From contig JAMPAO010000005.1 in the NCBI GenBank assembly GCA_023667165.1, positions 19 to 64,018 of the forward strand: 64,000 bases of DNA. Reading direction: 5' to 3'. Shown here piece by piece: positions 1 through 64,000 of the stretch. A program made the translations under genes and the position numbers. Source of the stretch: Ruminococcus sp. (GTDB lineage: Bacteria; Bacillota; Clostridia; Oscillospirales; Ruminococcaceae). Numbering within the stretch: the stretch's first letter is position 1; every line of letters begins with the position of its first letter. The notes under the pieces were generated by a model. It saw only the letters and a list, made by a program, of their open reading frames with translations, made no database searches and was not told the DNA's origin.

Positions 1-1490
1 GTCAGTTTTACGGAATTGAGATTAACGATTTTGCGGTTACGGTTGCAAAAACGGCATTATGGATAGCGGAAAGTCAAATGCTTCACGAAACAGAGGAAAT
101 AATGAACGTTAAGTTAGATTTTCTGCCGCTTAAAAGCTATGCGAATATTGCGGAGGGCAACGCTTTGCGGGTGAACTGGGAAGATGTTGTGTCCAAAAAT
201 CAGCTTAATTATATTATGGGAAATCCGCCATTTGTAGGTGCAACAATGATGACGGCTGAACAGAAAAAAGAGGCAGTTAATATTTTTGGTAAAATAAAAT
301 TATCGAACAGCATAGACTATGTTGGCGCGTGGTATTTTAAAACTTGTGAAATAATGTTAGGAACAGATATTAAGGCAGCTCTTGTATCCACAAATAGTAT
401 AACGCAAGGTGAACAAGTTGCGCCCTTATGGCAAACATTGTTTCAAAAATACAATTTGCATATTAATTTTGCTTATAAAACCTTTCGCTGGGACAGCGAG
501 GCAAGTTTAAAAGCACACGTCCATTGTGTTATTATAGGTTTCAGTATTATTGAGGATAAGAAAAACAAAGTTATTTATGAAAATGACAAATTAAAAACCG
601 CAAAAAATATAAATGCGTACTTAATGGACGCTCCAAACATTTTTATACCAAGCAGGAGTAAACCATTATGTAATGTTAGTCCAATGATTTTGGGCAATAA
701 ACCGGCAGACGGAGGAAATTTTATCATATCAGAGGAGGAAAAAAACCAGATACTAAAAAGAGAACCTCAATTAGAAAAATTTATACGTCCTTATATCGGA
801 GCAGTGGAATTTATAAATAGAAAGACAAGATTTTGTTTTTGGCTTACCGATGTTACCCCCGCTGAAATAAGTAAAAGCAAGGAATTACATAAAAGACTTG
901 AAAATGTAAGAGAAATGCGTTTGAATAGTACAGCTTTGCCTACAAGGGAGAAAGCTAACACACCTAACTTGTTTTTCTTTATTTCACAACCCGAAACAGA
1001 TTACATAATTGTCCCGAGTACATCATCTGAAAGAAGAAAATATATTCCAATGGGTTTTTTACACCCTAATGTTATAGCAAGCAATTCAGTATCAATTATA
1101 CCCAATGGAACGCTATATCAGTTTGGTATTCTTACATCTAACGTACATATGGCTTGGACGAGAACCGTCGCGGGAAGATTAAAAAGTGATTACAGATACA
1201 CGGGGAGTATTGTCTACAACAATTTTCCGTGGTGTACGCCAACGGACGAGCAAAAAGCCAAAATTGAGCAGACCGCGCAGGCGATACTTGACGCAAGGGA
1301 AAAATATCCAGAATGTTCCCTCGCGGATTTGTATGACGAGCTTACTATGCCGAAGGAGCTTAGAAAGGCTCACCAGAACAACGACAGGGCGGTTATGCAG
1401 GCTTACGGGTTTGATGTGAAAGCTATGACGGAGAGCGAGTGTGTGGGGGAGCTTATGAAGATGTATAGGAAAATGACGGGAGGGAAATAA
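1..1490 (+). CDS. MmeI-like (type IIL/IIG family) N6-adenine DNA methyltransferase, C-terminal ~495 aa; 5' end lies beyond the left window edge
   Basis: The frame of track ORF 78..1490 stays open back to nt 3 (QFYGIEINDFAVTVAKTALWIAESQ). Catalytic motif IV GNPPFVG is at nt 219-239. A long downstream TRD-like region includes YRYTGSIVYNNFPW, as I recall for MmeI-family enzymes. Confidence 0.7.
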   Translation, partial: QFYGIEINDFAVTVAKTALWIAESQMLHETEEIMNVKLDFLPLKSYANIAEGNALRVNWEDVVSKNQLNYIMGNPPFVGATMMTAEQKKEAVNIFGKIKLSNSIDYVGAWYFKTCEIMLGTDIKAALVSTNSITQGEQVAPLWQTLFQKYNLHINFAYKTFRWDSEASLKAHVHCVIIGFSIIEDKKNKVIYENDKLKTAKNINAYLMDAPNIFIPSRSKPLCNVSPMILGNKPADGGNFIISEEEKNQILKREPQLEKFIRPYIGAVEFINRKTRFCFWLTDVTPAEISKSKELHKRLENVREMRLNSTALPTREKANTPNLFFFISQPETDYIIVPSTSSERRKYIPMGFLHPNVIASNSVSIIPNGTLYQFGILTSNVHMAWTRTVAGRLKSDYRYTGSIVYNNFPWCTPTDEQKAKIEQTAQAILDAREKYPECSLADLYDELTMPKELRKAHQNNDRAVMQAYGFDVKAMTESECVGELMKMYRKMTGGK

Positions 1491-1843
1491 CGCCAAAAAG
1501 AAGCCTTGAAAACGGCTATATATCGCAGTTTGCGTGTATCTGCAGCAAACTGCCGAAAGCAGGTTTTAAAATTTAAGTCTATTTTGCGCTCTTCGGGCGT
1601 TTCTTTGCTTCCTCGGCTTTTTTTCACATCTGCTGCATATATTTTAGCGCCGTATTGTTTGGGATTTGTTTGAGTATTGTTTGAGAAATGTTAAATGTTA
1701 AGACGGTATTTGCGGGGTATCGCTTTAAATCGGAACGGTGCGTACGTTTGGATCCGTATTTGCGAAAGGGCTCAAGAAGCTTCAGATCGGCGGTCTTTGC
1801 GGCGGCATGGCAAAAAAGCGGTATAAAAAATTGAAATTACGCA

Positions 1844-1872
1844 TTGCATATTTGCAAACAATATGATATAAT
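1844..1872 (+). promoter_or_regulatory. sigma-A type promoter candidate upstream of the GNAT gene
   Basis: TTGCAT (1844-1849), 17-nt spacer, TGaTATAAT extended -10 (TATAAT 1867-1872). Leaves a ~145-nt leader before the start at 2018. Confidence 0.45.
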
Positions 1873-2017
1873 AAGTATGCGGCATTCTGCCGCGGCGGGG
1901 CGGTGAGAACCGTTTGCAAGCGGTTCGGCACGGGCTCGGGAAAACGTTTTTCCGCAGAGAACGTGCAGTGAGATCATATTCGGCGCCGCAGGACAATAAC
2001 GGTTTCAAGGAGCATTC

Positions 2018-2548
2018 GTGATGATATACTTAAACGACGGGCATATTATTATCAGAGATCTCGAGGAACGGGATATTGACGGAATAGTAAAAGCGGAGCT
2101 TGAGCAGGGCTGGAGCAGCGACCCCGCAAAGTTCATCATGCGGCTCGAACACAAAAAAGAGGGGAAAGCCATACCCCTTGCCGCAGAGTATGAGGGCAGT
2201 ATCGCCGGCTATGTCAGCGTATATCCCGCCTGTGAATGGGGCGCATTCGGCGGAAAGGGACTTCCCGAAATAGTGGATCTTGCCGTAACGGAGGGATACC
2301 GCCGCAAAGGGATCGGAGGCAGGCTTCTTGACGCTGCGGAAATGATATCGGCTCGGTACGCCGATACGGTCTATCTGGGCGTGGGACTTCACAGCGGCTA
2401 CGGCAGCGCCCAGAGGCTGTACGTGAAACGGGGATATATCCCCGACGGGTCGGGGGTATGGTATCTCGACCGCGTGTGCGGACAGTACGAAAACTGCCGC
2501 AACGACGACGATCTGGTGCTTTATATGTCGAAAAGACTGAGGAGTTGA
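2018..2548 (+). CDS. GNAT family N-acetyltransferase
   Basis: 176 aa. Acetyl-CoA binding motif RRKGIGGRLLDAAE (R/QxxGxG/A). GGAG RBS at 2008-2011. The start could be GTG 2018 or ATG 2021. Confidence 0.8.
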   Translation: MMIYLNDGHIIIRDLEERDIDGIVKAELEQGWSSDPAKFIMRLEHKKEGKAIPLAAEYEGSIAGYVSVYPACEWGAFGGKGLPEIVDLAVTEGYRRKGIGGRLLDAAEMISARYADTVYLGVGLHSGYGSAQRLYVKRGYIPDGSGVWYLDRVCGQYENCRNDDDLVLYMSKRLRS

Positions 2549-2554
2549 ATATAT

Positions 2555-2734
2555 ATGCTTCCAAACGACCCTGTAATGCTTATGAGCGTTATAAACACAA
2601 AGCTGCGGGACTTTTATCCCGACATCGAGGCTCTTTGCGGGGATATGGATATTTCCGCGGCGGAGCTGACGGAAAAGCTGGAGGCGGCAGGCTTCGTCTA
2701 CGACCGGGAACAAAACCGCTTCAAGGCGCGCTGA
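2555..2734 (+). CDS. DUF4250-like small protein (59 aa), not in the supplied ORF track
   Basis: ATG 2555 to TGA 2732-2734. Translation: MLPNDPVMLMSVINTKLRDFYPDIEALCGDMDISAAELTEKLEAAGFVYDREQNRFKAR. It matches my memory of the DUF4250 consensus (PxDPxMLLSxxNTxLRD...EL) and starts 7 nt after the GNAT stop. Confidence 0.65.
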   Translation: MLPNDPVMLMSVINTKLRDFYPDIEALCGDMDISAAELTEKLEAAGFVYDREQNRFKAR

Positions 2735-2780
2735 CCGCACAGTCCTTTATTCTTTTATATATGATAGGAATGATTTTCAG

Positions 2781-3494
2781 ATGAACCCCGAAAAAATGTA
2801 CGATATATTTACGGAGGCTCTTTGCGACGATACCGTAAAAGCCGAGCTTATCCGAAAAATAACCGAAAAGGCGGGGCGCGACCGTATAGAGGGTCAGACG
2901 GAACTGTTCCCGCAGAACGACGCGTCCGCTCTGACGGCGGAAAACGCGGAGCTGTCAAGGCAGATAGCTTTGCTGGAGCTGGAGCTGGGCAGGCTTTCCG
3001 GAGAAAACAAGGATCTGACCCAAAAGGTGCGGCAGGGCAGAGATTCCCTTAACTTTTACACCGTCAGCTACGGCGCGCAGATAGCGTTGTATGAAAAATA
3101 CAAGACCCTTTCTCAGCCTGTGATGAAGATCATGAAGCAGATATTCAAAAACGACAGCTTAAACGGCATATTCCTGTGCGGCGTTCAGATCGATAATCTG
3201 AAAAGCCTGCGGGATTACACCGAGCAGCTCATAAAAAACGGTCCGGAGGGCAGAGAAAAGGATATAGCCGTTCTGAACGAGCTGTATGTATATCTTCTTT
3301 CCTGCTATAACTCAACCTATTCCAAGCCCGTATACAGGCTCACGGACGCAAGGGCGGGGGACAGCTTCAGCGAAGAGCTGCATTACAATACGGGTACCGC
3401 CAGAAGCGGAAGCGTTTCCCGCGTGCTTATGCAGGGCTGCGCCGCGGCGGGCAGCGGAAGGATCATCAGAAAAGCGATAGTCGAGCTTTTTTGA
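2781..3494 (+). CDS. GrpE-like protein (N-terminal helical/coiled-coil region, GrpE-like C-terminal beta domain)
   Basis: 237 aa. Heptad-like helix AENAELSRQIALLELELGRLSGENKDLTQKV. The C-terminus AGDSFSEELHYNTGTARSGSVSRVLMQGCAAAGSGRIIRKAIVEL (nt ~3354-3491) resembles the GrpE signature FDPxxHxA...G.V..v.qkGY..gR.iRpA.V.V. It lies directly upstream of an Hsp70-fold ATPase. Confidence 0.55.
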   Translation: MNPEKMYDIFTEALCDDTVKAELIRKITEKAGRDRIEGQTELFPQNDASALTAENAELSRQIALLELELGRLSGENKDLTQKVRQGRDSLNFYTVSYGAQIALYEKYKTLSQPVMKIMKQIFKNDSLNGIFLCGVQIDNLKSLRDYTEQLIKNGPEGREKDIAVLNELYVYLLSCYNSTYSKPVYRLTDARAGDSFSEELHYNTGTARSGSVSRVLMQGCAAAGSGRIIRKAIVELF

Positions 3495-3565
3495 GAAGTC
3501 TGTCACTATACGAAATATTACTCTTGAATAACATAAACAATACAAAAAGAAAGGCGTGTTAGACG

Positions 3566-6430
3566 GTGGATACAAAAAGGATCAACCTGATACCAACGGA
3601 AAAGGAGTACATCACCAATTCGGTCATAAACAGGATACCTCAAACGGCGGCTTTACAGATAAAGCAGTTCGAACCGCTTATAAGAAAAATACTGGAGCTT
3701 ATGAAAAGCACATGGGTGAAAATGGGCAATAAGCAGGTGTGGTTCAACACCGCCGTAAGCGGGATATTTCCCGATCTCGACAGCTTCGAGCCGTCGAAGC
3801 AGAATGTTTTTTTCTCTTTTGTGGAGGGCAAGTTCAACCGCAGCTTCGAGGGCTTCGAGGGAACGCTTATGTCTTTGCCCGAGCTTAGGGCGTCGGAAGT
3901 CTGCAAGCTTGAAAAATTCCGGAAAAGCTTTTTCGCTTACAAGGAAGGCGGCACGGTAAAGGCCGTGGATATGACGGGCAACGTTACCTACAGCTTCAAT
4001 ACCGCCAATCACCATGAGGCGGTGTGCATACCCTCTCTGCGCTTTACAAGGAAAAACGGTCTGCCCTTGGGAGGAGAGGAGGCAATACTTATTTTTGCGG
4101 ACAATGAGCTTATCCCCGAAGCTCTGAGCGAGAGCGACAAAAACAGCTTTTCCGATCTCATCGCCCTGCGTAAGGCCGACGGCAATTATATAAGCCTTTC
4201 CTCCGAGGGACGGATCGTTTTTGACGCGGCTAAAATATCGGGGGACATTACGTCGGGAAAATGGGGCGGAAGCATAAACGGCTATGATTTTTCCATGGAC
4301 AGGCTTATGGAGGTCACGCGCATAAAGGCGGACATGGACTTTACCGACGCTTTGAAAATGAGCCTGCTGGGCTGCGAAAAGCGCAGGGCGGACATCGATC
4401 CCTACGACTCGAAGCTCCTGAGCGATCCCAACAGGGGGCACTGGGATCTGTGGAGCAGCGGAAACGCCGAGCCGCCTTACGCTATCGAGATAGCCGAGCC
4501 TCTCATTGCCAGAAACCCCGTTAAGGATATCAACCGCGACGGCGTTATAGCCATAGATTTCGGCACGAAAAGCACCGTGGTGGTTTTCCAGAAGTCAAGC
4601 GAGCATACGCTGCCCATGGCTATCGGCACGGGAAAGCTGTCCGACGCGGACAAGGCGGAGCATTACGAAAATCCCACGGTAATGGAATTTACCGATATGA
4701 ACAGTTTCCTCTCCAGGTACCGCGCAAGAGGCGGCAGACCGGAAACGCTGTGGGAAACTCTGCCTATCTCTCACACAGCCTATTCGGATATGAAAAACGC
4801 CGCCAGCAAGGATTATTATTCCTTTTTCTGCGACCTAAAGCAATGGGCGGGGGAGGGCAATTATCCTTTGCGCATATGCGACAGGAACGGCGGCGAATAC
4901 CTGCTGCCGCCCTATATGAGCGACGATCCCGCAGAGTTCGACCCTATAGAGATATACGCGTATTATATCGGACTGTACATCAACAATATGCGCAGCGGTA
5001 TATATCTCGACTATTATCTGTCGTTCCCCGTGACCTTTGAAAAGACCGTCAGGGAAAGGATAGCGTCCAGCTTTGAGCGGGGACTTCTCAAATCTCTTCC
5101 CTATTCCGTCCTTGCAAGCCAGGATATTCTGGCTGATTTCCGCGTGGACGGCTCGGTAAGCGAGCCGGAGGCATACGCGGTGTGCGCTATGGAGCAGTAC
5201 GGGGTATATCCCGAGGACAGCGCCGAATTTCATTACGGCATATTCGATTTCGGCGGCGGTACTACGGACTTTGATTTCGGCGTGTGCCAGGTATCCAAAA
5301 AAAGGAAGTTCGATTATACCATAACTAATTACGGCGCGGGGGGCGACAGATACTTAGGAGGAGAAAATCTCCTTGCAAAGATGGCGGTGACGGTTTTCAG
5401 AGGAAATTACGCAAAGATCGCGGAAAACAACATCACCTTTACTCTGCCTGCGGGGTGCAGCGAATTTGCGGGTGCGACGGCGGTAGTTGCCCGTTCAAGA
5501 GAGGCGGAGGCCAATATGCGCCATATGATGGAGCGTCTGCGCCCCCTGTGGGAGGATACGGAGGAAAACAGGGACGAGCTGGAGCGCGGCATAATATGCG
5601 TGGATCTGTTTGACAAAAACGGCGAGCTGATACCGAGGTTCGAGCTTGAGGTATCCGAGGACGAGCTGATCCGGATAATCAGGGACAGCATTTCTTCGGG
5701 CATTGACAATTTCTTTGCGTCCATGAGCCTTGCCTATTCCTCGGCGGGAGCGTCCGTTCCCGACAGGATAAACATAATGCTGGCGGGCAATTCGTGCAGA
5801 AGCAGGCTCGTTCCGGAGCTGTTCCGCGAAAAATTCGAGCAGGGCAAGGAAAAGCTGAAAAAAGCGTTAAACAGCGACAGCGACATTGAATTTGTCCTCT
5901 ATCCTCCTTTGGGAACGGAAGAGGCGTACGAGATCATGGAAAAGCGGGGAACGGATCCTCACAGGGGAAGCCTTGAGCACCCCACGGGAAAAACGGGAGT
6001 TGCGTTCGGACTTATCAAGTGCAGAAAGGGCGGCGTTATCGAGCGCAAGGCAATGAGCGCAAAGGAGGACGAGATACCTTTCAAGTATTTTATCGGCAGC
6101 AACAAGAGGGGCTGCTTTACGGTGCTTGACGGCGACGGCGCGCCCATGACGGTATCGGGAAAACCCGACTACAACATCTGGTACAACTTCACCGACGCCG
6201 ACGAGGATACTTTCGAGGTATATTATACTCCCCTGCCGGAGGCGGTATCGAATAAGATCCCCATAAGCGGCGTTATGAAGAAAAAATGCCGTCTTAACAT
6301 TGTTTATGAAAAAGCAAGCGTTTATATACGCGCCACGGGTCCCAAGACACTGCAATATGTGGCGGCAACGGAAAACGGCATAAATTTCGATACGTATCTG
6401 AGCAAGATCGTTACGGTGGATCTGGAATGA
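3566..6430 (+). CDS. atypical Hsp70/ASKHA-fold ATPase, 954 aa, with large N- and C-terminal extensions
   Basis: GVIAIDFGTKSTVV (nt 4541-4582, phosphate-1), GIFDFGGGTTDFDFG (nt 5237-5281, phosphate-2) and IMLAGNSCRSRLV (nt 5774-5812, adenosine motif) occur in Hsp70 order. A ~325-aa N-terminal region and a ~200-aa beta-rich C-terminus have no motif I recognise. GTG start. Confidence 0.65.
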   Translation: MDTKRINLIPTEKEYITNSVINRIPQTAALQIKQFEPLIRKILELMKSTWVKMGNKQVWFNTAVSGIFPDLDSFEPSKQNVFFSFVEGKFNRSFEGFEGTLMSLPELRASEVCKLEKFRKSFFAYKEGGTVKAVDMTGNVTYSFNTANHHEAVCIPSLRFTRKNGLPLGGEEAILIFADNELIPEALSESDKNSFSDLIALRKADGNYISLSSEGRIVFDAAKISGDITSGKWGGSINGYDFSMDRLMEVTRIKADMDFTDALKMSLLGCEKRRADIDPYDSKLLSDPNRGHWDLWSSGNAEPPYAIEIAEPLIARNPVKDINRDGVIAIDFGTKSTVVVFQKSSEHTLPMAIGTGKLSDADKAEHYENPTVMEFTDMNSFLSRYRARGGRPETLWETLPISHTAYSDMKNAASKDYYSFFCDLKQWAGEGNYPLRICDRNGGEYLLPPYMSDDPAEFDPIEIYAYYIGLYINNMRSGIYLDYYLSFPVTFEKTVRERIASSFERGLLKSLPYSVLASQDILADFRVDGSVSEPEAYAVCAMEQYGVYPEDSAEFHYGIFDFGGGTTDFDFGVCQVSKKRKFDYTITNYGAGGDRYLGGENLLAKMAVTVFRGNYAKIAENNITFTLPAGCSEFAGATAVVARSREAEANMRHMMERLRPLWEDTEENRDELERGIICVDLFDKNGELIPRFELEVSEDELIRIIRDSISSGIDNFFASMSLAYSSAGASVPDRINIMLAGNSCRSRLVPELFREKFEQGKEKLKKALNSDSDIEFVLYPPLGTEEAYEIMEKRGTDPHRGSLEHPTGKTGVAFGLIKCRKGGVIERKAMSAKEDEIPFKYFIGSNKRGCFTVLDGDGAPMTVSGKPDYNIWYNFTDADEDTFEVYYTPLPEAVSNKIPISGVMKKKCRLNIVYEKASVYIRATGPKTLQYVAATENGINFDTYLSKIVTVDLE

Positions 6431-6458
6431 GGGCGGGAAGCCGCATGGGAATATAACC

Positions 6459-6493
6459 GCAGAGGGTGTGCGCAGCACGCCCTCTGCTTGTTG
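6459..6493 (+). terminator. intrinsic terminator candidate after the Hsp70-like gene
   Basis: Stem GCAGAGGGTG (6459-6468) pairs with CGCCCTCTGC (6478-6487) with one G-U pair, followed by cTTGTTg. Confidence 0.55.
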
Positions 6494-6671
6494 AAAACGG
6501 AGCTTTGAAAGGAGCAAGAGGCAAGAAGCGGTTCGACAGGTTTGATGCTTCGCAGTATATAAAAATACTTTTAACTTAATGCTCCGGCTTTTGCAAATAA
6601 CATCTTAAATTTCCTAATTTAAAAAGTTTTATTTCAAAAAACTGATTTTTGCGGGATTTCCAAAATTTGTG

Positions 6672-6701
6672 TTGACAAGGCAGGGGGATTTGTGGTATAA
6701 T
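6672..6701 (+). promoter_or_regulatory. strong sigma-A promoter candidate at the head of the glycopolymer cluster
   Basis: TTGACA (6672-6677), 18-nt spacer, TGgTATAAT (TATAAT 6696-6701), in an AT-rich 360-nt intergenic region. Confidence 0.6.
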
Positions 6702-6794
6702 AAAATATAATATGTTTTATACCGGTATGAAAGGTCGGAAAAAGTCTTTCGCTGCGGCTTAAAATGCTGACAATACCAAAAAACGGGTGGAAAA

Positions 6795-7721
6795 ATGGTC
6801 GATATTCTGATGGCGGTTTACAATGGGGAAAGGTTTTTGAGGGAGCAGATAGAATCGGTCGTTTCTCAGAGCTATACGGAATGGCGGCTGTTTATTTGCG
6901 ACGACGGGTCGTCGGACGGGTCGGCGGATATTGCGGAGGAGTACGCGGAAAGATATCCCGGGAAGATATTTGCGGCTGTAAACGGTGTGCCTGCGAGGTC
7001 TGCATGCGGTAATTTTATGGGAATGCTGAGAAAAAGTTCGGCGGAATATGTGATGTTCTGCGATCAGGATGATGTGTGGCATGAGGATAAAATTGCGGTG
7101 ACTTTGGATAAAATGCGCGAGATTGAGGAAGGAAACCCGAAGAAACCCGTGCTGATACACACCGATCTGGAGATAGTCGACAGGGAGCTTAATGTTACGG
7201 CGGGGTCGTTTATGAGATATCAAGGACTTAAAGCCCGGTACAAAAGCCTTAACCGGCTGCTTTGCCAGAATAATATCACGGGGTGCACGGTGATGGTGAA
7301 CAGGGCGCTGGCGGATATTGTGAAAGACGCTCCTGCCGAATATATGCTCATGCATGACTGGTGGGCGGGCCTGGCGGCGGCGGCTTTCGGAGAAATAGGG
7401 TTCGTGGACCGCGCCACGGTCAAGTACCGGCAGCATGGAGGAAATCAGCTTGGGGCGGTGAATAACAGGAGTTTGGCGGGGATTTTCAGGCTGATAAGCG
7501 ACAAGAGGCGGTCTAAGCGGCGGCTTGAGGTCACTTATGAGCAGGGGAAAAGATTTTACGAATACTACGGAGAGCGGCTCGAAGCCGACGCGAGGCGCGT
7601 TCTTGAAATATATGCCGATATACCCTCTCACTGCAAGGCGATAAGGGCGGCAAGGCTTATAAGGTACGGCTTTTTGAAACAGAATTTTTTGGCGGCGGCG
7701 GGGGAGCTGGTGTTTTGCTGA
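6795..7721 (+). CDS. GT2 rhamnosyltransferase (RgpB/GacC/WbbL-like)
   Basis: 308 aa. VDILMAVYNGERFLREQIESVVSQSYTEWRLFICDDGSSDGS ... FCDQDDVWHEDKI closely resembles streptococcal RgpB-type rhamnosyltransferases as I remember them. It sits with rfbBCD. Confidence 0.75.
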   Translation: MVDILMAVYNGERFLREQIESVVSQSYTEWRLFICDDGSSDGSADIAEEYAERYPGKIFAAVNGVPARSACGNFMGMLRKSSAEYVMFCDQDDVWHEDKIAVTLDKMREIEEGNPKKPVLIHTDLEIVDRELNVTAGSFMRYQGLKARYKSLNRLLCQNNITGCTVMVNRALADIVKDAPAEYMLMHDWWAGLAAAAFGEIGFVDRATVKYRQHGGNQLGAVNNRSLAGIFRLISDKRRSKRRLEVTYEQGKRFYEYYGERLEADARRVLEIYADIPSHCKAIRAARLIRYGFLKQNFLAAAGELVFC

Positions 7722-7877
7722 TAAAGCTGAATATTGGGGCGGAAAACGCCCGTATATTGTTTCTTGACGCCAAAGAATATGAAATATAGGCAATATGTGC
7801 GCAAAGGCGTCAGCCGCTTTTTAGTGCAGTGCTGCCTATAGAGGATACGATCAGATAAGTAAGGAGAATGAAGATAA

Positions 7878-8760
7878 ATGAATGCTTTTAAGAAAGCGAC
7901 AATTGAAATATCAAGCGGTTGCAATGCAAAATGCACATGGTGTACAACGGGAAAGAAAAATCGCAGCGGGTGCAGTGACAAGACGGAATTTATGTCTGCT
8001 GAGTCCTTTGAAAAAGGTCTTTTTTATATGATGGAAAAGGGGATAATTGACAAAAATACAGAGATCGAGCTGTATAACTGGGGAGAACCCTTTTTGAATC
8101 CGGAGATAAATACAATCTGCGGTATAATAACAAAATATGGATTTCAATATCATTTATCTACCAATGCGTCTGTTTACAGAGAAATAAATGCGGAATATTT
8201 AACAAATCTATCCGGCTTCAGAGTATCATTGTCGGGATTTTCAAAAGAAAGCTATTCTATTACCCATTCATTGAATTTTACAAAGGTAATGGATAATATT
8301 GTAAAATTTTGTGATATGCTTAAAGCTGCCAATAAGCAGAATGTAATGGATATTACTTTTTTGGTATATAAATTTAATTGTCATGAAATCAATAAGGCAA
8401 AAGATCATTTCAATAATTTGGGAATAAAATTTACTCCCCGTTTGGCATACTACAATGATTTTGAACAGTTTCAGGCTTTTTTGAACAAATCTATGCCTGA
8501 TGAAATGAAAAAAATGTCGGAAGAACAGATCTTTGAGGACCTTTTAAGCCAAAGAGCGTCAGAGGCGCCGGCGCATTTTCGCTGCCCTCAGGATGATTTT
8601 ATTGTATTGTCCTATGACTGGAAAATAGTGCCCTGCTGCCGATTGACAGAAAATGAAACTTTAGGCAATTTATTTGATATGGATTTGGATCAGATCAAGG
8701 AGAAAAAAAATCAGATTGCCCAGTGTGCTGAATGCAAGCAGTCGAACCAGCATTATATTG
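7878..8760 (+). other. radical SAM + SPASM/twitch-like domain of the megaprotein
   Basis: CX3CX2C at nt 7920-7943, a GGEP-like motif (WGEPFLNP), and C-terminal cysteines FRCPQ...VPCCRL...QCAECKQ (nt ~8578-8740). Confidence 0.7.
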
Positions 8761-11700
8761 TACATTCACCGACTGTATTTACTTATTCCATAGATCCTAA
8801 GAATTCGAAGGACAAGCAGATTAAGGTAGTTGCCAAGCTGTATCCGGACTATAACGGAGAAGGATATTCGGAGGATACGGCTGTTGCTTTTGGAAATTAT
8901 GACGCTGACAGTGAAAGCTTTTACGGTGAACATACTTTTGAAAATGCTCCGGAAAGGATACGTTTTGATCCTGTAGGCGGATCGTTTTGTGTTGCGGAGA
9001 ATGTAAGGGTTTCGACAGAAAAAGGAAAGGCAGATATAACTTGTCACAATGGAATAAAGTATGGGGATTTTTATGTTTTTGATCATTTTGATTCCCAGCT
9101 TATATTTGAAAATAAAAATAAATCGCGTAAATTCCGTATTAAAGCGGATATTTATCCTTTTAACAGCTTGTCTGCAATTGCTTTTATGGATAAGGTAACG
9201 GCGGATAACAAGGATCTGCTTGAAAATAACAGGAAGCTGGAAAGCGAAAAGGCAGGACTTATGTCCGACAAGAAGAGGCTGGAGGGAGAAAAAGCAGGAC
9301 TTATGTCCGACAAGAAGAGGCTGGAGGGAGAAAAAGCAGGACTTATGTCCGACAAGAAGAGGCTGGAGAGCAAGGTTTTCGAGCTTAACTGCGTCATTGG
9401 GTCTAATACAAAGAAATATAATGATTTCAAATATGAAAGCGCAAAGAAAAATGAACAGTTGGAGAAAGAGATCGAAAATAAGAACAGGGAAATTGAAAAT
9501 AAGATCAAAGAGCTTGAAAGCGCAAATGCGGTTATTCGCAGCGACAGGGAAACTGCCCGCAGTATTCTTTCGGCAGGCAGCCGGACAGGCGGCAGGTATG
9601 CCGCTGCGTGTGCGCTGAAGCGCGGCTTTTTTGCTGCAAGAACAAATGCTGCCGCTATAAAAATCATAAGGAAAAACGGCGGCTTTGATGTGCTTTATTA
9701 TTGCAGAAAATACGGTGATATTGCCGAAAGCGGCATGGATCCGCTGCTCCATTATATATGGTATGGGGGATATGAGGGAAGAAATCCCTCCGAAAGCTTT
9801 GATTCCGCAAAATATCTTGCTGCTTATGAGGATGTGAAAAAAAGCGGGGTCAATCCCTTTGCGCATTATGTTGTTTTTGGGAAGGATGAGGGAAGGAAGG
9901 CAATAGGGGTAAATCTGCCGAAAAAAAATACTGCGGTAAGGCCGGAGAAAAATGTTAAACCCATAGAAAAAAGCAAGACGGTTAATTCTCCGAAGACACT
10001 GAAAAACAATGAATCTTCTGTAGCTATAAATGATCATCAATCGGAATTCAGCTACAGAGAGTTTGGCTATACTTTTTTTTCAAAAAGACTAAAGGCACTG
10101 AAAGAAAAAGTAATCACGATCATTGTTCCGGTGTACAATGCATATGAGGAAACGGCTGAGTGCATAGAATATGTGCTTAAAAATACTGATTTTCCTTACA
10201 GGCTTATGCTTATCAACGATTGCAGCACCGATGAAAGGATAAGTCCGTTACTTGATAAATATAAACAAAACGAGAATGTGACTGTCATTGAAAATGAAGA
10301 AAATTTCGGTTTTGTAAGAACGGTAAATTACGGGATAACTCACAGTGAAAATGATGTGGTATTCCTTAACAGTGATACCAAGGTCACCAAGGGCTGGCTG
10401 CGAAAACTTGCCGTGGCTGCGTATCATAAAGGCAATATTGCAACGGTAACGCCTTTTTCCAACGCTGCAGGAGCGTTCAGTGTACCTGTTATGGGTGAAA
10501 ATAAAGATATACCCGCAGAATTTGATCTTGAAACAATGTCCAGCGTTACAGAGCGCTGCTCAAAGCTTGACTATGTTGACGTGCCTACAGGTAATGGATT
10601 TTGTATGTATGTAACAAGGAAAGCTATTGATTCGGTAGGTATTCTTGATTATGAGGCGTTTTCGAGAGGATACGGCGAGGAAAATGATTTCTGCATGAGA
10701 GCTAAAAATGCCGGATTTATAAATATCATTGCCGATGATACGTATATCTATCACAAAAGAAGCGCTTCATTCAAAGATGAAAAACAGAAGCTTATTACAG
10801 AAAACAGAAAGATACTGGATGCAAGATATCCCGAATACAGCAGTGAGATAACTAAATTTTCTGTGTCCCCGGAGCTTATTGCAAACAGAAACCGGATAAA
10901 GGATATTGTTGATAATAAGCAGTCAGCTCCTTTTTTAAGAAAGAGGCTGCTGTATGTTTTGCATGAGGGTACCGGAGGAACCGTGAAAACCAATGAGGAT
11001 CTTATGCATTTTGCGGAGAAGAATAATTATGAAGTTTTCATGCTTACTTCAAATACAAGTCAAATGAAGCTTTATTCGGAGTCAGACGGCAGTTTAAATC
11101 TTCTTCATACATGGAAGTTGGAAACAAAATGGGATATATCAAATTTTTATGTTCCCGAATATGCGGACATTTATTTCGATGTTCTCTGTAATTTGCACAT
11201 AGAGCTTGTTCATATCAGACATCTTTTTAAGCATAGCTTTGATATTGTGGACATTGCCGATGTACTGCGCATACCGGTCATACTGTCTTTTCATGATTTT
11301 TATTTTATTTGCCCCAGTATAAATTTAGTGAACAGTGACAAAAAATATTGCAATGCTGAGTGCAGAGAGTGCGATGAAAAATGCGTTACTCCGTCGGTTT
11401 ACGTTAAGGTGCGGTATCCTTTGAATGAATGGACCAAAGAAATCTGGAGAGCAGAGCTTTCAAAATTATATACAAAGATCAAAGCGTTTGTTACTACTTC
11501 CGAATATACGAAGAAAACATATTTAAAGATCTATCCGGAGCTTTCGGACAGATTTTATGTTATTGAACACGGAAGAAACTTTGATTATGACAGACATTAC
11601 AGAGGTGGGATCCCGAGTGAGGATAAGATCGTCATTCTTCTGCCGGGAAATATAAATATGAATAAGGGCGGCGATTATATTAACAAGCTTATCGATATTG

Positions 11701-13223
11701 ATAAGGAAAAAAAGCTGGAGTTTCACTGTATGGGGGCATTGTCAACAGAGTTGCCCAAGGAGTTCAAGGATAAGATCATATATCACGGGAAGTATGTTAG
11801 GGAGGATTTCGTGCGGTTGGTGAATGAGATAGCTCCCGCTTATATCGGTATTTTTTCCATATGGCCTGAAACCTATTGTCATGTGCTTACAGAAGCGTGG
11901 AGCTGCGGAGTTCCTTGTATTGTATCTGACATAGGTACACTTAAGGAGCGTGCAGACGCTCAAGGGGGATGCATTAAAGCCGATCTTGACGATGTGGAAA
12001 AAACATACAAGGAAATCATAGATATTTCCTTTTCGGAGAAGTATTTTGAATTATGTGAACAGGTTCAAAAGGCTGATATTCATTCAATAGAACGAATGGG
12101 AACAGAGTATCTTGCATTGTATGATAAAATAATTAATAAATGTTTTTTAAATGATATCGAAAGGGGCACAATGATATGGGTAAATAACTATATCAGAACA
12201 GGAGAATATCACGGTTCATCGTATATTCGTGTAGTATCGCCTATTATGAATAATCCGGTAATTCGGCGAAATTTAACGGTTGCTGAAGCTCGCCATGCTT
12301 CGGATATTCCGTTTGAAAGCGAGGTAGTATCATATATAATTGTTCTTGTTCAGAGGGAAAAGATTGATAATGATTCTGTTTTACTTCTCCAAGAAAAGGT
12401 AAAAGAATATCCAAGTCTTAAAATCATTTTTGAAATAGATGATAATCTGATAAGTATTAATGAGAATCATCCCCATTATTCCATGTATGAAAATAATATT
12501 AATAAGATAAGGAGTATCTCAAAAATAGCTTCTAAGATTATTACTACCAGTGAAGTGATCTCAAAAGGGTTAAATACTTCCGTAGCGGTAATACCTAACT
12601 ATATAGACAACAGGCTATGGAACATAACGGATAAAAATACAGTTTTTTCAAAAAAGAAATTTGTGAAAATTCTTTATTTTGGCACATCGTCTCACTGTCG
12701 TGATTTGGCAATATTGAAAGAGCCTATCGAAATGCTTAACAATAGATTGAAAAATGAAGACATAAGAGCGGTTCTTGTTGTTGTCGGATGTTCAAATGAA
12801 CAAGAAGATTGGTTCGATGTTCTTAAAGTGCCGAATGATTCAAAGACATATCCCGAATTTGTAAAGTGGTTGAAAGAGGTGAATGATTTTGATATCGGTG
12901 TTGCCCCCTTGGATCTTTCAATAGATTTAAATTATGCTAAAAGTCCGCTTAAATATTTTGAATATGCCGCTCTTGGGTTGCCGTGCGTTTGTACGGCTAT
13001 AAAGCCGTATAATGAGGCGGTGATTAACGGTCAAACGGGATTTCTTATAAAAGACAATGCGGCTGACGAATGGGCGGATGCTATATATCAGCTTGTTATG
13101 AGTGCAGAGCTTAGAGAAAAAATAGTTTCAAATGCCAAATCGGATATTGAAAAAAATCATATGCTTTCCGATCATTACAGCGAAATAGCAGATATATTTT
13201 TAAACATGGAGGAAAAATCATGA
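7878..13223 (+). CDS. 1781-aa multidomain protein: radical SAM/SPASM domain + beta-rich region + helical tandem-repeat/coiled-coil linker + HYxxxGxxEGR repeats + GT2 + two GT-B (GT4/GT1-like) domains
   Basis: A single uninterrupted ORF. CX3CX2C (CNAKCTWC, nt 7920-7943), GEPFLNPE, and a Cys-rich SPASM-like tail (CPQDD..PCCRL..CAECK). GT2: [31 protein letters not shown] 1: [26 protein letters not shown] 2: [26 protein letters not shown]. Confidence 0.8.
9204..9570 (+). other. charged helical / coiled-coil-like linker of the megaprotein
   Basis: [14 protein letters not shown]...(3x14-aa repeat)...[42 protein letters not shown]. Leu/Ile recur at 7-residue spacing. Confidence 0.55.
9237..9370 (+). 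repeat. in-frame 42-bp tandem repeat, 3 full units plus a partial fourth
   Basis: Units at 9237-9278, 9279-9320 and 9321-9362, then a partial copy CTGGAGAG. Units 2 and 3 are identical; unit 1 differs only in its first ~15 nt. Encodes ([14 protein letters not shown])x3. Confidence 0.95.
10110..10800 (+). other. GT2 (GT-A fold) domain of the megaprotein
   Basis: [47 protein letters not shown] (DxD-like), [10 protein letters not shown]. Confidence 0.75.
10940..12140 (+). other. first GT-B (GT4-like) domain of the megaprotein
   Basis: [21 protein letters not shown], the E-x7-E-like region [27 protein letters not shown], and the Cys-rich insert [25 protein letters not shown]. Confidence 0.6.
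12171..13220 (+). other. second GT-B (GT1/GT4-like) domain of the megaprotein
   Basis: [64 protein letters not shown]. Confidence 0.55.
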
Positions 13224-14458
13224 AAATTGCCATTGCCGGTACCGGCTATGTAGGACTGTCATTGGCTGTGCTTCTGGCGCAGCATAATACTGTGACAGCG
13301 GTGGATATAATCCCCGAAAAGGTGGATATGATAAACAACGGAAAATCTCCTATACAGGATGAATATATTGAAAAATATCTGGCTGAAAAAAAACTGGATC
13401 TTACTGCCGCTCTCGACGCTGCAAAGGCTTACGGAAACGCGGAGATCGTGGTTATTGCCGCACCGACAAATTATGATCCCGCAAAAAATTTTTTTGATAC
13501 TTCTGCCGTTGAAAACGTTATCGGGACAGTTATTAAATGCAATCCCAACGCGTTGATGGTGATCAAATCTACTGTTCCGGTGGGATTTACCGAGAAAATA
13601 CGCAAAGTTACCGGATCGGAAAACATTTTATTCAGTCCCGAATTTTTGCGGGAAGGCAAGGCTCTTTATGATAATTTGTATCCTTCCCGAATAATTGTGG
13701 GAACCGATATGAAGAATGAAAATCTTATAAAAGCCGCCTGCACGTTTGCCGGACTTTTGCGTCAAGGTGCGCTGAAGGATAATATAGAAACATTATATAT
13801 GGGTTTCACCGAGGCGGAGGCGGTCAAGCTTTTTTCCAACACCTATCTTGCGCTGCGAGTGTCATATTTTAATGAGCTTGATACTTATGCGGAAACAAAA
13901 GGCCTCAGCACAAAGGATATTATCAACGGAGTGTGCCTTGATCCAAGGATCGGCAGTCATTATAATAATCCTTCTTTTGGATACGGCGGCTATTGCCTGC
14001 CCAAGGATACAAAGCAGCTTCTGGCAAATTACGAGAATATTCCTCAGAATATGATGTCAGCCATTGTGGAGTCCAACAGGACAAGAAAGGATTTCATTGC
14101 CGACAGAATCCTTGCGAAAGCGGGATATTACGCTTACAACGAAAAAAGCGAGTACGACAGCAGCCGTGAAAAGCAGGTCACTGTGGGTGTTTATCGGCTG
14201 ACGATGAAGTCAAACAGCGATAATTTCAGGCAAAGCTCCATTCAAGGCGTTATGAAGAGGATAAAGGGAAAAGGGGCTAAGGTGATAATATACGAGCCGT
14301 CGTTAAAGGATGGAGATACCTTTTTCGGCAGTCTTGTGGTAAACGATCCGGCGGCATTTAAGGCGCAAAGCGACGCTATTATTGCCAACAGATATGACAA
14401 GTGCCTTGACGATGTGAGGGAAAAGGTTTACACAAGGGATATTTTTGAAAGAGATTAG
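13220..14458 (+). CDS. ugd: UDP-glucose 6-dehydrogenase
   Basis: [20 protein letters not shown] Rossmann motif; catalytic [10 protein letters not shown]; 412 aa. ATGA overlap with the preceding stop. Confidence 0.9.
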
Positions 14459-14550
14459 GCGCAAAAGGATGAATTTCAGCGTATGTGTATTCACATACTT
14501 GCAAAGCCTATAAACATATAAAACAGTCAGATCATGGGAGCGTATCATAT

Positions 14551-15471
14551 ATGAATATATTGATAACCGGTGCAAAGGGTCAACTGGGTCGGGAGCTTGT
14601 CAGATGCTTTGAAAGAAGGTTCACCGAAATAGGCGTCCCCGAGGCGCTCAAAGCGGAAAACAAGATCACAGCCGCCGATGTGGATGAGTTGGATATTACG
14701 GATATTAGAGCTGTAAAGGATTTTTTTGCCGGCAAGGGCCTTGAGGCGGTCATAAACTGTGCGGCGTTCACCAATGTGGACGGCTGCGAAAGCAATTTTG
14801 ATGCCGCTTTCAGAGTTAATGCCATTGGAGCGAGAAACCTTGCCATAGCTTGTAACGAGCATAATGCAAAGCTCATTCATGTATCCACCGACTATGTTTT
14901 TGCGGGGGATGGGAATATTCCCAAAAGAGAATGCGATCTGCCCGCTCCAAAAAGCGCCTACGGCAGCACCAAGCTGTTGGGGGAACAGTATGTGAGGGAA
15001 TTTTGCAGTAAATATTTTATCGTCCGCACGGCATGGCTTTACGGATATGAGGGGAAGAATTTCGTTAAGACCATGATAAACGCGGGGCGCAGGCTCGGCA
15101 AGCTGACGGTAGTTGACGATCAGCGGGGAAACCCCACTAATGCCGCCGACTTAGCGCACCATCTTATAAAGCTTCTTAACACGGAGGAATATGGCGTTTA
15201 TCACGCCACGGGAGCGGGTGAATGCTCCTGGTGCGAGTTTGCAAGGGAGATAATCAAGCTGGCGGGTATAGAGGCAGATGTTGCGGCGTGCAGCTCGGAG
15301 GAATATGCGGCGGCGCACCCGGAGGCTGCCGAACGTCCCAAATACTCGGCTTTGGATAATTGTATGCTGCGGGCGGCGGTTGGGGACGAGTTCCGGACGT
15401 GGCAGGATGCTCTCAAAGTCTTTATGGATAATTACCGGAAAACAAATGAATTTGAGCGGCTTGGAAAATAA
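14551..15471 (+). CDS. rfbD: dTDP-4-dehydrorhamnose reductase
   Basis: MNILITGAKGQLGRELV, STDYVF, YGSTKLLGE. GGGAG RBS 10 nt upstream of ATG 14551. The track start at 14485 was rejected. Confidence 0.88.
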   Translation: MNILITGAKGQLGRELVRCFERRFTEIGVPEALKAENKITAADVDELDITDIRAVKDFFAGKGLEAVINCAAFTNVDGCESNFDAAFRVNAIGARNLAIACNEHNAKLIHVSTDYVFAGDGNIPKRECDLPAPKSAYGSTKLLGEQYVREFCSKYFIVRTAWLYGYEGKNFVKTMINAGRRLGKLTVVDDQRGNPTNAADLAHHLIKLLNTEEYGVYHATGAGECSWCEFAREIIKLAGIEADVAACSSEEYAAAHPEAAERPKYSALDNCMLRAAVGDEFRTWQDALKVFMDNYRKTNEFERLGK

Positions 15472-15537
15472 GTTGATCGGAAGCGCTGAATACGCTCTGC
15501 GATTTAACTGTCGAATTATGGCTTACGGAGGTAAAAT

Positions 15538-16557
15538 ATGACTGTTATAGTAACCGGCGGAGCAGGCTTTATAGGCTCCAATTTCATTTTTCATATGATG
15601 AAAAAATATCCGGAGTACCGGATAATTTGTCTTGACTGCCTTACCTATGCGGGCAATCTTTCCACACTGAAAAGCGTTATGGACAAACCCAATTTCCGTT
15701 TTGTCAAAGCGTCCGTTACCGACCGTCAGGCGGCGGACAGACTTTTTGACGAGGAAAAGCCGGACATTGTCGTCAATTTTGCCGCTGAAAGCCATGTTGA
15801 CCGCTCTATCGAAAATCCTTCGGTTTTTTTGGAAACCAACATAATGGGTACGCAGGTAATGATGGACGCCTGCCGCAAGCACGGCGTAAAGCGCTATCAT
15901 CAAGTTTCCACGGACGAGGTGTACGGAGATCTTCCTCTTGACAGACCCGATCTGTTTTTTACGGAGGAAACGCCCATTCACACATCAAGTCCTTACAGCG
16001 CCTCAAAAGCGAGCGCCGATCTGCTTGTGATGGCGTATCACAGGACTTTCGGACTGCCTGCGACGATCTCCAGATGTTCCAATAACTACGGTCCTTACCA
16101 TTTCCCCGAAAAGCTGATACCTCTTATGATCGCCAACGCTCTTGCCGACAAGCCTCTGCCCGTTTACGGCAAAGGGGAGAATGTCAGAGACTGGCTGTAT
16201 GTGAAGGATCACTGCAAGGCTATCGACCTTATTATCCACAACGGCAAGGAGGGAGAGATCTACAATATCGGCGGTCACAACGAAATGGCCAACATCGACA
16301 TTGTTAAGATCATTCTTAAGGAGCTGGGAAAGCCGGAGAGCCTTATAACCTATGTTGCCGACCGAAAGGGACACGATATGCGTTATGCTATCGATCCTGC
16401 CAAGATACACCGTGAATTGGGCTGGCTGCCGGAAACCAAATTCGCAGACGGTATTAAAACTACCATTAAATGGTATCTCGACAATCGGGAATGGTGGGAA
16501 GAGATCATTTCCGGCGAATACAGGAATTATTACGAAAGAATGTACGGTAACAGGTGA
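15538..16557 (+). CDS. rfbB: dTDP-glucose 4,6-dehydratase
   Basis: VIVTGGAGFIGSNF, HQVSTDEVYG, YSASKASADLLV; 339 aa. Confidence 0.92.
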   Translation: MTVIVTGGAGFIGSNFIFHMMKKYPEYRIICLDCLTYAGNLSTLKSVMDKPNFRFVKASVTDRQAADRLFDEEKPDIVVNFAAESHVDRSIENPSVFLETNIMGTQVMMDACRKHGVKRYHQVSTDEVYGDLPLDRPDLFFTEETPIHTSSPYSASKASADLLVMAYHRTFGLPATISRCSNNYGPYHFPEKLIPLMIANALADKPLPVYGKGENVRDWLYVKDHCKAIDLIIHNGKEGEIYNIGGHNEMANIDIVKIILKELGKPESLITYVADRKGHDMRYAIDPAKIHRELGWLPETKFADGIKTTIKWYLDNREWWEEIISGEYRNYYERMYGNR

Positions 16558-16644
16558 AATAAGCGGAAACGGCATTTCGGAAAGTCAAATATGATTTAAA
16601 TGGCTTTGGAATATTTCGTCTTTATCATCGGAGGTTGATTTTTT

Positions 16645-17214
16645 ATGGGCAAATTTAATTTTACGGAAACGGGAATAAAGGATCTGTATGTGATAGAACC
16701 TACGGTTTACGGCGACAGCCGCGGATATTTCATGGAAACGTATAATGCGGAGTTTGAGCCGTACGTAAAGCACTTGGACGGCTCGCCTGCAAGCTTTGTG
16801 CAGGATAATCAGTCAAAATCAAAAAAAGGCGTGCTTAGGGGACTGCATTTTCAGAAGAACAACCCTCAGGGAAAGCTGGTTCGGTGCCTTGAGGGAGAGG
16901 TTTTTGATGTGGCGGTGGATCTGCGGGGGGACAGTGAGACCTACGGTAAATGGTACGGAGCGGTGCTGAGCGCGGAGAACAAGAAGATGTTCTATGTACC
17001 CGAGGGGTTCGCGCATGGATTTTCCGTGCTGACCGATACCGCGACTTTTTCCTACAAATGCACGCGGTACTATGATCCAAGCGACGAGGGGGGTATCATG
17101 TGGAACGATCCCGATATCGGTGTGGAATGGAAGCTGTCTCCGGAGGGAGAGGTCTGCCTGAGCGAGAAGGATATGAAAAACCCCGCATTTAAGGAGCTGG
17201 GATTTAAATTCTGA
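16645..17214 (+). CDS. rfbC: dTDP-4-dehydrorhamnose 3,5-epimerase
   Basis: DSRGYFMETY, GVLRGLHFQ, VPEGFAHGF; 189 aa. Confidence 0.92.
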   Translation: MGKFNFTETGIKDLYVIEPTVYGDSRGYFMETYNAEFEPYVKHLDGSPASFVQDNQSKSKKGVLRGLHFQKNNPQGKLVRCLEGEVFDVAVDLRGDSETYGKWYGAVLSAENKKMFYVPEGFAHGFSVLTDTATFSYKCTRYYDPSDEGGIMWNDPDIGVEWKLSPEGEVCLSEKDMKNPAFKELGFKF

Positions 17215-17260
17215 CCCTTGCGGCAGGATGTTTATTATATGATTTGGAGTAAAAAAGTCT

Positions 17261-18037
17261 ATGAGTAAATATTTTCGGGTTTTTCTGAAATATAAAAATC
17301 TTATATTGTATCTTGCGAAAACTCAGATCTCATTAAAATACAGAAAATCCTATCTGGGACTGCTGTGGAGTCTTCTGAACCCGCTGCTTACCATGGTGAT
17401 CCTTACTATGGTTTTTTCGGGAATGTTCAAGAACAATATAGAAAATTTTCCCATATATCTGATGTGCGGCAGGCTGATATTCGAGTACAATTCGGAGGCG
17501 ACAAAAACCGCCATGAATGCGGTGATCTCCAATTCGTCGCTGATAAAGAAAATATATGTGCCTAAATATGTTTTCCCGCTGTCCTCTTCAATTGCGGCGC
17601 TGGTGAATATGTTCTTTTCGCTGATAGCGCTGCTTATCGTAATGATCGCCACAAAACTTACCTTAAAGTGGACTATGCTGTTTATATGGCTTCCAATGCT
17701 GTATGTGTTCATATTTTCCACGGGACTGGGACTTATACTGGCATCGGCTAACGTGTTTTTCAGAGATACAAAGCATCTTTACGGAGTATTTATTACACTT
17801 TGGATGTATCTTACTCCGCTGTTTTATCCCATTGAATCGGTATCCGAAAGGACGCGGAGCGTCATTGAGATAAATCCGCTGTATCATTTTATCAAAATGT
17901 TCAGAGGAATGATGCTCGACGGCGTGCTGCCGACCTTTCGGGAAAATGTTATATGCCTTTCGCTAGGTCTTGTGATGGTGACAATAGGTCTTATAAGCTT
18001 TAAGAAATGCCAAGATAAGTTTATACTGCATATCTGA
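17261..18037 (+). CDS. ABC-2 type polysaccharide/teichoic-acid export permease (Wzm/TagG/RgpC-like)
   Basis: 258 aa, about 6 TM. SYLGLLWSLLNPLL signature. Directly followed by the cognate ATPase. Confidence 0.85.
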   Translation: MSKYFRVFLKYKNLILYLAKTQISLKYRKSYLGLLWSLLNPLLTMVILTMVFSGMFKNNIENFPIYLMCGRLIFEYNSEATKTAMNAVISNSSLIKKIYVPKYVFPLSSSIAALVNMFFSLIALLIVMIATKLTLKWTMLFIWLPMLYVFIFSTGLGLILASANVFFRDTKHLYGVFITLWMYLTPLFYPIESVSERTRSVIEINPLYHFIKMFRGMMLDGVLPTFRENVICLSLGLVMVTIGLISFKKCQDKFILHI

Positions 18038-18046
18038 GGAGATAAT

Positions 18047-18802
18047 ATGAATACAGATAACATTTCCCCTGAGAGGGAAACGGTCATAACCGTGGACAAT
18101 ATTTCCATGAAATTCAATATGAGCAAGGAAAAGATCGATTCTCTAAAGGAATATTTCATAAAGGTCATGAAAAAAGAGCTGATGTACAAGGAGTTCACGG
18201 CTCTCAACAGCATTTCCTTTGAGGTGAAGAAAGGCGAAGTGCTGGGTTTGGTGGGACTTAACGGCTCGGGAAAAAGCACGCTGCTGAAAATAATTGCCGG
18301 AGTCATGAAACCCACGGAGGGTAAGGTCACGGTAAAGGGTTCTGTTGCGCCTCTTATAGAGGTGGGAGCGGGGTTCAACGGAAATCTTTCCGGTCGGGAG
18401 AATATTTTCCTCAACGGCTATCTTTTGGGTTTTTCCAAGGAATATATAAACGAACACATAGAGGAAATAATTGATTTTGCGGAGCTGGGAGAATTTATTG
18501 ACGTTCCAGTGAAAAATTATTCTTCGGGCATGAAATCACGGTTGGGTTTTGCTATTGCGACTGCTGTGAAGCCGCAGATACTGATAGTCGACGAGGTTCT
18601 GGCGGTGGGCGACTTCAAATTTCAGCAGAAGTGCCACGACCGCATAGAACAAATGATGTCGGACAATACAACTGTGCTGTTTGTTTCCCATTCTATCGAT
18701 CAGGTCAAATCCCTTTGTACAAGGTGTATATGGCTGGAAAAAGGTAGAATGGTTGAGGACGGGGAATGCATGGAGATTTGCAGAAAGTATATGAACAAAT
18801 GA
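18047..18802 (+). CDS. ABC transporter ATP-binding protein (Wzt/TagH/RgpD-like), short form without a C-terminal extension
   Basis: Walker A GLNGSGKST, signature YSSGMKSRL, Walker B ILIVDEVLAVGD. Only 251 aa. Confidence 0.88.
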   Translation: MNTDNISPERETVITVDNISMKFNMSKEKIDSLKEYFIKVMKKELMYKEFTALNSISFEVKKGEVLGLVGLNGSGKSTLLKIIAGVMKPTEGKVTVKGSVAPLIEVGAGFNGNLSGRENIFLNGYLLGFSKEYINEHIEEIIDFAELGEFIDVPVKNYSSGMKSRLGFAIATAVKPQILIVDEVLAVGDFKFQQKCHDRIEQMMSDNTTVLFVSHSIDQVKSLCTRCIWLEKGRMVEDGECMEICRKYMNK

Positions 18803-18813
18803 AAGGATAAACA

Positions 18814-20886
18814 ATGAAAGAGAGAATTGCTGTTTTTGCGTACAGCGGCAGTTCCGAAGAAGCTGACGAATATGCCTTGTTTCTCTTGAAAGCTGCGAGA
18901 GAGAGCTTTTCATATATCATAACCTCTGTAAGCAAGGATTGCCCTGACAGCGCTTCGGCAGAAATAGGAGAAATATCGGATAAGGTGCTGGTTTCCGAAA
19001 ATAAAGCGCCGTTTTCCGCGTATTCCGAGGGAATAAGATATATAAAAGAAAACGGTCTTGATAAAAAATATGCTGAAGCTGTTCTGTTGGATGATTTTTT
19101 TTCCAAGCCGATTTGCAGCTTTGAAGAGCTGTTCGGAAAAATAGACGGATTTTCGGATAGTCCGGATTTTTGGAGCATATCCGGAGCGGCGGAAGCTTCG
19201 CCGAACGGCGTGGAGCATTTGCAGCCGCATTTTATCGCGGTATCGAAAAAAATGCTGGCATCATCCGAATTTGCCGATTTTTTGGATAATGCGAAGGGTG
19301 ATTTTTTCGGTCATTTTTCCGGCATCGGCTTTAAGCCGGCGGTCATTGAAGCGGATAACTTAGCGGATATCAGAAAAAATAACAGATCTGCGGCGCAGGC
19401 TGCCGCCGTAATCGGGAAATCAAGGCTTTTTAACCGCGGGCAGTATATAAGCAAGTATCCCGAGGCGTTAAGATACGGTCTTCCTCCCGAATATCACTAT
19501 CTCAACATAGGTTGGCGCAAGGGATTCGATCCTTCGGATGAATTTTCTTCAACAGAATATTTGCGGCTCAACAGCGACGTAAAGCAAAGCGGTATATGTC
19601 CTTTGCTGCATTTTGAGCGTTACGGCAAAAGAGAACGCAGACCCTATAAAACCGAAAACGGAAGCATGGTACGGGCAAATCGTCCGCTGTTTGACCTGAA
19701 ATTTATCGGCGGCAAAGCCAAAAACCTTCTGCGGCAGGTAAAATATTATTTTACTTTGAAAGTAGATCCCAACAAGATCCTTTTCCATGCTTTTCAGAAC
19801 GACTACACCTGCAATCCCAAATATATCTGCGAGGAGCTTCTCAGACAGGATCTGCCCTTCGAGATAGTGTGGATAGCCGATAAAAGCGGAAAGAAGGACG
19901 CCAATTTTCCAAGTCGTGTAAGACTTGTAAAATCGGGAACTCCGCAGGCTATGGCTGAGATCATGACGTCAAAAATAATCATTGACAACGGAGTGCTGCC
20001 GTTCAGAAATAAATTGTTTAAGAAAAAGGAACAAATATCCATAAACACATGGCACGGTTCGCTGGGTTTTAAGCGGCTTGACGGAAATCAACTGAAAAAA
20101 ACACGGATGACTTCAATGTTATATAACCAAATCAACGATTATATCATTTCCGACAGCGACTTCGAGGATAATGTTTTCAGAACCTCCAATTGGCAGAAAA
20201 CCGAATTTATCAAATGCGGACATCCGAGAAACGATATACTGATATCCTGCGGCAGGGAGAAAGCCGAGCTTATCAAAGCAAAGGTTTACAGTGCCTGCGG
20301 TATTCCCGAAAATCAAAGGGCGGTACTGTACGCGCCTACTTTCAGGGAAAAAATCGTCGATACCGAGCCGTCGGGACAAAAATCGGAAGAACTTGACCTC
20401 GATATTTTATGCGGCGCTCTGGAGGAGAAATTCGGCGGAGAATGGTGCGTTCTTATGCGCGCCCACTTCGTCAACGCCAAATCGGAAAGCTCCGTTTTTG
20501 CCGAGCGTCACCGGATCTGCAACGCCACGGATTATCCCGACATACAGGAGCTTATGATCGCGGCGGACGCGGGAGTTACCGACTATTCAAGCTGGATACT
20601 CGATTATATGTATACCCGCAAGCCTGCCTTTCTCTACACTCCCGATTACGAGGACTACGATATGCAGAGAGGCTTCTATTACCCTCTTTCCGAGTCCCCT
20701 TTCCCCGCGGCAAAGAACAATAAGGAGCTTTCGCGGGTGATAAAGGAATTTGACGGCGGCGAATACAGCAGGAAGATCGATGAATTCCTTAAAAGCAAGG
20801 GCAGCCGCGAGGACGGCTGCGGAAGCAAGGCGGCAGCAGAGGCGATAAAGAAGCTTATGAATTACAAGGAGGACAAGAGCCAATGA
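18814..20886 (+). CDS. CDP-alditol/glycerol phosphotransferase (TagF/TagB family) with an N-terminal accessory domain
   Basis: 690 aa. C-terminal TagF-family motifs NTWHGSLGFKR, LYAPTFRE, TDYSSWILDY. The N-terminal ~200 aa contain HLQPHFIAVSKK (tentatively RgpF-like). HYxxxG/HFERYGKRERR repeats at nt 19428-19641. Confidence 0.75.
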   Translation: MKERIAVFAYSGSSEEADEYALFLLKAARESFSYIITSVSKDCPDSASAEIGEISDKVLVSENKAPFSAYSEGIRYIKENGLDKKYAEAVLLDDFFSKPICSFEELFGKIDGFSDSPDFWSISGAAEASPNGVEHLQPHFIAVSKKMLASSEFADFLDNAKGDFFGHFSGIGFKPAVIEADNLADIRKNNRSAAQAAAVIGKSRLFNRGQYISKYPEALRYGLPPEYHYLNIGWRKGFDPSDEFSSTEYLRLNSDVKQSGICPLLHFERYGKRERRPYKTENGSMVRANRPLFDLKFIGGKAKNLLRQVKYYFTLKVDPNKILFHAFQNDYTCNPKYICEELLRQDLPFEIVWIADKSGKKDANFPSRVRLVKSGTPQAMAEIMTSKIIIDNGVLPFRNKLFKKKEQISINTWHGSLGFKRLDGNQLKKTRMTSMLYNQINDYIISDSDFEDNVFRTSNWQKTEFIKCGHPRNDILISCGREKAELIKAKVYSACGIPENQRAVLYAPTFREKIVDTEPSGQKSEELDLDILCGALEEKFGGEWCVLMRAHFVNAKSESSVFAERHRICNATDYPDIQELMIAADAGVTDYSSWILDYMYTRKPAFLYTPDYEDYDMQRGFYYPLSESPFPAAKNNKELSRVIKEFDGGEYSRKIDEFLKSKGSREDGCGSKAAAEAIKKLMNYKEDKSQ

Positions 20887-21602
20887 ACGCGGCAGTTATT
20901 TTCGCGGGAGGAGTAGGACAGCGTATGCGGTTGGCTGCCGTTCCGAAGCAGTTTCTGGAGCTTCACGGAAAGCCGATAATCATATATACCTTGGAGCAGT
21001 TCGACAATCACCCCGATATAGACGGGATAGTTATCGCTTGTCTTGAATCCCATATAGCATACCTTGAAAAGCTGATCAAGAAATTCGGTATAGAAAAGGT
21101 AAAAGCGGTAGTTCCCGGAGGCGCTACGGGGCAGGAGTCCATATTCAACGGCATTGAAAAGGCTTCCCGGCTGTTTCCGGAGGATACGGTGCTGCTCATT
21201 CACGACGCTGTGCGTCCTCTTATCACTGCGGAGCTTATAACGGAAAATATCGGATCGGTGAAAAGCTGCGGCAGCGGAGTTACCGTTTCTCCCGCCATTG
21301 AAACCATCACGGTAAAGGGAGAATTCGAGGGCGAGGTGGGCGAGATAATCACCCGCGACCGCTGTCAGCTTGCCAAAGCGCCGCAGAGCTTTATTCTGAA
21401 AGATATCCTGGACGCCCATCTCAAGGCGAGAGCGGAGGGCAAAAACGATTTTATAGACTCCGCCTGTCTTATGAGGCATTACGGATATAAGCTGCACACA
21501 GTGGAGGGCAGCACTGACAATATAAAAATAACCACGCCCACGGATTTTTACACATTCAGGGCAATTGTTGAGGCGCGGGAAAATTCTCAGATATTCGGTT
21601 AA
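20883..21602 (+). CDS. IspD/TarI-family cytidylyltransferase (likely ribitol-5-phosphate cytidylyltransferase)
   Basis: AAVIFAGGVGQRMRLAAVPKQFLELHGKPII; 239 aa. ATGA overlap with the TagF-like gene. Confidence 0.75.
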   Translation: MNAAVIFAGGVGQRMRLAAVPKQFLELHGKPIIIYTLEQFDNHPDIDGIVIACLESHIAYLEKLIKKFGIEKVKAVVPGGATGQESIFNGIEKASRLFPEDTVLLIHDAVRPLITAELITENIGSVKSCGSGVTVSPAIETITVKGEFEGEVGEIITRDRCQLAKAPQSFILKDILDAHLKARAEGKNDFIDSACLMRHYGYKLHTVEGSTDNIKITTPTDFYTFRAIVEARENSQIFG

Positions 21603-21615
21603 GGAGCGTATATAA

Positions 21616-22662
21616 ATGAATTCTGTTCTCAGAGAGGATATTTTGTCGGTCATAGGCGATACCGGAATACCTTGGGATATGCTTGAGGGGAAAACGGTTT
21701 TTATTACGGGAGCTGCGGGACTTATAGGAAGCGTACTGGCAAAATCTCTGTTAAGCCTTGAAAACCGCAGTGTGAAGGTTGTCGCCATGGCAAGAAGCAG
21801 GGAAAAGGCGGAAAGAGTATTTGCCGATTTTTCGGGGAACGACAGGCTTGAGATCTGCGAGGGAGATATCAACAGCGGGATATCCTATCCGGGCGGCGTT
21901 CATTATATTATTCACGGGGCAAGCGTAACGTCAAGCAAAATGATGGCGGAACGCCCTGTTGACGTTATAATGACCGCTGTGGGAGGCACGGCAAACGTTT
22001 TGGAATTTGCGCGCAAAAAAAACGCCGAAAGGACGATATTCTTATCCTCAATGGAGATATACGGCATTCCCGGGACCGATGAAAAAATATACGAGGACAG
22101 CTACAAATACCTTGATCATATGAACGTAAGAAGCAGCTATCCCGAAAGCAAAAGACTTGCGGAAACACTGTGCGTTTCCTATGCAAAGCAGTACGGTCTT
22201 GCGGTAGGTATCGTTCGTCTTACCCAGACCTTCGGCGCGGGAGCGGAGTTCGGCGACGGCAGAGCCTTTGCGGATTTTGCCCGCAATGCGGTAACGGGTA
22301 AGAATATCATTCTCCGCACCAAGGGAGAAACAAAAAGAAATTACCTCTATACAGCCGACGCCGCGAGAGCCGTGCTTTATGTTATGCTCAAGGGCGCCTG
22401 CGGAGAGGCGTACAACGCGGCAAACGAAAATACCTACTGCACCGTTTATCGGATGGCGCAGACTGCCGCCGAGCTGGGGAAAGGCTGCTGTGTGGAGATA
22501 CAGGAAAGCGAGATATCCGAATTCGGCTACGCTCCGCCGCTTAAAATGAACCTTTCAGCGGAGAAGCTGCGGAGTCTGGGCTGGGAAGCAAAGTATGACC
22601 TTAAAGAAATGTTTGAAAGAATGATGAGATATTGGAAAGAGGAGGGAGCGTATGAAGCCTAA
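21616..22662 (+). CDS. extended SDR (NAD-dependent epimerase/dehydratase/reductase family)
   Basis: VFITGAAGLIGSVLA (GxxGxxG), YPESKRLAE (YxxxK); 348 aa. Confidence 0.75.
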   Translation: MNSVLREDILSVIGDTGIPWDMLEGKTVFITGAAGLIGSVLAKSLLSLENRSVKVVAMARSREKAERVFADFSGNDRLEICEGDINSGISYPGGVHYIIHGASVTSSKMMAERPVDVIMTAVGGTANVLEFARKKNAERTIFLSSMEIYGIPGTDEKIYEDSYKYLDHMNVRSSYPESKRLAETLCVSYAKQYGLAVGIVRLTQTFGAGAEFGDGRAFADFARNAVTGKNIILRTKGETKRNYLYTADAARAVLYVMLKGACGEAYNAANENTYCTVYRMAQTAAELGKGCCVEIQESEISEFGYAPPLKMNLSAEKLRSLGWEAKYDLKEMFERMMRYWKEEGAYEA

Positions 22663-24421
22663 GGTTTCCGTATTAATGGCTGTATTTAACGGCGGCGAGG
22701 GGCTGCGGGACTCGATAGGCTCTCTCTGCCATCAGACCCTGAGGGAGATAGAAATAGTATGCGTCGACGACTGTTCCACGGACAATTCCGCGCAGATAAT
22801 ACGTGAGCTGGCGGAAAACGATCCCAGAATAAAGCTCGTTTCCTCGGAGGAAAATATGGGAACGGTATATTCCAGAAAAGCGGGCGTGAAAAACGCTTCG
22901 GGAGAGTATCTGATGTTCATGGATCAGGACGATGAATACGAGCTTTTCGCAGCCGAGGAGCTTTACGCCATGGCAAAGGAAAAGAACGCGGATATAGTTC
23001 ATTTCCGTTCCCGCGTAATAGCCGTTCCTCCCACTACGGAAAATCAGCGGAAATGGCAGGAGGATTTCATGGCGCCCTATGACGGCTTTCTTTACGGCAA
23101 TGACGTTTTCGACGGCTGTTTCGGGAAAAATCCCCATGAGGAAAAGACCTGGTACAAGTACACATGGAATTTGTGGAATAAGATCTACAGGACGGACGTC
23201 TGCAAAAAAGCCATGGAGAAATGCACCGACGAATACATTATAAACGGCGACGATATGTATGTTTATATGCTCATATCCGACTGCGCCGAGTCCTATTACG
23301 GGGACGCAAAGGGAAAATTTTACCATATATACAGCTTAGGATCGGGACTTATGGGCAATCACAAGCTCACGCTGCGGCGGTTTTACACCATTGTCAGGCG
23401 GGTAACGGGACTGGAAAGCGAAAAAAAGCTTTTTTCCGAAATGGGCGAACGCTACCGCGAGGCTTACGAGATAGACCTGCGAAGAGGACTTCAGGGCATA
23501 GTGGAACGGTGGTATCTCCGTCTGGAGCCGATGAGCTACGGAAACGGATATGACATGATGCTGTCATATGCGGATCCTGCGGATATTATTGCGGCGTTTG
23601 AAAAGCATCTTCGGGTGGGGAATGTAAAGCTGTTTAATGCGGCAAAAAATTCCGTCAGTATGCAGATCACCCATAAATATACCAAGCAGGCGGCTGTTTA
23701 CGCGGATAAAAATACCGATTTGAACGCGCTGGAAAACGCGGTAAAGGTATGGCGGTCAAAAGGGTATAAAATTATTTATATAACCGAGCATGACGGGGAG
23801 GCGGAGCTGCCCTTTAAGGAGATCACGCCGCTGCACAGGCTTGCTCCCGAAAAAAAGGACGCTTTGTATTATGAATATCCGTACAGGGAGCGGCTGAGAA
23901 GTCTGAAAAATATACTGGAGATGAACAATATCGACTGTCTGGTGTATTTTACGAATATACGGCACAATTATATTTACGATCTGCTGCTGACGAAGTCCCT
24001 GGGGAGAAAGTTCACCGTATATGCAGCCGATTATCCGAAATTCAAAAAGGAACGCGCTCCGGCAAAATTCCGCGAATATACGGATACCCTTGAATGCAGC
24101 GACGGAGTTATGCTGCCGGCAGGCTGTGAAAACGTTTCTGCCAATGCATTCAAATACAGCCGTGAATTAGACTTTGGCGATATTTTCGTTTTGGAGCCTC
24201 CGTCAAACGCCATAGCGGCGGAGCTGGAAAGCATCATTGAGGACGACGAGTTCAAGGCAATGTGCGAAAAACTGGCTTTTAGGAGAATGTACAAAAAAAG
24301 CGGAGCTAAAGACAGGCTCAAGCTCATCGCAAAAAAAATACTCCGTGTTTTCGGAGTTCACAAGGATTATTACTGCTCCGACCACAACAGCTATTTAATG
24401 CTGAAGAAATTGGAGGGATAA
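22652..24421 (+). CDS. GT2 glycosyltransferase with a ~330-aa C-terminal extension
   Basis: VSVLMAVFNGGEGLRDSIGSLCHQTLREIEIVCVDDCSTDNS, FMDQDDE; 589 aa. Confidence 0.75.
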   Translation: MKPKVSVLMAVFNGGEGLRDSIGSLCHQTLREIEIVCVDDCSTDNSAQIIRELAENDPRIKLVSSEENMGTVYSRKAGVKNASGEYLMFMDQDDEYELFAAEELYAMAKEKNADIVHFRSRVIAVPPTTENQRKWQEDFMAPYDGFLYGNDVFDGCFGKNPHEEKTWYKYTWNLWNKIYRTDVCKKAMEKCTDEYIINGDDMYVYMLISDCAESYYGDAKGKFYHIYSLGSGLMGNHKLTLRRFYTIVRRVTGLESEKKLFSEMGERYREAYEIDLRRGLQGIVERWYLRLEPMSYGNGYDMMLSYADPADIIAAFEKHLRVGNVKLFNAAKNSVSMQITHKYTKQAAVYADKNTDLNALENAVKVWRSKGYKIIYITEHDGEAELPFKEITPLHRLAPEKKDALYYEYPYRERLRSLKNILEMNNIDCLVYFTNIRHNYIYDLLLTKSLGRKFTVYAADYPKFKKERAPAKFREYTDTLECSDGVMLPAGCENVSANAFKYSRELDFGDIFVLEPPSNAIAAELESIIEDDEFKAMCEKLAFRRMYKKSGAKDRLKLIAKKILRVFGVHKDYYCSDHNSYLMLKKLEG

Positions 24422-24501
24422 AAGGCAATCTGCAAAGTCGGTTGTGAGGGAGAGGGGAATACATGCAGTGCGGAAGCATTATTTAAAAATGTGAAATCTA
24501 T

Positions 24502-24530
24502 TTGACATTTTGTGATGTTAATGATATAAT
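24502..24530 (+). promoter_or_regulatory. consensus sigma-A promoter candidate inside the cluster
   Basis: TTGACA (24502-24507), 17-nt spacer, TATAAT (24525-24530), 35 nt upstream of the 24565 start. Confidence 0.6.
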
Positions 24531-24564
24531 AATGATTAGGCTCACAGTAAAAAAAGGAGAAAAA

Positions 24565-26583
24565 ATGCTTAATAAAATAAAAAAAATATTAACAAACCCT
24601 GTTTACATTGTCATAGTTATATTTATGCTTGTTATAGTGTTCAAGTCGGTTACTATAGTTAAAGCTGTTAATGCTGTATACAGTGAGGATGTCAATTTGG
24701 ACAATATAACTGTTAGAGGGTATACCTATGAGAATTATACTTTAACTCCTATAAATGATGCTCCGCAGATAAATATTCCATGTTCAAAAGAAACAGTAAA
24801 TTTAATTACAATTAATTTTGCAGAACCTGTTTATACGGGTGGTGACGCAAAAATATATTACTCGGTGGATGAAGACCAAGGATTAAGTGAAGCTAAATCT
24901 ATTTATGTTCCGGTGCCTGTAGATGCTACGCAAATTTTTGTTGAATTGCCGTACGAAGCTGTCTATACACGAGTAAGATTTGATATGTCCAGTGTTTTTG
25001 TATTGGGTTCTATAGAATGGCATAGGGGGGGATTGAATAATATAATACAAATAAATTATGGGTTAATAATAGTGAGCATAATTTTAGCTATAATAATTTT
25101 GATGGTATATTTCACATTTAGAAAGCAAATTGACGGTGTTATATTAAGGATTATTTCGAAATATCGTAATGAATCCGTCTTTGTCCTTGAATCTTCTTAT
25201 AAGGTTACGCTTTCCAAATTATATTTGATTTTGTCGATATCTTTTGGAATTATGATTATTTTTTTATGCCCCCCAAATTCAATGCCTGATGAGCAGGTAC
25301 ATTTTAATGTTGCTGTAAGCATATCAAGAGGAAACTTTTTTGGTAAACATGATGAAAACGGTCGTTTGGGATATTTAAATTTTTACGATGAGGTAGAATT
25401 GCTGCCAGTGTATAGAAAGAGTGTTTATCCGGAAACTTTCACTTATAGCGACGCTCAATATTATTATAATAAAAAACAACCGTTAAATCCCACTTTTAAT
25501 CCTATCGGATTATCTAATCCTGTTGGGTATTTGGTTTCCGGATTGGGTATGTCAATTGCTCAAACATTATTAAGGAAAGTTCCGTCTGCATATACGTTAA
25601 TGATTATAGGAAGATGTAGTAATCTTTTGTTCGCAGCCGTAGTAATGTCCTATTCCATTAGAAAATCAAGGGTTCTAAACAATACTATGTTTTTATTGGG
25701 GTTAATGCCAATGACATTATATCAATGTTCATCTATTTCTTATGACGCTATAACTTTTTCAGCGGTATATTTATTATTTGCAGTTAGTAATAATATATTT
25801 TTTTCTAAGGAAAATTATATTATTACTGTCAAAGATATCTGCTTAGTATGCATAGCAAGTTTTATGCTTTTTGGTTCTAAAGGAGGAGTATTCGCAACTT
25901 TTACATTAGTTCTTTTGGCTATAGAAATAAAAAAATTTGGAAATAAAAAGAGATATTTTTTTTGTATAGGTCTTATTGTTTTTACAGCAATAATAGCTTA
26001 TATTGTTCCAAGGTTAATAATACATTCTCTTACTATAGAATCGGGTTATATCGATGACATAAGAATAAGCCAACAACAGGAATATTTAATGTCAAATTTA
26101 AATCAAATTCCCATAATTATTTTTGAAACATTTAAAAAATATGGATCAAAATATTGGGAGGAATATATTGGATGTTTAGGTTACTTTGATGTTCATATAC
26201 CGTATCCGTATCTTGTGGCATATACAATTGCTTTAATAATATCATGCCTTATTGAAGTGTGTATGGTAAAAAATATGAAATTAAATTTTAGAATGTTGTC
26301 ATTAATTGCAAGTATTATTTCTTTTATGGGGATAGTATTCAGTATGTATTTATCTTATGCTGCTATAAAAGACAGAGTGGGGGGTGTTTTGGCAATTGGA
26401 ATACAGGGACGTTATTTTATTCCGCTTACACTTTTTGTTATTATTTTTTTTGCGAATCCATTGCTTTGCAAATTCAAATATACACCCAATATCATGCAGT
26501 TCGATGAATGTCTTGTTAAAATAGGCGGAATAACATCTTGTTTAATAACTGTTTTTTCGTTGTTTGTTGTATATTGGCTCTGA
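24565..26583 (+). CDS. large polytopic membrane protein, DUF2142-like (putative GT-C type glycosyltransferase)
   Basis: About 672 aa from ATG 24565 (AGGAGA RBS). More than 10 hydrophobic segments. PPNSMPDEQVHFNVA motif after the first loop, as I recall for DUF2142. Very AT-rich gene. Confidence 0.6.
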   Translation: MLNKIKKILTNPVYIVIVIFMLVIVFKSVTIVKAVNAVYSEDVNLDNITVRGYTYENYTLTPINDAPQINIPCSKETVNLITINFAEPVYTGGDAKIYYSVDEDQGLSEAKSIYVPVPVDATQIFVELPYEAVYTRVRFDMSSVFVLGSIEWHRGGLNNIIQINYGLIIVSIILAIIILMVYFTFRKQIDGVILRIISKYRNESVFVLESSYKVTLSKLYLILSISFGIMIIFLCPPNSMPDEQVHFNVAVSISRGNFFGKHDENGRLGYLNFYDEVELLPVYRKSVYPETFTYSDAQYYYNKKQPLNPTFNPIGLSNPVGYLVSGLGMSIAQTLLRKVPSAYTLMIIGRCSNLLFAAVVMSYSIRKSRVLNNTMFLLGLMPMTLYQCSSISYDAITFSAVYLLFAVSNNIFFSKENYIITVKDICLVCIASFMLFGSKGGVFATFTLVLLAIEIKKFGNKKRYFFCIGLIVFTAIIAYIVPRLIIHSLTIESGYIDDIRISQQQEYLMSNLNQIPIIIFETFKKYGSKYWEEYIGCLGYFDVHIPYPYLVAYTIALIISCLIEVCMVKNMKLNFRMLSLIASIISFMGIVFSMYLSYAAIKDRVGGVLAIGIQGRYFIPLTLFVIIFFANPLLCKFKYTPNIMQFDECLVKIGGITSCLITVFSLFVVYWL

Positions 26584-26708
26584 AAACGGTTTCGCTAATT
26601 TTACTAAAACATCTTTATCTCACCCTTGCTGCTTGCCCCGTGCTTTCCGAAATCAAAGCCGGACAAATGAAAACGTACGGGTAAAAATAATAATTGGAGG
26701 AATTAATA

Positions 26709-27488
26709 ATGATTATAAGCGTTGTTTCAACGGTATTCAATGACAAGAAATCACTTAAAACGATTATGGAAACGGTTTTAAGCCAAACGTACACTGATAT
26801 TGAGCATTGCATAGTTGACGGCGGATCGGAAGACGGCAGCGTTGAGCTGCTGCAGGAATATGAAGCAAAATACCGTGAAGCGGGAAAAGTGCTGAAATGG
26901 TTTTCCGAAAAGGATAGCGGATTATATGACGGAATAAATAAAGCCTGCAATATGGCAACAGGCGATTACATGATTTGGTGTACAGATCCGTATTACAGTA
27001 AAAACTCGATAGCTGAAATAGCTGAGGAAATAAAAAAACAAAACTATGATTATGTATACGGTGGAATAATATTTCAGAAAGACGGCGTGATCACACGCCA
27101 ATGGAGCGGCAAGCCCGGCAACTGGAAATTGGGTTGGATGGCTGCAAATTCCACCTTGTGTTATAAAAGAGAATTGTTTCATAAGCACGGTCCATATGAT
27201 ATATCTTATAAGTCGGCTGCCGATTATAAGTTTCAGGTCAAATTATTTCAAGATACATCGCTTAAATCATCGGCAATAATAAAGCCCTTGGTAATATTTT
27301 GTGCCGGAGGGGCAAGCAATGGAGGAGTGATGGCAAATTTGATCTCTATAAAAGAAGATTTCCGCGTAATGCGGGAATGCAATGTTAAATTTGGCTGGTT
27401 TGCCGTTATATGCAAAATAATAATAGCGTTCTTTGCATACGCATTCGCTTCACGTAAAAAATTTGATTTGGAGGAACACATGAAATGA
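26709..27488 (+). CDS. GT2 glycosyltransferase
   Basis: [51 protein letters not shown] upstream of ATG 26709. Confidence 0.8.
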
Positions 27489-28516
27489 AAAAAGCACTGA
27501 TAACCGGCGTAAACGGTCAGGACGGGTCTTATCTTTCCGAATTTCTTTTGGAAAAGGGTTACGACGTCCACGGCATTGTCCGCAGAAGCTCGGTGGACAA
27601 AAAGGACAGGATCGAGCATTTAATGGGCGAGAAAAATTTTCATCTCCATTTCGGTGACATGACCGATTCTATAAGTCTTGTAAAGACGGTTGCCGAGGTG
27701 CAGCCCGATGAGATATACAATTTGGCGGCGCAAAGTCATGTTAAGGTTTCCTTTGAAGTACCGGAATACACGGCGGACGCAGACGCTGTGGGCACTCTGA
27801 GAATGCTTGAAGCCATAAGAATGGCGGGACTGGAGAAAAGCTGCAAGTTTTATCAGGCGTCAACATCCGAGCTTTACGGCAAGGTACAGGAAATTCCCCA
27901 AAGGGAAACCACGCCCTTTTATCCATATTCGCCCTATGCCGCTGCAAAGCAGTATGCGTTTTGGATAGTGCGGAATTATCGGGAGGCTTACGGCATTTTT
28001 GCCTGCAACGGTATACTTTTTAATCACGAGTCCGAGCGCAGGGGAGAAACCTTTGTTACCCGTAAGATAACGCTGGCGGCTGCCAATATTGCGGCGGGCA
28101 GACAGGACAGGCTGTATCTGGGAAATCTGGACGCTTTGCGGGACTGGGGTTATGCAAAGGATTACGTTGAATGTATGTGGCTTATTTTGCAGCACACTGA
28201 ACCGGACGATTTTGTTATTGCCACCGGAGAGCAGTATTCCGTAAGGGATTTCTGCACCCTGTCCTTTAAGTTTGCGGGAATTGAGCTGGAGTGGCAGGGA
28301 AAAGGGATCGACGAAAAAGGAATAGACAAAAAAACCGGAAAGATCCTGGTAGAGGTTTCGCCGGAGTTTTTCCGTCCCACGGATGTTGTTACCCTTTTGG
28401 GCGATCCGACCAAAGCCAAAGAAATTCTCGGTTGGAATCCCAGGAAGACTTCCTTTGAGGAGCTGGTGAGGAGAATGACGGAGAATGATGTGAAAGCGAT
28501 TAAAGGAGAGGTTTGA
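27485..28516 (+). CDS. gmd: GDP-mannose 4,6-dehydratase
   Basis: [65 protein letters not shown]; 343 aa. Confidence 0.92.
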
Positions 28517-29445
28517 GTATGATACTGGTTACAGGTGCAACGGGATTTCTGGGGAAAAGGGTATGTAAAAAACTGGATGAATTGCAGCTTGATTATAAAA
28601 AAACGTCGCTTAGTTTGGGTACGGATCTGAGAGATGAGCAGCAGACCCTTAAATTGTTTGAAGAGACAAGACCCGACTATGTTTTGCATTGCGCTTCGTA
28701 TGTGGGAGGTATTCAGTTTGGCATGAAGCACACAGCGGAAATGTACAGGAACGGGCTGCTGATGCAGGTAAATATGTTCGAGGCGTGCAGAAAATACAAT
28801 GTAAAACGGCTGGTCAATCCAATTTCGAACTGCGCTTATCCAGGAGAGGCAACATTGTTTAAGGAAGACGAGTTTTGGAACGGACCTCTTCATGATTCCG
28901 TGCTGATATACGGAATGGTGAGGAAAATGTCGTATGTAGGCGCTGTAGCGTATCAAAGGCAGTATAATACGGATACGGTAAATCTGATCCTTTCCAATAT
29001 GTACGGTCCGGAGGATCATTTTGAAGCCGAGCGCTCGCATGCGCTGGGGGCTTTGATAATGAAGTTTGTTGACGCCAAGGAAAACGGCAAGCCCAACGTA
29101 TGCGTCTGGGGTACGGGAACGCCTGTCCGCGAATGGCTGCACGTTGACGACGGCGCATATGCAATGATCAGGGCAATGGATATTGAACCCTATGCCGATC
29201 CTATCAATATCGGAATAGCAAAGGGAATATCCATCAAGGATATGGCTCTTCTTATCAAAAAGATCGTGGGCTATGAGGGCGAGCTTGTATTTGACACGTC
29301 CAAGCTTGACGGAGCGCCCTATAAAACCGTAGACGGAAGCCTCGGTGAAAGACTTCTGCAGTGGAAGCCCTCAATTGATTTTGAAACGGGCGTCAGAGAA
29401 ACCGTGGAATGGTATATAAATTACAGAAAGGCGGCAGAAAAATGA
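28513..29445 (+). CDS. fcl: GDP-L-fucose synthase-like SDR (GDP-4-keto-6-deoxymannose epimerase/reductase)
   Basis: [49 protein letters not shown]; 310 aa. ATGA overlap with gmd. Confidence 0.7.
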
Positions 29446-29840
29446 ATGAGATAAAAAAGGGCGATACCGTTCTTGCACGGCATATTAAGCCGGAGGATAT
29501 AAAAGAGGGGCTGAGCTTTTTTTCGGCTGACGAGGAATTCATACAGGTAGGGGCGTGGAATTACGGCAAGGGAAAGGATCTGTTGGCTCATATCCATAAT
29601 GAGATACCGAGAACAGCGACAAGAACCTGTGAAACCTTATATGTAATAAGCGGAGCTATCGAGGCAAAAATATACGGCCTTGACCGTGAGCCTGTTGACA
29701 CGTTTACGGTCAAGGCAGGCGAGATACTGATATTGCTGGAATGCGGACACGGGTATAAGGTACTTGAGGACAATACCAAGGTTCTGGAAGTGAAAAACGG
29801 TCCGTATCTTGGCGCTGAAACCGATCGGTACAGAATATAA
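29442..29840 (+). CDS. small cupin-fold protein (possible sugar-nucleotide isomerase/epimerase accessory protein)
   Basis: 132 aa. Cupin motif LAHIHNEIPRTATRTCETLYVISG. ATGA overlap with the fcl stop. Confidence 0.55.
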   Translation: MNEIKKGDTVLARHIKPEDIKEGLSFFSADEEFIQVGAWNYGKGKDLLAHIHNEIPRTATRTCETLYVISGAIEAKIYGLDREPVDTFTVKAGEILILLECGHGYKVLEDNTKVLEVKNGPYLGAETDRYRI

Positions 29841-29854
29841 AGGAGGAAATAACA

Positions 29855-30943
29855 GTGGATTTTATTGCACAGATGGAGCCGTCCTTTGATTTCCATGAAA
29901 GGCAGGCTATGGACGAGTATATGGCAAACGGCGGCTGGCTGATGGAGTTTAAGAAAACCCGTGAGTTTGAAAAAATGATAGCTGATTATACGGGGGCAAA
30001 ATATTGTTCGATCATGCCCAACGGTACTATCAGCCTTTCGGCTGCATTGATAGCCTCCGGCGTCGGAGCGGCAGACGAGGTGATAGTTCCCGATTACACC
30101 ATGGTCGCAACGCCCAATTCGGCGGAATTGATAGGCGCTAAAGCCGTATTTGTCGACATAGAAAGAGATACTCTTTGTATGGACGCAGAGGCTATGAAAA
30201 AAGCGATCACGGCAAAAACCAAGGCTGTTATCGTTGTATCCATAAACGGACGGTATCCAAATAAAATGGATGAAATAGTATCGGTATGCAAGGAAAACGG
30301 GCTTACGCTTATTGAGGACGCCGCGCAATCCCTGGGAAGCTGCCGGAAAGGCAGGCATCTCGGAACAATAGGCGACATAGGCAGCTTTTCATTCTCCGTC
30401 CCGAAAATCATTACTACAGGTCAGGGCGGAGCGCTGGTGACGAATGACGAGGAGCTGTATAACAAAATACTTAAGGTTCGTGACTTCGGCAGAGAAAAAA
30501 GCGGCAGCGATCATTATCTTTCCAAGGGCTGGAATTTCAAATTCACCGATATGCAGGCGGTGATCGGAATTGAACAAATGAAAAAGCTGTCCGAAAGAGT
30601 TCTCCGCAAAAAGGAAATGGGACAATTGTACGATTCGCTTCTGAAAGACATTCCCGGCGTGGAGCTCATTAAAACCAACTATGATGATACAGCTCCTTGG
30701 TTTTTTGATATACTTTGTGAAAAAAGAGAAGGGCTGATGGGATTTTTAAAGGAACATGGAGTAGGTTCACGTCCCTTTTACCCTCCGCTGCACGCAGAGC
30801 CTGCCTACGGATATAATGAATTGTCGTTCCCCGTAACGGAGGAAATATCTTCAAAGGGACTTTGGCTGCCGTCTTCGGTAACGCTGAGCAGCGAGCAGAT
30901 AGAGTATGTATGCAGGTGTATCGGGGAATTTTATTTGAAATAA
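29855..30943 (+). CDS. DegT/DnrJ/EryC1-family PLP aminotransferase (GDP-perosamine-synthase-like by context)
   Basis: 362 aa. EPSFDFHERQAMDEY...NGTISLSAAL..DEVIVPDYTMVAT. GTG start. Confidence 0.75.
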   Translation: MDFIAQMEPSFDFHERQAMDEYMANGGWLMEFKKTREFEKMIADYTGAKYCSIMPNGTISLSAALIASGVGAADEVIVPDYTMVATPNSAELIGAKAVFVDIERDTLCMDAEAMKKAITAKTKAVIVVSINGRYPNKMDEIVSVCKENGLTLIEDAAQSLGSCRKGRHLGTIGDIGSFSFSVPKIITTGQGGALVTNDEELYNKILKVRDFGREKSGSDHYLSKGWNFKFTDMQAVIGIEQMKKLSERVLRKKEMGQLYDSLLKDIPGVELIKTNYDDTAPWFFDILCEKREGLMGFLKEHGVGSRPFYPPLHAEPAYGYNELSFPVTEEISSKGLWLPSSVTLSSEQIEYVCRCIGEFYLK

Positions 30944-30970
30944 TATCATCAGAACCAAAGAGGTAAAAAA

Positions 30971-32326
30971 ATGAAATTGATCTTACTCTCCGGCGGCTCC
31001 GGCAAGCGGCTGTGGCCGCTGTCCAACGATGTCCGTTCAAAGCAGTTTTTAAAAGTCGTACAAAACGAAAAAGGGAAAATTGAGTCCATGGTACAGCGCG
31101 TCTACCGTCAGATGAACGAGGCAAAGCTCAACGCGGCTATCACTATCGCCACAAGCGCTGCACAGGCTGAGTCTATCAAAAGTCAGTTGGGTGACAGGGT
31201 TTCCGTTGTCATTGAACCCGAACGGCGCAACACTTTTCCCGCTATCGTCCTTTCGGCGGCGTTTCTCTATTATGAAAAAAATGTTCCTTCCGATGAAACT
31301 ATAGTGGTTTTGCCGGTGGATCCTTACGTGGACAGCGGATATTTTGCGAAAATTCACGAGCTGGACAGGGCTGTGCAGAACAATGCGGGGGATATTGTTC
31401 TCATGGGCGTTGAGCCTACTTATCCCTCGGAAAAGTACGGCTATATTATTCCCGAAGACCGCGGCGGGGACGTTATGCGGGTAGCGGAGTTCAAGGAAAA
31501 GCCGGACGTAAACACTGCTGAGGGATTTATTTCCCGGGGCGCTCTTTGGAACTGCGGCGTGTTTGCATTCAAGCTGTCTTATCTGATCGAAAATCTTCGG
31601 GAGATCATTTCCTTTGATTCCTTTGGGGATGTGGAGCGGCAGTACGGGAAACTGGAAAAAACCAGCTTCGATTATGCGGTGGTGGAAAAGGCGAAGCGGG
31701 TAGCGGCGGTTCCCTACAGCGGCGAATGGAAAGATCTGGGTACATGGAACACGCTGACGGAGGTCATGAGCCAAAAGCCTATTGGCGATGTGAAATTGTC
31801 GGAGGACTGCGAAAATACTCATGTTATCAATGAGCTGGACGTACCTGTTATAGTAATGGGAGCCAAAAATATGGTCGTGGCAGCGGGACACGACGGCATA
31901 TTGGTTGCGGATAAGGAACAAAGTTCCTATATCAAGCAGTATGTGGAGGACATGGACAGGCGCCCAATGTATGAGGAACGTGGCTACGGGGAGTACAAGG
32001 TGCTGGATCTGGTGATAGGCAGAGATGGTACAAAGTCGCTTACAAAGCGAAAGACCGTAAAGGCAGGCAGTTGTATTGAGTATCAGCGTCACCGAAACCG
32101 CTCGGAAATATGGGCGGTCATCGGCGGCAAATGCATAATTACCGTAAACGACCGCGCCCATGAGGCTTTGGCAGGGGACACCTTTTCCATCGGCGAGGGC
32201 GTTATGCACGGACTCAAAGCCATAACCGACACGGAGATCATTGAGATACAGGTTGGCAAGGAGCTTATTGCCGACGGCACGGAGGTCGGAGAGGACAAGC
32301 ATGCCGAATGGCTTATGGAAAAATGA
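30971..32326 (+). CDS. manC: mannose-1-phosphate guanylyltransferase (nucleotidyltransferase + C-terminal cupin)
   Basis: MKLILLSGGSGKRLWPLSN, EKPD, C-terminal cupin EYQRHRNRSEIWAVIGG; 451 aa. Confidence 0.8.
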   Translation: MKLILLSGGSGKRLWPLSNDVRSKQFLKVVQNEKGKIESMVQRVYRQMNEAKLNAAITIATSAAQAESIKSQLGDRVSVVIEPERRNTFPAIVLSAAFLYYEKNVPSDETIVVLPVDPYVDSGYFAKIHELDRAVQNNAGDIVLMGVEPTYPSEKYGYIIPEDRGGDVMRVAEFKEKPDVNTAEGFISRGALWNCGVFAFKLSYLIENLREIISFDSFGDVERQYGKLEKTSFDYAVVEKAKRVAAVPYSGEWKDLGTWNTLTEVMSQKPIGDVKLSEDCENTHVINELDVPVIVMGAKNMVVAAGHDGILVADKEQSSYIKQYVEDMDRRPMYEERGYGEYKVLDLVIGRDGTKSLTKRKTVKAGSCIEYQRHRNRSEIWAVIGGKCIITVNDRAHEALAGDTFSIGEGVMHGLKAITDTEIIEIQVGKELIADGTEVGEDKHAEWLMEK

Positions 32327-32408
32327 ACAATTAAGTCGGCTAATGCTGCCAAATTTTTTTCAATAGAACACATACTGTTTAATCATACAAGAAAAATGAA
32401 TCGTTTGC

Positions 32409-32437
32409 TTGACATTATGCGGATTTTATGGTATGAT
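32409..32437 (+). promoter_or_regulatory. sigma-A promoter candidate ahead of the DUF115/Wzx block
   Basis: TTGACA (32409-32414), 17-nt spacer, TGgTATGAT (32432-32437), inside a 270-nt AT-rich gap. Confidence 0.55.
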
Positions 32438-32597
32438 TTATAAAGTATAACAGTTATAGCGTTTGTTTATGATACAATATAATTAAAGAAAGTATTGACT
32501 AAATCGGCTTTTTAAGTTCGGTTGTTTTACGAAAGACTGAAACAGGCAGAAGAAAAATTAATTAATGTTTTTCTTTTGATAAACGGAGGATAATAAA

Positions 32598-33464
32598 ATG
32601 GCTTCTGATACAAAGCTTTCTTTCAAGCTATGGAATATGTGCAGAGATATCTGCGTCAAGCTGGGGTTATGGCAATTCGGGCACAATGTATATACTCTCT
32701 GGGTGCAGTTTACTATGATTAAATTTAACCGTGATATGAACAGACGAAGAAACGGATGGAATGATCCTCGTTATGTGAAATTGAGGCAGTTTGAGAATAT
32801 TCACAAGGGAAAGCGGTGCTTTATTGTTTGCACAGGTCCAAGTCTTACCGTGGAAGATGTTAATAAATTAAAAGAAAACAATGAGATTTGCTTGAGTATG
32901 AATTCTATTGTAAATCTGCTTGATAAAACAGACTGGCGTCCCTCATATTATGTGGTATTGGATCCATGGGTATTTGAGCTTTTTTTAAATAATCCTATTA
33001 TGAATGACCTTAAAGTCAAATTTTTTGGCGATAAAATGTCTAATGTTGCAAATTTATGTGAGAATGACATGATGCTGCCTACCAATTTATTGGAGTTTTT
33101 AAAAATAGGATATCCAAGATCATTTTCCGACAATATATACAATGTAGTGTACGGAGGCGCGTCGGTAACTTATGCATGTATGCAGATTGCTGCATACATG
33201 GGGTTTAGTGAAGTATATCTGCTTGGATGTGATTGTAATTACAGCGGTTCCAAAAAACATTTTGATGATAAAGGATACGAGTATGCAAATGAGAAGATGG
33301 ATGCAGAAGGAAGCGTTGAAGATAATATGATTAAGACTTATCAATCAGCCCAAGCCTACTGCGAAACACACGAGGATTTCCAAATTTATAACGCCACCCG
33401 GGGCGGTATGCTGGAGGTCTTTCCACGCGTCGACTTTGACTCCCTTTTTGATAATAAATCATGA
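32598..33464 (+). CDS. DUF115/MptE-like protein (Maf- and CstII-like); putative ulosonic-acid (sialyl-type) transferase
   Basis: 288 aa. FIVCTGPSL (compare GNGPSL of CstII) and GGASVTYACMQIAAYMGFSEVYLLGCDCNY (compare SGVYMCAVAIALGYKEIYLSGIDFY). Confidence 0.6.
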   Translation: MASDTKLSFKLWNMCRDICVKLGLWQFGHNVYTLWVQFTMIKFNRDMNRRRNGWNDPRYVKLRQFENIHKGKRCFIVCTGPSLTVEDVNKLKENNEICLSMNSIVNLLDKTDWRPSYYVVLDPWVFELFLNNPIMNDLKVKFFGDKMSNVANLCENDMMLPTNLLEFLKIGYPRSFSDNIYNVVYGGASVTYACMQIAAYMGFSEVYLLGCDCNYSGSKKHFDDKGYEYANEKMDAEGSVEDNMIKTYQSAQAYCETHEDFQIYNATRGGMLEVFPRVDFDSLFDNKS

Positions 33465-34906
33465 AGAAGGGGTTGCTTGAAAAATACCGAGGATTGCCCT
33501 TATCCGTAAAGGCAGGATTTTGGTTTACGGTGTGCAGCGCTGTTCAAAACGGAGCAAGTTTTCTTTCTATGCCATTTCTGGTGAGATTGCTTACGACCGA
33601 AGAATACGGTATATACAGTGTTTTCCGCTCTTGGATAAATATTATTTCAATTTTTGCCACGCTTAAGATGTGTACGGAAGTATTCAATAACGCCATGTAT
33701 AAGTATCCTGACCGAAGAGATGAATATACCTCGGCGGCTCAAAGCATAAGCATTACCGGAGTTACAATATGCTTTATCGTGTATTTGGCGTTGAAAGACG
33801 TATGGAACGTCGTTTTCGGACTTCCCGGAAAATATTCTCTTCTGATCTTTATCCAGTTGTTTTTTACGGAAAGCTATGCCGTATGGACGGCTAAGCAGCG
33901 GTATGAATACAGGTACATGAATATGGTGATCTCTACGGTCGCTTTTTCGCTGTTGTATTTTGCAATGCCCATTCTGGCGGGGTATATGTCCGATGAAAAT
34001 ACCCGTCTGTCTGCTGTTATTTATGCAGGCGTTGCAGTTCAGGTCTGCTTCGGGTTCGGTTTTACGGTATTTAACTTTTTTAAAGGGAAATGCTTTTTTA
34101 ACCGTGAGTATTGGAAATTTGCCATAGGCTTTAACCTGCCCTTGATACCTCACTTTCTTTCATCGGTAATTTTGGGAGAATCGGACAGAGTTATGATAAA
34201 AAATATAGTAGGGCCTTCCGAAGCCGGAATATACAGCTTTGTTTATACAATAGCTATTGCTATAAACATTGTTACCGAAGCAATCAGAAATGCGATAGTT
34301 CCTATTGTTTACGACGCCTTGGGAAAGAAAGATTTTAAGGCAGTCAAATCGGCGGTAAATATTCTTCTGATTGCCGTGGGCGGGTTTATATTGATGTTTT
34401 CCGCAGTCGCCCCCGAGTTTATAAAGCTGTTTGCGACAAATGAGTATTACGGCGCAATAAAACTCGTGCCGGTAATATCTTTAAGTTCCTTTTTCGGTTT
34501 TTTGTACACGGTATTTTCAAATGTTGAGTTTTTCTTTGAAAAAAACAAGCTGGTGGCAATTGCTTCCGTTGCGGGGGCGGCAGCCAATATTTTCCTGAAT
34601 GCACTCTTGATACCGATATTCGGCTACTATGCGGCGGGGTATACTACCTTTTTGTGCTATGGGTTATACGCCCTTATCCACTATGCTTTTATGAGGAGAG
34701 TATGCAGAGAGAAGCTGGACGGTATGGAGGTTTATGATGAAAAAACCGTTTTGGTTATTTCGGTGCTGGTCATATTGGCGGCATTCTTTATGCTAATGAT
34801 ATACGATTATTGGCTCATTCGCTACGGGGTGCTGTTGGCGTGTCTGTCAGTGATAGCTGTAAAGCGAAAGAAAATAGCGTATCTTTTGGCAAGTTTAAAA
34901 AAATAA
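33461..34906 (+). CDS. wzx: Wzx-type oligosaccharide flippase (MOP superfamily)
   Basis: 481 aa, about 12-14 hydrophobic segments, typical polysaccharide-biosynthesis-protein layout. ATGA overlap with the upstream gene. Confidence 0.75.
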   Translation: MKKGLLEKYRGLPLSVKAGFWFTVCSAVQNGASFLSMPFLVRLLTTEEYGIYSVFRSWINIISIFATLKMCTEVFNNAMYKYPDRRDEYTSAAQSISITGVTICFIVYLALKDVWNVVFGLPGKYSLLIFIQLFFTESYAVWTAKQRYEYRYMNMVISTVAFSLLYFAMPILAGYMSDENTRLSAVIYAGVAVQVCFGFGFTVFNFFKGKCFFNREYWKFAIGFNLPLIPHFLSSVILGESDRVMIKNIVGPSEAGIYSFVYTIAIAINIVTEAIRNAIVPIVYDALGKKDFKAVKSAVNILLIAVGGFILMFSAVAPEFIKLFATNEYYGAIKLVPVISLSSFFGFLYTVFSNVEFFFEKNKLVAIASVAGAAANIFLNALLIPIFGYYAAGYTTFLCYGLYALIHYAFMRRVCREKLDGMEVYDEKTVLVISVLVILAAFFMLMIYDYWLIRYGVLLACLSVIAVKRKKIAYLLASLKK

Positions 34907-34932
34907 ATGTTTTTGATTTAGGAGATGATTTT

Positions 34933-35634
34933 ATGAAAACAGTTGCGGTCATACCGATCAAAATGAACAATCAGCGTACGCCGGGCAAAAACACCAGACC
35001 ATTAAGCGACGGTACGCCCTTGATCCATTTGATCCAAAAAACGCTGCTTGAATGCACTCAGATAGATGAGGTGTATGTTTATTGCAGCACGGAAGAGATA
35101 AAAAATTATCTTCTTCCGGGTGTGAAATATTTAAAAAGAAGTTCGCAGCTTGACACAGCGGAAACATCCATGAATACCATTTTGAAATGTTTTTCGGAGG
35201 ATGTCGATTCCGATATTTATGTTTTATCTCATGCAACGGCTCCGTTCTTATCGGCAGCAAGCATTGAAAAAGCGGTCAACGCGGTAAAAAGCGGCAAATA
35301 CGATTCTGCCTTTTCCGTGGAGAAGATGTATGATTTTTTTTGGAAAGGCAATGCGCCCTTAAATTATTCACTTGATAATATTCCCAGAACTCAGGACATG
35401 GAACCTTTTATCAAGGAAACCTCGGGTGTGTATGTGTTTACCGGAAATATTATCCGTGAACATAACCGTCGAATAGGAGATTCTCCCTGTATGGTTGAGG
35501 TATCTGAGATAGAGGCTATAGACATAGACACCCCCGATGATTTTATGATCGCAGACGCCGTTTACAGCTATATGCATATCTTACAAAAGGCAAATTGCAC
35601 AACGGGGGGGGGCATTACAAACAATATTTGTTGA
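34933..35634 (+). CDS. acylneuraminate (CMP-ulosonate) cytidylyltransferase family protein
   Basis: MKTVAVIPIKMNNQRTPGKN, RTQD, IDIDTPDDFMIAD; 233 aa. GGAG RBS upstream of ATG 34933. The track start at 34810 was rejected. Confidence 0.75.
   Translation: MKTVAVIPIKMNNQRTPGKNTRPLSDGTPLIHLIQKTLLECTQIDEVYVYCSTEEIKNYLLPGVKYLKRSSQLDTAETSMNTILKCFSEDVDSDIYVLSHATAPFLSAASIEKAVNAVKSGKYDSAFSVEKMYDFFWKGNAPLNYSLDNIPRTQDMEPFIKETSGVYVFTGNIIREHNRRIGDSPCMVEVSEIEAIDIDTPDDFMIADAVYSYMHILQKANCTTGGGITNNIC
35604..35612 (+). repeat. poly-G tract (G9) in the last 10 codons of the cytidylyltransferase gene
   Basis: Direct count gives G at 35604-35612, encoding TGGG. Confidence 0.95.
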
Positions 35635-35686
35635 TAATGCCCAAATTTGTTCGCGGTTCTGCCTCCATTAAAGGAGGTGAAGCGGC

Positions 35687-36418
35687 ATGAAAATTATAGG
35701 CGTTATCCCTGCCCGATACAAGTCATCCCGTTTTCCGGGGAAGCCATTGTCTGATATATGCGGTAAGCCTATGATCTGGTGGGTCTATCAGCAATGCAGG
35801 AAGGTTGAGGAATTCGATGAAATTTATGTGGCGACCGACGATGAGCGGATAAAGTCCGTTTGTGACAAAGAGGGTCTTGGCGTTATCATGACGTCGGAGA
35901 AACACCTTACCGGTACGGACAGAGTTGCCGAGGTATCTCAAAAAACCGACGGCGATCTGTATGTTGTTGTCATGGGCGATGAACCGCTTATTTCTCCCGA
36001 TAATATAAGGGCAATGATAAGCGGGATGTTCGGCGGATATGACGCGGGCATGCTTTGTACAAAATTTAAAAACGGAGTTGATTTGATAAACAACTCCACG
36101 ATTAAGCTGGCAGTCAACGACAGGAATGAGCTTATCTATATGTCAAGGCTTCCGATCCCTTTTCCCAAGGCTGTTTTAGGCTACAGTCACTACAAAAATG
36201 TGGGGGTTTATGCGTTTACCAATAAGGCTCTTGATTTTTTCAGAAGCACTCCCAGGGGTCGGTTGGAAGCAATAGAGGATATGGAAATGCTTCGTCTGCT
36301 TGAAAATCATAAGCTGGTCAAGGTAGTCGAGGTGGAAACCGAATCTATGTCGGTGGACACGCAGAAAGATCTGGAACGGATCAGGGAAAAAGCCGCCGAA
36401 ACAGGATTTCCGTTATAA
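35687..36418 (+). CDS. KdsB-like 3-deoxy-ulosonate cytidylyltransferase
   Basis: MKIIGVIPARYKSSRFPGKPL, TDRVAE, MGDEPL; 243 aa. AAGGAGG RBS. Confidence 0.75.
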   Translation: MKIIGVIPARYKSSRFPGKPLSDICGKPMIWWVYQQCRKVEEFDEIYVATDDERIKSVCDKEGLGVIMTSEKHLTGTDRVAEVSQKTDGDLYVVVMGDEPLISPDNIRAMISGMFGGYDAGMLCTKFKNGVDLINNSTIKLAVNDRNELIYMSRLPIPFPKAVLGYSHYKNVGVYAFTNKALDFFRSTPRGRLEAIEDMEMLRLLENHKLVKVVEVETESMSVDTQKDLERIREKAAETGFPL

Positions 36419-36464
36419 GAATAATTATATGCTCCGTAATGATATTTTTATAACGGTATGACAG

Positions 36465-36499
36465 GTATCGGGAAACGGCGGCTCAAGATTTCCCGATAC
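36465..36499 (+). terminator. perfect 11-bp stem hairpin between kdsB-like and SDR genes, with no U-tract
   Basis: GTATCGGGAAA (36465-36475), 13-nt loop, TTTCCCGATAC (36489-36499). Without a T-run it may be an attenuator or stability element rather than a terminator. Confidence 0.35.
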
Positions 36500-36533
36500 T
36501 GACGATATACAAAAAATATCAGGAGGAAAAAGT

Positions 36534-37460
36534 ATGAATTATTTAGTAACGGGTGCAGCGGGATTTATCGGAGCTGCATTGGCTCAAAGACTGGTAAACG
36601 AGGGTCACAGTGTGGTGACTATCGACAATTTGTCGACGGGCATAATGGAAAATATTCCCAGGGGAGTTGAGTTTATAAAGGGAGATACCTTTTCTCCGGA
36701 GGTGATCGCCAAGCTGGAAAACCGCAAATTTGACGCGATCTATCACATTGCCGGACAAAGCGGAGGAGTTACCTGCTGGAGCGATCCCATTTATGACTTA
36801 AATTCAAATGTGGCTTCCAGCTTGCTGCTGCTTGACTATGCAAAAGAAAACGGAATCAAAAAATTCATATATGCAAGCTCCATGTCCGTGTACGGAGATG
36901 AAAACCCTTGCCCGGTAAGGGAAGACGCCGATATAAAGCCCAAGAGCTTTTATGCTGTGGGTAAAAATGCCAGCGAGCATTATATGAGGATATATTCGGA
37001 GCAATACGGTATAAAGTGCACGGCTTTGAGATTAAACAACACATACGGTCCCGGTCAGAATATGGAAAACCTTATGCAGGGAATGGTCAGCATTTTCCTT
37101 GCGCACGCCTTGAAGAACAAGCATATCACTGTTTTGGGCGATAAGAACAGATTCCGTGACTTTGTGTATATAGACGACACGGTGAATGCTTTTATACTTG
37201 CCGAAAACGGTCAGGAAAAAGACTTGTATAACGTGTATACGGTAGCTACTAACCGTAAAACCACCTGCGAACAGCTTATTGATTTGATGAAAAGGTATCT
37301 GCCCTTTGAAATAACCGTTGAATACAAGGGCAGTACACGGGGCGATCAATTCGGTATTTACTGCTCGTATGACAAAATACACGACGCGCTCGGTTTTACT
37401 CCTCAAGTGGCTTTAGAGGATGGGCTGAAGACAATGATCGAATGGGCGATGTCAAAATAG
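36534..37460 (+). CDS. NAD-dependent sugar-nucleotide epimerase/dehydratase (GalE/WbpP-like SDR)
   Basis: YLVTGAAGFIGAALAQRLV, SSMSVYG, YAVGKNASEHY; 308 aa. Confidence 0.8.
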   Translation: MNYLVTGAAGFIGAALAQRLVNEGHSVVTIDNLSTGIMENIPRGVEFIKGDTFSPEVIAKLENRKFDAIYHIAGQSGGVTCWSDPIYDLNSNVASSLLLLDYAKENGIKKFIYASSMSVYGDENPCPVREDADIKPKSFYAVGKNASEHYMRIYSEQYGIKCTALRLNNTYGPGQNMENLMQGMVSIFLAHALKNKHITVLGDKNRFRDFVYIDDTVNAFILAENGQEKDLYNVYTVATNRKTTCEQLIDLMKRYLPFEITVEYKGSTRGDQFGIYCSYDKIHDALGFTPQVALEDGLKTMIEWAMSK

Positions 37461-37523
37461 TATTCATTTTTCAGATATTTACGGCGGCATATGCAGATCA
37501 ATAATTTTGAAAGGAGCTGCAAA

Positions 37524-39107
37524 GTGAGTATACAAATTCTTGACTGTACTCTTCGTGACGGGGGATATGTGAACGATTGGGAATTCGGCGAGAATAATAT
37601 CAGGCGGATCATAAAAAATCTGTCGGAAGCGTCTATTGAAGCGATAGAATGCGGATTTTTAAGCCAAACAAAGAAATCCCGAAAAAATCAAAGCATATTT
37701 TCCGAGGTTTCAGAGGCGGAAGATTATTGCTTGGGAATAGATTCGGACAGTCTTGCTCTTATGGTAAACTGCGGTGAATATAAACCCGATGATCTCCCGC
37801 AGTATCAAGGAGGAAAAATCGGGATAATCCGGATAGCATTCCATAAGCATCAGCGGAATGAGGCGCAGGAGCTTTGCCTTGCGCTGAAAAATAACGGCTT
37901 TAGGGTTTTCTTTCAGCCTATGTATACATTGGGTTACAAGGACAGCGAGCTGCTGGAGCTGATAGAATGGGCAAACGCGAACTCTCCGGAGGCTTTTTAT
38001 ATAGTTGACAGCTTCGGGACAATGCGGAACAGGGATGTTTTAAGGTTTTTCTATCTCGTAAACAATAATCTGAATCCGGATATAAAAATCGGATTTCATT
38101 CCCATAACAATCTGCAGTTATCTTTCTCCAATGCACAGGAGCTTATTAAGGTCCATTTAAAACGTGATATAATCATCGATACCTCTGTCCTGGGCATGGG
38201 ACGGGGAGCAGGAAATCTTTGCACGGAGCTGATGACCCAGTACATCAACGAAAATATTGAAAAAAAATATGATCTGATACCGATTCTCGAAACCATGGAC
38301 GAGAATATCATGCCCATTTATTCCAATCACCCATGGGGTTACTCCGCGCCCTACTACATTGCAGCGGTCAATGACTGTCACCCCAATTACGCTTCCTACC
38401 TTATCGACCGCCAGACCCTTTGCATTAAAGATATAAACGTGATCATCAAGCAGATACCGGATGAGAAAAAGCACCTTTTTGACAGGGCGCTTATAAGCGG
38501 TTTGTATCTGAAGTTTCAGTCCCACAGCATTGACGACAGCGGGGCGATAGAGGATATAGCAAGGCTTTGCGGCGGCAAAAGGGTGCTTATTTTGGCTCCC
38601 GGAAAAAGTCTGCTCACTCACAGAAGCGCCATTGACAGGTTCATCTCCGAAAATGCGCCGGTGGTGTTCGCTATAAATCATATACCGAAGTTTTATGACT
38701 GCGACAGGATATTTATCAGCAATCTCAAGCGTTTCAAAAGCTTTGACGACGCTGTTTCACAGGTTAAGGACAAGCTCATATGCACATCGAATATTGCCGC
38801 TGAAAGCAGCATTTGCCGTGTAAATTATTCCAATTACCTCAATGATAACGAGGTGATCTACGATAATTCGGGGCTTATGCTGATAAATGTCTTGAAAAAA
38901 GCAGGGATAAACAGTCTGTTTCTTGCCGGATATGACGGATTTAAATATGCCGGAGCGAAGAACTATTTTGACGAGAACCTTGCCGATAATATCAACACGC
39001 AGCGGCAAAGCGCGATTAACGCCGCAATTGTTGAATATTTTACCGAAATGCGAAAGGTTATGAAGATAGATTTTATAACGCCGACGATATATGACAGCCA
39101 AGGATAA
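37524..39107 (+). CDS. fusion protein: N-terminal DRE-TIM (HMGL-like, pyruvate-utilising) aldolase domain + C-terminal DUF115/CstII-like transferase domain
   Basis: N-terminus IQILDCTLRDGGY, HSHNN, GRGAGN (DRE-TIM metallolyase motifs). C-terminus KRVLILAPGKSL and NSGLMLINVLKKAGINSLFLAGYDGF. AAGGAG RBS 7 nt upstream of GTG 37524; ATG 37491 is an alternative start. Confidence 0.65.
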   Translation: MSIQILDCTLRDGGYVNDWEFGENNIRRIIKNLSEASIEAIECGFLSQTKKSRKNQSIFSEVSEAEDYCLGIDSDSLALMVNCGEYKPDDLPQYQGGKIGIIRIAFHKHQRNEAQELCLALKNNGFRVFFQPMYTLGYKDSELLELIEWANANSPEAFYIVDSFGTMRNRDVLRFFYLVNNNLNPDIKIGFHSHNNLQLSFSNAQELIKVHLKRDIIIDTSVLGMGRGAGNLCTELMTQYINENIEKKYDLIPILETMDENIMPIYSNHPWGYSAPYYIAAVNDCHPNYASYLIDRQTLCIKDINVIIKQIPDEKKHLFDRALISGLYLKFQSHSIDDSGAIEDIARLCGGKRVLILAPGKSLLTHRSAIDRFISENAPVVFAINHIPKFYDCDRIFISNLKRFKSFDDAVSQVKDKLICTSNIAAESSICRVNYSNYLNDNEVIYDNSGLMLINVLKKAGINSLFLAGYDGFKYAGAKNYFDENLADNINTQRQSAINAAIVEYFTEMRKVMKIDFITPTIYDSQG

Positions 39108-39190
39108 AGGGCAAGCATAGTATTGCCGATTTTGTGCGGGAAAGTCTTTATCGGCTGCCGCTTGAAATTTTTTAATTTAAGAAAGGTCGT

Positions 39191-40045
39191 ATGAATATGG
39201 AAAAGGTAATATGTTTCGGAGCAGGCGGTACAGCCGAGCATCTCTACGGCAAAATAACGGAAAAATACGATGTCATTGCTTTTGCGGATAATCAAGCTTC
39301 AAAGCATGGGCAAACTCTTATGGGAAAGGAGATAATCCCGCCGGACAGCATAAACGACTACCCCTATGACTATATTGTACTCACTACAATGTGCGGGGAT
39401 TCAATATTCGGTCAGCTTGCCGAAATACGGGGGGGGGGTATAGACAGGACGAAAATAATCTCGGATTTTGTTTCATACCCTGTTGAAAGCAGGATAGAAT
39501 GGCTGCGTTCTTTGTCGGACCTTCAGGAAAATATTGATAAAAACATCAATGTGGCTGAAGCGGGAGTATTCCAAGGTGATTTTGCAAAGCATATTAACAG
39601 CCTTTATCCCGAGAGGACGCTGCATTTATTCGATACCTTCGAGGGATTTTCTAAAAACGACGTAAATCGGGAAAACGGGTTATCCGACGCTTATTCCGGT
39701 AAATTTGCAAGTACAAGCGAGGATCTTGTTATGAAAAAAATGAGCCATCCGGAAAAAGTACATATCCATAAAGGTTTTTTTCCGCAGACTGCCGAGGGGA
39801 TAACCTCGCAGTTTTGCTTTGTCAATCTTGATATGGATCTGTATCAGCCGACGCTGGAGGGTCTGCGTTTATTCGCTCCCAAAATGGTCAGAAACGGAGT
39901 TATCTTAATTCACGACTATCTTTGGGGACCCTATGAAAAGAGCGTAAAAAAAGCCGTTCATGAGTTTATGGACGAAACGGAATTCAAAAATCTTCGTTTA
40001 ATGCCTATCGGAGACGGGGTAAGCATTGCTGTGGTAGGCTTTTGA
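39191..40045 (+). CDS. TylF/macrocin-O-methyltransferase-family SAM-dependent methyltransferase
   Basis: VAEAGVFQGDF, LFDTFEGF, NLDMDLYQPT, IHDY; 284 aa. Confidence 0.75.
   Translation: MNMEKVICFGAGGTAEHLYGKITEKYDVIAFADNQASKHGQTLMGKEIIPPDSINDYPYDYIVLTTMCGDSIFGQLAEIRGGGIDRTKIISDFVSYPVESRIEWLRSLSDLQENIDKNINVAEAGVFQGDFAKHINSLYPERTLHLFDTFEGFSKNDVNRENGLSDAYSGKFASTSEDLVMKKMSHPEKVHIHKGFFPQTAEGITSQFCFVNLDMDLYQPTLEGLRLFAPKMVRNGVILIHDYLWGPYEKSVKKAVHEFMDETEFKNLRLMPIGDGVSIAVVGF
39429..39438 (+). repeat. poly-G tract (G10) inside the methyltransferase CDS (codons ~80-83)
   Basis: Direct count gives G at 39429-39438, encoding RGGG. Confidence 0.95.
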
Positions 40046-40166
40046 TGAGCAAATACAAATAGCCAAACAGCCGATTTTTCATACAAATGAACGCGGCTGT
40101 TTCATGGCGGTATAGACTGCTGTGCTGCTGTTTTCTGTGTATCGCCATGACAAGAGGGGGAAAAGC

Positions 40167-40808
40167 ATGAATAAATATAAGCTTGTGATCTTCGATTTTG
40201 ACGGCACCGTCGCCGATACATCCGAGGGTATATTCAACAGCATACGTTACGCGCAGAAAATGATGCAGCTTCCGGAGATAAGTGCGGAGCAAATGCGTTC
40301 TCATGTGGGACCGCCCATGGAGGAATCCTATAACAGGAATTTCGGACTTCGGGGTGAGAAGCTGAAAAGAGCGGTGGCATACCACAAGGAATATGCGGTA
40401 AAGCAAGGCTTCAGAGAGCTGCGGATTTATGACGGGATCTTAGATCTGCTGGACAAGCTGCGCAGCGAAGGGTATCTTACCGCTGTAGCGACATTAAAAG
40501 CTCAAGGGACTATGGACAAAATAGCTGAGTGCTTCGGACTTAAGGAACGGTTCGACTGTATTGCGGGGGTAACGGAGCCTGTTACCAAGGGGGAGCTTAT
40601 ATTAAAATGCATGAAAGAGCTGGGGTGTACGGCTAAGGAAACCGTTCTGGTGGGTGACAGCGAGTATGACGCCTTGGGGGCAAGGGACGCAGAGGTTCGG
40701 TTCGTGGCGGTAACGTACGGATTTGGATTTAAAGAGGGAGAGGCTATCGAAGCAGTCGGTGTGTGCGGGAGGGCGGAGGAAATTTGGGAACGGATTCAAG
40801 AGGATTGA
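40167..40808 (+). CDS. HAD-superfamily phosphatase (phosphoglycolate-phosphatase-like)
   Basis: YKLVIFDFDGTVADT (DxDGT), VGDSEYD; 213 aa from ATG 40167 (GAGGGGGA RBS). Confidence 0.8.
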   Translation: MNKYKLVIFDFDGTVADTSEGIFNSIRYAQKMMQLPEISAEQMRSHVGPPMEESYNRNFGLRGEKLKRAVAYHKEYAVKQGFRELRIYDGILDLLDKLRSEGYLTAVATLKAQGTMDKIAECFGLKERFDCIAGVTEPVTKGELILKCMKELGCTAKETVLVGDSEYDALGARDAEVRFVAVTYGFGFKEGEAIEAVGVCGRAEEIWERIQED

Positions 40809-40945
40809 ATGCAAATCAAATTATATTAATCAGCTTCTGGGCATATTCGGATAACCGTATTGACAAGACGCATTTTATCATCTTATCGTAATACATGAGA
40901 ACGGCGACAAAAGCAAACCGCCGAGCTGCAGAAAGAGGTCGAATT

Positions 40946-41665
40946 ATGGATAAAAGGGTTCTGATAATAATCCCCGCATACAACGAGTCGGATAATATCG
41001 AAAGCGTAGTGGATAATATTATAAATAATTATCCCCAATACGATTATGTGATAATCAACGACTGTTCCACAGACAATACCGAGGAAATAATCCGCAGTCG
41101 GGGTTACAATTATATTTCTCTGCCTGCGAATTTGGGCATCGGCGGAGGAGTGCAGTGCGGGTATTTATACGCTGTACAGAACGGCTATGATATTGCCGTT
41201 CAGATAGACGGCGACGGTCAGCACGATCCCGCATATATCGAAAAGCTTATAGAACCCATTATCGACGGCAAGGCTGATATGACAATAGGCTCTCGGTTTA
41301 TAGAAAAAGAGGGATTTCAGACTTCTGCAATGCGCAGGCTCGGGATAAATATTATCCGTATTGTTATAAAAATATGCTGCGGAGTTGCCGTTACGGATAC
41401 CACCAGCGGCTTCAGAGCCACAAACAGCGAGGCAACCAGATATTTCTCATTAAATTATGCTCAGGACTATCCCGAGCCGGAGGCTATAGTTGCGGCTGCG
41501 CTGAACGGCTTTAGTATAGCGGACGTTCCCGTGGTCATGAAAGAGAGGGCGGGAGGCGTTTCCTCAATTAACGCCAAACGTTCGGTCTATTATATGATAA
41601 AGGTATCCCTTGCTCTGATAATATGCAGGATAGGGATCAAAAGAACAAGGAGGAAAAAGCCGTGA
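40946..41665 (+). CDS. GT2 glycosyltransferase (polyprenyl-phosphate sugar synthase-like, GtrB/DPM1 type)
   Basis: VLIIIPAYNESDNIESVV, INDCSTDNT, QIDGDGQHDP, and a C-terminal hydrophobic helix; 239 aa from ATG 40946. Confidence 0.75.
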   Translation: MDKRVLIIIPAYNESDNIESVVDNIINNYPQYDYVIINDCSTDNTEEIIRSRGYNYISLPANLGIGGGVQCGYLYAVQNGYDIAVQIDGDGQHDPAYIEKLIEPIIDGKADMTIGSRFIEKEGFQTSAMRRLGINIIRIVIKICCGVAVTDTTSGFRATNSEATRYFSLNYAQDYPEPEAIVAAALNGFSIADVPVVMKERAGGVSSINAKRSVYYMIKVSLALIICRIGIKRTRRKKP

Positions 41666-42024
41666 ATCCCGTTTTGCAGATTTTTCTTATATTATGCGTA
41701 ATTGCCTTTTTGGCGATAATCATACATTATCTTGCCAAAAGCAAGCTCAACCTTAAATATTCCCTTACCTGGCTGGCGGCGGGATTCGGTATGCTGATAC
41801 TTGCATTTTTTCCGAAGCTGGTGGAGATGATAGGGAATCTTGTGGGAATAGCAGCTCCGGTGAATACGGTTTTTCTGTTTGCGGGAATGTTTATGCTGCT
41901 TATAATTTTTACTCTTACCATGATAGTTTCCCATATGAACAAGCGGATCTACAGGCTTACCCAATTGCAGGCGCTGCTGGAGAAAAGGGTGAGGGAGCTG
42001 GAAACGGAAAAGGATAAACAATAA
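41662..42024 (+). CDS. small membrane protein, DUF2304-like
   Basis: 120 aa from GTG 41662 (AAGGAGG RBS; GTGA overlap with the GT2 stop). About 3-4 TM segments plus a charged C-terminal helix. I recall the GT2+DUF2304 pairing as common. Confidence 0.55.
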   Translation: MNPVLQIFLILCVIAFLAIIIHYLAKSKLNLKYSLTWLAAGFGMLILAFFPKLVEMIGNLVGIAAPVNTVFLFAGMFMLLIIFTLTMIVSHMNKRIYRLTQLQALLEKRVRELETEKDKQ

Positions 42025-42043
42025 AATTTGAGGTGAAAATTTT

Positions 42044-43195
42044 ATGGGAACGAATAGTGCGGCAGCTTCTTCGGGCAGAAATTATCAGATAGATGCGTTG
42101 AAATTGGTGTGTGCTGTTTTGGTTGTAATAAGTCATTGCTATTCGTTAGTAGATCCGCAGAATACTGATCTTATAGAAAAGATGCTCAATTTTGGGTGGG
42201 TCAGCGTTCATGTGTTTTTTGTTATATCCGGTTTTCTTATGCTCAAAAGCATTGATAAAAAATATCGAAATAATGTCTGCACCAGTCCCGGTCACAGCGC
42301 ATTTTCGTATGTTTCGGCAAAATACAAGGCAATTTCGCTGCCGTTTATTGTATCGGTAGTAATAGCAATGTCAACTTATTTAATACTTGCCATATATATA
42401 TATATATATGGTTCACATTTGACATCCAATGTTATAGAAGAGATCGGTTACGATCCCTTGGATTACATAATAAGAGCTATTCCCGAGCTGTTAGCCCTTG
42501 GCGATACAAGACTCAATTTTCCGTTTAATCCGCCCGGCTGGTACATCTCGGCTATGCTGATTGCCATGCTTCCAATGTGTTATATGCTTATTCGGAACAG
42601 GGATTTTTATATATATGTTTTCTCTCCTATCGCAGCGATACTGCTGTTTGCCTTTCTATTCCATATTCGCCAAGATATGACATATGAGATAAGAATAGAG
42701 TGGGGAGAAGGAGCGAAATTTTTTATTAATCTTTTCCGAGCTGTCTGCGGTATATGCTTCGGAGCGGTTGCATGGCTGATATACGATCGGCTTTGTAAGC
42801 TCCCGGATAAAAAACGATACAGATTGATTGTCACTGCTTTGGAAATAATTTTTAATGTATTGTTTTTCTATACGTGGCTTTTCCGTTACAGCACTCCCGC
42901 AACATTATTCTGTGCGATGCTGCTGATCCCTGCATTGATAGCGGCAGCATTCAGCGGTAAAAGCTTAGTGTCGGGATTATTCAAACATAATATCTTCAGG
43001 CACTGCGGCTCGCTGTCATTAACAATATATCTTAATCACTGGATCCCCGTAATGATCTCGTTTGTTATCGTAAAGCAAAATCCGGTTTTGGGGATAGCTT
43101 TAGTATTTATTCTTACTGCTGTATTCTCCCTTATCAATATGCTGTCGGTAAGGGTAATAAAATTTCTGTGGAGAAAGCTCGTGACCGTTGACTGA
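42044..43195 (+). CDS. acyltransferase family 3 membrane protein (putative glycan O-acetyltransferase)
   Basis: NYQIDALKLVCAVLVVISH, VHVFFVISGF; 383 aa, about 10 TM. Confidence 0.8.
   Translation: MGTNSAAASSGRNYQIDALKLVCAVLVVISHCYSLVDPQNTDLIEKMLNFGWVSVHVFFVISGFLMLKSIDKKYRNNVCTSPGHSAFSYVSAKYKAISLPFIVSVVIAMSTYLILAIYIYIYGSHLTSNVIEEIGYDPLDYIIRAIPELLALGDTRLNFPFNPPGWYISAMLIAMLPMCYMLIRNRDFYIYVFSPIAAILLFAFLFHIRQDMTYEIRIEWGEGAKFFINLFRAVCGICFGAVAWLIYDRLCKLPDKKRYRLIVTALEIIFNVLFFYTWLFRYSTPATLFCAMLLIPALIAAAFSGKSLVSGLFKHNIFRHCGSLSLTIYLNHWIPVMISFVIVKQNPVLGIALVFILTAVFSLINMLSVRVIKFLWRKLVTVD
42392..42409 (+). repeat. (AT)9 dinucleotide repeat inside the acyltransferase CDS
   Basis: atatatatatatatatat at 42392-42409, encoding IYIYIY. 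Confidence 0.95.
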
Positions 43196-43231
43196 TACTG
43201 AATCTGATGTCAAAAAATTCCGCACCGCCCC

Positions 43232-43260
43232 TTGACCTTTCGGGAATAAAATGTTATTAT
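43232..43260 (+). promoter_or_regulatory. sigma-A promoter candidate upstream of the asnB-like gene
   Basis: TTGACC (43232-43237), 17-nt spacer, TGtTATTAT (43255-43260); ~115-nt leader. Confidence 0.5.
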
Positions 43261-43375
43261 ATATGTATGCCGTTCCGATATGCATACCGGAGGGCGGAGT
43301 ACAGTATAATTATTATGATACTGCTGTTCTGCGGGCATACCGCCGGGCAAAAAGGGTTTACGGAGATGATTTTTT

Positions 43376-45217
43376 ATGTGCGGCTTTGTTGGCTTTACAA
43401 ATAAAACGGATAATTCGAACAAGGTTCTGGGTCGGATGATGGATAAGATCGTTCACAGAGGCCCAGATTCACAGGGACGGTATATTGACGGGCAGATAGC
43501 CATGGGTTTTCGCAGACTGAGCATTATCGACATCACCGACAGCGGCGATCAGCCTATATTCAACGAGGATAGATCCATGGTTCTGATGTTCAACGGCGAG
43601 ATATACAATTACCGTGATATCAGAAAGGAGCTTATTGACAAAGGTCACAGCTTTACCACCAACACCGATTCCGAGGTGCTGCTCCACGGCTATGAGGAAT
43701 TCGGGGAAAAGCTCCTTGACAGGCTGCGCGGAATGTTCGCTTTTGTTATATGGAACAAAAAAAACGGCGAGCTGTTCGGCGCTCGGGATTTTTTCGGCAT
43801 TAAGCCGTTTTATTATGCGGATATGGACGGTACGTTCCTATTCGGTTCGGAAATAAAGGCGTTTACCGTTCACCCCGCTTTCAAAAAGGAGCTTAATACG
43901 GCGGCGCTGGAAAATTATCTGACATTTCAGTATTCCCCGACCGACGAAACGTTTTTCAAGAATGTTTTTAAGCTCCCTCCCGCCCATTACTTCAAGCTGA
44001 GGGATGGGAAAATGGAGATAACAAGATACTGGGACGTTCATTTCAGCGAGGATAATTCCCCCGATATGGAGGAGTGGATAAACCGCATTGACAGTACCTT
44101 CAGGGACTCCGTGCAGGCTCACAAGATCGCGGACGTGGAGGTGGGCAGCTTCCTTTCAAGCGGAGTTGATTCAAGCTATGCCGCTGCGGCAGCCAACGTG
44201 GATAAAACCTTTACCGTGGGCTTCGGCGAGGACGAAAGATACAACGAGATAGGCTGGGCAAAGGAATTTTCCCAGTATATCGGAAAGGAAAACATCAGTA
44301 AGGTAATTACCCCCGAGGAATACTGGGACAGTATTTCAAAAATACAGTATCACATGGACGAACCTCTTGCGGATCCGTCGTGCATTGCGCTGTACTTTGT
44401 ATGCAAAAAGGCTTCGGAATACGTGAAGGTCGTGCTTTCCGGAGAGGGCGCGGACGAGATATTCGGAGGATACAACGTTTACAAGGAACCTCTCGGCTCT
44501 CATGCCTACAAATCGCTGCCCAAATTTATCCGCAGGGGGATAGGCGCGGCTGCCGAACGTCTTCCGCAGAAAAGAGGAGTTAATTTCCTTGTGAGAAACG
44601 GCAAGGATCTGGAAGAGCGTTTTATAGGAAACGCTTATATCTTTTCTCCCAAGGACAGGAAAAAGCTGCTGAGGATATCCACATCCGCACCCGATCCCAC
44701 GGAGATAACAGCTCCCTTTTACGACAAGGTAAGGGATAAGGACAGCATTACAAAAATGCAGTATCTCGATCTTCATCTTTGGATGACGGGGGACATACTG
44801 CTGAAAGCGGACAAAATGTCAATGGCGAATTCTCTCGAGCTGCGGGTGCCTTTTCTGGACAGGGAGGTAATGGATCTTGCGCGGCAGATACCGTGGAAAT
44901 ACCGCGTAAGCACGGAAAATACCAAGCTTGCCATGAGAGGAGCGGCTTTAAGATCCGCTCCGAAGAAAACCGCAGACAAGAAAAAGCTGGGATTTCCCGT
45001 GCCTATCAGGGTATGGCTGAAAGAGGACAAATACTACGGCATTGTTAAGGATATGTTTACCTCAAAGGCGTCGGAAAAATTTTTCAATGTTCCGCTGCTT
45101 GTAAAGCTCCTTGACGATCACAGGGTGGGTAAATATGACAACAGCAGGAAAATATGGACGGTATTTATCTTTCTGAAATGGTACGAGGTTTATTTTTCCG
45201 ATCTGAACGAGGCATGA
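43376..45217 (+). CDS. asnB: asparagine synthase (glutamine-hydrolysing) family amidotransferase
   Basis: N-terminal MCGFVGF (Ntn Cys2), SGVDSS PP-loop; 613 aa. Confidence 0.88.
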   Translation: MCGFVGFTNKTDNSNKVLGRMMDKIVHRGPDSQGRYIDGQIAMGFRRLSIIDITDSGDQPIFNEDRSMVLMFNGEIYNYRDIRKELIDKGHSFTTNTDSEVLLHGYEEFGEKLLDRLRGMFAFVIWNKKNGELFGARDFFGIKPFYYADMDGTFLFGSEIKAFTVHPAFKKELNTAALENYLTFQYSPTDETFFKNVFKLPPAHYFKLRDGKMEITRYWDVHFSEDNSPDMEEWINRIDSTFRDSVQAHKIADVEVGSFLSSGVDSSYAAAAANVDKTFTVGFGEDERYNEIGWAKEFSQYIGKENISKVITPEEYWDSISKIQYHMDEPLADPSCIALYFVCKKASEYVKVVLSGEGADEIFGGYNVYKEPLGSHAYKSLPKFIRRGIGAAAERLPQKRGVNFLVRNGKDLEERFIGNAYIFSPKDRKKLLRISTSAPDPTEITAPFYDKVRDKDSITKMQYLDLHLWMTGDILLKADKMSMANSLELRVPFLDREVMDLARQIPWKYRVSTENTKLAMRGAALRSAPKKTADKKKLGFPVPIRVWLKEDKYYGIVKDMFTSKASEKFFNVPLLVKLLDDHRVGKYDNSRKIWTVFIFLKWYEVYFSDLNEA

Positions 45218-45250
45218 AATTGATCTCACGGCTTGATAATATACTGCGGA

Positions 45251-45288
45251 AAGAGCCGTGCGGAGCAAACAAGCTCCGCACGGCTCTT
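45251..45288. terminator. bidirectional intrinsic terminator between convergent asnB and queF
   Basis: Perfect 16-bp stem AAGAGCCGTGCGGAGC (45251-45266), loop AAACAA, GCTCCGCACGGCTCTT (45273-45288). The ends are A/T-rich on both sides. Confidence 0.8.
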
Positions 45289-45291
45289 CGT

Positions 45292-45789
45292 TTATCTGTT
45301 ATCCACCTTTTCGGGGTACATATCATGCTCGCACAAGCGGCGGTACGCCATTTCCTCGAATTTGGTACCCTTTCTGCCGTAGTTGCAGTAGGGATCTATG
45401 GATATCCCGCCTCTGGGGGTGAATTTTCCCCATACCTCGATATATTTTGGGTCTGTCAGCTTTATAAGGTCTTTCATGATGATATTAACGCAGTCCTCGT
45501 GAAAATCTCCGTGATTTCTGAAGCTGAAAAGATACAGCTTCAGCGATTTGGATTCCACCATTTTTATATCGGGGATATATGAAATATATATCGACGCGAA
45601 ATCGGGCTGCCCCGTAATGGGACACAGGCTTGTAAATTCGGGGCAGTTGAATTTCACAAAATAATCGTTTTCCCGATGCTTGTTGACAAAGGTTTCCAGG
45701 ACATGGGGAGCGTAATCGGCGGGATACTGCGTTTTCCCGTTTCCCAGCAGGCTTATGCCCTGCTTTTCCTCTGCGCTTCTGCCTTTCAT
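45292..45789 (-). CDS. queF: NADPH-dependent 7-cyano-7-deazaguanine (preQ0) reductase
   Basis: [43 protein letters not shown]. Start taken at ATG 45789 (GGAGA RBS, 165 aa); track start 45825 rejected. Confidence 0.9.
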
Positions 45790-45821
45790 GCAGCGATCTC
45801 CTTTCCTTGTTTGGGTTACGC

Positions 45822-46355
45822 TCATATATGCTCGTAACCCAAGCGGACAGCTTTAAGATTGTTTTCGATAAGCTGAGCCTTTTTCGGCGGAACGATCTTT
45901 TCCACAGCCGCTTTTATATCGTCAAGGGAAATTATACCCGTTTCCTTTATCAGCTTGCCCAAAAGGATAATATTAGCTCCGCCCTTCAGTCCGCTGTCCT
46001 CCGCAAGCCTTGTGGCGGGGAGCCTAAAGGTCTTTATATCGGTGCGGTTCGTATCCGAATCGACGAGTGTGCTGTCCACAAAAGCAAAACCCCCGGGTTT
46101 TACCGTATCTATGTATTTGACAAAGGACGGCTCGTTCATGACTATCAGTATATCCGGCTCGTCCACTATGGGAGAGCCTATGGCGCTGTCGGAAAGGCAT
46201 ACCGAGCAGTTGCACGTGCCTCCGCGCATTTCCGGACCGTAGCAGGGCATCCATGATACTTCTCTGCCCGCAAGCATTCCGCAGTATGCAAGCACCTTTC
46301 CCGCAAACAGTATTCCCTGTCCGCCGAAGCCTGCCAGCTCTATTTCGCTTGTCAT
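45822..46355 (-). CDS. 2-oxoacid:ferredoxin oxidoreductase, gamma subunit
   Basis: 177 aa. [20 protein letters not shown]. Last gene of the delta-alpha-beta-gamma set. Confidence 0.85.
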
Positions 46356-46356
46356 C

Positions 46357-47109
46357 TTACTCGACCTCCTTTTGCGCTGTAACGTCCTTGTATACTCCCA
46401 GCGGATAATAGGGGATCATCTCGGTCTTGACCCGTTCCATAGCCTGCACGGGACTCATTCCCCAGTTGGTGGGGCAGGTGGAAAGCACCTCGATAAGAGA
46501 GAAACCAAGCTTTGCCTTTTGTATCTCAAAACCCTTGCGGATCGCTTTTTTTACGCCGGCGATATGAGCGGGGGAATCAGCCGCCGTTCTTTCGGCGTAT
46601 GCCGTGCCGGTGAGGGTTGATACCAGCTCGCATACTTTTACGGGGTATCCCGCGATGGCGGGATCTCTTCCGAAAGGCGTTGTCTGAGTTACCTGTCCGG
46701 GCAGCGTGGTGGGCGCCATCTGACCGCCTGTCATACCGTAAATTGTATTGTTGATGAATATTACTGTGATATTTTCGCCTCTTGTGGCGGCGTGAACGGT
46801 TTCGCAGGTGCCTATGGCGGCAAGATCGCCGTCGCCCTGATAGGTGAATACGAACTTGTCCGGCATGGAGCGTTTCACTCCCGTTGCCACTGCGGGCGCT
46901 CTTCCGTGAGCGGCTTCTATCATATCGCAGGCGAAATAATCATATGACGTAACGGCGCAGCCTACGGGACAGATCCCGACAGTATCGCCCTCTATGCCCA
47001 TTTCGTCCATTACCTCCGCTGCGAGCCTGTGTATTATGCCGTGTGTGCAGCCGGGACAGAAATGCATACTTACGTCCTCAAGGGCGTGAGGTCTTGTATA
47101 TACAGCCAT
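46357..47109 (-). CDS. 2-oxoacid:ferredoxin oxidoreductase, beta (TPP-binding) subunit
   Basis: FCPGCTHG, GDGDLAAIG; 250 aa. Confidence 0.88.
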   Translation of the reverse strand: MAVYTRPHALEDVSMHFCPGCTHGIIHRLAAEVMDEMGIEGDTVGICPVGCAVTSYDYFACDMIEAAHGRAPAVATGVKRSMPDKFVFTYQGDGDLAAIGTCETVHAATRGENITVIFINNTIYGMTGGQMAPTTLPGQVTQTTPFGRDPAIAGYPVKVCELVSTLTGTAYAERTAADSPAHIAGVKKAIRKGFEIQKAKLGFSLIEVLSTCPTNWGMSPVQAMERVKTEMIPYYPLGVYKDVTAQKEVE

Positions 47110-48176
47110 TATACCGATTCCTCCTTTGCGGTGATCCTTATTTGCTCAAGAATTTCCGCAGGCTTGGGGATCATGCCCCCGGTGCGTCCGTAGAAGCGCA
47201 CGGGTCTGCGGCAGCTTATTGCCAGCTTTACGTCGTTTACCATCTGACCCATTGAAAGTTCCACGTCAAGAAAAGCCTTGGCGGTGTTTGCGGCGTCGGC
47301 GTATGTCTTTTCGGGGAACGGCCAAAGGGTGACGGGTCTTATCATGCCCGCCTTTATGCCCTCGGCTCTGGCGGCGTTCACCGCAGAGCGGATAACTCTC
47401 GCCGACGCTCCGTAGCCTGTTACGATGATATCCGCGTCGGAAGTAAGATACTCCTCCGCCTCGGGCAGCTCCGCCTTTACCGTATCATACCGCTTGAAAC
47501 GCTCTATGTTTGACTGCTCCAGCTCCTCCGGCTTCAGATACAGAGAATTTACTATATTGTGCTTTCTTTTGTTTTGGTGACCCGTACACGCCCATGGCTT
47601 TTCGGGAGCGTTTCCGATATTTTCGGGAAGTCTGACAGGCTCCATCATCTGACCCATAAGACCGTCGGAAAGTATCATGGCGGGCATACGGTATTTGTCC
47701 GCGTTTTCAAAGGCTCTCACCGTCAGATCCGCCATCTCCTGGACGGAGGAGGGCGCGTATACCAGTATTGAAAAATCTCCGTGGCCTCCCGCCTTTGTGG
47801 CAAGGTAATAATCCGATTGGGCAGGCTGTATGCCGCCCAGTCCCGGACCTCCCCTCTGCACGTTCACTATAACGCAGGGCAGGTCGCAGCCTGCCGCGTA
47901 GGAAATGCCCTCGGATTTAAGGGATATTCCCGGGGAGGATGAAGAGGTCATGGCTCTCACTCCGCTTGCCGCCGCACCGTAAACCATGTTTATTGCGGCT
48001 ATCTCGCTTTCAGCCTGTAAAAACACGCCTCCGCAGGCGTTCATGCGCTTTGCCATATATGCGGCGATCTCGGTCTGCGGCGTGATGGGGTAGCCGAAAT
48101 AGCATTTGCAGCCGGCTCTTACGGCAGCCTCCGCAAGAGCCTCGTTGCCTTTCATAAGCATTCTTTCGTCGGACAA
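47109..48176 (-). CDS. 2-oxoacid:ferredoxin oxidoreductase, alpha subunit (KorA/VorB-like)
   Basis: MKGNEALAEAAVRAGCKCYFGYPITPQTE; 355 aa. Confidence 0.88.
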   Translation of the reverse strand: MSDERMLMKGNEALAEAAVRAGCKCYFGYPITPQTEIAAYMAKRMNACGGVFLQAESEIAAINMVYGAAASGVRAMTSSSSPGISLKSEGISYAAGCDLPCVIVNVQRGGPGLGGIQPAQSDYYLATKAGGHGDFSILVYAPSSVQEMADLTVRAFENADKYRMPAMILSDGLMGQMMEPVRLPENIGNAPEKPWACTGHQNKRKHNIVNSLYLKPEELEQSNIERFKRYDTVKAELPEAEEYLTSDADIIVTGYGASARVIRSAVNAARAEGIKAGMIRPVTLWPFPEKTYADAANTAKAFLDVELSMGQMVNDVKLAISCRRPVRFYGRTGGMIPKPAEILEQIRITAKEESV

Positions 48177-48208
48177 TTTATTTCATTCCTTTCCTGTGTC
48201 GATTTGCT

Positions 48209-48415
48209 TTACTTTTCAACTTCTATCGCGCAGTCGGGGCATACCGTAAAGCACAGCGCGCAGCCTATGCATTTGCTTTCGTCGCTGCATTCCGCGGGAC
48301 AGTAACCCTTTGCCGTTCTGATATCCTTTCGGATAACGATGATCTTTTTCGGACAGACAGAAACGCACAGAGAGCAGCCCTTGCAGCGCTCCCTGTTCAC
48401 AGTCATTTTAGCCAT
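48209..48415 (-). CDS. 4Fe-4S ferredoxin-type delta subunit of the oxidoreductase
   Basis: Two CxxCxxCxxxCP motifs (CKGCSLCVSVCP, CIGCALCFTVCP). 68 aa from ATG 48415 (GGGAG RBS); longer track start rejected. Confidence 0.85.
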   Translation of the reverse strand: MAKMTVNRERCKGCSLCVSVCPKKIIVIRKDIRTAKGYCPAECSDESKCIGCALCFTVCPDCAIEVEK

Positions 48416-48458
48416 ATGTACACTCCCTTGCCGCAGGGATCGGAATAAGGCTGTATCC

Positions 48459-49127
48459 TTACATTTCCGTATCCCATACATTTTTAATATATATTTCAAC
48501 GGGGAAAAACTTATCCCCGGAAATTTCCCTGCATTTTCTTATTTTTGGGAACGTATGGCAGAATACGGGCAGTCCTGTCAGCTCCGAGATCCTTTCCGCA
48601 TACGCCGTTCCCTCCGCGATGATCCTTTCGTCCGTTTCAAAGCCCAGATTGGTGTTGTTTACTATGCCCGTTGCTCTTAAACCGCAGGCGTTCTCTATCT
48701 CTCTCATAGCCGCTTCCGCCTCGCGGGGGGTGCGGGTCAGAAAACGCCGGCAGTTGACTACGTAAAGTATTTCCGTTTCATCGGTACGCTCACGAAGAAA
48801 TTCCCTGTATTTTCCCAAGGGATAAGCGCCCGCCTCATCTCCGCCCAGGTCGATCACCAAATTCGCGCCGCTGCCGTAAAGGGCGGGTATATCGTAATCC
48901 AGCACGGGCACGTCAAGATTGCTCCCGGCATACATGGGCGAGATCAGGCGCACGCCTTTTTCGCGGAATACCGTTTCCAGATCTGCTGTGCGGTAATAGG
49001 GATTGACCGTGTCCATATCCGCAACAGCAGCTTCAAAACCCTCTTCCGCGCATTTTACGGCGTAATTTGCGGCAAAGGTGGATTTGCCGCTGCCATAATG
49101 GCCGCATATTACCGTGATCCTTTTCAA
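48459..49127 (-). CDS. P-loop NTPase of unknown function
   Basis: MKRITVICGHYGSGKSTFAANYA (Walker A GxxGSGKST); 222 aa. Immediately upstream of the oxidoreductase operon. Confidence 0.6.
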   Translation of the reverse strand: MKRITVICGHYGSGKSTFAANYAVKCAEEGFEAAVADMDTVNPYYRTADLETVFREKGVRLISPMYAGSNLDVPVLDYDIPALYGSGANLVIDLGGDEAGAYPLGKYREFLRERTDETEILYVVNCRRFLTRTPREAEAAMREIENACGLRATGIVNNTNLGFETDERIIAEGTAYAERISELTGLPVFCHTFPKIRKCREISGDKFFPVEIYIKNVWDTEM

Positions 49128-49131
49128 ATAA

Positions 49132-50793
49132 TCACCCTGCCTCTACCGAGATGATATAGTAGTATACGGGCTGACCTCCGTTTATAAAATTGACGTCAAG
49201 ACCGGACAGCTTGGAGCGGATTATCTTTTCAAGCTCTTCCGCCCTGTCCTTTGTGATATCGCCGCCGTACATGACGGTGACAAATTCCGCGCTGCCCTTC
49301 AGGTTTTTGACGAGCTTGCGTACGAGCTTGTATGCCGCCCTTGTAACGTCCCTGTCGATAAAGGACAGCCGTCCGTTTTCAAGGGCAAGGATATCGCCCG
49401 ATCTTATTTCGTGTCCGCTGAAGCTGCTGTCCCGCGCGGCAAAGGTCACAAGACCCGACTGCACTTTTTCCGCCGCAATGGTCATGTTCATGCGGTTGGC
49501 GTCAAGATCCAGATCGGGGTCGAAGTTCATCATGGCTGACATTCCCTGAGGGACGGACGTAGTTCTCAGCACGCACATTGTCTTTTCCGACAGCTTCATC
49601 GCCTGCTCCGCCGCCATGATGATGTTCTTGTTATTGGGCAGGATAAAGACCGTTTCGGCGGGAACGGAATATACGGCTCTCAGAATATCGTCCGCAGAGG
49701 GATTCATGGTCTGACCGCCCTTTACTATGCGGTCCGCGCCCAGATCCCTGAACATACTCTCAACGCCGTTTCCGTTTGCCACGGCGACAAAGCCGAAGCG
49801 CTTTTCGGGAGGAACGGGAACGGGTTTTTCGTTTGCGGCTTTTTTCTCCGCAGTCCGCTTTTCTCTTTGCAGACGCATATTGTCTATCTTTATATTGCAC
49901 AGAGAGCCGAAAGTAAGTCCCTTTTCAATGGCAAGTCCCGGATTGTCGGTGTGTACGTGGACCTTTATTATGTCGTCGTCGTCGACTACCACAACACAGT
50001 CGCCCACAGTACTCAGATATGTCCTTAATTCCGCAGGGGGAGCGGCGTTTTCCTTTACGTTCACGATAAATTCCGTGCAGTAGCCGTAGGTTATCTCCGC
50101 GCTGTCGTCGTCTTTGACGGCAAAGGAATACTTATCCTCGGAGGCTGCGCGGAGACTCGGAGCGGCGGTTCTCGGCTCGCCCCTGAACGCTCTGAGCATT
50201 TCCTTGAAAATTATGACAAGACCCTTTCCGCCCGCGTCGACCACCCCCGCTTTTTTGAGGATGGGGAGCTGCTCCGGGGTTTTTTCCAGCGCCGCTTCCG
50301 CCGCCTTGCATACGTCCGACCACAGCGCTATGGGGTCGTTTGTGAGGAATGATACCTTTCTTGCCTTTTCCGCGCTTGCCCTCGCAACGGTCAGTATAGT
50401 ACCCTCGACCGGCTTCATTACCGACTTGTAAGCCGCCTCCACGCCTGCTTCCAGCGCGTTGGCAAGATCGTCGCAGCCTGCCAGGCTTTTTCCCGCAAGA
50501 CCCTTTGAAAAACCCTTGAACAGCAGGGAGGTTATTACTCCCGAATTGCCCCTTGCGCCCCTCAGCATTGCCGACGCGGCGCAGGAAGCCACACTGTCTA
50601 TATCCTCGCTGTCGCTTAAACCCTGAAGCTCGTTCATGGCGTTTGACAGGGTAAGGGACATATTTGTACCGGTATCGCCGTCGGGTACGGGATAAACGTT
50701 AAGCTCGTCCACCTGTTTTTTCATATCCGACAGGGTAAGCGAAGCCGAAATAATCGAAGCTTTAAGCATTTTGCCGCTGATCAACGAAATCAT
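49132..50793 (-). CDS. yloV: DAK2 domain fusion protein YloV
   Basis: LNVYPVPDGDTGTNM; 553 aa with a DegV-like C-terminal half. Confidence 0.85.
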   Translation of the reverse strand: MISLISGKMLKASIISASLTLSDMKKQVDELNVYPVPDGDTGTNMSLTLSNAMNELQGLSDSEDIDSVASCAASAMLRGARGNSGVITSLLFKGFSKGLAGKSLAGCDDLANALEAGVEAAYKSVMKPVEGTILTVARASAEKARKVSFLTNDPIALWSDVCKAAEAALEKTPEQLPILKKAGVVDAGGKGLVIIFKEMLRAFRGEPRTAAPSLRAASEDKYSFAVKDDDSAEITYGYCTEFIVNVKENAAPPAELRTYLSTVGDCVVVVDDDDIIKVHVHTDNPGLAIEKGLTFGSLCNIKIDNMRLQREKRTAEKKAANEKPVPVPPEKRFGFVAVANGNGVESMFRDLGADRIVKGGQTMNPSADDILRAVYSVPAETVFILPNNKNIIMAAEQAMKLSEKTMCVLRTTSVPQGMSAMMNFDPDLDLDANRMNMTIAAEKVQSGLVTFAARDSSFSGHEIRSGDILALENGRLSFIDRDVTRAAYKLVRKLVKNLKGSAEFVTVMYGGDITKDRAEELEKIIRSKLSGLDVNFINGGQPVYYYIISVEAG

Positions 50794-51012
50794 CCTCTCA
50801 AGCAGGATGTGAATTTTATAAATAAATGCACATTATCCGCAAAAAAATCATATAAAAAACATTATATCACATTATTATTATAATTTCCACAGTAATTAAT
50901 GAATAATTATAAACAATTACGGCAATTTATGGATATAAACGCAGCTTTTCCCGAAGCCTGTTACAAAATAAAATCAAAAAAACACAAATTAATTACAAAA
51001 CAGAGCAAACGG

Positions 51013-51041
51013 TTGAAATCGGCAAAAAAATATGGTACAAT
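51013..51041 (+). promoter_or_regulatory. sigma-A promoter candidate for the FN3 protein gene
   Basis: TTGAAA (51013-51018), 17-nt spacer, TGgTACAAT (TACAAT 51036-51041). Confidence 0.55.
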
Positions 51042-51104
51042 AATCATGGGCAAGAAAATTATGCTTTGAAAATATTCAACCGTTTCCCGAAAGGAGTAAT
51101 ATTT

Positions 51105-52286
51105 ATGAAATATTTCAAAAAAATAGCGGCGTCCATGCTCGCGGTCATCGCGGTAACGGCGTCCTCGGTTCCGGCGCTTGAAGGCTTCGGAGCGCCTGCG
51201 GTATGCGCGGTGAATACCGATTATGCGAATTTTGCCACGTATTCCTACGCAAAAAATGTCAGTCCCGTTCCCTACAGGAACTGCGTAAAAATAAGCTGGA
51301 CCGCGGAGGATATGGCGGATTATTACCTGATACAGATATGCAGGACCGACGGTACAAAGGTCAGCACGGTGCGCGCCGCAAAGGGAGAAACGTCCGTTGT
51401 ATATGCCTATTCCGCGCTGCCCTTGGGCAGGGATATCAACGGAAAGACCGTTGACACCGTATATGCCGTAAGCGTCGTCGCCGTGACCGGCAATGTTATC
51501 GAGGAAAATATAGTTCCGTTCATCGACAGCTCGGCGCAGTTTACGCTCAAGCAGGATATGAGCGGATACGAAAGCTACGGCGCGCCGAAGAACATAAAGG
51601 CAAAGTGCGGTCAGAACAGCGTTACCCTTAGCTGGGAAAACTCCGCGTCGGACGGCGCGTATACAAACACTTTCAGAGTAAAGCTCACCGACAGCGCGGG
51701 CAAGACCGTGGCTTACATTGATACAAAGGCCACGTCCGTCACCGTAAACGGTCTGCTTTACGGCAACACATACACCGCCGCCATTACAAACGTTACATAC
51801 GACGCTGCGGTTTATGCAAGCATTACCGTCAAACCCTCGGAAACGGGATCCTCCGTGTCGGTTTCGGGCAGCGAAACGGCGCAGCCGATAGCGTCCGCCT
51901 CCTCCTCTTCCGTTCCCGTAATGGAGATGCCCGCCGACTTGAATAATACCGCCGTTCTCTCTTCTCCGAAAAATCTCAAGGCTGTAAGCGGAGTTAAAAA
52001 GATCACTCTTTCATGGGATAAGGTGTCCGGCGCGGACGGATACAGAGTTTACATCTACGACGAAGCGAAGCAGGCTTACGTCAGATACAAGACAGTCCGT
52101 TCAAACAGATGCACCGTAACCGGTCTTGTGGGCGAAAAGGACTATAAGTTCCGCGTTGCGGGCGTGGTCTACAACAAATCCACGGGCAAGTATTCTCCGG
52201 GTTATGCGTGCAAGGCGATAACCGCGCGTTCCGTGGGAAGCGGAGAGCTTCACTACGTTCCCGCTCAGAACAAGTATTCCGAATAA
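51105..52286 (+). CDS. secreted protein with fibronectin type III-like repeats
   Basis: Signal peptide MKYFKKIAASMLAVIAVTASSVPA. FN3-like segments (VTLSWEN..; ITLSWDKVSGADGYRVYIYD..YKFRVAGV). AAAGGAG RBS upstream of ATG 51105. Confidence 0.7.
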   Translation: MKYFKKIAASMLAVIAVTASSVPALEGFGAPAVCAVNTDYANFATYSYAKNVSPVPYRNCVKISWTAEDMADYYLIQICRTDGTKVSTVRAAKGETSVVYAYSALPLGRDINGKTVDTVYAVSVVAVTGNVIEENIVPFIDSSAQFTLKQDMSGYESYGAPKNIKAKCGQNSVTLSWENSASDGAYTNTFRVKLTDSAGKTVAYIDTKATSVTVNGLLYGNTYTAAITNVTYDAAVYASITVKPSETGSSVSVSGSETAQPIASASSSSVPVMEMPADLNNTAVLSSPKNLKAVSGVKKITLSWDKVSGADGYRVYIYDEAKQAYVRYKTVRSNRCTVTGLVGEKDYKFRVAGVVYNKSTGKYSPGYACKAITARSVGSGELHYVPAQNKYSE

Positions 52287-52305
52287 CGCAGCGAAAGCGT
52301 TTTTT

Positions 52306-52343
52306 CAATGCCGCCGGAGTTTTTTCCGGCGGCATTGATTTTG
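52306..52343 (+). terminator. intrinsic terminator after the FN3 gene
   Basis: CAATGCCGCCGGA (52306-52318), T-rich loop, TCCGGCGGCATTG (52325-52337), then ATTTTGT. Confidence 0.75.
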
Positions 52344-52512
52344 TCTGCGGACGGTTGGCGGCGCCGGAAAATTGCTCCGCTGATTTTACATATATTTAAT
52401 ATAATCGACATAATAATATAACAAGTATACGCCATACTCTGATGTATAATAATAACATATATATAAAATCTTCACTTTTCGATGAAATAATACAAAAGAG
52501 AGGGTACATATA

Positions 52513-54489
52513 ATGGCAAAGAGAAAAACAATACGCCAAAGGATAATACGCAGCGCGCTGCTTATCGCGCTCATTCCGCTGGTGATCCTTGCAGCGTCCA
52601 ATATGGGTTCCACTGTGGTCATCATCAAAAGCATAGTGAGAACCAACGTGCAGAAAATGATGGAGCTTGCATCCGGCAGCGTGACGTGGGAGCTGGACGA
52701 TTACATAAACATTGCCGCCGATATGGGAACTACGGTTCTCATGGGCAGCGACTCCACTACCGACGAAAGGCGCGCAGAGATACTTGCCGACAAGGCAGCC
52801 ATGCACGATCTGGAGAGAGGCAACTACATCCATCTCGACGGCTCGGGTATTGACGGCAACAACTACAGCGACAGAGAGTATTTCCAGCAGAGCCTTAAGG
52901 GAAATACATGGGTGTCCGAGCCTGTGGTTTCCAAGGTCACCGGAAAGCTGACGATCATCATTTCCGCCCCCGTCTGGAAGGACGGCAAGCAGGGTACGGA
53001 GGTCGTAGGCGTTTGTTACTTTGTACCTCACGAGGAATTCCTCAATGATATGATGCGAGAGCTTAAAGTAAGCGACAACAGCGACGCGTATATAATCGAC
53101 AAGAACGGCAATACCATTGCAGCTACCGATATATCGAGAATAAAGAATGCCGAGAACATTGAGGACAACGCCTTGTCCGATCCCAACATCAAGGCACAGG
53201 CGGAGATACACTCGAAAATGAGAGCGGGCGAGTCGGGGTTTGAGGAGGCTGTTATCAACAACGAACAGCACTACATGGCTTATGCTTCTCTTGCCAATAC
53301 CAACGGCTGGTCTTTGGCTGTACACGCACCCGAAAACGACTTTTTCAGCCTTATGAGAATATCCCTTATAATTACAGTGGGTGTAATGATTATAGGCGCA
53401 ATAGGCACGGTAATTTCAGCCACAAAGCTGGGCAACAGGATAGGCGAGCCGGTTCAGAAAATCACAAAGAGATTGGTGCAGCTCGCTTCCGGAGATCTTT
53501 CCACTCCCGCTCCCGTTATAGAGGATCAGACGGAGGTCGGGATCCTTGCGGAGGAAACCAATATCCTTATAAACAATCTGAATAACATTATCAACGACAT
53601 GAAGCGGGTCATGGGTCAGCTTGCGGACGGCAATCTTGCCATAAAAGCCGACGAGGGCATAGAGCTTTATGTGGGAGATTTCAGACAGCTCGTTATGGAT
53701 ACGTCGAAAATGGCTGTGGATCTGAGAGGATCCATCAGACAGATCAACGACAGTGCAGGTCAGGTGGATTCAAGCGCGGGTCAGCTTTCAAACGGCGCGC
53801 AGGCTATCGCCCAGGGCGCAACGCAGCAGGCTTCCACTATAGACGATCTTGCGGAAATGCTCCATGATATTTCCGGTCACGTAAACGCCAACCAGGACAA
53901 CTGCAACAAGGCAAAGGAGCTTTCCGATGCCGCAAAGGAAAACGTAAAGACCGCTTCGAACAAATCCGCACAGCTTCATGACGCTATTTCGGATATCCGC
54001 AAGGCGTCCGAGAGCATTTACAAGATCATGCAGACTATCGACGATATAGCGTTCCAGACGAATATACTCGCCCTTAATGCCGCAGTCGAGGCGGCAAGAG
54101 CGGGAACAGCCGGCAAGGGATTTGCGGTAGTCGCAGACGAGGTAAGAAGCCTTGCTTCAAAGTCCTCCGACGCCGTAAAAGAGTCCTCAAAGCTCATCAC
54201 GCAGTCCAACAATTCCGTTAAGAGAGGCGTTGCCATAGCGGACGAAATGGCGGAGGCAATGCTTGCGGTGGATAAGTGTACGGGTGAGGTTTCAAGCATT
54301 GTAGATCTCGTTGCCGAGGCAGGCATAGAGCAGGCAAGCAACATTGAAAAGATCACCGTGGGTATCGATCAGATCGCTGCGGTAATCCAGAACAACACAG
54401 CTACGGCGGAAGAAACTGCCGCAGCTTCCGAGGAGCTTAACAGCCAGGCAAGTCTGCTTAATGAAATGGTCGGATTCTACAGCATATAA
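52513..54489 (+). CDS. methyl-accepting chemotaxis protein (Cache-type sensor, HAMP, MA domain)
   Basis: 658 aa with two TM segments. Highly conserved signalling hairpin IDDIAFQTNILALNAAVEAARAGTAGKGFAVVADEVRSLA. Confidence 0.92.
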   Translation: MAKRKTIRQRIIRSALLIALIPLVILAASNMGSTVVIIKSIVRTNVQKMMELASGSVTWELDDYINIAADMGTTVLMGSDSTTDERRAEILADKAAMHDLERGNYIHLDGSGIDGNNYSDREYFQQSLKGNTWVSEPVVSKVTGKLTIIISAPVWKDGKQGTEVVGVCYFVPHEEFLNDMMRELKVSDNSDAYIIDKNGNTIAATDISRIKNAENIEDNALSDPNIKAQAEIHSKMRAGESGFEEAVINNEQHYMAYASLANTNGWSLAVHAPENDFFSLMRISLIITVGVMIIGAIGTVISATKLGNRIGEPVQKITKRLVQLASGDLSTPAPVIEDQTEVGILAEETNILINNLNNIINDMKRVMGQLADGNLAIKADEGIELYVGDFRQLVMDTSKMAVDLRGSIRQINDSAGQVDSSAGQLSNGAQAIAQGATQQASTIDDLAEMLHDISGHVNANQDNCNKAKELSDAAKENVKTASNKSAQLHDAISDIRKASESIYKIMQTIDDIAFQTNILALNAAVEAARAGTAGKGFAVVADEVRSLASKSSDAVKESSKLITQSNNSVKRGVAIADEMAEAMLAVDKCTGEVSSIVDLVAEAGIEQASNIEKITVGIDQIAAVIQNNTATAEETAAASEELNSQASLLNEMVGFYSI

Positions 54490-54506
54490 CAGGACATAAA
54501 AATTAT

Positions 54507-54542
54507 CGCTGCGGGCAAGGTTCCTTGCCTGCAGCGTTTTTT
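54507..54542 (+). terminator. intrinsic terminator after the MCP gene
   Basis: CGCTGCGGGCAAGG (54507-54520) pairs with CCTTGCCTGCAGCG (54523-54536) with one mismatch, followed by TTTTTT. Confidence 0.75.
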
Positions 54543-54573
54543 ATACAGTTCTTCTAAATCGTGCGGAAACGCG

Positions 54574-54616
54574 GGTACGTATCATTTTGAGCCTGTATCA
54601 CGGCATGATACGTACC
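54574..54616. terminator. 12-bp perfect hairpin downstream of the minus-strand SLH gene
   Basis: GGTACGTATCAT (54574-54585), 19-nt loop, ATGATACGTACC (54605-54616). The U-tract is weak on the minus strand. Confidence 0.4.
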
Positions 54617-54634
54617 TTTCATTTCCTTTGAGGA

Positions 54635-56953
54635 TTATTCTTTGCTTTCTGTAAACAGCTTTTCAATAAGCTCGTACAATGTTTCGCACTCTCCGCCGCT
54701 GTTGAAGTAATCGTAAGCAAGCTTCAAGCAGGCTGCCTTTGTAACGCCCCTGTTGGGGGAGAATGTTTTCGTATCGGGAAGATATCCTTTCGCCTTTGCT
54801 ATGGCAATGTAACCGCAGTATTTATTGTCCTCGGCAACGTCGCTGTAGGGCGCTTTGTATACTCCATCCAGCTCCGCCGCGCTTGCGCAGTCTGTGTAGA
54901 GATATACGTACCATTTGGCTATTTCCTTGCGGGTCAGCTTCTTCTCCAGTACGGGATTTGGGATCCGTACGCGTTCGCCGGTTTCCTTATTTTCCTCGTA
55001 AATGTAAGCGGAGTACGGGATAACGGGACTTCCCATTATAGCCTCGCACAGCTCGCCGAATTCCCCTATGCTGATCGCTTCGTCCGGGTGCAGCTCCTTT
55101 TCGTCCGATATGCGCACGGTGTATTCAAAGAGCTTTGTTATTTCCTTTTCGTACCTGTGACCCTTGATATCGCCGTAAAGCTGCTGCGACTCGGTCTGCT
55201 CCTGCGGCTTTTTCTTTGAATAATAAGGCTCGGCGCTGCTGTTTATTCTCTCTCCCGTAATGGCGTTGAGAATGTAACCGGTATCGAATTTGTAGGTAAG
55301 ATATACATGGGACTTTAGCTGAAGATCGGTAAATCCCGTATAATAGAGATTCGGCTTCATGTTTTCAAAGAGCTTATCGTAGGCTTCCTTTTCGGGAATA
55401 AGGTTGGCTGCGGGGAATTCCATATTCCTGTAGCTGTATGAGAATGCCGTGACTTCACCGTTTGAATCCACCGTGACATTTATTCTGTCAAAGGGGGCGG
55501 GCAGACCGTTTGCATATCTTGTAAATTCCACGCGCGCCGTGCGGCTGTCCTTGTTGATATCGGAAACATATGTTATTTTGTACTCCTTTGCCTTGTCCCC
55601 CATAAAATGCGCCGCCGCCGCTTCGGCTCTTGAACGGGCAAGCGCCTCCGTGGGAGGCTTTTGGGGATCGTTGGGACTTTCCTCGCCGTAACTGCGGTAC
55701 TTTGTGTAGCTGACTATCCTTCCGGTGTAGGCGTCCTGCTCTACATAGAGCTTTATATGGTCCTCCGTTTCCTTTTGGGAGCTGTATTCAAAGGTCGTCA
55801 CCCGTGAGGTCTGCCGCTGCATATCGTCGTCGGTGTAGCTGCTTATCTCGCCGGAGGCTTGTATCAGATTATCGTCGAATACAAGGAACTCATCGTCCTT
55901 GATGATCTTCAGCAGCTCATTATAGGAAAGATAGCCGTTTTCCTTTTCTATCGCATCCCATTCCGCGTCGCTGAGTTCATAGCCCTCTCCGTCTATCCCC
56001 TCATAGCTGTAAACATCTTCGCTATCATGGTCGTAATAGCCGTTCCAGTCGTAAACGTCGGTGTGGGAATACTTTTCTATGTCGTCGTAAATGGACGTGT
56101 ATTCGCCGGTAAGGGCGTCTATCTCGTTTTCGCCGCCCACGGAGGAGTAATATACGGGGATAGTGAAATCCTCACGTATGTATTCGTCCTTTTCCTTGTC
56201 GTAACGATCCTTGCTGAAAAGTCTGTACTCGGCTTCAAGCGGCTTTCTTGAGGCGTATATGTCCATGACCTGCTTTTCGGTGAGCCTTTTTGAGGCGTCG
56301 GGGAACTCCGCGTCGTTCCACCAGCTAAGCTCAAATTGCAGCAGTCTGCCCGTATCGGTATCGACAGTGACAGTACCGCCGTTTTCGCCAAGATATATCC
56401 CGTCGTTTCCGCGGCTGACCTCGTATGACGCTCTGTGGTAATACAGACTGTAGGGATAGCCGTTCGGGACGATCTCCGCGTCCCCCTTGAGGTTGGGATT
56501 GAGTTCGGCGAAATACTTTTTCGCCGCCTTTTCCCGCTCCTCCGCAGTCAGTTTTTCAAACCTCGGCTTATCGCTTTCTTCGTCGGTATAATCGTTATAC
56601 TCATAGTAGGTTATCAGCTTGTTTCCGTCGTTGTACCTTACGATAATTTCCTCCGCGTCGTAGGACTGTTCCTTGCCGTCGGAATCCTTATAAACGTCCG
56701 TTCTTGACCATGTAAAGGTAAAGAAATTCACTCCGTAATTATTGCTTACACGGTAATCGAACCCGTCAAAGTTTTTGGGGATATCCACCCTCTTTTTGAC
56801 CTCCGTCACCGCCCTTTTCAAGGCTGCCGCTTCGGCGTTTTCCGTTTTCACGTCCGCCGCCAGGACGGGAGCTCCCAATGTCTGCGGCAATGCGGACATC
56901 ACCAGACCGAAGAAGAGTAATCCCGATATAACGCGTTTTGATTTTCTTTTCAT
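54635..56953 (-). CDS. secreted cell-wall protein with C-terminal SLH-like repeats
   Basis: Signal peptide MKRKSKRVISGLLFFGLVMSALPQTLGAPVLAADV from ATG 56953. C-terminal SLH-like units (YGDIKGHRYEKEITKLFEY..., YSDVAEDNKYCGYIAIAKAKGYLPDTKTFSPNRGVTKAACLKLAY). Confidence 0.65.
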   Translation of the reverse strand: MKRKSKRVISGLLFFGLVMSALPQTLGAPVLAADVKTENAEAAALKRAVTEVKKRVDIPKNFDGFDYRVSNNYGVNFFTFTWSRTDVYKDSDGKEQSYDAEEIIVRYNDGNKLITYYEYNDYTDEESDKPRFEKLTAEEREKAAKKYFAELNPNLKGDAEIVPNGYPYSLYYHRASYEVSRGNDGIYLGENGGTVTVDTDTGRLLQFELSWWNDAEFPDASKRLTEKQVMDIYASRKPLEAEYRLFSKDRYDKEKDEYIREDFTIPVYYSSVGGENEIDALTGEYTSIYDDIEKYSHTDVYDWNGYYDHDSEDVYSYEGIDGEGYELSDAEWDAIEKENGYLSYNELLKIIKDDEFLVFDDNLIQASGEISSYTDDDMQRQTSRVTTFEYSSQKETEDHIKLYVEQDAYTGRIVSYTKYRSYGEESPNDPQKPPTEALARSRAEAAAAHFMGDKAKEYKITYVSDINKDSRTARVEFTRYANGLPAPFDRINVTVDSNGEVTAFSYSYRNMEFPAANLIPEKEAYDKLFENMKPNLYYTGFTDLQLKSHVYLTYKFDTGYILNAITGERINSSAEPYYSKKKPQEQTESQQLYGDIKGHRYEKEITKLFEYTVRISDEKELHPDEAISIGEFGELCEAIMGSPVIPYSAYIYEENKETGERVRIPNPVLEKKLTRKEIAKWYVYLYTDCASAAELDGVYKAPYSDVAEDNKYCGYIAIAKAKGYLPDTKTFSPNRGVTKAACLKLAYDYFNSGGECETLYELIEKLFTESKE

Positions 56954-57153
56954 AAATAAGCTGTCCTTTCCGTTTTTTTCAAGGCGGGATATATCCCTCC
57001 ATATATAATTTAAACAGCATAAAAAGGGAAAAATTTTCATTTGGCGGCAGAATTTACAGAAAATTCATATATTCGGCAGGCAAATATGCGGCATACCGAT
57101 CTCTGCCGGAAAGCACCGCGTAAATACCGCCGTGGCAATTTTGTTCAAACCCC

Positions 57154-57182
57154 TTGAAAATAAGAGGTATATGTGGTATAAT
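57154..57182 (+). promoter_or_regulatory. sigma-A promoter candidate for the 57221-60549 operon
   Basis: TTGAAA (57154-57159), 17-nt spacer, TGgTATAAT (TATAAT 57177-57182). Confidence 0.6.
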
Positions 57183-57220
57183 AATCAAATAGATAAAATG
57201 GAAAGGAAAGACCCTGTCAA

Positions 57221-57532
57221 ATGGAACATTCGCTTATTTTTCCCCTGCCCTTCTCATTTCATGTGGGCTTCGTTGTTTTCAGCGTCGTAATGCTGATACT
57301 TTGCTACAAAAAAAGAAAATATATGTACGAGCTTTATATGCTCATAGGCGTGGCGTCGACCATGCTCATTTATATCGCCGATACGAAGCCGGTGTTTTAT
57401 ATACTGGGACTGGAGGAGATAATACTTCTTGCCCTTACTGTCGCTGATATGATAAAGGTATCGAAAGCAAACAAGGCTGCGGAAAACGGGGATAAGCCGC
57501 CGGAAACCGATGATACGGAGGATATTGCGTGA
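57221..57532 (+). CDS. small hypothetical membrane protein
   Basis: 103 aa, three hydrophobic segments, acidic tail. Its stop overlaps the next start. Confidence 0.5.
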   Translation: MEHSLIFPLPFSFHVGFVVFSVVMLILCYKKRKYMYELYMLIGVASTMLIYIADTKPVFYILGLEEIILLALTVADMIKVSKANKAAENGDKPPETDDTEDIA

Positions 57533-58476
57533 AAATAGTTTTGCTTGAGGAAAAAACCGTTTCCATGGGGGACGTTTCCATGGACTGCTTTAAGGCGCTC
57601 GGAGATGTGACCGCGTATCCGCTGACCCCAAAGGATAAGGTTACGGAGTATATAGGCGGCGCGGAGGCTGTTATTGCCAATAAAACCGTTTTTACAAGGC
57701 GGATAATGGAAAGCTGTCCGAACCTGAAATACATCGGTCTGTGCGCTACGGGTTATAACAATGTGGATATAAAAGCCGCCGCGGAACTGGGGATAACCGT
57801 GTGCAATGTGCCCGCGTATTCCTCAAACGCCGTGGCGCAGCAGGTATTCTCCTATGTGCTGCACTTTGCAAGCCGCACCGCCGAATACAATGAGGACGTT
57901 CACGGCGGCGGCTGGATACGCTCGGATACGTTTTCCTATTTTACCATTCCCACATTCGAGCTTGCGGGACTTACCATGGGCATAATCGGCTACGGCAGCA
58001 TAGGCAAAAGGGTGGCGGATATCGCCCTCGCTTTCGGCATGAAAGTTCTGATCTCCACAAGAACGCCAAAGGAGGACGGCAGGGTAACGTTTACCGATAC
58101 CGATGGAGTTTTTGCAAATTCCGACTTCATAACGCTCCACTGCCCTCTTACGGAGCAAACGGAGAATTTGGTCAATGCGGACAGACTTAGACTGTGCAAA
58201 AAAAGCGCGTACATCATAAACACATCCAGGGGACCTGCGGTAAACGAAAAGGATCTGTGCCGCGCTCTTAACGATAACGTCATAGCGGGGGCGGCTGTGG
58301 ATGTTATCTCCAAAGAGCCTATGGAGGAGGACAATCCCCTTATGAAGGCAAAAAACTGCATAATCACCCCTCACGTGGCATGGGCGCCCAGACAGACAAG
58401 GGAAAGACTCGTAAAAGAGGCGGCGGAAAATCTCAAAGCGTTTATATCGGGAGCTTCCCGCAACAAGGTAAACTGA
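57529..58476 (+). CDS. D-isomer-specific 2-hydroxyacid dehydrogenase (glycerate dehydrogenase-like)
   Basis: GIIGYGSIGKRVADIA NAD motif, INTSRG, TPHVAW; 315 aa. Confidence 0.85.
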   Translation: MKIVLLEEKTVSMGDVSMDCFKALGDVTAYPLTPKDKVTEYIGGAEAVIANKTVFTRRIMESCPNLKYIGLCATGYNNVDIKAAAELGITVCNVPAYSSNAVAQQVFSYVLHFASRTAEYNEDVHGGGWIRSDTFSYFTIPTFELAGLTMGIIGYGSIGKRVADIALAFGMKVLISTRTPKEDGRVTFTDTDGVFANSDFITLHCPLTEQTENLVNADRLRLCKKSAYIINTSRGPAVNEKDLCRALNDNVIAGAAVDVISKEPMEEDNPLMKAKNCIITPHVAWAPRQTRERLVKEAAENLKAFISGASRNKVN

Positions 58477-58488
58477 AAGGAAAAAAAT

Positions 58489-59280
58489 ATGTTTGATATA
58501 AGTACAAAAAAAAGAATAGTGATCAAGGTGGGAACATCGACCCTTACCCATAAAACAGGCAGGCTGAATATCCGCAGAATGGAAAGGTTTGTAAAGACTC
58601 TTGCGGATATACAAAACAGCGGGCGCGAGCTGATACTTGTTTCCTCGGGAGCCATCGGTCTTGGAATGTCAAAGCTGGGACTTGCAAGCCGTCCCACAGA
58701 CACTCCCATGAAGCAGGCGTGCGCAGCGGTGGGACAGTGCGAGCTTATGTATATTTACGACAAGCTCTTCGGGGAATATAATCTGAACGTGGCGCAGATA
58801 CTGCTGACAAAATACGTTCTGGAATCGGTGCGGAAAAACAATGTTGAAAATACTTTCCTCAAGCTCATAGACCATAACGTTATCCCCATTGTCAACGAAA
58901 ACGACACTGTGGCTATAGACGAACTGGAGCTTGAATTCGGCGAAAACGATACCCTTGCGGCTCATGTGGGCATATTCTGCCATGCGGATCTTTTGATAAT
59001 ACTTTCCGACATCGACGGACTTTTTGACGGAGATCCGCGAAAAAATCCCGACGCAAGGCTGATACCCGCCGTTTACGAGATAGACGGCAGAATAAGAGGA
59101 CTGGCGGGGGACGCAGGCTCGGCTCTGGGCAGCGGCGGCATGATAACCAAGATAAACGCGGCGGAGATCGCCATGAGCCACGGCTTTGATATGGCTATAC
59201 TCAACGGCAGACGTCCCGATACGCTTTACGAGCTATTTGACGGAAAGCAGACGGGAACGGTATTTATCGCAAAAAAATAA
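58489..59280 (+). CDS. proB: glutamate 5-kinase (no PUA domain)
   Basis: RIVIKVGTSTLT, LVSSGAIGLG, PIVNENDTV; 263 aa. Confidence 0.92.
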   Translation: MFDISTKKRIVIKVGTSTLTHKTGRLNIRRMERFVKTLADIQNSGRELILVSSGAIGLGMSKLGLASRPTDTPMKQACAAVGQCELMYIYDKLFGEYNLNVAQILLTKYVLESVRKNNVENTFLKLIDHNVIPIVNENDTVAIDELELEFGENDTLAAHVGIFCHADLLIILSDIDGLFDGDPRKNPDARLIPAVYEIDGRIRGLAGDAGSALGSGGMITKINAAEIAMSHGFDMAILNGRRPDTLYELFDGKQTGTVFIAKK

Positions 59281-59298
59281 GATGGGAGATGTATTGCT

Positions 59299-60549
59299 AT
59301 GACTTATATCGAAACATTGGGAGCAAACGCGGCAAAGGCAAAAAAGGCGATCGCCAACGCCGATACAAGCCGTAAAAACAACGCACTTGCGGAGATAGCG
59401 AAGGGACTGAGAAGCAATAAGGACAAAATAACAGCCGCCAACGCTCTTGATATGAAAGCGGCACGGGACAACGGAATGTCACAGTCCCTTCAGGACAGGC
59501 TGATGCTAAACGACAGCAGGATAAACGCCATTGCCGACGCTGCCGAGGCGCTTATCGGACTGGAGGATCCCGTAGGAAAGATCGAAAGCGGCTCCGTTCG
59601 TCCCAACGGAATGAGGATCACCAAGGTGAGAGTTCCCATGGGAGTTATCGGCATGATATACGAGGCTCGGCCCAATGTTACCGCAGACGCCGCCTGCCTT
59701 TGCGTGAAAACGGGCAATGCTGTCATTCTCAGAGGCGGCAAGGAGGCTTACCATTCAAGCAAATGCATATGCGGCATAATGAGAGAGGCTGTTGAGAGAG
59801 CAGGTTTCCCCGCAGATATAATCCAGTTTGTGGACGACACCACAAGGGAAGTTACCACGGCGCTTATGAAATGCGGCAAATATCTCGATCTGCTTATCCC
59901 CAGAGGAGGAGCGGGACTTATAAAGGCGGTCAAGGAAAATTCCACAGTTCCCGTTATAGAAACAGGCACCGGCAACTGCCATGTTTACGCCGACGAGAGC
60001 GCGGATATTGAAAAGGCGGTAAATATCATCGACAACGGCAAGACCCAGCGCCCCTCGGTATGCAATGCCGTTGAAACGCTGCTTGTACACAGGAATATCG
60101 CCGAAAAGCTGCTGCCTGCGGTAAAGGCAAGGCTTGACGCGCATAACGTGGAGATACGCGGCTGCGATATTACCCGAAGAATACTCGGAGAGTGCGTTGT
60201 TCCCGCATCGGAGGATGACTATTACAGGGAGTTCGGCGACTATATCATTGCCGTAAGGGTCGTGGAGAACGTAGACGAGGCTATAGAGCATATCGGGAAG
60301 TATTCCACGGGACATTCCGAGTGCATAGTTACAAACGACCTTGAAAACGCGGAAAAATTCAAGGCTATGGTAGATTCAGCCTGTGTTTACGTAAACGTAT
60401 CCACAAGATTTACCGACGGAGAGATGTTCGGCTTCGGCGCGGAAATAGGCATATCCACCCAGAAGCTCCATGCGAGAGGACCTATGGGTCTTTACGAGCT
60501 TACATCCAACAAATACCTTATAGACGGAAACGGTCAGATAAGGGAATAG
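59299..60549 (+). CDS. proA: glutamate-5-semialdehyde dehydrogenase
   Basis: VIGMIYEARPNVT, NAVILRGGKEA, catalytic CNAVETLLVH; 416 aa. Confidence 0.92.
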   Translation: MTYIETLGANAAKAKKAIANADTSRKNNALAEIAKGLRSNKDKITAANALDMKAARDNGMSQSLQDRLMLNDSRINAIADAAEALIGLEDPVGKIESGSVRPNGMRITKVRVPMGVIGMIYEARPNVTADAACLCVKTGNAVILRGGKEAYHSSKCICGIMREAVERAGFPADIIQFVDDTTREVTTALMKCGKYLDLLIPRGGAGLIKAVKENSTVPVIETGTGNCHVYADESADIEKAVNIIDNGKTQRPSVCNAVETLLVHRNIAEKLLPAVKARLDAHNVEIRGCDITRRILGECVVPASEDDYYREFGDYIIAVRVVENVDEAIEHIGKYSTGHSECIVTNDLENAEKFKAMVDSACVYVNVSTRFTDGEMFGFGAEIGISTQKLHARGPMGLYELTSNKYLIDGNGQIRE

Positions 60550-60559
60550 GTGAAAAAGA

Positions 60560-61378
60560 ATGAAGAAAAGAACGGAAGGCGCAAAAATATCAAGATCCAA
60601 AAAAAGAGCCAACGACCTGAAAAACAGCGAGGTCATAAATATGCTCGACTCCGTTTACATGGAAGAAACAGCGGAGGAAACGGCGGATACGGGGATCGGG
60701 GACAAGGCGCGTACAAGGAATACATTTCACTTCTTTATAGGATTGTTCGTACTCGTTATGTCCGTCATAGGCGTCATATCCACAGTAAGCGCTGTTTCCG
60801 GTCTGGTAAGGCGGATAATCGACAATACCGACGAAAAGACCGAATTCGCCAGGTTTATATATCCCGTTGTGATATGCGATCCCCCCGCTTTCGACCAGAC
60901 CGCCATGCTCAAGAACGAAACTCTGATCTCCGCAGGGATATGGGATATAATCCTGTACGAGGACAAGGGCAAGTATGCGGCCGATTTCGATTATATCATA
61001 GTTCCGGAGGTGGACGTGGAGCAGCACGCGGCAAAGCTGTTCGGCACGGGACTGAGCTTTAACCATACCACAATATCCACTGCCGATTTTGCTTTTTATT
61101 ACGACGATGAGATAAACTCGTACCGCATTCCCGAAAATCCGAAATATTTTTCCTACTCTCCCTATGTGGAGGAGATAAAACAGGTGGGAGAGAGCTTTAC
61201 TCTTACGGTAGGGTACGTGTCCCCGACTCCCGCATGGCTGTCGCTTACGGGGGAGGACGCGCCTCTGCCGGAAAAATACGTGGATTACGTGGTGCAGAAG
61301 CGCGGTGAAAGCTACACTCTCGTATCTATAAGAAGCTCGGATAAAAAAGCCGTTTCGGAACACGAAAGCGGCTTGTAA
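60560..61378 (+). CDS. hypothetical membrane-anchored protein
   Basis: 272 aa. Basic N-terminus, one TM (FHFFIGLFVLVMSVIGVISTVSAV), AGGTGA RBS. No motif recognised. Confidence 0.5.
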   Translation: MKKRTEGAKISRSKKRANDLKNSEVINMLDSVYMEETAEETADTGIGDKARTRNTFHFFIGLFVLVMSVIGVISTVSAVSGLVRRIIDNTDEKTEFARFIYPVVICDPPAFDQTAMLKNETLISAGIWDIILYEDKGKYAADFDYIIVPEVDVEQHAAKLFGTGLSFNHTTISTADFAFYYDDEINSYRIPENPKYFSYSPYVEEIKQVGESFTLTVGYVSPTPAWLSLTGEDAPLPEKYVDYVVQKRGESYTLVSIRSSDKKAVSEHESGL

Positions 61379-61434
61379 CTGCGGCGACCGGTTAAGATAA
61401 GGCGGCGAAACCTTTGGAAAAGCTTTTGAAAACA

Positions 61435-62337
61435 ATGATCGAACACTTCGATCCCCCCGATATACGCAAATTTTATAAGCTGCACAGAGAGATCACCCAT
61501 CTGCTGGTGCACAGCTCGGTAAAGGCGGGCGACGGTCACTCGGATATGGAAATAACTGCGGCGGACGGCGGAAGAATACCCGTTAGGATATATTCGCCCG
61601 GACTTATCAGCAGCAGGAAAAGGATACTTATCTTCTTTCACGGCGGCGGCTGGGTGATAGACGATATAGACAGATATCACAAGGTATGCACTCAGCTTGC
61701 AGCTATAACCGGCAGCTACGTCGTGTCGGCTGATTACCGCCTTGCTCCGGAGAACAAATTTCCCGCCGGTCTGGACGACTGCTGCGAAACAATAAGGCAG
61801 GTTTTCCGTTATTCAAAAATCAGAGGGATATCTCCGAGGGATATCGTTCTTATAGGCGACAGCGCCGGAGCCAATCTGGCTGCCGCTGCGGCAAACAGAC
61901 TGCGGGACGAAAAGATCCTTCGGGTAAGCAGACAGATACTTATTTATCCCGTGACCGACTGCGAATTCGGAGAGGATTCCCCTTACAGCTCCATGCATGA
62001 AAACGCCAAGGGCTGCATACTTACGGCGGAGCGTATGAGAGGGTATCTGGAGCTTTATCTGAACGACATATCCGAAAAAAACGACCCTTACGCCGCACCC
62101 ATGAAAACAAAGAGCTTTTCCCAAATGCCGAATACGCTTATCATCACCGCCGAAAACGATCCTTTAAGGGACGAGGGCGAGGAGTACGGCAGACGTATTT
62201 TCAATGCGGGCGGAAACGCCATGGCGTTCAGAATAAAGGGGGCGTATCACGGATTTTTCGCCTCCGATCTGTACAGGCATCCTCACGCCCGCAAAGCGGT
62301 AAGCATGATAATGTATTTCCTGCGGCTGACGGATTGA
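61435..62337 (+). CDS. alpha/beta hydrolase (HSL-type esterase/lipase)
   Basis: HGGGW oxyanion motif and GDSAGAN nucleophile elbow. The start is ATG 61435 or TTG 61414. Confidence 0.8.
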   Translation: MIEHFDPPDIRKFYKLHREITHLLVHSSVKAGDGHSDMEITAADGGRIPVRIYSPGLISSRKRILIFFHGGGWVIDDIDRYHKVCTQLAAITGSYVVSADYRLAPENKFPAGLDDCCETIRQVFRYSKIRGISPRDIVLIGDSAGANLAAAAANRLRDEKILRVSRQILIYPVTDCEFGEDSPYSSMHENAKGCILTAERMRGYLELYLNDISEKNDPYAAPMKTKSFSQMPNTLIITAENDPLRDEGEEYGRRIFNAGGNAMAFRIKGAYHGFFASDLYRHPHARKAVSMIMYFLRLTD

Positions 62338-62422
62338 CGGCGGTACCCGGGAACGTGCCGCAGGCTTGATACCTGTTGCTTCTTACATCTTACCTTTATT
62401 ACATGAAAGAAGGTGTACAGTA

Positions 62423-63742
62423 TTGTCCAAAACCGATGCGAGAAAAAGACGTTCATGGAGCAGGCTTGACAACGCGGCAAAGATATTCCCGTCAACGGTG
62501 GAGAAGTCCGATACGAGGGTATTCAGATTTTCCTGCGAGCTGTGCGGGGATATCGACCCCGAAGTATTGAGCAAAGCCGCTCTGCACGCCGCGGAGAGCT
62601 ATCCCGGCTACAGCGTGATAATGAAAAAGGGATTTTTCTGGTATTATCTGGAGCAATGCGATTTAAAGCCGGAGGTAACGGAGGAAAGGCTGCCCGTATG
62701 CGGAGCAATTTATGAGGAGGATCGCCGAAGCCTGCTTTACAGGATATCCTACCTGCGCAACAGGATAAATTTAGAGGTGTTCCACGTGCTCAGCGACGGC
62801 ACGGGAGGAGTTATGTTCCTCAAAACCATAGTGTACCGTTATCTGATATATAAATATCCCGATAAATTCGGAGAATTTCCGCCCCTGCCCGACGACGGAG
62901 GATCCTTTTCCCAGAAAAGCTCCGACGGCTTCAGAAAATATTACGACAGGCACGCGGGGAAAACCTCTCCGAAAAAAACCAACGCCTTTCTGCTCAAGGG
63001 CGAGCGGATAGAGGACAACGGACTTCTTATCATCGAGGGTTTTGCCTCGGTAAAAAGCGTTCTGGAAGCCGCTCATAAATTTGACGCCACTCTGACCGTT
63101 TTCCTCACAGCTCTTTACATAAACGCCCTAAGCCTTGAAATGCCGCTGCGGAGCAGAAAAAAGCCTGTTGTTATAAATATCCCGGTCAATCTCAGACAAT
63201 ATTTTCCATCGCAGACGGCGAAAAACTTTTTCGGAATGATATCGGTAAGCTATGATTTTTCAAAGGAGAGCGGAGAGCTTTCGGATATCGTACAAAAGGT
63301 GGACGCCGATTTCAAAAGGCAGCTTACAAGGGAAAATCTGTCAATAAGAATGAACAGTCTTGCGGGACTGGAGCACAATCCATTTGTAATGCTCGCTCCT
63401 CTGCCGCTGAAAAATCAGGTCCTGAAAACAGTCCGTCATATAGGCGTCAGGAACGAAACGTCGGTAATATCCAATATCGGCAGGATAAAAATGCCTCCCG
63501 AATTTGACGAATATATAAAAAGATTTTCCGTATTTGTCAGCACCCAGAATATCCAGCTCAACATCTGTTCATTTAACGACGAGCTTCAGATGGGGTTTAC
63601 CTCAAGCTATGTTTCGGCTGACGTTCAGCGCAATTTTTTCAGATCCCTTACGGAGCTTGGCATAAATGTCACCGTAAGGAGCAGCGATTCGTACCGCGAT
63701 AAGGAGGAACAGCCATGCAGCACTGCGGAAAATGCGGAGTAG
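62423..63742 (+). CDS. condensation-domain/alcohol-acetyltransferase-like protein (HxxxDG)
   Basis: HVLSDG at nt 62783-62800. About 440 aa. Start uncertain (TTG 62423 with a GAAGGTG RBS, versus track start 62366). Confidence 0.55.
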   Translation: MSKTDARKRRSWSRLDNAAKIFPSTVEKSDTRVFRFSCELCGDIDPEVLSKAALHAAESYPGYSVIMKKGFFWYYLEQCDLKPEVTEERLPVCGAIYEEDRRSLLYRISYLRNRINLEVFHVLSDGTGGVMFLKTIVYRYLIYKYPDKFGEFPPLPDDGGSFSQKSSDGFRKYYDRHAGKTSPKKTNAFLLKGERIEDNGLLIIEGFASVKSVLEAAHKFDATLTVFLTALYINALSLEMPLRSRKKPVVINIPVNLRQYFPSQTAKNFFGMISVSYDFSKESGELSDIVQKVDADFKRQLTRENLSIRMNSLAGLEHNPFVMLAPLPLKNQVLKTVRHIGVRNETSVISNIGRIKMPPEFDEYIKRFSVFVSTQNIQLNICSFNDELQMGFTSSYVSADVQRNFFRSLTELGINVTVRSSDSYRDKEEQPCSTAENAE

Positions 63743-64000
63743 ACGTGGAGGGCGACAAGAAAATGTGCCCGCTTTGCCAGGGAGAGCTTACGGGCAGACC
63801 CGAGCCGGAGATGTTCCCGCCCCTGCCCGAGCCTCGATTCAAAAGCGGATTTCTGCGAAAGCTCATCAGTTTCATAGCCATATCCGCGCTGGTAATATGT
63901 CTGCTTACCGATTATATGCTGTCGGGCAGGCTCACCTGGTCGTTGATATCCGCGGCGGGGATAATATGCGCATGGCTTACCACATCGGTAGGGATAGCCT
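63715..64000 (+). CDS. zinc-ribbon + transmembrane protein (DUF6320-like), 3' end beyond the window; not in the ORF track
   Basis: AAGGAGG RBS at 63701-63707 and ATG 63715. MQHCGKCGVDVEGDKKMCPLCQGEL (CxxC..CxxC), then hydrophobic FIAISALVICLL. Open to the window end. Confidence 0.6.
   Translation, partial: MQHCGKCGVDVEGDKKMCPLCQGELTGRPEPEMFPPLPEPRFKSGFLRKLISFIAISALVICLLTDYMLSGRLTWSLISAAGIICAWLTTSVGIA

Follow-up and report, generated by a model that had tools for sequence, protein, structure and literature searches.

Two adjacent genes in a 64,000-nucleotide stretch of Ruminococcus sp. DNA (hereafter the window) form the conserved core of a widespread, previously undescribed accessory gene system. 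Gene A encodes a genuine, though strongly diverged, homolog of GrpE and gene B a highly divergent Hsp70-family homolog. In the clade of the window, the pair is preceded by a small gene of the DUF4250 family. We favor, with a probability of about 0.55, the reading that this DUF4250-A-B cassette comprises a divergent Hsp70 and its own GrpE-type factor, which would cycle between ATP and ADP as a sensor or clamp within an anti-phage or other conflict system. The features on which the analysis is based are listed in Table 1. We found no published experimental report on any A-B member and no paper describing the system.

Table 1. Coordinates of the A-B locus and the genes preceding it (window positions)
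Feature	Position	Strand	Remarks
MmeI-type type IIG restriction-modification gene, C-terminal part	1..1490	+	Pfam MmeI_Mtase/TRD/C; PADLOC REase_MTase_IIG E 1e-193
GNAT acetyltransferase gene	2018..2548	+	Pfam Acetyltransf_1 E 8.6e-11
DUF4250 small protein gene	2555..2734	+	59 aa; Pfam PF14056 E 4.7e-26; opens the cassette in the window's clade
Gene A, divergent GrpE-like protein	2781..3494	+	237 aa, ATG start; predicted nucleotide-exchange factor for B
A, long continuous α-helix, aa 45-107	2913..3101	+	AF2, pLDDT ~90-95
A, helical region, aa 112-178, counterpart of the GrpE helical bundle	3114..3314	+	AF2 helices 112-121, 127-133, 137-152, 159-178
A, C-terminal β-domain, aa 185-236, GrpE β-domain signature	3333..3488	+	hhalign to E. 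coli GrpE 149-193; AF2 strands
Gene B, atypical Hsp70-family ATPase	3566..6430	+	954 aa, GTG start
B, N-terminal domain, aa 1-262	3566..4351	+	Fast-evolving, exclusive to B family
B, pre-NBD segment LLxCxxxRADIxPYDxKxLxDPNRGHWDLW, aa 266-296	4361..4453	+	Invariant, linker-like
B, Hsp70-type NBD, aa ~305-820, large insertions	4478..6025	+	Motifs and fold
B, motif IDFGTKST, aa 330-337	4553-4576	+	Invariant, 48 homologs
B, motif SEPEAYA (E533)		+	Invariant, 48 homologs; aligned to DnaK E171
B, motif FDFGGGTTD, aa 560-568	5243-5269	+	Invariant, 48 homologs; aligned to DnaK D194-D201 region
B, motif LAGNS, aa 739-743	5780-5794	+	Invariant, 48 homologs
B, C-terminal β-rich domain, aa 825-954, ~130 aa	6038..6427	+	AF2 β-strands

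A divergent GrpE and a divergent Hsp70 encoded side by side

The boundaries of both open reading frames and the 71 nt between them are exactly those given by the first-pass annotation, which had also noticed by eye that the C-terminus of A resembles GrpE. Alignment of 39 A proteins with 11 authentic GrpEs by hhalign bore out this likeness, yielding a probability of 95.5% and an E value of 1.6e-8 over 77 columns that cover residues 113-193 of E. coli GrpE, whereas reversed and shuffled controls gave E values of 0.08-0.93. The aligned region includes helix 159-178 of A, and G226/R227 are matched with G182/R183 of GrpE, the R183 column being a conserved K/R in the A family. The AF2 model of A (pLDDT 86) has the topology of GrpE, i.e. 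a long N-terminal helix, a helical bundle and a C-terminal β-domain. Its N-terminal helix, described earlier as heptad-like, indeed matches coiled coils in Pfam and PDB and is reminiscent of the GrpE dimer stalk. A Foldseek search of the PDB with this model returned GrpE without exception among the best 12 matches, with probabilities of up to 0.99; the TM-scores of the monomer model were low (0.2-0.37), probably due to the orientation of its helices. The Pfam model of GrpE (PF01025) did not match A of the window at E<=1 and its gathering threshold was not reached. PF01025 is the commonest Pfam match in the A family, found in 14 of the 39 members, all sub-threshold, with a best E value of 1.5e-4. 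The GrpE relationship held in profile and fold searches alike, and by analogy with GrpE we infer that A acts as the dedicated nucleotide-exchange factor of B.

Translation of B would start at a GTG located ~11 nt downstream of an AGAAAGG-type ribosome-binding site, and the N-terminal residues MDTK are kept in homologs. The three Hsp70 motifs that had been read in canonical order from the sequence of B are invariant in 48 homologs, as is the SEPEAYA motif, so that phosphate 1, NEPTAAA-type, phosphate 2 and adenosine classes are all present. Invariant residues are D331, G333, T334, K335, S336 and T337, E533 and P534, D561-D568, and G741 and N742. hhalign matched the NBD of B with that of DnaK at 97.5% probability (E 6.8e-12). 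Foldseek aligned the B model with full-length DnaK over ~660 columns (E 7.6e-20), E values for DnaK, BiP and Ssb were in the range of ~1e-19 to 1e-20, the best 50 PDB matches were all Hsp70 or Hsp110 and the best 32 viral fold matches were Hsp70-family proteins. The Pfam model of Hsp70 (PF00012) did not match B at E<=1, and NCBIfam returned marginal DnaK/HscA matches alone (E 0.03-0.07). Neither Pfam, NCBIfam nor PADLOC has a model for B, and searches of PADLOC-DB v2 gave no match to B and noise only for A. These results place B outside the actin-like and any other characterized family, as the first-pass annotation required.

The same annotation had set aside an N-terminal part of ~325 aa and a β-rich C-terminus of ~200 aa, neither of which it could assign to a family. 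An N-terminal domain does exist, yet it is shorter, the Hsp70-like region beginning at ~aa 305 after the pre-NBD segment, whose invariant or near-invariant columns are L268, R274, Y280, D287, G291, H292, W293, L295 and W296. The domain has no sequence match in Pfam or PDB, in agreement with the earlier view, and an exhaustive profile search found it solely at the N-terminus of B-family proteins. Its identity to distant homologs is 19%, compared with 50% for the NBD, and we propose that it is a specificity or recognition module. The C-terminus is β-rich as described but spans about 130 aa. With SBD-containing targets the Foldseek alignments of B extend from ~525 to ~663 columns (~140 more) and the E values improve from 1e-15 to 1e-19 or 1e-20. 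Its comparison with the SBD of DnaK by hhalign detected no profile similarity (E 0.63), and the AF2 model has no α-helical lid, the chain stopping at aa 954. Judged from the length of the structural alignments, this domain is probably SBD-like.

Linkage, distribution and larger operon forms

In 62 of 68 loci, A is the gene immediately 5' of B, and P0194 is a naturally occurring B-A fusion, indicating that the two genes are kept as neighbors in other genomes, as had been anticipated. This linkage also lends indirect support to the predicted action of an A dimer on the NBD of B. These loci span Bacillota, Gamma-, Zeta- and Epsilonproteobacteria, Fusobacteriota and others. Relatives of B are present in at least 536 species-representative genomes, and B homolog clusters number more than 4,000. 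The distribution is patchy rather than lineage-wide, with flanks that vary around a constant cassette. No match to B was detected in phage genomes, and 2 of 72,556 plasmids carry it. In many pairs from the two-gene clade to which the window belongs, dN/dS was 0.03-0.11 for A and 0.02-0.08 for B, indicating that both genes are under strong purifying selection and that the pair is functional in this clade. The stand-alone architecture, in which A-B is accompanied by neither C nor D (see below), occurs in at least four unrelated lineages, while some loci are arranged as A-B-B'.

In the Huintestinicola clade, a DUF4250 homolog is positioned directly 5' of A in all 18 loci whose upstream sequence is included, and the genes farther out vary. 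We found no structurally solved relative of DUF4250 and no literature on it. The DUF4250 gene lay outside the interval covered by the first-pass annotation, which likewise did not include the wide distribution of the pair or its larger operon forms. The GNAT gene of the window stops 6 nt before the DUF4250 start, and no conserved GNAT gene is found around the cassette in relatives. The restriction-modification-type gene reported near the pair is of the MmeI type by both Pfam and PADLOC; it overruns the start of the window, its frame being open to base 3. Polysaccharide-synthesis genes follow A-B on the 3' side. As stated previously, hrcA and dnaJ are absent from the window region; moreover, no J-domain was detected there or in A, B, C, D, E or the DUF4250 protein. 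The GC content of the locus is ~0.50-0.53, compared with 0.49-0.51 between 44 and 64 kb of the window.

Fuller operons combine A-B with a HerA/FtsK-type ATPase (C), a glycine-rich membrane protein (D) and a small protein (E), often together with a WYL regulator; a WYL-WCX regulator is the last operon gene in at least five loci. C carries an N-terminal extension of ~500 aa, resembles FtsK/HerA/VirB4/CedD translocases and matches models of anti-phage HerA and MADS mad8 as a domain-level relative, below all curated cut-offs. Transmembrane helices are missing from 16 of 22 C proteins, and the remaining members have one marginal segment. The N-terminus of D is glycine-rich and hydrophobic in 18 of 20 members, and D is a likely effector candidate. 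Neither D nor E has a match in PADLOC-DB v2. C, D and E are missing from the window, and no effector domain is recognizable in its A or B by Pfam, NCBIfam or PADLOC.

Defense genes often adjoin A-B, as judged by a plain tally of neighbors. Across loci, they include the MmeI-type gene of the window, McrBC with a macro-domain protein, a STAND kinase, an SbcC-like ATPase with an SNase, GajB/NERD-type helicases and the PADLOC candidate PDC-M26. On an Acinetobacter plasmid, a HEPN protein is encoded 3' of the A-B module, beside an integrase and HipA modules. A Helicobacter plasmid carries next to A-B an HNH endonuclease, which with SMI1/KNR4 forms a toxin-immunity-like pair, as well as FtsK/SpoIIIE, and a DUF4280 (PAAR-like) protein is encoded upstream at a Ureibacillus locus. 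At some other A-B loci, the neighbors are purely metabolic.

Relation to known systems

A-B shares with the DnaK-GrpE system (hrcA-grpE-dnaK-dnaJ) both folds, the gene order, the NBD motifs and the GrpE β-domain signature, including the counterpart of R183. Unlike this system, A-B has neither hrcA nor DnaJ, A and B fall below every curated family threshold, and the pair is a patchy accessory unit with variable flanks. Compared with DnaK, B has an additional variable N-terminal domain of ~300 aa and large insertions in the NBD, and it is devoid of the α-lid. Narrow-task Hsp70 paralogs such as HscA and HscC are encoded with their own J-protein co-chaperones, HscB and DjlC, respectively. To our knowledge, these pairs need no nucleotide-exchange factor. 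The private partner of B, in contrast, is of the exchange-factor type and a J-protein is absent. The five-gene versions share a HerA/FtsK-superfamily ATPase with Sir2-HerA, DUF4297-HerA and MADS (mad8); in A-B loci, however, C partners Hsp70- and GrpE-like proteins, not Sir2 or effector nucleases.

The first-pass annotation knew of no described system with this architecture, and we found no family that covers it; however, Hsp70 and GrpE have been paired before, in a different architecture, in the predicted conflict operons of GAP1-N2 GTPase-centric systems (Kaur, Burroughs, Iyer, Aravind 2020, eLife; PMC7159879). Those systems center on a GAP1-N2 GTPase together with an FNIII-repeat protein that carries a DnaJ or TPR fusion, and sometimes contain a second Hsp70 copy that is lid-less or SBD-less (PMC7159879), a parallel to the A-B-B' loci. 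Neither the GTPase nor the FNIII-DnaJ/TPR protein was present in the A-B loci examined. The components of the GAP1-N2 systems are named HSP70 and GrpE without qualification (PMC7159879), whereas A and B are too divergent for Pfam and the N-terminal domain of B is unique. The CoCoNuT proteins CnuD/CnuCD, which contain a divergent Hsp70-like NBD/SBD unit in a predicted defense system, offer a second likeness (Bell et al. 2024, eLife; PMC11090510), and some extended CoCoNuT operons encode FtsK/HerA-family ATPases and glycine-zipper proteins (PMC11090510), comparable to C and D. In CnuD, however, the ATPase motifs are degenerate, and the protein is coupled to McrBC-type GTPases and lacks a GrpE partner (PMC11090510), while the catalytic motifs of B are invariant, its predicted exchange factor is dedicated and McrBC is not an operon partner.

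Alternative explanations and a putative ATPase cycle

The patchy distribution, the variable flanks, the defense-type neighbors and the linkage to WYL, HEPN and HNH proteins point to a conflict-type system, as do the kinship of C with anti-phage HerA and mad8, the glycine-rich D and an N-terminal domain of B that evolves much faster than the engine. Against this reading stand the absence of A and B from PADLOC, the lack of a recognizable effector in the window version, the loci with metabolic neighbors alone and the polysaccharide-synthesis genes 3' of the pair in the window. An Hsp70 fold with a private exchange factor is also exactly what a specialized chaperone would need, and the pair might fold, hold or assemble an endogenous client, for example under stress, in the style of HscA/HscB-IscU or HscC/DjlC and with no role in conflict. 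Strong purifying selection, a GC content like that of the core genome, the metabolic-only neighbors at some loci and the polysaccharide-synthesis genes downstream in the window are in line with such a role. We nevertheless consider it doubtful, given that the pair is patchily distributed and has no J-protein, that its relatives are tied to HerA-type ATPases, WYL regulators, HEPN/HNH proteins and a membrane protein, and that a fast-evolving N-terminal domain is atypical of a housekeeping chaperone. In addition, because the flanks vary, no conserved candidate client gene stands beside A-B.

It is improbable that the system is a translocation or toxin-delivery apparatus of mobile elements, with C as motor, D as membrane part, A-B as substrate chaperone as in type III/VII secretion and the window form as a reduced version. 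Such an apparatus could account for the translocase-like C, the hydrophobic N-terminus of D, the PAAR-like protein in Ureibacillus, the HNH, SMI1/KNR4 and FtsK/SpoIIIE genes in Helicobacter and the plasmid copies next to an integrase, but not readily for the lack of convincing transmembrane helices in most C proteins, nor for A-B standing alone under purifying selection in at least four lineages. WXG100/LXG substrates, relaxase and pilus genes are not linked to the pair, and B is absent from phage genomes and nearly so from plasmids. The missing C, D and E and the unrecognized effector domain would also fit a functionless, decaying remnant of the five-gene system in the window. This is very unlikely: both reading frames are intact, the catalytic motifs are invariant and the same minimal architecture recurs in unrelated lineages, and dN/dS values of 0.02-0.11 over many clade pairs largely refute it. 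There is hardly any probability left for B as an actin-like (ParM/MreB/FtsA-type) cytoskeletal or segregation ATPase with A as its coiled-coil adaptor. The phosphate-1, phosphate-2 and adenosine motifs are indeed common to ASKHA-fold ATPases and the coiled coil of A is long, but the Hsp70-specific SEPxAxA/NEPTAAA motif is present in B, and A is specifically GrpE-like in its β-domain, beyond the coiled coil, which argues against a mere adaptor. An actin-like ASKHA identity was rejected, as the best 50 PDB and 32 viral fold matches of B are Hsp70-family proteins with no actins among them.

For the preferred reading, an Hsp70-type sensor or clamp with a role in conflict, a mechanism can be extrapolated from the established DnaK/GrpE cycle. 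B would bind ATP, and a cognate ligand engaging its N- and/or C-terminal domain may trigger hydrolysis. No J-domain activator is known for the system, and this trigger is therefore speculative; since nothing J-like is encoded, the ligand or the N-terminal domain of B would substitute in cis for a J-protein. The ADP state would lock the ligand into B, until an A dimer, bound to the NBD by its β-domain, pries the cleft open, by which the cycle would be reset or timed. An antiphage function of the pair is plausible. A-B is the conserved engine of an accessory system that in its fuller versions is coupled to C, D, the small protein and a WYL regulator. The stand-alone form of the window may act alone, for example through sequestration of a foreign protein, or by way of the N-terminal domain of B or DUF4250.

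The DUF4250-A-B cassette

Both open reading frames of the pair, A (GrpE-like) and B (Hsp70-like), were recovered at the coordinates proposed for them in the first-pass annotation. The GTG of B has a plausible ribosome-binding site in front of it, and the N-terminal MDTK of the product is common to homologs. The locus had been described as a two-gene pair; A and B were confirmed, and a third cassette gene, encoding a DUF4250 protein, had been missed. This gene is located directly 5' of A in the window and in 18 of the 18 loci with upstream sequence from the window's clade (Huintestinicola and related Oscillospiraceae). Because the position of DUF4250 is constant while genes farther out differ, the unit inherited in this clade is DUF4250-A-B. 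Searches of Pfam, NCBIfam, PADLOC and PDB returned nothing informative about DUF4250, and a literature search on this domain was likewise empty.

The MmeI-type gene is not truncated: its frame is open to base 3 and leaves the window at its start. Downstream of B lies a polysaccharide-synthesis cluster, and a search 3' of B found no convincing terminator. In the region between B and the glycosyltransferase gene is a sigma-70 promoter that fits the consensus at 12 of 12 positions (TTGACA, 18 nt, TG-TATAAT). Together with a GT2 gene and a putative nucleotide-sugar dehydrogenase gene, the polysaccharide-type cluster holds a giant ORF in a low-GC stretch (0.33-0.42), in which a 14-residue unit occurs three times over within a coiled-coil region flanked by enzyme-like domains.

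Features of the window at and around the cassette
Feature	Position	Strand	Remarks
MmeI-type type IIG restriction-modification gene	1-1490	+	upstream; Pfam and PADLOC matches
GNAT gene			upstream of the cassette
DUF4250 gene	2555-2734	+	59 aa; Pfam E 4.7e-26; directly upstream of A
A	2781-3494	+	237 aa
B	3566-6430	+	954 aa; GTG start; 71 nt 3' of A
Sigma-70 consensus promoter	6672-6701	+
Glycosyltransferase gene	at 6795
Giant ORF	7878-13223	+	1,781 aa
Putative nucleotide-sugar dehydrogenase gene	at 13220

A divergent GrpE and an Hsp70-family ATPase

The AlphaFold2 model of A (pLDDT 86) combines a helix of 63 residues with a helical region and, at the C-terminus, a β-domain. Foldseek comparison with the PDB revealed only GrpE proteins among the top 12 matches (Thermus, Geobacillus, E. 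coli, M. tuberculosis and human mitochondria; probability up to 0.99), all matches beneath these having a probability of 0.06 or less. A itself had no match in Pfam, NCBIfam or PADLOC; in a per-member scan of 39 non-redundant A proteins taken from related loci, Pfam GrpE was the commonest family match (14/39, all sub-threshold). PDB sequence-profile searches with A alignments gave generic coiled-coil matches and no GrpE, because the coiled coil dominates the profile. We therefore aligned the A family by hhalign with 11 authentic GrpEs, namely that of E. coli plus ten from several phyla that are plasmid-borne or mis-filed chromosomal copies. The alignment was weak with the lone E. coli GrpE (probability 14%) and decisive with the 11 diverse GrpEs (95.5% probability, E 1.6e-8, 77 columns), while reversed and column-shuffled controls gave E-values of 0.08-0.93. 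The aligned columns span the last bundle helix and the entire β-domain (E. coli GrpE 113-193) and place G226/R227 of A on G182/R183 of GrpE, R183 being a DnaK-contact residue. Together, the data indicate that A is a genuine, highly divergent GrpE homolog, and that the alignment with GrpE made earlier by eye was correct. A further orphan GrpE-like gene may be present on the Bacillus subtilis plasmid NZ_CP035192.1 (46.6 kb), where the 'hypothetical protein' encoded at 45168-45515 has weak GrpE similarity (27.7% identity, E 7e-8).

Modeling of B (pLDDT 86, pTM 0.71) and Foldseek comparison aligned it with full-length DnaK, BiP, Ssb and Hsp110 over ~660 columns (E 1e-18 to 1e-20); its strong viral matches were viral Hsp70 homologs only. 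Searches of Pfam, NCBIfam and PADLOC with B yielded only marginal DnaK/HscA matches around the phosphate-2 motif (E 0.03-0.07), and hhalign of its nucleotide-binding domain (NBD) with DnaK gave 97.5% probability (E 6.8e-12). Since four nucleotide-binding motifs, phosphate-1 (IDFGTKST), SEPxAYA, phosphate-2 (FDFGGGTTD) and adenosine (LAGNS), are invariant in 48 homologs, B is expected to be catalytically active. The C-terminal β-domain (aa 825-954) was paired with the substrate-binding domain (SBD) in structure comparisons, and alignments were longer with better E-values when the structural target contained an SBD; hhalign detected no similarity between the sequence profiles of this domain and the DnaK SBD. 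On the model, the domain is probably SBDβ-like. The helical lid is absent from B.

Identity to distant homologs is 50% in the NBD, 42% in the C-terminal domain and 19% in the N-terminal domain (~262 residues). No relative of the N-terminal domain was found in Pfam (per member), by PDB profile, or in BFVD, where the full-length model was the query. An exhaustive profile search covering 1.84 billion representative proteins found it confined to the N-terminus of B-family proteins, shorter matches being contig-truncated fragments. An invariant 30-residue segment (aa 266-296) links the domain to the NBD. A PD-(D/E)xK nuclease motif was considered for this segment and ruled out, as the model has helices where β-strands are needed. 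Variants of the N-terminal domain were also seen: the 563-aa fragment P0154 carries two tandem copies in one polypeptide, and in one B variant from alignment A5 a biotin/lipoyl-attachment domain (PF00364, E 3.7e-8) is inserted in it. This variant is probably the Peribacillus type of 1,061 aa (for example L039:9554-10810).

Linkage, spread and operon forms

Relatives of B form more than 4,000 clusters and are encoded in at least 536 GTDB species-representative genomes, mostly of Bacillota and also of Zetaproteobacteria, Fusobacteriota, Treponema and Cloacimonadota MAGs, with plasmid copies in Acinetobacter and Helicobacter; none was found in phage genomes. Among 78 loci fetched, 68 had enough upstream sequence, and in 62 of these A was directly upstream of B (median gap ~21 nt); the adjacency was kept even where the remaining operon genes were rearranged. 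The order B then A occurs in one locus (L063) and in a natural fusion, the 1,367-aa metagenomic protein P0194, which joins a full B (aa 3-990) to an A-family domain (aa 1170-1365; hhalign of the A region, 98.8% probability, E 5.7e-17). A mirror-tree comparison (r = 0.86 overall, 0.18 among distant pairs) was uninformative beyond co-inheritance. We conclude that A, GrpE-like, and B, Hsp70-like, form a dedicated pair, with a probability of about 0.9. dN/dS in the window's clade was 0.03-0.11 for A and 0.02-0.08 for B (unsaturated pairs), indicating from the sequences that the minimal form is functional rather than decaying.

Exploring the relatives, we found several operon forms. A-B alone was present in at least four lineages, often with opposite-strand genes at the flanks. 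In many Bacillota A-B is followed by C, D and E, and often then by a WYL-WCX regulator (at least five loci). C belongs to the HerA/FtsK superfamily of ATPases, carries an N-terminal extension of ~500 aa and is related to the anti-phage HerA and MADS mad8 models beneath curated cut-offs. In 18/20 members of D (e.g. L026:15928-16647), the first ~80 residues are hydrophobic and rich in glycine, resembling a glycine zipper, so that D is plausibly a membrane-active effector. D and the small protein E gave no informative match in Pfam, NCBIfam, PADLOC or PDB, E matching nothing. A Lachnospiraceae group carries A, a 755-aa B lacking the N-terminal domain, and a second B copy, B' (987 aa). In Ureibacillus and related loci, A-B is preceded by genes for an HSP70-VWA fusion whose HSP70 part is near-canonical (PF00012 E 3e-102), for a ~1,080-aa protein without matches and for a PAAR-like DUF4280 protein (L085:1424-7150 of Ureibacillus xyleni, where the protein without matches has ~1,084 aa; also L072, L038 and L079), the fusion being a second Hsp70 of the same operon. 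The Acinetobacter piscicola plasmid pYH12207-1 (L101) carries C-D…A-B-B'-HEPN, with a dynamin fragment after HEPN, beside an integrase and HipA toxin-antitoxin modules, and a Helicobacter plasmid (L102) carries A-like-B with HNH, SMI1/KNR4 and FtsK/SpoIIIE genes nearby. Scanning A, B, the partner genes and the window neighbours revealed no J-domain encoded anywhere in the system, in agreement with the earlier remark that a J-protein is missing.

Defence context, proposed mechanism and known systems

Defence-type neighbours were frequent, by raw count, among the loci surveyed. They comprise the MmeI-type gene in the window and, in relatives, McrBC with a macro-domain protein, a kinase-NB-ARC-TPR STAND protein, an SbcC-like ATPase with SNase, and GajB/NERD-type helicases, DEDDh/PDC-S48, PDC-M26 and others. 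Two genes directly 3' of A-B at L072:12876-16777 have matches in PDC-M26, a candidate system of PADLOC (M26A E 1.6e-78, M26B E 7e-11), and three other flanking proteins match PDC-S68 (E down to 6e-103). As these are raw counts and some A-B loci have metabolic neighbours only, the enrichment is no more than suggestive. We put an anti-phage or other conflict function at slightly below even odds.

The most likely mechanism, by the DnaK/GrpE paradigm, is that B works as a clamp driven by ATP. Its variable N-terminal domain, perhaps with the SBD-like domain, would select a ligand; this ligand, not a J-protein, would set off hydrolysis, and A would reset the ADP state. In larger operons the A-B switch would control the HerA-type ATPase and a membrane effector, and the stand-alone form would have to act by capture alone, or via the B N-terminal domain or DUF4250. 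A bolder proposal, which we regard as rather unlikely, is that a widespread, unrecognised anti-phage immune family, capturing phage proteins without a J-protein, has taken over the Hsp70/GrpE nucleotide cycle as its engine for sensing and timing. The N-terminal and SBD-like domains of B would then capture a phage-derived protein, ATP hydrolysis would lock the complex and the private GrpE would set the reset time; in full versions the HerA-type ATPase and glycine-zipper membrane effector would be licensed, leading to abortive infection, whereas in the minimal DUF4250-A-B capture by itself would block phage development.

Two described cases are closest, and their architecture is clearly different. 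GAP1-N2 GTPase-centric conflict systems include HSP70 and GrpE modules, together with a GTPase and an FNIII-DnaJ protein, neither of which occurs in the A-B loci examined (PMC7159879). CoCoNuT CnuD is an McrBC-coupled Hsp70-like protein with degenerate ATPase motifs and no GrpE, whereas the motifs of B are intact and invariant and A-B has its own GrpE-like partner (PMC11090510). Hsp70-nucleotide-exchange-factor modules have already been predicted in conflict systems, and the A-B architecture is a new form of them. The first-pass annotation knew of no described system of this architecture; our literature search likewise gave related but different systems only, and no paper on the family, its coverage being incomplete and an earlier description possible. 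Overall, the original observation and its interpretation as a pair are supported and are extended by DUF4250, the breadth of the family and its operon forms. Because the family has no entry in Pfam, NCBIfam or PADLOC, its members are at present annotated 'hypothetical protein' or mis-named 'DnaK'.

Hsp70 with GrpE is among the best understood molecular machines. The A-B pair lacks a J-protein, has a fast-evolving extra domain, often lies amid defence genes and is often connected with a WYL regulator, a membrane protein and a HerA-type ATPase; as a private and diverged Hsp70/GrpE pair, it would show the chaperone ATPase cycle reused as a switch beyond proteostasis. If the anti-phage proposal is true, it would be the first bacterial immune sensor based on a chaperone cycle; either way, the outcome would be an immune sensor of a mechanistically new class or else a dedicated chaperone system that is new.

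Follow-up and report, generated by a model that had tools for sequence, protein, structure and literature searches.

A radical SAM domain in the tailoring position of a putative terminator-ruler-polymerase protein from Ruminococcus sp.

Described systems and the layout of the window protein

The Klebsiella pneumoniae O7 protein ORF6 joins a methyltransferase-kinase, an Ig-like carbohydrate-binding module (CBM), a coiled coil and two glycosyltransferases, and is a chain terminator by experiment (PMC11231755). A CBM on the transporter component Wzt is found in all characterised terminated systems; the Klebsiella O2a format has a short Wzt without a CBM and exports its glycan independently of a cap (PMC11231755). 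WsaE, which acts on the S-layer glycan of Geobacillus stearothermophilus NRS 2004/3a, combines a methyltransferase with two rhamnosyltransferases, the cap being 2-O-methyl (PMC2943079). In WbbB of Raoultella/Klebsiella O12 and WbdD of Escherichia coli O9a a coiled-coil molecular ruler parts the chain-terminating domain (a GT99 beta-Kdo transferase in WbbB, a kinase and methyltransferase in WbdD) from the membrane-proximal polymerase, so that chain length is set by ruler length, and both systems require a cap-reading Wzt CBM.

We analyzed a stretch of 64,000 nucleotides from a gut Ruminococcus sp. (hereafter, the window) containing a gene whose layout, by analogy, matches this type of protein (O7 ORF6, O12 WbbB, WsaE). 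As in O7 ORF6, one polypeptide begins with a tailoring head and continues through a small beta-rich domain and a coiled coil to glycosyltransferases at the C-terminus, and the locus, like that of O7, appears to make a rhamnose polymer and has wzm/wzt and rml genes. However, the O7 head produces a methyl-phosphate cap and is followed by two GT2 modules, whereas the window protein has a radical SAM head and GT2, GT4 and GT4 modules, and its Wzt, unlike those of the O7, O12 and O9a systems, lacks a CBM. With WsaE the locus would share a Gram-positive, ABC-transporter-dependent rhamnan and an N-terminal SAM-using tailoring domain joined to polymerising glycosyltransferases, but WsaE has a class-I 2-O-methyltransferase as its head. 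The heads of WbbB and WbdD also differ in kind from a radical SAM domain; the principle of a coiled coil between head and polymerase seems to be common to them and the window protein. The analogy to WbdD and WbbB, proposed earlier in a sequence-only reading of this DNA, has held up at the level of architecture, given the O7 ORF6 layout, the O-methyltransferase in the same head position in the nearest relatives and the stand-alone relatives of the head that adjoin Wzm/Wzt. Our best reading, for which we see about an even chance, is that of a terminator-ruler-polymerase protein whose radical SAM head would act on the glycan during its synthesis, with the non-reducing end as the probable site of modification.

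The fused ORF

An uninterrupted ORF at 7878..13223 (+) encodes 1781 aa, and both the single frame and the domain order of the sequence-only reading were borne out by the ORF check and Pfam: a radical SAM head, a beta module, a coiled coil, a basic helix, HY repeats, a GT2 module and two GT-B modules. A Shine-Dalgarno sequence, AAGGAG, can be read directly off the sequence at 7861..7866 (+), 11 nt 5' of the ATG at 7878. The public NCBI annotation has only a 1177-aa product (P0042) starting from a GTG at codon 605, and a collection of 5.8 billion proteins contained none identical to the head. Both observations would fit an artefact or a decaying gene, that is, a sequencing or assembly join, or a relic head with translation from the internal GTG. 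We consider this highly improbable, as the 5' ATG has a good Shine-Dalgarno sequence, every cluster ligand is conserved, as is the GGE motif, and the same type of fusion is kept in frame in three independent assemblies: the window, L004 and L009. The two latter come from different samples and have the same continuous frame, which answers the concern about an assembly join. The L004 protein (P0047) is 47% identical to the window ORF, with a like layout and gene order, and the L009 protein (P0162) is about 96% identical across aa 1-675; against L009, the head has a dN/dS ratio of 0.10 and the beta module one of 0.12. In addition, the junction of the radical SAM domain with the beta module and that of the beta module with the coiled coil and the glycosyltransferases are each separately seen in homologues.

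The window ORF was thus confirmed as a genuine single polypeptide. The continuous frame in three assemblies, an in-frame cassette swap (see below), the dN/dS of the head and the intact catalytic motifs indicate, at the sequence level, that the fusion is real and under selection. Nor is it one of a kind. The sequence-only reading knew of no radical SAM domain fused to glycosyltransferases; such fusions are present in P0047, P0162, P0214, P0215, P0226 and P0230, and radical SAM heads have been joined independently to GT2/GT2, GT2/GT4 and WbsX glycosyltransferases.

The radical SAM head

The head, aa 1-305 (7878..8792, +), is supported by Pfam, conservation in 39 homologues, an AF2 model (pLDDT 92), Foldseek and the dN/dS ratio. 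Pfam Radical_SAM matches aa 9-173 with 32.0 bits (cutoff 29.5). The motifs CNAKCTWC (C15/C19/C22) and GEPFLNP (G69-E70-P71) are conserved across the 39 homologues, as are all cluster ligands; the Cys residues of the auxiliary cluster are the invariant C236, C253, C283 and C286. Of the radical SAM core with a SPASM/twitch-like Cys tail proposed earlier, the core and a twitch-like tail stand; a full SPASM domain does not, since Pfam SPASM has no match in the head. The tail is best described from its sequence as twitch-like, with four Cys and one predicted auxiliary 4Fe-4S site instead of the full seven-Cys SPASM motif. Its Cys spacing presumably resembles the four-Cys twitch pattern of BtrN.

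A Foldseek search, suggested by the sequence-only reading, returned CteB, anSME, SkfB, BtrN, DesII, BlsE and MoaA, all with probability 1.0. The modelled fold of the head thus belongs to the SPASM/twitch group, which includes the sugar-acting BtrN, DesII and BlsE. With these three, anSME and CteB the head shares a partial TIM-barrel radical SAM core and a C-terminal Cys-ligated auxiliary cluster, but the identity is only 12-19%. We know of no twitch/SPASM enzyme of this group whose gene is joined to, or lies beside, genes for polysaccharide polymerases and ABC exporters.

Methyltransferase-headed relatives, beta module and spacer

The nearest relatives of the glycosyltransferase part have a class-I O-methyltransferase in the position of the radical SAM domain; from the beta module through the coiled coil to the glycosyltransferases they match the window fusion, whose chromosomal position they also share. 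In P0043, P0044, P0046 and P0048 Methyltransf_24 stands instead of the radical SAM domain, with the remaining modules and the locus unchanged. Sequence comparison thus shows the putative radical SAM head in the place held by an O-methyltransferase in the closest relatives, and those of the P0043, P0048 and P0068 type look, by analogy, like members of the WsaE class. This suggests an undescribed radical route to finish or tailor cell-wall polymers. An "equivalent head" may, however, be too simple a description, because radical SAM and methyltransferase genes often stand side by side rather than replacing each other.

The beta module, predicted as a beta-sandwich adaptor (aa 319-432; 8832..9173, +; AF2 pLDDT 94.5), carries the signature KLYxDxGxGFSE...IRFDP...NG...DPQI. 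Its presence had been recognized earlier but its size overestimated, at about 150 aa instead of about 115 aa. It is common to methyltransferase-headed fusions and stand-alone class-I methyltransferases, including those of L011 and L006. In the PDB no significant structural neighbour was found and none to a CBM, and no relation to Wzt_C was detected.

The following spacer (aa 433-571; 9174..9590, +) has no Pro, is 42% charged, gives a coiled-coil-type Pfam match (YwqH-like, aa 451-551) and has a heptad periodicity exceeding that of 498 of 500 shuffles; these features predict a coiled coil about 140 aa long. The tandem 14-aa repeats described earlier are encoded by a 42-nt array at 9246..9368 (+), each unit spanning two heptads; the array comprises 2.9 copies, 98% identical to one another. 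In the sister strain L009 the array is one copy shorter, and linker lengths among homologues range from 138 to 162 aa, so that, as judged from these sequences, the predicted coiled coil changes length by heptad-multiple repeats. Next come a basic, possibly amphipathic helix (aa 572-600; 9591..9677, +), conserved in P0043, P0044, P0045, P0046 and P0162, which we infer may dock to the membrane or a partner, and a region (aa 601-675; 9678..9902, +) with the two HY...G..EGR repeats noticed before, which individually span aa 621-675. This region has no match in Pfam or the PDB, and its end is the left boundary of the cassette swap.

The polymerase cassette and the proposed role

The remainder, a linker with a GT2 and two GT-B modules, forms an exchangeable polymerase cassette (9903..13205, +), identified by blastn of the window against L009 and by Pfam analysis of P0162. 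All three glycosyltransferase modules of the sequence-only reading were recovered by Pfam: a GT-A fold GT2 module at aa ~746-1000 (10113..10877, +; Glycos_transf_2, aa 747-857), a GT4-like GT-B module at aa ~1020-1425 (10935..12152, +; Glyco_transf_4, aa 1033-1234; NCBIfam matches, aa 1276-1417), and a second one at aa ~1440-1781 (12195..13220, +; Glycos_transf_1, aa 1598-1755; BshA-like match, aa 1538-1762). Glycos_transf_1 / Glyco_trans_1_4 matched in two stretches, the best being aa 1598-1755. The GT2-GT4-GT4 series is shown by its sequence to resemble the polymerase type of terminator-ruler-polymerase proteins. In L009 an unrelated 1.8-kb GT2+GT2 cassette takes its place without disrupting the frame; the DNA on either side is 95-98% identical between the window and L009.

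Under the terminator-ruler-polymerase reading, the head would use a 5'-deoxyadenosyl radical to abstract a hydrogen atom from one sugar of the polymer on its lipid carrier, with the residue at the non-reducing terminus as the most probable target. Candidate reactions are a BtrN-like oxidation to a keto sugar, dehydration and epimerisation. The modified residue could no longer be extended, or would mark the chain. The coiled coil would set the chain length needed before the head reaches the chain end, and the beta module may bring the head to the glycan or the assembly complex.

Distribution and context of the radical SAM family

The twitch-type family of the head has 519 relatives among GTDB species genomes; we found no curated family for it (Pfam sub-family, NCBIfam) and, in the literature, no paper on the family or its fusion to a polymerase. 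The search for homologues with the radical SAM domain as a separate gene, also proposed earlier, was successful: stand-alone close members adjoin Wzm/Wzt and multi-domain glycosyltransferases in every retrieved context, comprising six distinct loci (L001, L002 with L003 as its second contig, L005, L006 with L007 as its second contig, L008 and L012). Some of them (P0011, P0018) have coiled-coil tails, and in L008 the stop codon of the radical SAM gene and the start of a multi-domain glycosyltransferase gene overlap.

In L002 and L012 the radical SAM gene lies between rmlB and rmlC, and more distant radical-SAM-only members lie beside genes for an SDR dehydratase, a DegT aminotransferase and RmlC-like proteins, without an ABC transporter, a neighbourhood that fits nucleotide-sugar chemistry; for these distant members nucleotide sugars may be the actual substrates. 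The window head, too, could act on a dTDP- or UDP-sugar precursor in a DesII- or BlsE-like manner, the fusion serving only substrate channelling or co-regulation. Its weak resemblance to DesII and BlsE in sequence and fold, and the ugd gene directly 3' of all three fused genes (window, L004, L009), agree with this. We regard it as improbable, as it is hard to see why precursor synthesis would require a coiled coil of 140 aa and a beta adaptor common to polymer-capping-type methyltransferases, one head and ruler serves two unrelated polymerase cassettes, and in L011 the rmlB-rmlC slot is filled by a beta-module methyltransferase.

The surrounding locus and the transporter

A stand-alone GT2 gene (6795..7721, +), syntenic in L004, L009 and L010, lies upstream of the fused gene. 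Downstream are precursor genes for UDP-glucose dehydrogenase, RmlD, RmlB and RmlC (13220..17214, +), the ABC exporter genes for Wzm (258 aa) and Wzt (251 aa) at 17261..18802 (+), and decoration and assembly genes (18814..26583, +) for an RgpF-N/TagF-like glycerophosphotransferase, a TarI-like cytidylyltransferase, an SDR, a GT2 and a DUF2142 membrane protein. Judged from these genes, the pathway depends on an ABC transporter and makes a cell-wall glycan with rhamnose, probably also with glucuronic acid.

The sequence-only reading was correct for the window in describing the Wzt as short and devoid of a carbohydrate-binding extension: ABC_tran is its sole Pfam domain, and in the window and all Firmicutes loci examined Wzt has 238-251 aa and no CBM. 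This speaks against a terminator, in view of the Wzt CBM of every characterised terminated system, and agrees with the cap-independent O2a format (PMC11231755). The head might instead decorate internal backbone residues (epimerisation, oxidation or C-methylation per repeat), the coiled coil and beta module being a mere tether to the assembly complex, and the abundance of other decoration genes in the locus (TagF-like, TarI-like, DUF2142) is in line with this. We find internal decoration rather unlikely, since the head is carried at the distal end of a spacer whose length changes by heptad multiples, a hallmark of ruler-type terminators, and takes the place that methyltransferase heads have in proteins of the WsaE and O7 ORF6 type. 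The objection to a terminator from the short Wzt is also softened by family members in other phyla: seven of the nine Wzt proteins neighbouring them in GTDB loci have the cap-reading Wzt_C domain.

Domain organization of the fusion protein

The ORF at 7878-13223 on the plus strand runs through 1781 codons without interruption, and a ribosome-binding site, AAGGAG, lies 11 nt upstream of its start. Pfam identified in its product a radical SAM domain (PF04055; aa 9-173; 32.0 bits, cutoff 29.5), a Glycos_transf_2 domain (aa 747-857), a Glyco_transf_4 domain (aa 1033-1234) and two stretches of Glycos_transf_1 / Glyco_trans_1_4, the best at aa 1598-1755. Taken with AlphaFold2 (AF2) models and a coiled coil predicted from heptad and charge features, these matches place a radical SAM head, a central coiled coil and glycosyltransferase modules in one protein, bearing out the uninterrupted 1781-aa frame and the domain order of the sequence-only reading. 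In the public annotation of this gene the head and the coiled-coil ruler are missing entirely: the NCBI protein 100% identical to the window product (P0042), named 'glycosyltransferase', has 1177 aa and lacks both because its start was placed at an internal GTG, codon 605. The product of the 1.8 kb at 7878-9689 (head, beta module and coiled coil of this gene) is therefore missing from the protein collection.

The AF2 model (pLDDT 92) consists of a radical SAM barrel of the partial (beta/alpha)6 type (aa 1-300), a disordered linker (306-313), an all-beta sandwich (319-428) and a long helix beginning at 431. Modelled alone, the sandwich reached a pLDDT of 94.5; its extent reduces the beta module to ~115 aa from the ~150 aa first estimated. 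The segment of aa 433-571 contains no proline and 42% charged residues, its heptad periodicity was exceeded in 2 of 500 shuffles, and it matches coiled-coil-type Pfam families weakly; from its heptad and charge features we predict a coiled coil. The tandem 14-aa repeats reported earlier were recovered as a 42-nt array (two heptads per unit) at 9246-9368 on the plus strand, with 2.9 copies and 98% identity. Three copies are found in the window allele and two in its sister allele in L009, a locus from another sample, and homologs carry different heptad-multiple repeats, such as the 7-aa ENSGLKA of P0043. These copy-number differences and heptad-multiple repeats suggest a spacer of variable length. 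A conserved basic helix (aa 572-600) and two HY...G..EGR repeats (aa 601-675) follow; the HY-repeat region has no meaningful match in Pfam or PDB.

Conservation and recombination of the fusion

The protein P0047 (1739 aa), encoded in a different sample, is 47% identical to the window protein over the whole length and shares its domain order, and its locus is syntenic (GT2, RmlD, fusion, Ugd, Wzm, Wzt, DUF2142). P0162 (1275 aa), encoded in L009, is ~96% identical over aa 1-675, after which an unrelated GT2+GT2 cassette follows. At the DNA level, window positions 2747-9902 and 13206-16218 are 95-98% identical to L009, whereas 9903-13205 is replaced there (7102-8928) by 1.8 kb of unrelated sequence: a GT2-GT4-GT4 cassette in the window is swapped for GT2-GT2, in a single reading frame in both. 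One breakpoint coincides with the end of the second HY repeat, and the other lies 18 nt upstream of the stop codon. The HY-repeat motif, DP(L/V)xH(Y/F)xxxGxxEGRxP (window 9678-9902), sits at the edge of the recombined polymerase cassette and is kept in methyltransferase-headed relatives.

Between the window and L009 alleles, dN/dS is lowest in the HY repeats (0.08), followed by the radical SAM domain (0.10) and the beta module (0.12), and is highest in the coiled coil (0.35). This purifying selection and the agreement of three assemblies rule out an artefactual fusion; a frameshift or stop between nt 8760 and 10100, named by the sequence-only reading as grounds for refutation, is contradicted by the continuous frame in all three. 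The protein is, with near certainty, a real modular fusion.

The radical SAM head

The head carries C15-x3-C19-x2-C22, that is, the CX3CX2C motif that ligates the SAM-binding [4Fe-4S] cluster in the radical SAM superfamily, and each of these Cys is kept in at least 90% of 39 aligned homologs. Invariant in this alignment are G69-E70-P71, S94, N96, S117, Y126, Y164 and N167, as well as all four C-terminal Cys, C236-x16-C253...C283-x2-C286. SPASM domains (Pfam PF13186) have seven Cys, CX9-15GX4C...CX2CX5CX3C...C, and two auxiliary clusters; twitch domains (BtrN/MoaA-like) are abbreviated C-terminal domains with 3-4 Cys ligating one auxiliary [4Fe-4S] cluster. Pfam found no PF13186 match in the window protein, and PF13186 was matched in a few relatives. 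With only four invariant C-terminal Cys and no such match, the seven-Cys SPASM class is ruled out for the head, so that of the 'SPASM/twitch-like' Cys tail described from sequence the twitch-like part stands and the SPASM part does not. The Cys pattern points to a twitch type with a single fully ligated auxiliary-cluster site, and we take the spacing of C236/C253/C283/C286 to resemble the four-Cys pattern of BtrN.

Foldseek with the head gave a probability of 1.0 to many radical SAM structures (CteB, anSME, SkfB, BtrN, DesII, BlsE, MoaA, SuiB, EpeE and also viperin) at 12-19% identity, with none standing out. PDB sequence and profile searches agreed, BtrN being among both the profile and the fold matches. 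In NCBIfam there is no specific radical SAM family for the head, the best match being TIGR04317 (62 bits; cutoff 380). All these searches returned generic SPASM/twitch neighbors only and so assign the head no specific sub-function. A fully ligated auxiliary cluster would favor a redox role, for example a BtrN-like dehydrogenation.

Exchange of radical SAM and methyltransferase heads

P0043, P0044 and P0046, which match the glycosyltransferase part best, are 56-63% identical to the window protein from aa ~305-319 to the end, and in place of the radical SAM domain their N-terminus is a class-I methyltransferase (Methyltransf_24). P0048, a more distant relative with alignments to the beta module and to the region starting at aa 688, is also Methyltransf_24-headed. 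C-terminal to the methyltransferase, all four proteins have the beta module and the glycosyltransferases of the window protein with a coiled coil in between, and P0043 is encoded in the same GT2-fusion-Ugd locus. Among the best 120 relatives of the glycosyltransferase part, an N-terminal Methyltransf_24 or Sulfotransfer_3 domain is common, and a radical SAM domain occurs once.

Homologs of aa 1-440, by comparison, are mostly stand-alone proteins of 300-600 aa; many of them include the beta module, some of them twice, and several end in coiled coils (P0011, P0018). The sequence-only reading had proposed looking for homologs with the radical SAM domain as a separate neighboring gene, and these were found beside Wzm/Wzt and glycosyltransferases: genes of the closest head homologs directly adjoin Wzm/Wzt, rml genes and multi-domain glycosyltransferases in every retrieved context, six of which are distinct (L001; L002, with L003 a second contig of the same arrangement; L005; L006, with L007 likewise; L008; L012). 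In L008 the radical SAM gene overlaps, by its stop codon, the start of the next gene, which encodes a multi-domain glycosyltransferase of 985 aa. The slot between rmlB and rmlC is occupied by a beta-module methyltransferase in L011 and by a radical SAM protein in L002.

A beta-module profile also locates the module at the C-terminal end of stand-alone class-I methyltransferases (L011, E 1e-22; L006, E 4e-13). Being short and divergent, this profile gave one match in an index of 5.8 billion proteins, and the survey of partner domains therefore covers the retrieved loci. As the module is found on radical SAM and methyltransferase proteins, both fused and stand-alone, it appears to be an adaptor common to these two kinds of tailoring enzymes, which seem to be exchanged as cassettes, fused and free alike. 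Since radical SAM and methyltransferase genes often co-occur, the two enzymes may cooperate and not substitute for each other.

Foldseek against the PDB gave nothing significant for the beta module, the best match being CBM29 (E 0.02, TM 0.30). A relationship to the Wzt_C domain was rejected (hhalign probability 0.2%). Long Wzm proteins of 443-479 aa occur in L002 (12425-13756), L005 (7847-9244), L006 (3074-4492), L008 (7805-9244) and L012 (12419-13753). Their N-terminal extension, absent from the 258-aa window Wzm, comprises an extra TM helix, a ~160-aa beta-rich domain, which by topology would be extracytoplasmic, and a second TM helix; BLAST found no similarity between this extension and the beta module.

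These natural variants allow direct testing, as sister strains carry one head on different polymerases and rulers one 14-aa repeat apart in length, and other relatives join the same polymerase to a methyltransferase head. In gut Ruminococcus, this shuffling of surface-glycan modules as cassettes also bears on phage and immune recognition.

The glycan locus

The fusion lies in a glycan locus on one strand, in the order GT2 (6795-7721), fusion, UDP-glucose dehydrogenase, RmlD, RmlB, RmlC, Wzm (17261-18037, plus strand, 258 aa) and Wzt (18047-18802, plus strand, 251 aa), followed by an RgpF-N/TagF-like glycerophosphotransferase, a TarI-like cytidylyltransferase, an SDR protein, GT2 and DUF2142. 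Judged by its genes, this is an ABC-transporter-dependent pathway for a predicted rhamnose-containing cell-wall polysaccharide. The earlier description of a short Wzt without a carbohydrate-binding extension proved correct: Pfam found ABC_tran only, with no C-terminal CBM (Wzt_C), and Wzt is short and CBM-free in all related Firmicutes loci as well. The protein encoded immediately downstream (18814-20886, 690 aa) joins a TagF-type CDP-glycerol glycerophosphotransferase domain to an N-terminal region resembling RgpF; with the following TarI-like and SDR genes, this suggests polyol-phosphate decoration of the same polymer.

Distribution of the radical SAM family

A profile searched against 1.84 billion representatives retrieved 558 clusters at E<=1e-30; the family is large, spread across many phyla and unannotated. 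Further fusions were counted among the best 150 of these clusters: radical SAM, beta module and coiled coil with GT2/GT2 (P0214 and, by length and match position, probably P0215) or with GT2/GT4 (P0226, P0230); radical SAM followed by WbsX (P0171); GT2 followed by radical SAM (P0227); and glycosyltransferase, methyltransferase, (TPR) and radical SAM (P0242, P0251). GTDB species genomes contain 519 relatives, from Firmicutes, Proteobacteria, Planctomycetota, Nitrospirae, Omnitrophota, Verrucomicrobia and one archaeon.

Neighborhoods were counted in 79 GTDB loci kept of the 519 relatives. Wzt is encoded within 10 kb of the family member in nine of the 79 loci, and seven of these nine Wzt proteins (408-664 aa) have Wzt_C above the Pfam threshold. 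A class-I methyltransferase, including RMNT_CmcI rhamnosyl O-methyltransferases, lies within 3 kb in 24 of the 79 loci, mostly adjacent. These Wzt_C-bearing Wzt proteins and methyltransferase neighbors link the family to glycans that are capped and exported by ABC transporters, and to O-methylation. More distant members that consist of a radical SAM domain alone are often encoded next to SDR dehydratase, DegT or RmlC-like genes with no transporter gene, a setting that would suit an activity on nucleotide sugars.

Tandem radical SAM paralogs of about 310 and 354 aa were observed in proteobacterial MAGs (L015 1989-3925; L018 2384-4374; L019 9983-11973; L020 7226-9165), with an RMNT_CmcI rhamnosyl O-methyltransferase and a Methyltransf_24 protein on their flanks; Wzm and a Wzt with Wzt_C follow directly downstream. 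In another conserved pair, found in several phyla (L024, L025, L026, L028, L030, L032, L038, L041, L047, L049), the gene of a Methyltransf_11-type methyltransferase (about 245 aa) comes immediately after a radical SAM gene; behind this pair L025 encodes an SDR dehydratase/epimerase and a DegT aminotransferase, as do L026 and L028 by ORF sizes and rmlB-like matches.

Possible role of the head

To our knowledge, few chemistries of chain termination and length control are known in ABC-transporter-dependent glycan assembly (methyl, methyl-phosphate and Kdo caps). In ORF6 of Klebsiella O7, a methyltransferase-kinase at the N-terminus precedes an Ig-like 'CBM', a coiled coil and two GT2 modules, and the protein was shown to terminate an O antigen containing rhamnose by a methyl-phosphate cap (PMC11231755); by analogy with it the beta module might be labeled a 'CBM'. 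WsaE of Geobacillus stearothermophilus, with an N-terminal 2-O-methyltransferase and two rhamnosyltransferase domains, caps an S-layer rhamnan (PMC2943079), and the principle of a coiled-coil ruler is exemplified by WbbB and WbdD (PMC11231755). The window protein has the same head-spacer-polymerase logic as all of these, but its head is a radical SAM domain. Like the WbbB / O7 ORF6 type, it is encoded with wzm/wzt and precursor genes, rmlBCD and ugd being adjacent; in that type the head stops polymerization by capping the non-reducing end and Wzt, unlike the window Wzt, has a cap-reading Wzt_C; a Wzt CBM is present in all characterized terminated systems (PMC11231755). Pfam and NCBIfam found no class-I O-methyltransferase of the WsaE type in the window protein, whereas P0043 and P0048 have one.

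By comparative evidence, the head is probably a glycan-tailoring enzyme in the terminator position of a ruler-polymerase protein, and, judged by its positional equivalence with methyltransferase heads, the chances that it terminates the chain or modifies its end are close to even. We found no description of a radical SAM enzyme in a terminator/ruler-polymerase role in full-text literature covering few subscription journals; the sequence-only reading likewise knew of none in that role, but its further remark that none is known fused to glycosyltransferases fails for the architecture, which recurs in homologs. A broader proposal, which we put forward tentatively and consider somewhat doubtful, is that the family forms a new glycan-capping or chain-terminating class, the first to apply radical chemistry to the growing end of a lipid-linked polysaccharide. 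The cap would be a so far unseen keto, deoxy, epimerized or C-alkylated sugar, sometimes methylated further by the partner O-methyltransferase; Gram-negative Wzt_C modules would read it, and gut Firmicutes would trade it as a cassette against methyl caps, varying their surface glycans. A radical SAM terminator would add a mechanistically different cap to glycan assembly, and the polymer terminus would be a new substrate class for radical SAM enzymology.

Other features of the window

A second glycan block on the same strand (26694-45217) encodes GT2, GDP-mannose 4,6-dehydratase, an epimerase/reductase, a DegT aminotransferase, a ManC-like guanylyltransferase, an MptE-like protein, a Wzx-type flippase, two CMP-sugar cytidylyltransferase-like proteins, an HMGL-like protein, a TylF-like O-methyltransferase, HAD, GT2, an acyltransferase and asparagine synthase. 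Just upstream of the glycan locus, ORFs of 237 aa (2781-3494) and 954 aa (3566-6430) have no match in Pfam or NCBIfam and are found at the same position in L009 with 98% DNA identity. The 470-aa ORF at 78-1490 corresponds to the C-terminal two-thirds only of MmeI-family restriction-modification enzymes, from the last part of the methyltransferase domain through the target-recognition domain to the C-terminal domain, which suggests a type IIL enzyme that is truncated or split.

Follow-up and report, generated by a model that had tools for sequence, protein, structure and literature searches.

Comparative genomics supports an aldolase-based route to a sialic-acid-like or Kdo-like sugar acid, a 3-deoxy-2-ulosonic acid activated with CMP, in a gene cassette carried by a 64-kb stretch of DNA (the window), the source of which is an NCBI MAG of a gut bacterium labelled Ruminococcus sp. 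The best overall explanation, which we hold with moderate confidence, is that this cassette makes the activated acid without a PEP-dependent synthase, and that the genes from 32598 to 45217 make up the side-chain segment of a locus for a cell-wall polysaccharide of the rhamnan type. Such a route had been proposed in an earlier, sequence-only reading of this DNA: its core is strengthened by catalytic residues, by linkage to cytidylyltransferases, phosphatases and transferases, and by the rarity of NeuB, whereas the ideas of a two-step activation, of a KdsB-like gene as an oddity and of SDR and TylF genes as core components appear to need correction. All genes which that reading had listed between 32598 and 40808 were recovered at the same positions and exceed the curated Pfam cut-offs; together with their surroundings they give the following features:

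32409..32437, + strand: promoter-like site, TTGACA-17-TATGAT, 11/12 matches, extended -10 TG (consensus match only)
32598..33464, + strand: stand-alone DUF115/MptE-like protein, candidate CMP-ulosonate transferase (Maf/PseD/CstII-like); PF01973 68 bits, E 1e-18
33461..34906, + strand: Wzx-type flippase; PF01943 E 5e-17, MatE E 3e-7
34933..35634, + strand: CT1, NeuA/PseF-like PF02348 cytidylyltransferase; PF02348 54.5 bits
35687..36418, + strand: CT2, KdsB/KpsU-like PF02348 cytidylyltransferase; PF02348 148.6 bits
36534..37460, + strand: GalE-like SDR epimerase/dehydratase, accessory; PF01370 E 8e-58
37491..39107, + strand: two-domain aldolase-DUF115-like protein, candidate ulosonate synthase; 538 aa; PF00682
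37527..38468, + strand: its N-terminal DRE-TIM (DmpG-like) metal-dependent pyruvate aldolase domain; aa 13-326
38523..39104, + strand: its C-terminal domain, ~195 aa, divergent DUF115/MptE-like, Rossmann-type; hhalign
39191..40045, + strand: TylF-type O-methyltransferase, accessory; PF05711 E 6e-10
40122..40808, + strand: HAD-IA phosphatase (PGP/PpaX-like), candidate ulosonate-phosphate phosphatase; PF13419 E 5e-35
40895..41665, + strand: GT2, polyprenyl-phosphate sugar synthase-like (AglJ/PpgS-like); PF00535 E 3e-25
41623..42024, + strand: DUF2304 small membrane protein; PF10066 E 2e-25
42044..43195, + strand: Acyl_transf_3 membrane O-acyltransferase; PF01757 E 8.5e-25
43376..45217, + strand: AsnB-like glutamine amidotransferase; PF00733 E 2e-85, GATase_7 E 2e-43
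45251..45288, + strand: terminator-like hairpin, 16-bp stem, 11 G-C pairs (consensus scan only)

The promoter-like site is located in a 272-nt gap 5' of the DUF115 gene, and the AsnB-like gene is the final one before the hairpin; the two elements possibly mark the start and the end of a transcription unit. Just 5' of the block lies a DegT aminotransferase gene (29855-30943), the surroundings of which are GDP-mannose genes (GMD at 27485, ManC at 30971) and not PseB/PseC.

The two-domain protein, the gene of which starts at 37524 in public gene calls, is the sole candidate for C-C bond formation in the window, as the sequence-only reading had held. Its N-terminal part belongs to the HMGL-like/DRE-TIM family (PF00682, 71 bits at a cut-off of 29), and its closest solved relative is PDB 3dxi (E 2e-34 over aa 13-326), while DmpG-type aldolases match at E 1e-13 to 1e-15 in the PDB search, their RDG and HxH motifs being in register; Foldseek returned 3dxi (1.8e-16) and 1nvm (2e-13). 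The presupposed metal- and pyruvate-binding residues are present: in an alignment of 41 homologues R22, D23, H203 and H205, which correspond to the metal ligands and the pyruvate-binding Arg of DmpG-type enzymes, are invariant, as are Y284, Y288 and Y289. His21 is a catalytic residue in DmpG and BphI, and an invariant Tyr (Y26) takes its place here. Moreover, the protein scores far below the cut-off of the 4-hydroxy-2-oxovalerate aldolase equivalog (87.7 against 286), and hence its activity may differ from simple pyruvate aldol addition.

More than 7,900 homologues of the two-domain protein were found, and the presence of relatives was confirmed for 563 stretches in representative genomes of species from several phyla. 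A detailed survey covered 81 loci of ~20 kb each, namely the window and loci from 80 species. The association of the aldolase with PF02348 genes, for which a co-occurrence survey had been suggested, is pronounced: in 76 of the 81 loci, across different species and phyla, the aldolase has a PF02348 cytidylyltransferase on its own strand within 3.2 kb, and two proteins (P0036 and P0110) are aldolase-cytidylyltransferase fusions, one in each domain order. The cytidylyltransferase parts of both are clearly of the NeuA-like CT1 type, that of P0110 being matched at ~50% identity in L005. Genes of the cassette overlap in several loci (e.g. L006), and in L006 and L093 cytidylyltransferase, aldolase and HAD phosphatase form three-gene operons amid unrelated genes. 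Within targeted full-text literature searches no description of the cassette was found, and it is thus, in this scope, a widespread but so far undescribed one.

Among solved structures, CT1 is closest to NeuA-type enzymes (9t4z, E 5e-15; 1qwj, E 6e-12), and it reaches 50 bits against PseF at a cut-off of 205.7. CT2 scores above the cut-off of NF009905, the KdsB subfamily model of NCBIfam (267.5 against 255 bits), and falls slightly short of the TIGR00466 kdsB equivalog (146 bits, cut-off 155.2), with E. coli KpsU as its best solved relative (1gq9, E 5e-48). Because the NeuA-like type occurs alone in 32 and the KdsB-like type alone in 39 of the 81 loci, and the types exchange between closely related aldolases, they seem to serve a single aldolase product as exchangeable partners. 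This distribution also speaks against two sequential activation steps, and the KdsB-like gene, formerly regarded as unusual in a Gram-positive locus, turns out to be a recurrent feature of the cassette.

Homologues of the HAD phosphatase (33-60% identity) follow the aldolase in 36 of the 81 loci and often overlap its stop codon, whereas other loci carry an IMPase-like phosphatase (assigned by its DPIDGT motif only) in the downstream slot, or fill it with HAD-like proteins of other kinds. Recurrent phosphatases directly downstream, in genes that often overlap, fit an aldose-phosphate substrate. In 6 loci a PfkB protein resembling KDG/KDGal kinase (NCBIfam E 1e-67) directly adjoins the aldolase; such neighbours would accord with keto-deoxy acid chemistry, though a KDG-kinase-like gene in the phosphatase slot does not fit a linear scheme. 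Neither a phosphatase nor a kinase was detected within 8 kb in 23 of the 81 loci, 7 of which are truncated.

This variation of kinase and phosphatase partners is one reason to consider that the product is instead a small 4-hydroxy-2-oxo acid or a phosphorylated hydroxy acid, activated as CMP-X or CDP-X for a teichoic-acid-like polymer or a non-sugar substituent. The closest characterised enzymes yield 4-hydroxy-2-oxovalerate, ABC exporters and large HAD-domain proteins without assigned function recur, and in L064 and L070 a TagD-like cytidylyltransferase, recognised by sequence motif only, replaces the PF02348 enzyme and would suit a phosphorylated substrate and a CDP-linked product. In addition, PF02348-type enzymes activate phosphonates in other pathways (FrbH, PhpF). 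We nevertheless judge this alternative unlikely: NeuA/KdsB-type PF02348 enzymes target the anomeric hydroxyl of 2-keto-3-deoxy sugar acids, CT2 lies above a KdsB subfamily cut-off, the transferases found alongside resemble sialyltransferases (PF07388, GT52, DUF115) and not TagF, and none of the window ORFs searched against Pfam matched PEP mutase.

The lack of a PEP-dependent synthase, of NeuC and of a PseB/PseC set, as noted from the sequence alone, is confirmed for the window. Across 54 ORFs, which represent essentially all non-nested ones of at least 120 aa, Pfam scans gave no match to NeuB (PF03102), KdsA/DAHP synthase (PF00793) or NeuC (PF02350), and six-frame tblastn of E. coli NeuB, NeuC, KdsA and KpsF against the whole 64 kb returned nothing at E <= 1e-4. 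KdsA and NeuC are likewise absent from all 81 loci, and a NeuB-like match was found in a single one, L083, 4.7 kb upstream. This exception would be in keeping with a canonical NeuB, PseI, LegI or KdsA that makes the acid from elsewhere in the genome, leaving the aldolase-DUF115 protein to side-chain remodelling or cleavage, to aldehyde supply or scavenging, or to the salvage of ulosonate freed from a labile CMP-sugar; pyruvate aldolases are reversible, and the adjacent KDG-kinase-like genes would suit a kinase-plus-aldolase pair for salvage or catabolism. On the other hand, 80 of the 81 loci lack NeuB, KdsA and NeuC within ~10 kb even though such genes usually cluster with their cytidylyltransferase, no further enzyme for sugar formation is encoded in the minimal loci, and both the three-gene operons and the fusions of aldolase and cytidylyltransferase point to successive reactions in a single pathway, which renders a distant synthase improbable.

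The idea that CMP-ulosonate transferases accompany the cassette is supported by sialyltransferase-like or DUF115 enzymes in 58 of the 81 loci, a count made up of PF07388 polysialyltransferase-like proteins (17 loci), an HP-motif family, DUF115 and GT52. The stand-alone DUF115 protein of the window weakly matches PseD (2.7e-7) and WaaZ (1.4e-4) in NCBIfam as well as the Maf structure 5mu5 (E 0.016); its homologues adjoin the cytidylyltransferase-aldolase pair in 15 of the 81 loci, and its family aligns with a provisional CstII sequence at an hhalign E of 5e-7. The SDR and TylF genes, once taken as hallmarks, are occasional accessories outside the core. The SDR reaches no NCBIfam equivalog and has homologues in a minority of related loci, including a 65% identical one in the Bacteroidales locus L050, where it adjoins CT1, aldolase and HAD genes; a TylF homologue is present in L014, and a frameshift splits the gene in the near-identical contig L004. 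The GT2 protein matches AglJ (8e-27) and PpgS (1e-24) in NCBIfam, both under cut-off.

The fusion of the aldolase to a DUF115-like domain escapes detection by Pfam alone, as a scan of the C-terminal domain gave no match, and is backed by profile-profile comparison: hhalign relates the domain to stand-alone DUF115 proteins (prob 92.9, E 3.6e-7), while six control families all gave E > 0.03. Its AF2 pLDDT is 82, and Foldseek found nothing significant, the best-probability match being SteA (9hmz, prob 0.98, E 0.02). In a library of 1.8 billion proteins the domain occupies residues ~320-535 of matches of ~530 aa and the C-terminal end of shorter ones. Both domains were matched in 81 of 81 loci, and the two-domain architecture is present wherever the contig permitted, contig ends cutting the gene in a few. 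The domain probably binds a nucleotide, and probably a cytidine nucleotide or CMP-sugar. Since IPMS and homocitrate synthase, which are DRE-TIM enzymes as well, carry C-terminal regulatory domains, our preferred guess by analogy is that it would act as a feedback regulator of the initial committed step.

Alternatively, the pathway might run as proposed with the fused domain acting not as a sensor but as a glycosyltransferase, or as a kinase or pyrophosphokinase. The protein would then be a synthase-transferase and the stand-alone three-gene operons complete glycosylation systems, in line with the absence of another transferase near the operons of L006 and L093, with the homology of the domain to stand-alone proteins that themselves resemble Maf and CstII (the latter by its provisional sequence), and with MptE, the namesake of the family, being a pyrophosphokinase according to its Pfam description. 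However, the domain is kept at 28-67% identity across very different glycan contexts with separate transferases, which would be unusual for an acceptor-specific transferase, and by our reading Arg129 and His188, the catalytic residues of CstII in the provisional sequence, lack a conserved counterpart. We regard a catalytic role as unlikely and prefer a sensor function.

From these data we infer the reaction, its substrate and product, and the order of steps as follows. The DmpG-like domain would join pyruvate and an aldose, most likely a phosphorylated one drawn from central metabolism, whereupon the HAD phosphatase would strip the phosphate, thereby drawing the reversible aldol reaction forward. 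Subsequently, a PF02348 cytidylyltransferase, of which the locus holds both types, would link the free acid to CMP, the stand-alone Maf/CstII-like DUF115 protein would transfer the residue and Wzx would flip the unit. SDR, TylF, acyltransferase and AsnB-like amidotransferase may decorate this residue or its neighbours, and the last of these could amidate a sugar carboxylate.

Among known systems, DmpG and BphI share with the window aldolase the DRE-TIM metallolyase fold, the Asp/His/His metal ligands, the pyruvate-binding Arg and a helical domain after the barrel, whereas the Tyr in place of His21, the fused DUF115-like domain, the missing DmpF dehydrogenase partner and a context of glycan biosynthesis rather than aromatic catabolism set it apart. 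PDB 3dxi, a structural-genomics entry for the N-terminal domain of the putative aldolase BVU_2661 of Bacteroides vulgatus, has the LRDGGY motif in common with it but only ~27% identity in structural alignment; as its title speaks of an N-terminal domain, the parent protein should extend further C-terminally. The Kdo pathway (KdsD, KdsA, KdsC, KdsB, with the capsule paralogue KpsU) likewise starts with the condensation of an aldose phosphate and a C3 unit, followed by HAD dephosphorylation and PF02348 activation, to which the KpsU-like CT2 corresponds. However, the window lacks arabinose-5-phosphate isomerase and the PEP-dependent, DAHP-synthase-fold KdsA, the condensing enzyme being a metal aldolase of the DRE-TIM type with pyruvate as its presumed substrate, and its phosphatase is of the HAD-IA (PGP-like) and not of the HAD-IIIA (KdsC) type. 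The flagellin nonulosonate transferases Maf, PseD and PseE and the GT42 enzyme CstII resemble the stand-alone DUF115 protein through the PF01973, PseD, Maf and provisional-sequence CstII matches given above, while the aldolase-fused copy is far more divergent, and the locus encodes a Wzx-dependent wall polysaccharide instead of a flagellin context. The sialic, legionaminic and pseudaminic acid pathways (NeuC/NeuB/NeuA, PseB-I) differ from the window by their NeuB-type synthase, hydrolysing 2-epimerase and PseB/PseC set, but share the NeuA/PseF-like CT1 and sialyltransferase-like transferases, DUF115/Maf-like in the window and PF07388, GT52 or HP-motif proteins in related loci; the LCP ligases of several related loci are common to these and to teichulosonic acid systems. 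Teichulosonic acid of Streptomyces coelicolor is a Kdn polymer. Its cluster, SCO4873-4882, constitutes a Gram-positive precedent for such a wall polymer (PMC13011467).

The sequence-only reading had listed eight genes for the block at 32598-40808, and all of them were found, each scoring over the curated Pfam threshold. They are given here together with genes of their surroundings; according to the gene annotation of the window, the block belongs to a cell-wall polysaccharide locus of the rhamnan type, of which it is the distal portion.

Genes of the block and of the surrounding polysaccharide locus
14485-18802, rmlD/B/C and an ABC-2 exporter
18814-21602, RgpF/TagF-like fusion and IspD-like cytidylyltransferase
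27485-32326, GDP-mannose-derived amino-sugar genes
32598-33464, DUF115/MptE-like protein (PF01973, 68.2 bits against a gathering threshold of 34.6)
33461-34906, Wzx
34933-35634, CT1, NeuA/PseF-like PF02348 cytidylyltransferase (54.5 bits against 22.6)
35687-36418, CT2, KdsB/KpsU-like PF02348 cytidylyltransferase
36534-37460, GalE-like SDR
37491-39107, HMGL-like/DRE-TIM aldolase protein (PF00682, 71 bits against a cut-off of 29)
39191-40045, TylF methyltransferase
40122-40808, HAD-IA phosphatase
43376-45217, AsnB-like glutamine amidotransferase, final gene of the putative operon, followed by a hairpin with a 16-bp stem

The genes from 32598 to 45217 are bracketed by a promoter-like site (32409-32437) and a strong hairpin (45251-45288), both of which are consensus matches only. 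The AsnB-like protein could serve the amidation of a sugar carboxylate. Further upstream, the 690-aa RgpF/TagF-like fusion (PF05045 and PF04464) is followed by the IspD/TarI-like cytidylyltransferase and an SDR (18814-22662), a gene order which suggests that the rhamnan of the same locus is decorated with a polyol phosphate (ribitol or glycerol). Directly upstream of the block, the region 27485-32326 contains genes for a GDP-mannose 4,6-dehydratase, an SDR, a DegT aminotransferase and ManC, along with an unannotated ORF of 143 aa. This group represents a perosamine-like pathway to a GDP-4-amino-4,6-dideoxyhexose, and its DegT protein is the sole aminotransferase nearby. In addition, the window encodes an unusual multi-domain glycan assembly enzyme of 1,781 aa with radical-SAM, GT2, GT4 and GT1 domains (7878-13223); radical-SAM proteins likewise occur in a glycan cluster at the related locus L005, upstream of a CT1-aldolase fusion. 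The ORF at 78-1490 encodes the C-terminal portion of a restriction-modification enzyme of the MmeI type with methyltransferase, target-recognition and C-terminal domains, its Pfam methyltransferase match starting at model position 97 of 259. L004 is a contig from another sample with 97-98% identity, in which TylF and Acyl_transf_3 are both broken into two ORFs (11669-12522 and 14514-15667), whereas both are intact in the window (39191-40045 and 42044-43195); phase variation or decay of these decoration genes could account for the split copies, or else assembly errors.

The absence of a PEP-dependent synthase and of NeuC, as claimed from the sequence, held in the window by two approaches. Pfam scans of 54 ORFs, approximately all non-nested ORFs of at least 120 aa, yielded no NeuB, KdsA or NeuC domain, and six-frame tblastn with NeuB, NeuC, KdsA and KpsF of E. 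coli gave no match. Hence, neither the NeuB-type synthase nor the NeuC-type hydrolysing epimerase of a nonulosonic acid pathway (Neu/Leg/Pse) is present in this stretch. A classical Kdo pathway was likewise rejected, as KdsA and an arabinose-5-phosphate isomerase are missing and the phosphatase belongs to the wrong HAD subfamily, not to the KdsC-type HAD-IIIA group: the protein encoded at 40122 reaches 28 bits against 44.6 for HAD-SF-IIIA. The SIS genes found near some related loci were considered as arabinose-5-phosphate isomerases and discarded, since with a length of about 190 aa they look nearer to GmhA. Across the 81 loci compared, i.e., the window and 80 species' loci around relatives of the aldolase protein, a NeuB-like match occurs in a single one, while KdsA and NeuC occur in none.

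The aldolase protein itself is a DRE-TIM metallolyase of the HMGL-like family (PF00682), with a TIM-barrel fold. Its residues 13-326 match the N-terminal domain of BVU_2661, a putative aldolase of known structure (PDB 3dxi), with an E-value of 2e-34, and DmpG-type 4-hydroxy-2-oxovalerate aldolases with E-values of 1e-13 to 1e-15. Foldseek with the AF2 model (pLDDT 84) returned DRE-TIM enzymes only as top matches (E 1e-16 to 1e-8). R22, D23, H203 and H205 align with the RDG and HxH motifs of the DmpG type, correspond to its metal ligands and its Arg that binds pyruvate, and do not vary among 41 homologues; loss of these residues, named beforehand as an outcome that would count against the aldolase route, is therefore not observed. 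On the other hand, DmpG carries His21 after the RDG motif, where the aldolase protein has an invariant Tyr26 instead, and the scores against the DmpG/BphI equivalog TIGR03217 (87.7 bits, cut-off 286) and NF006049 (91.8 against 229) are low. Moreover, DmpG is partnered by the acylating acetaldehyde dehydrogenase DmpF, whereas no DmpF-like gene lies beside the aldolase gene in the window or in the related loci, the sole Aldedh match of the window being located at 59299, about 20 kb away. A catabolic, DmpG-like function was thus rejected on account of the missing partner, the score far under the equivalog cut-off and the glycan-biosynthesis context, and the protein is not a DmpG orthologue. Participation in a phosphonate pathway of the FrbC/FrbH type was also dismissed, as no PEP mutase occurs among the Pfam-scanned ORFs of the window and the aldolase is nearer to DmpG than to Claisen-type synthases. 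In a plasmid collection searched by tblastn, the homologues found were all distant, covered no more than the N-terminal domain and lay in unrelated contexts. One of them, a stand-alone homologue with 36% identity on the Desulfobaculum plasmid NZ_CP090010.1 (L097, 5837-10005), adjoins RfbH and a split transketolase, and members of the wider aldolase family may have a part in other pathways to deoxy sugars or branched sugars.

The C-terminal domain of the aldolase protein, which comprises about 195 residues, gave no Pfam match even at an E-value of 10 and nothing significant in a PDB profile search or with Foldseek, where the match of best probability was SteA (probability 0.98, E 0.02, not significant). 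An earlier hhalign comparison with one DUF115 sequence gave a weak match (E 0.045), and a clear signal emerged only family against family: aligned with stand-alone DUF115 proteins, the domain scored a probability of 92.9 and an E-value of 3.6e-7 over 125 columns, while six control families all remained at E > 0.03. The proposed aldolase-DUF115 fusion is accordingly borne out as a remote homology, and the domain is best described, on profile evidence, as a putative distant relative of DUF115/MptE-like proteins (PF01973). Among 1.8 billion representative proteins, it occupies residues ~320-535 of matches of about 530 aa and the C-terminal end of shorter ones. Its motifs resemble the nucleotide-binding core of CstII, a likeness to be taken as a lead only. 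Other DRE-TIM enzymes carry regulatory domains at their C-terminus, and on this analogy a nucleotide-sensing, regulatory role of the fused domain is favoured, while a function as transferase or kinase is possible.

The aldolase family is large, with more than 7,900 matches. Confirmed relatives lie on 563 stretches from species-representative genomes, from which 80 loci were kept, and the carriers therein include Clostridia, Bacilli, Bacteroidales, Treponema, Akkermansia, Gastranaerophilales and an alphaproteobacterium. Co-occurrence with PF02348 genes was found in most of this sample: a cytidylyltransferase lies within 3.2 kb of the aldolase gene on the same strand in 76 of the 81 loci, being CT1-type alone in 32, CT2-type alone in 39 and of both types in five. 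Furthermore, two proteins consist of a CT1-type enzyme fused to the aldolase, in either order. A HAD homologue follows downstream of the aldolase in 36 of the 81 loci. The genes of this cassette, comprising aldolase, cytidylyltransferase and often the HAD phosphatase, frequently overlap, as in L006, and all three also occur as stand-alone operons amid unrelated genes. In 58 of the 81 loci, sialyltransferase-like or DUF115 proteins are encoded within 8 kb of the aldolase, a group that comprises PF07388 polysialyltransferase-like proteins (17 loci), an HP-motif family, DUF115 and GT52.

With respect to the activating enzymes, the closest PDB relatives of CT1 are of the NeuA type (E 5e-15), and it reaches 50 bits against the PseF equivalog cut-off of 205.7. 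CT2 has E. coli KpsU as its best solved relative (E 5e-48) and scores above the cut-offs of the NCBIfam KdsB subfamily NF009905 (267.5 against 255) and of NF003952 (246 against 193) and below those of the equivalogs TIGR00466 (kdsB, narrowly, with 146 against 155.2) and NF003948 (155.6 against 281). The two types do not mark two aldolase subfamilies, as they are intermixed among close aldolase relatives. CT1 and CT2 are swapped between closely related aldolases, which speaks for two interchangeable enzymes activating one kind of product and against the sequential activation steps considered earlier.

Several loci feature other partners. In two of the five loci without PF02348, a 147-aa TagD-like cytidylyltransferase, recognized by its HxGH sequence motif only, is encoded upstream of the aldolase, immediately so in L064 and one gene off in L070. 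A PfkB protein resembling KDG/KDGal kinases is encoded beside the aldolase in six of the 81 loci (L037, L040, L052, L058, L081 and L084), all of them inside glycan clusters and none with a HAD gene; these partners point to 2-keto-3-deoxy-aldonate chemistry. An IMPase-like phosphatase, assigned by sequence motif only, occurs in three of the 81. In L012, L019, L039, L043, L060 and L073, among others, a recurrent gene pair devoid of any Pfam family precedes the cytidylyltransferase-aldolase pair. The larger of the two encoded proteins, about 700 aa long, has a HAD-IA motif at its N-terminus, and the smaller, about 520 aa long, has D/E-D/E-G and HP motifs like those of sialyltransferases. At some of these loci an ABC exporter lies nearby; a polymerase system is possible.

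In the simplest reading of these gene sets, the metal-dependent aldolase would join pyruvate to a probably phosphorylated aldose, the phosphatase would draw the equilibrium forward, and the PF02348 enzyme would form the CMP-sugar. Transfer would be carried out by sialyltransferase-like enzymes, the candidate in the window being the stand-alone DUF115 protein, while the SDR, TylF, the acyltransferase and the AsnB-like amidotransferase would provide locus-specific decorations. The KDG-kinase-like partners and the TagD-like cytidylyltransferase of L064 and L070 are not accounted for by the steps of this scheme. Gene linkage lends substantial support to the aldolase-based route originally proposed, as a predicted pathway. 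In its broadest form, the proposal is that class II (metal-dependent, pyruvate-using) DRE-TIM aldolases obligatorily fused to a DUF115-like nucleotide-binding domain represent an unrecognised, large family of ulosonic-acid synthases, which would replace NeuB/KdsA in hundreds of gut and environmental species of Bacillota, Bacteroidota, Spirochaetota, Verrucomicrobiota, Melainabacteria and Pseudomonadota and feed CMP-activation and sialyltransferase-like polymerases; we give this somewhat less than an even chance.

Targeted searching of the full-text literature revealed no description of the aldolase-DUF115 family or of the cassette. NeuB-type synthases serve as the marker in surveys of microbial sialic-acid-like sugars, and surface acids in gut bacteria affect immune recognition, phage attachment and lectin binding. 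If true, the proposed route would imply sialic-acid-like or Kdo-like surface glycans of an unknown class, whose building block may be a small keto-deoxy acid (C6-C8); surveys relying on NeuB would have missed and hence under-counted such glycans, especially in gut Clostridia and Bacteroidales. It would also account for KdsB-like genes in Gram-positive bacteria without LPS, explain what the structural-genomics protein BVU_2661 (3dxi) does and yield a PEP-independent biocatalyst for keto-deoxy sugar acids. A direct test would take three or four recombinant proteins, and carriers that can be cultured include Gottfriedia acidiceleris, Proteocatella sphenisci, Anaeromicropila herbilytica and Bacteroides vulgatus.

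Among known polymers, the teichulosonic acid of Streptomyces exemplifies an ulosonic acid in a Gram-positive wall polymer (PMC13011467). In the E. coli K3 capsule, a rhamnan backbone bears a labile side branch of hexulosonic acid, a known case of a small hexulosonic acid on such a backbone; the K3 sugar is not a simple pyruvate aldol product because it is 4-deoxy. Taken together, the cassette is best classed, from its predicted enzymes, as a putative variant of the CMP-ulosonate pathways with wide taxonomic reach, which would follow the same logic as the Kdo and sialic acid pathways but in which a non-homologous first enzyme takes the place of the synthase.
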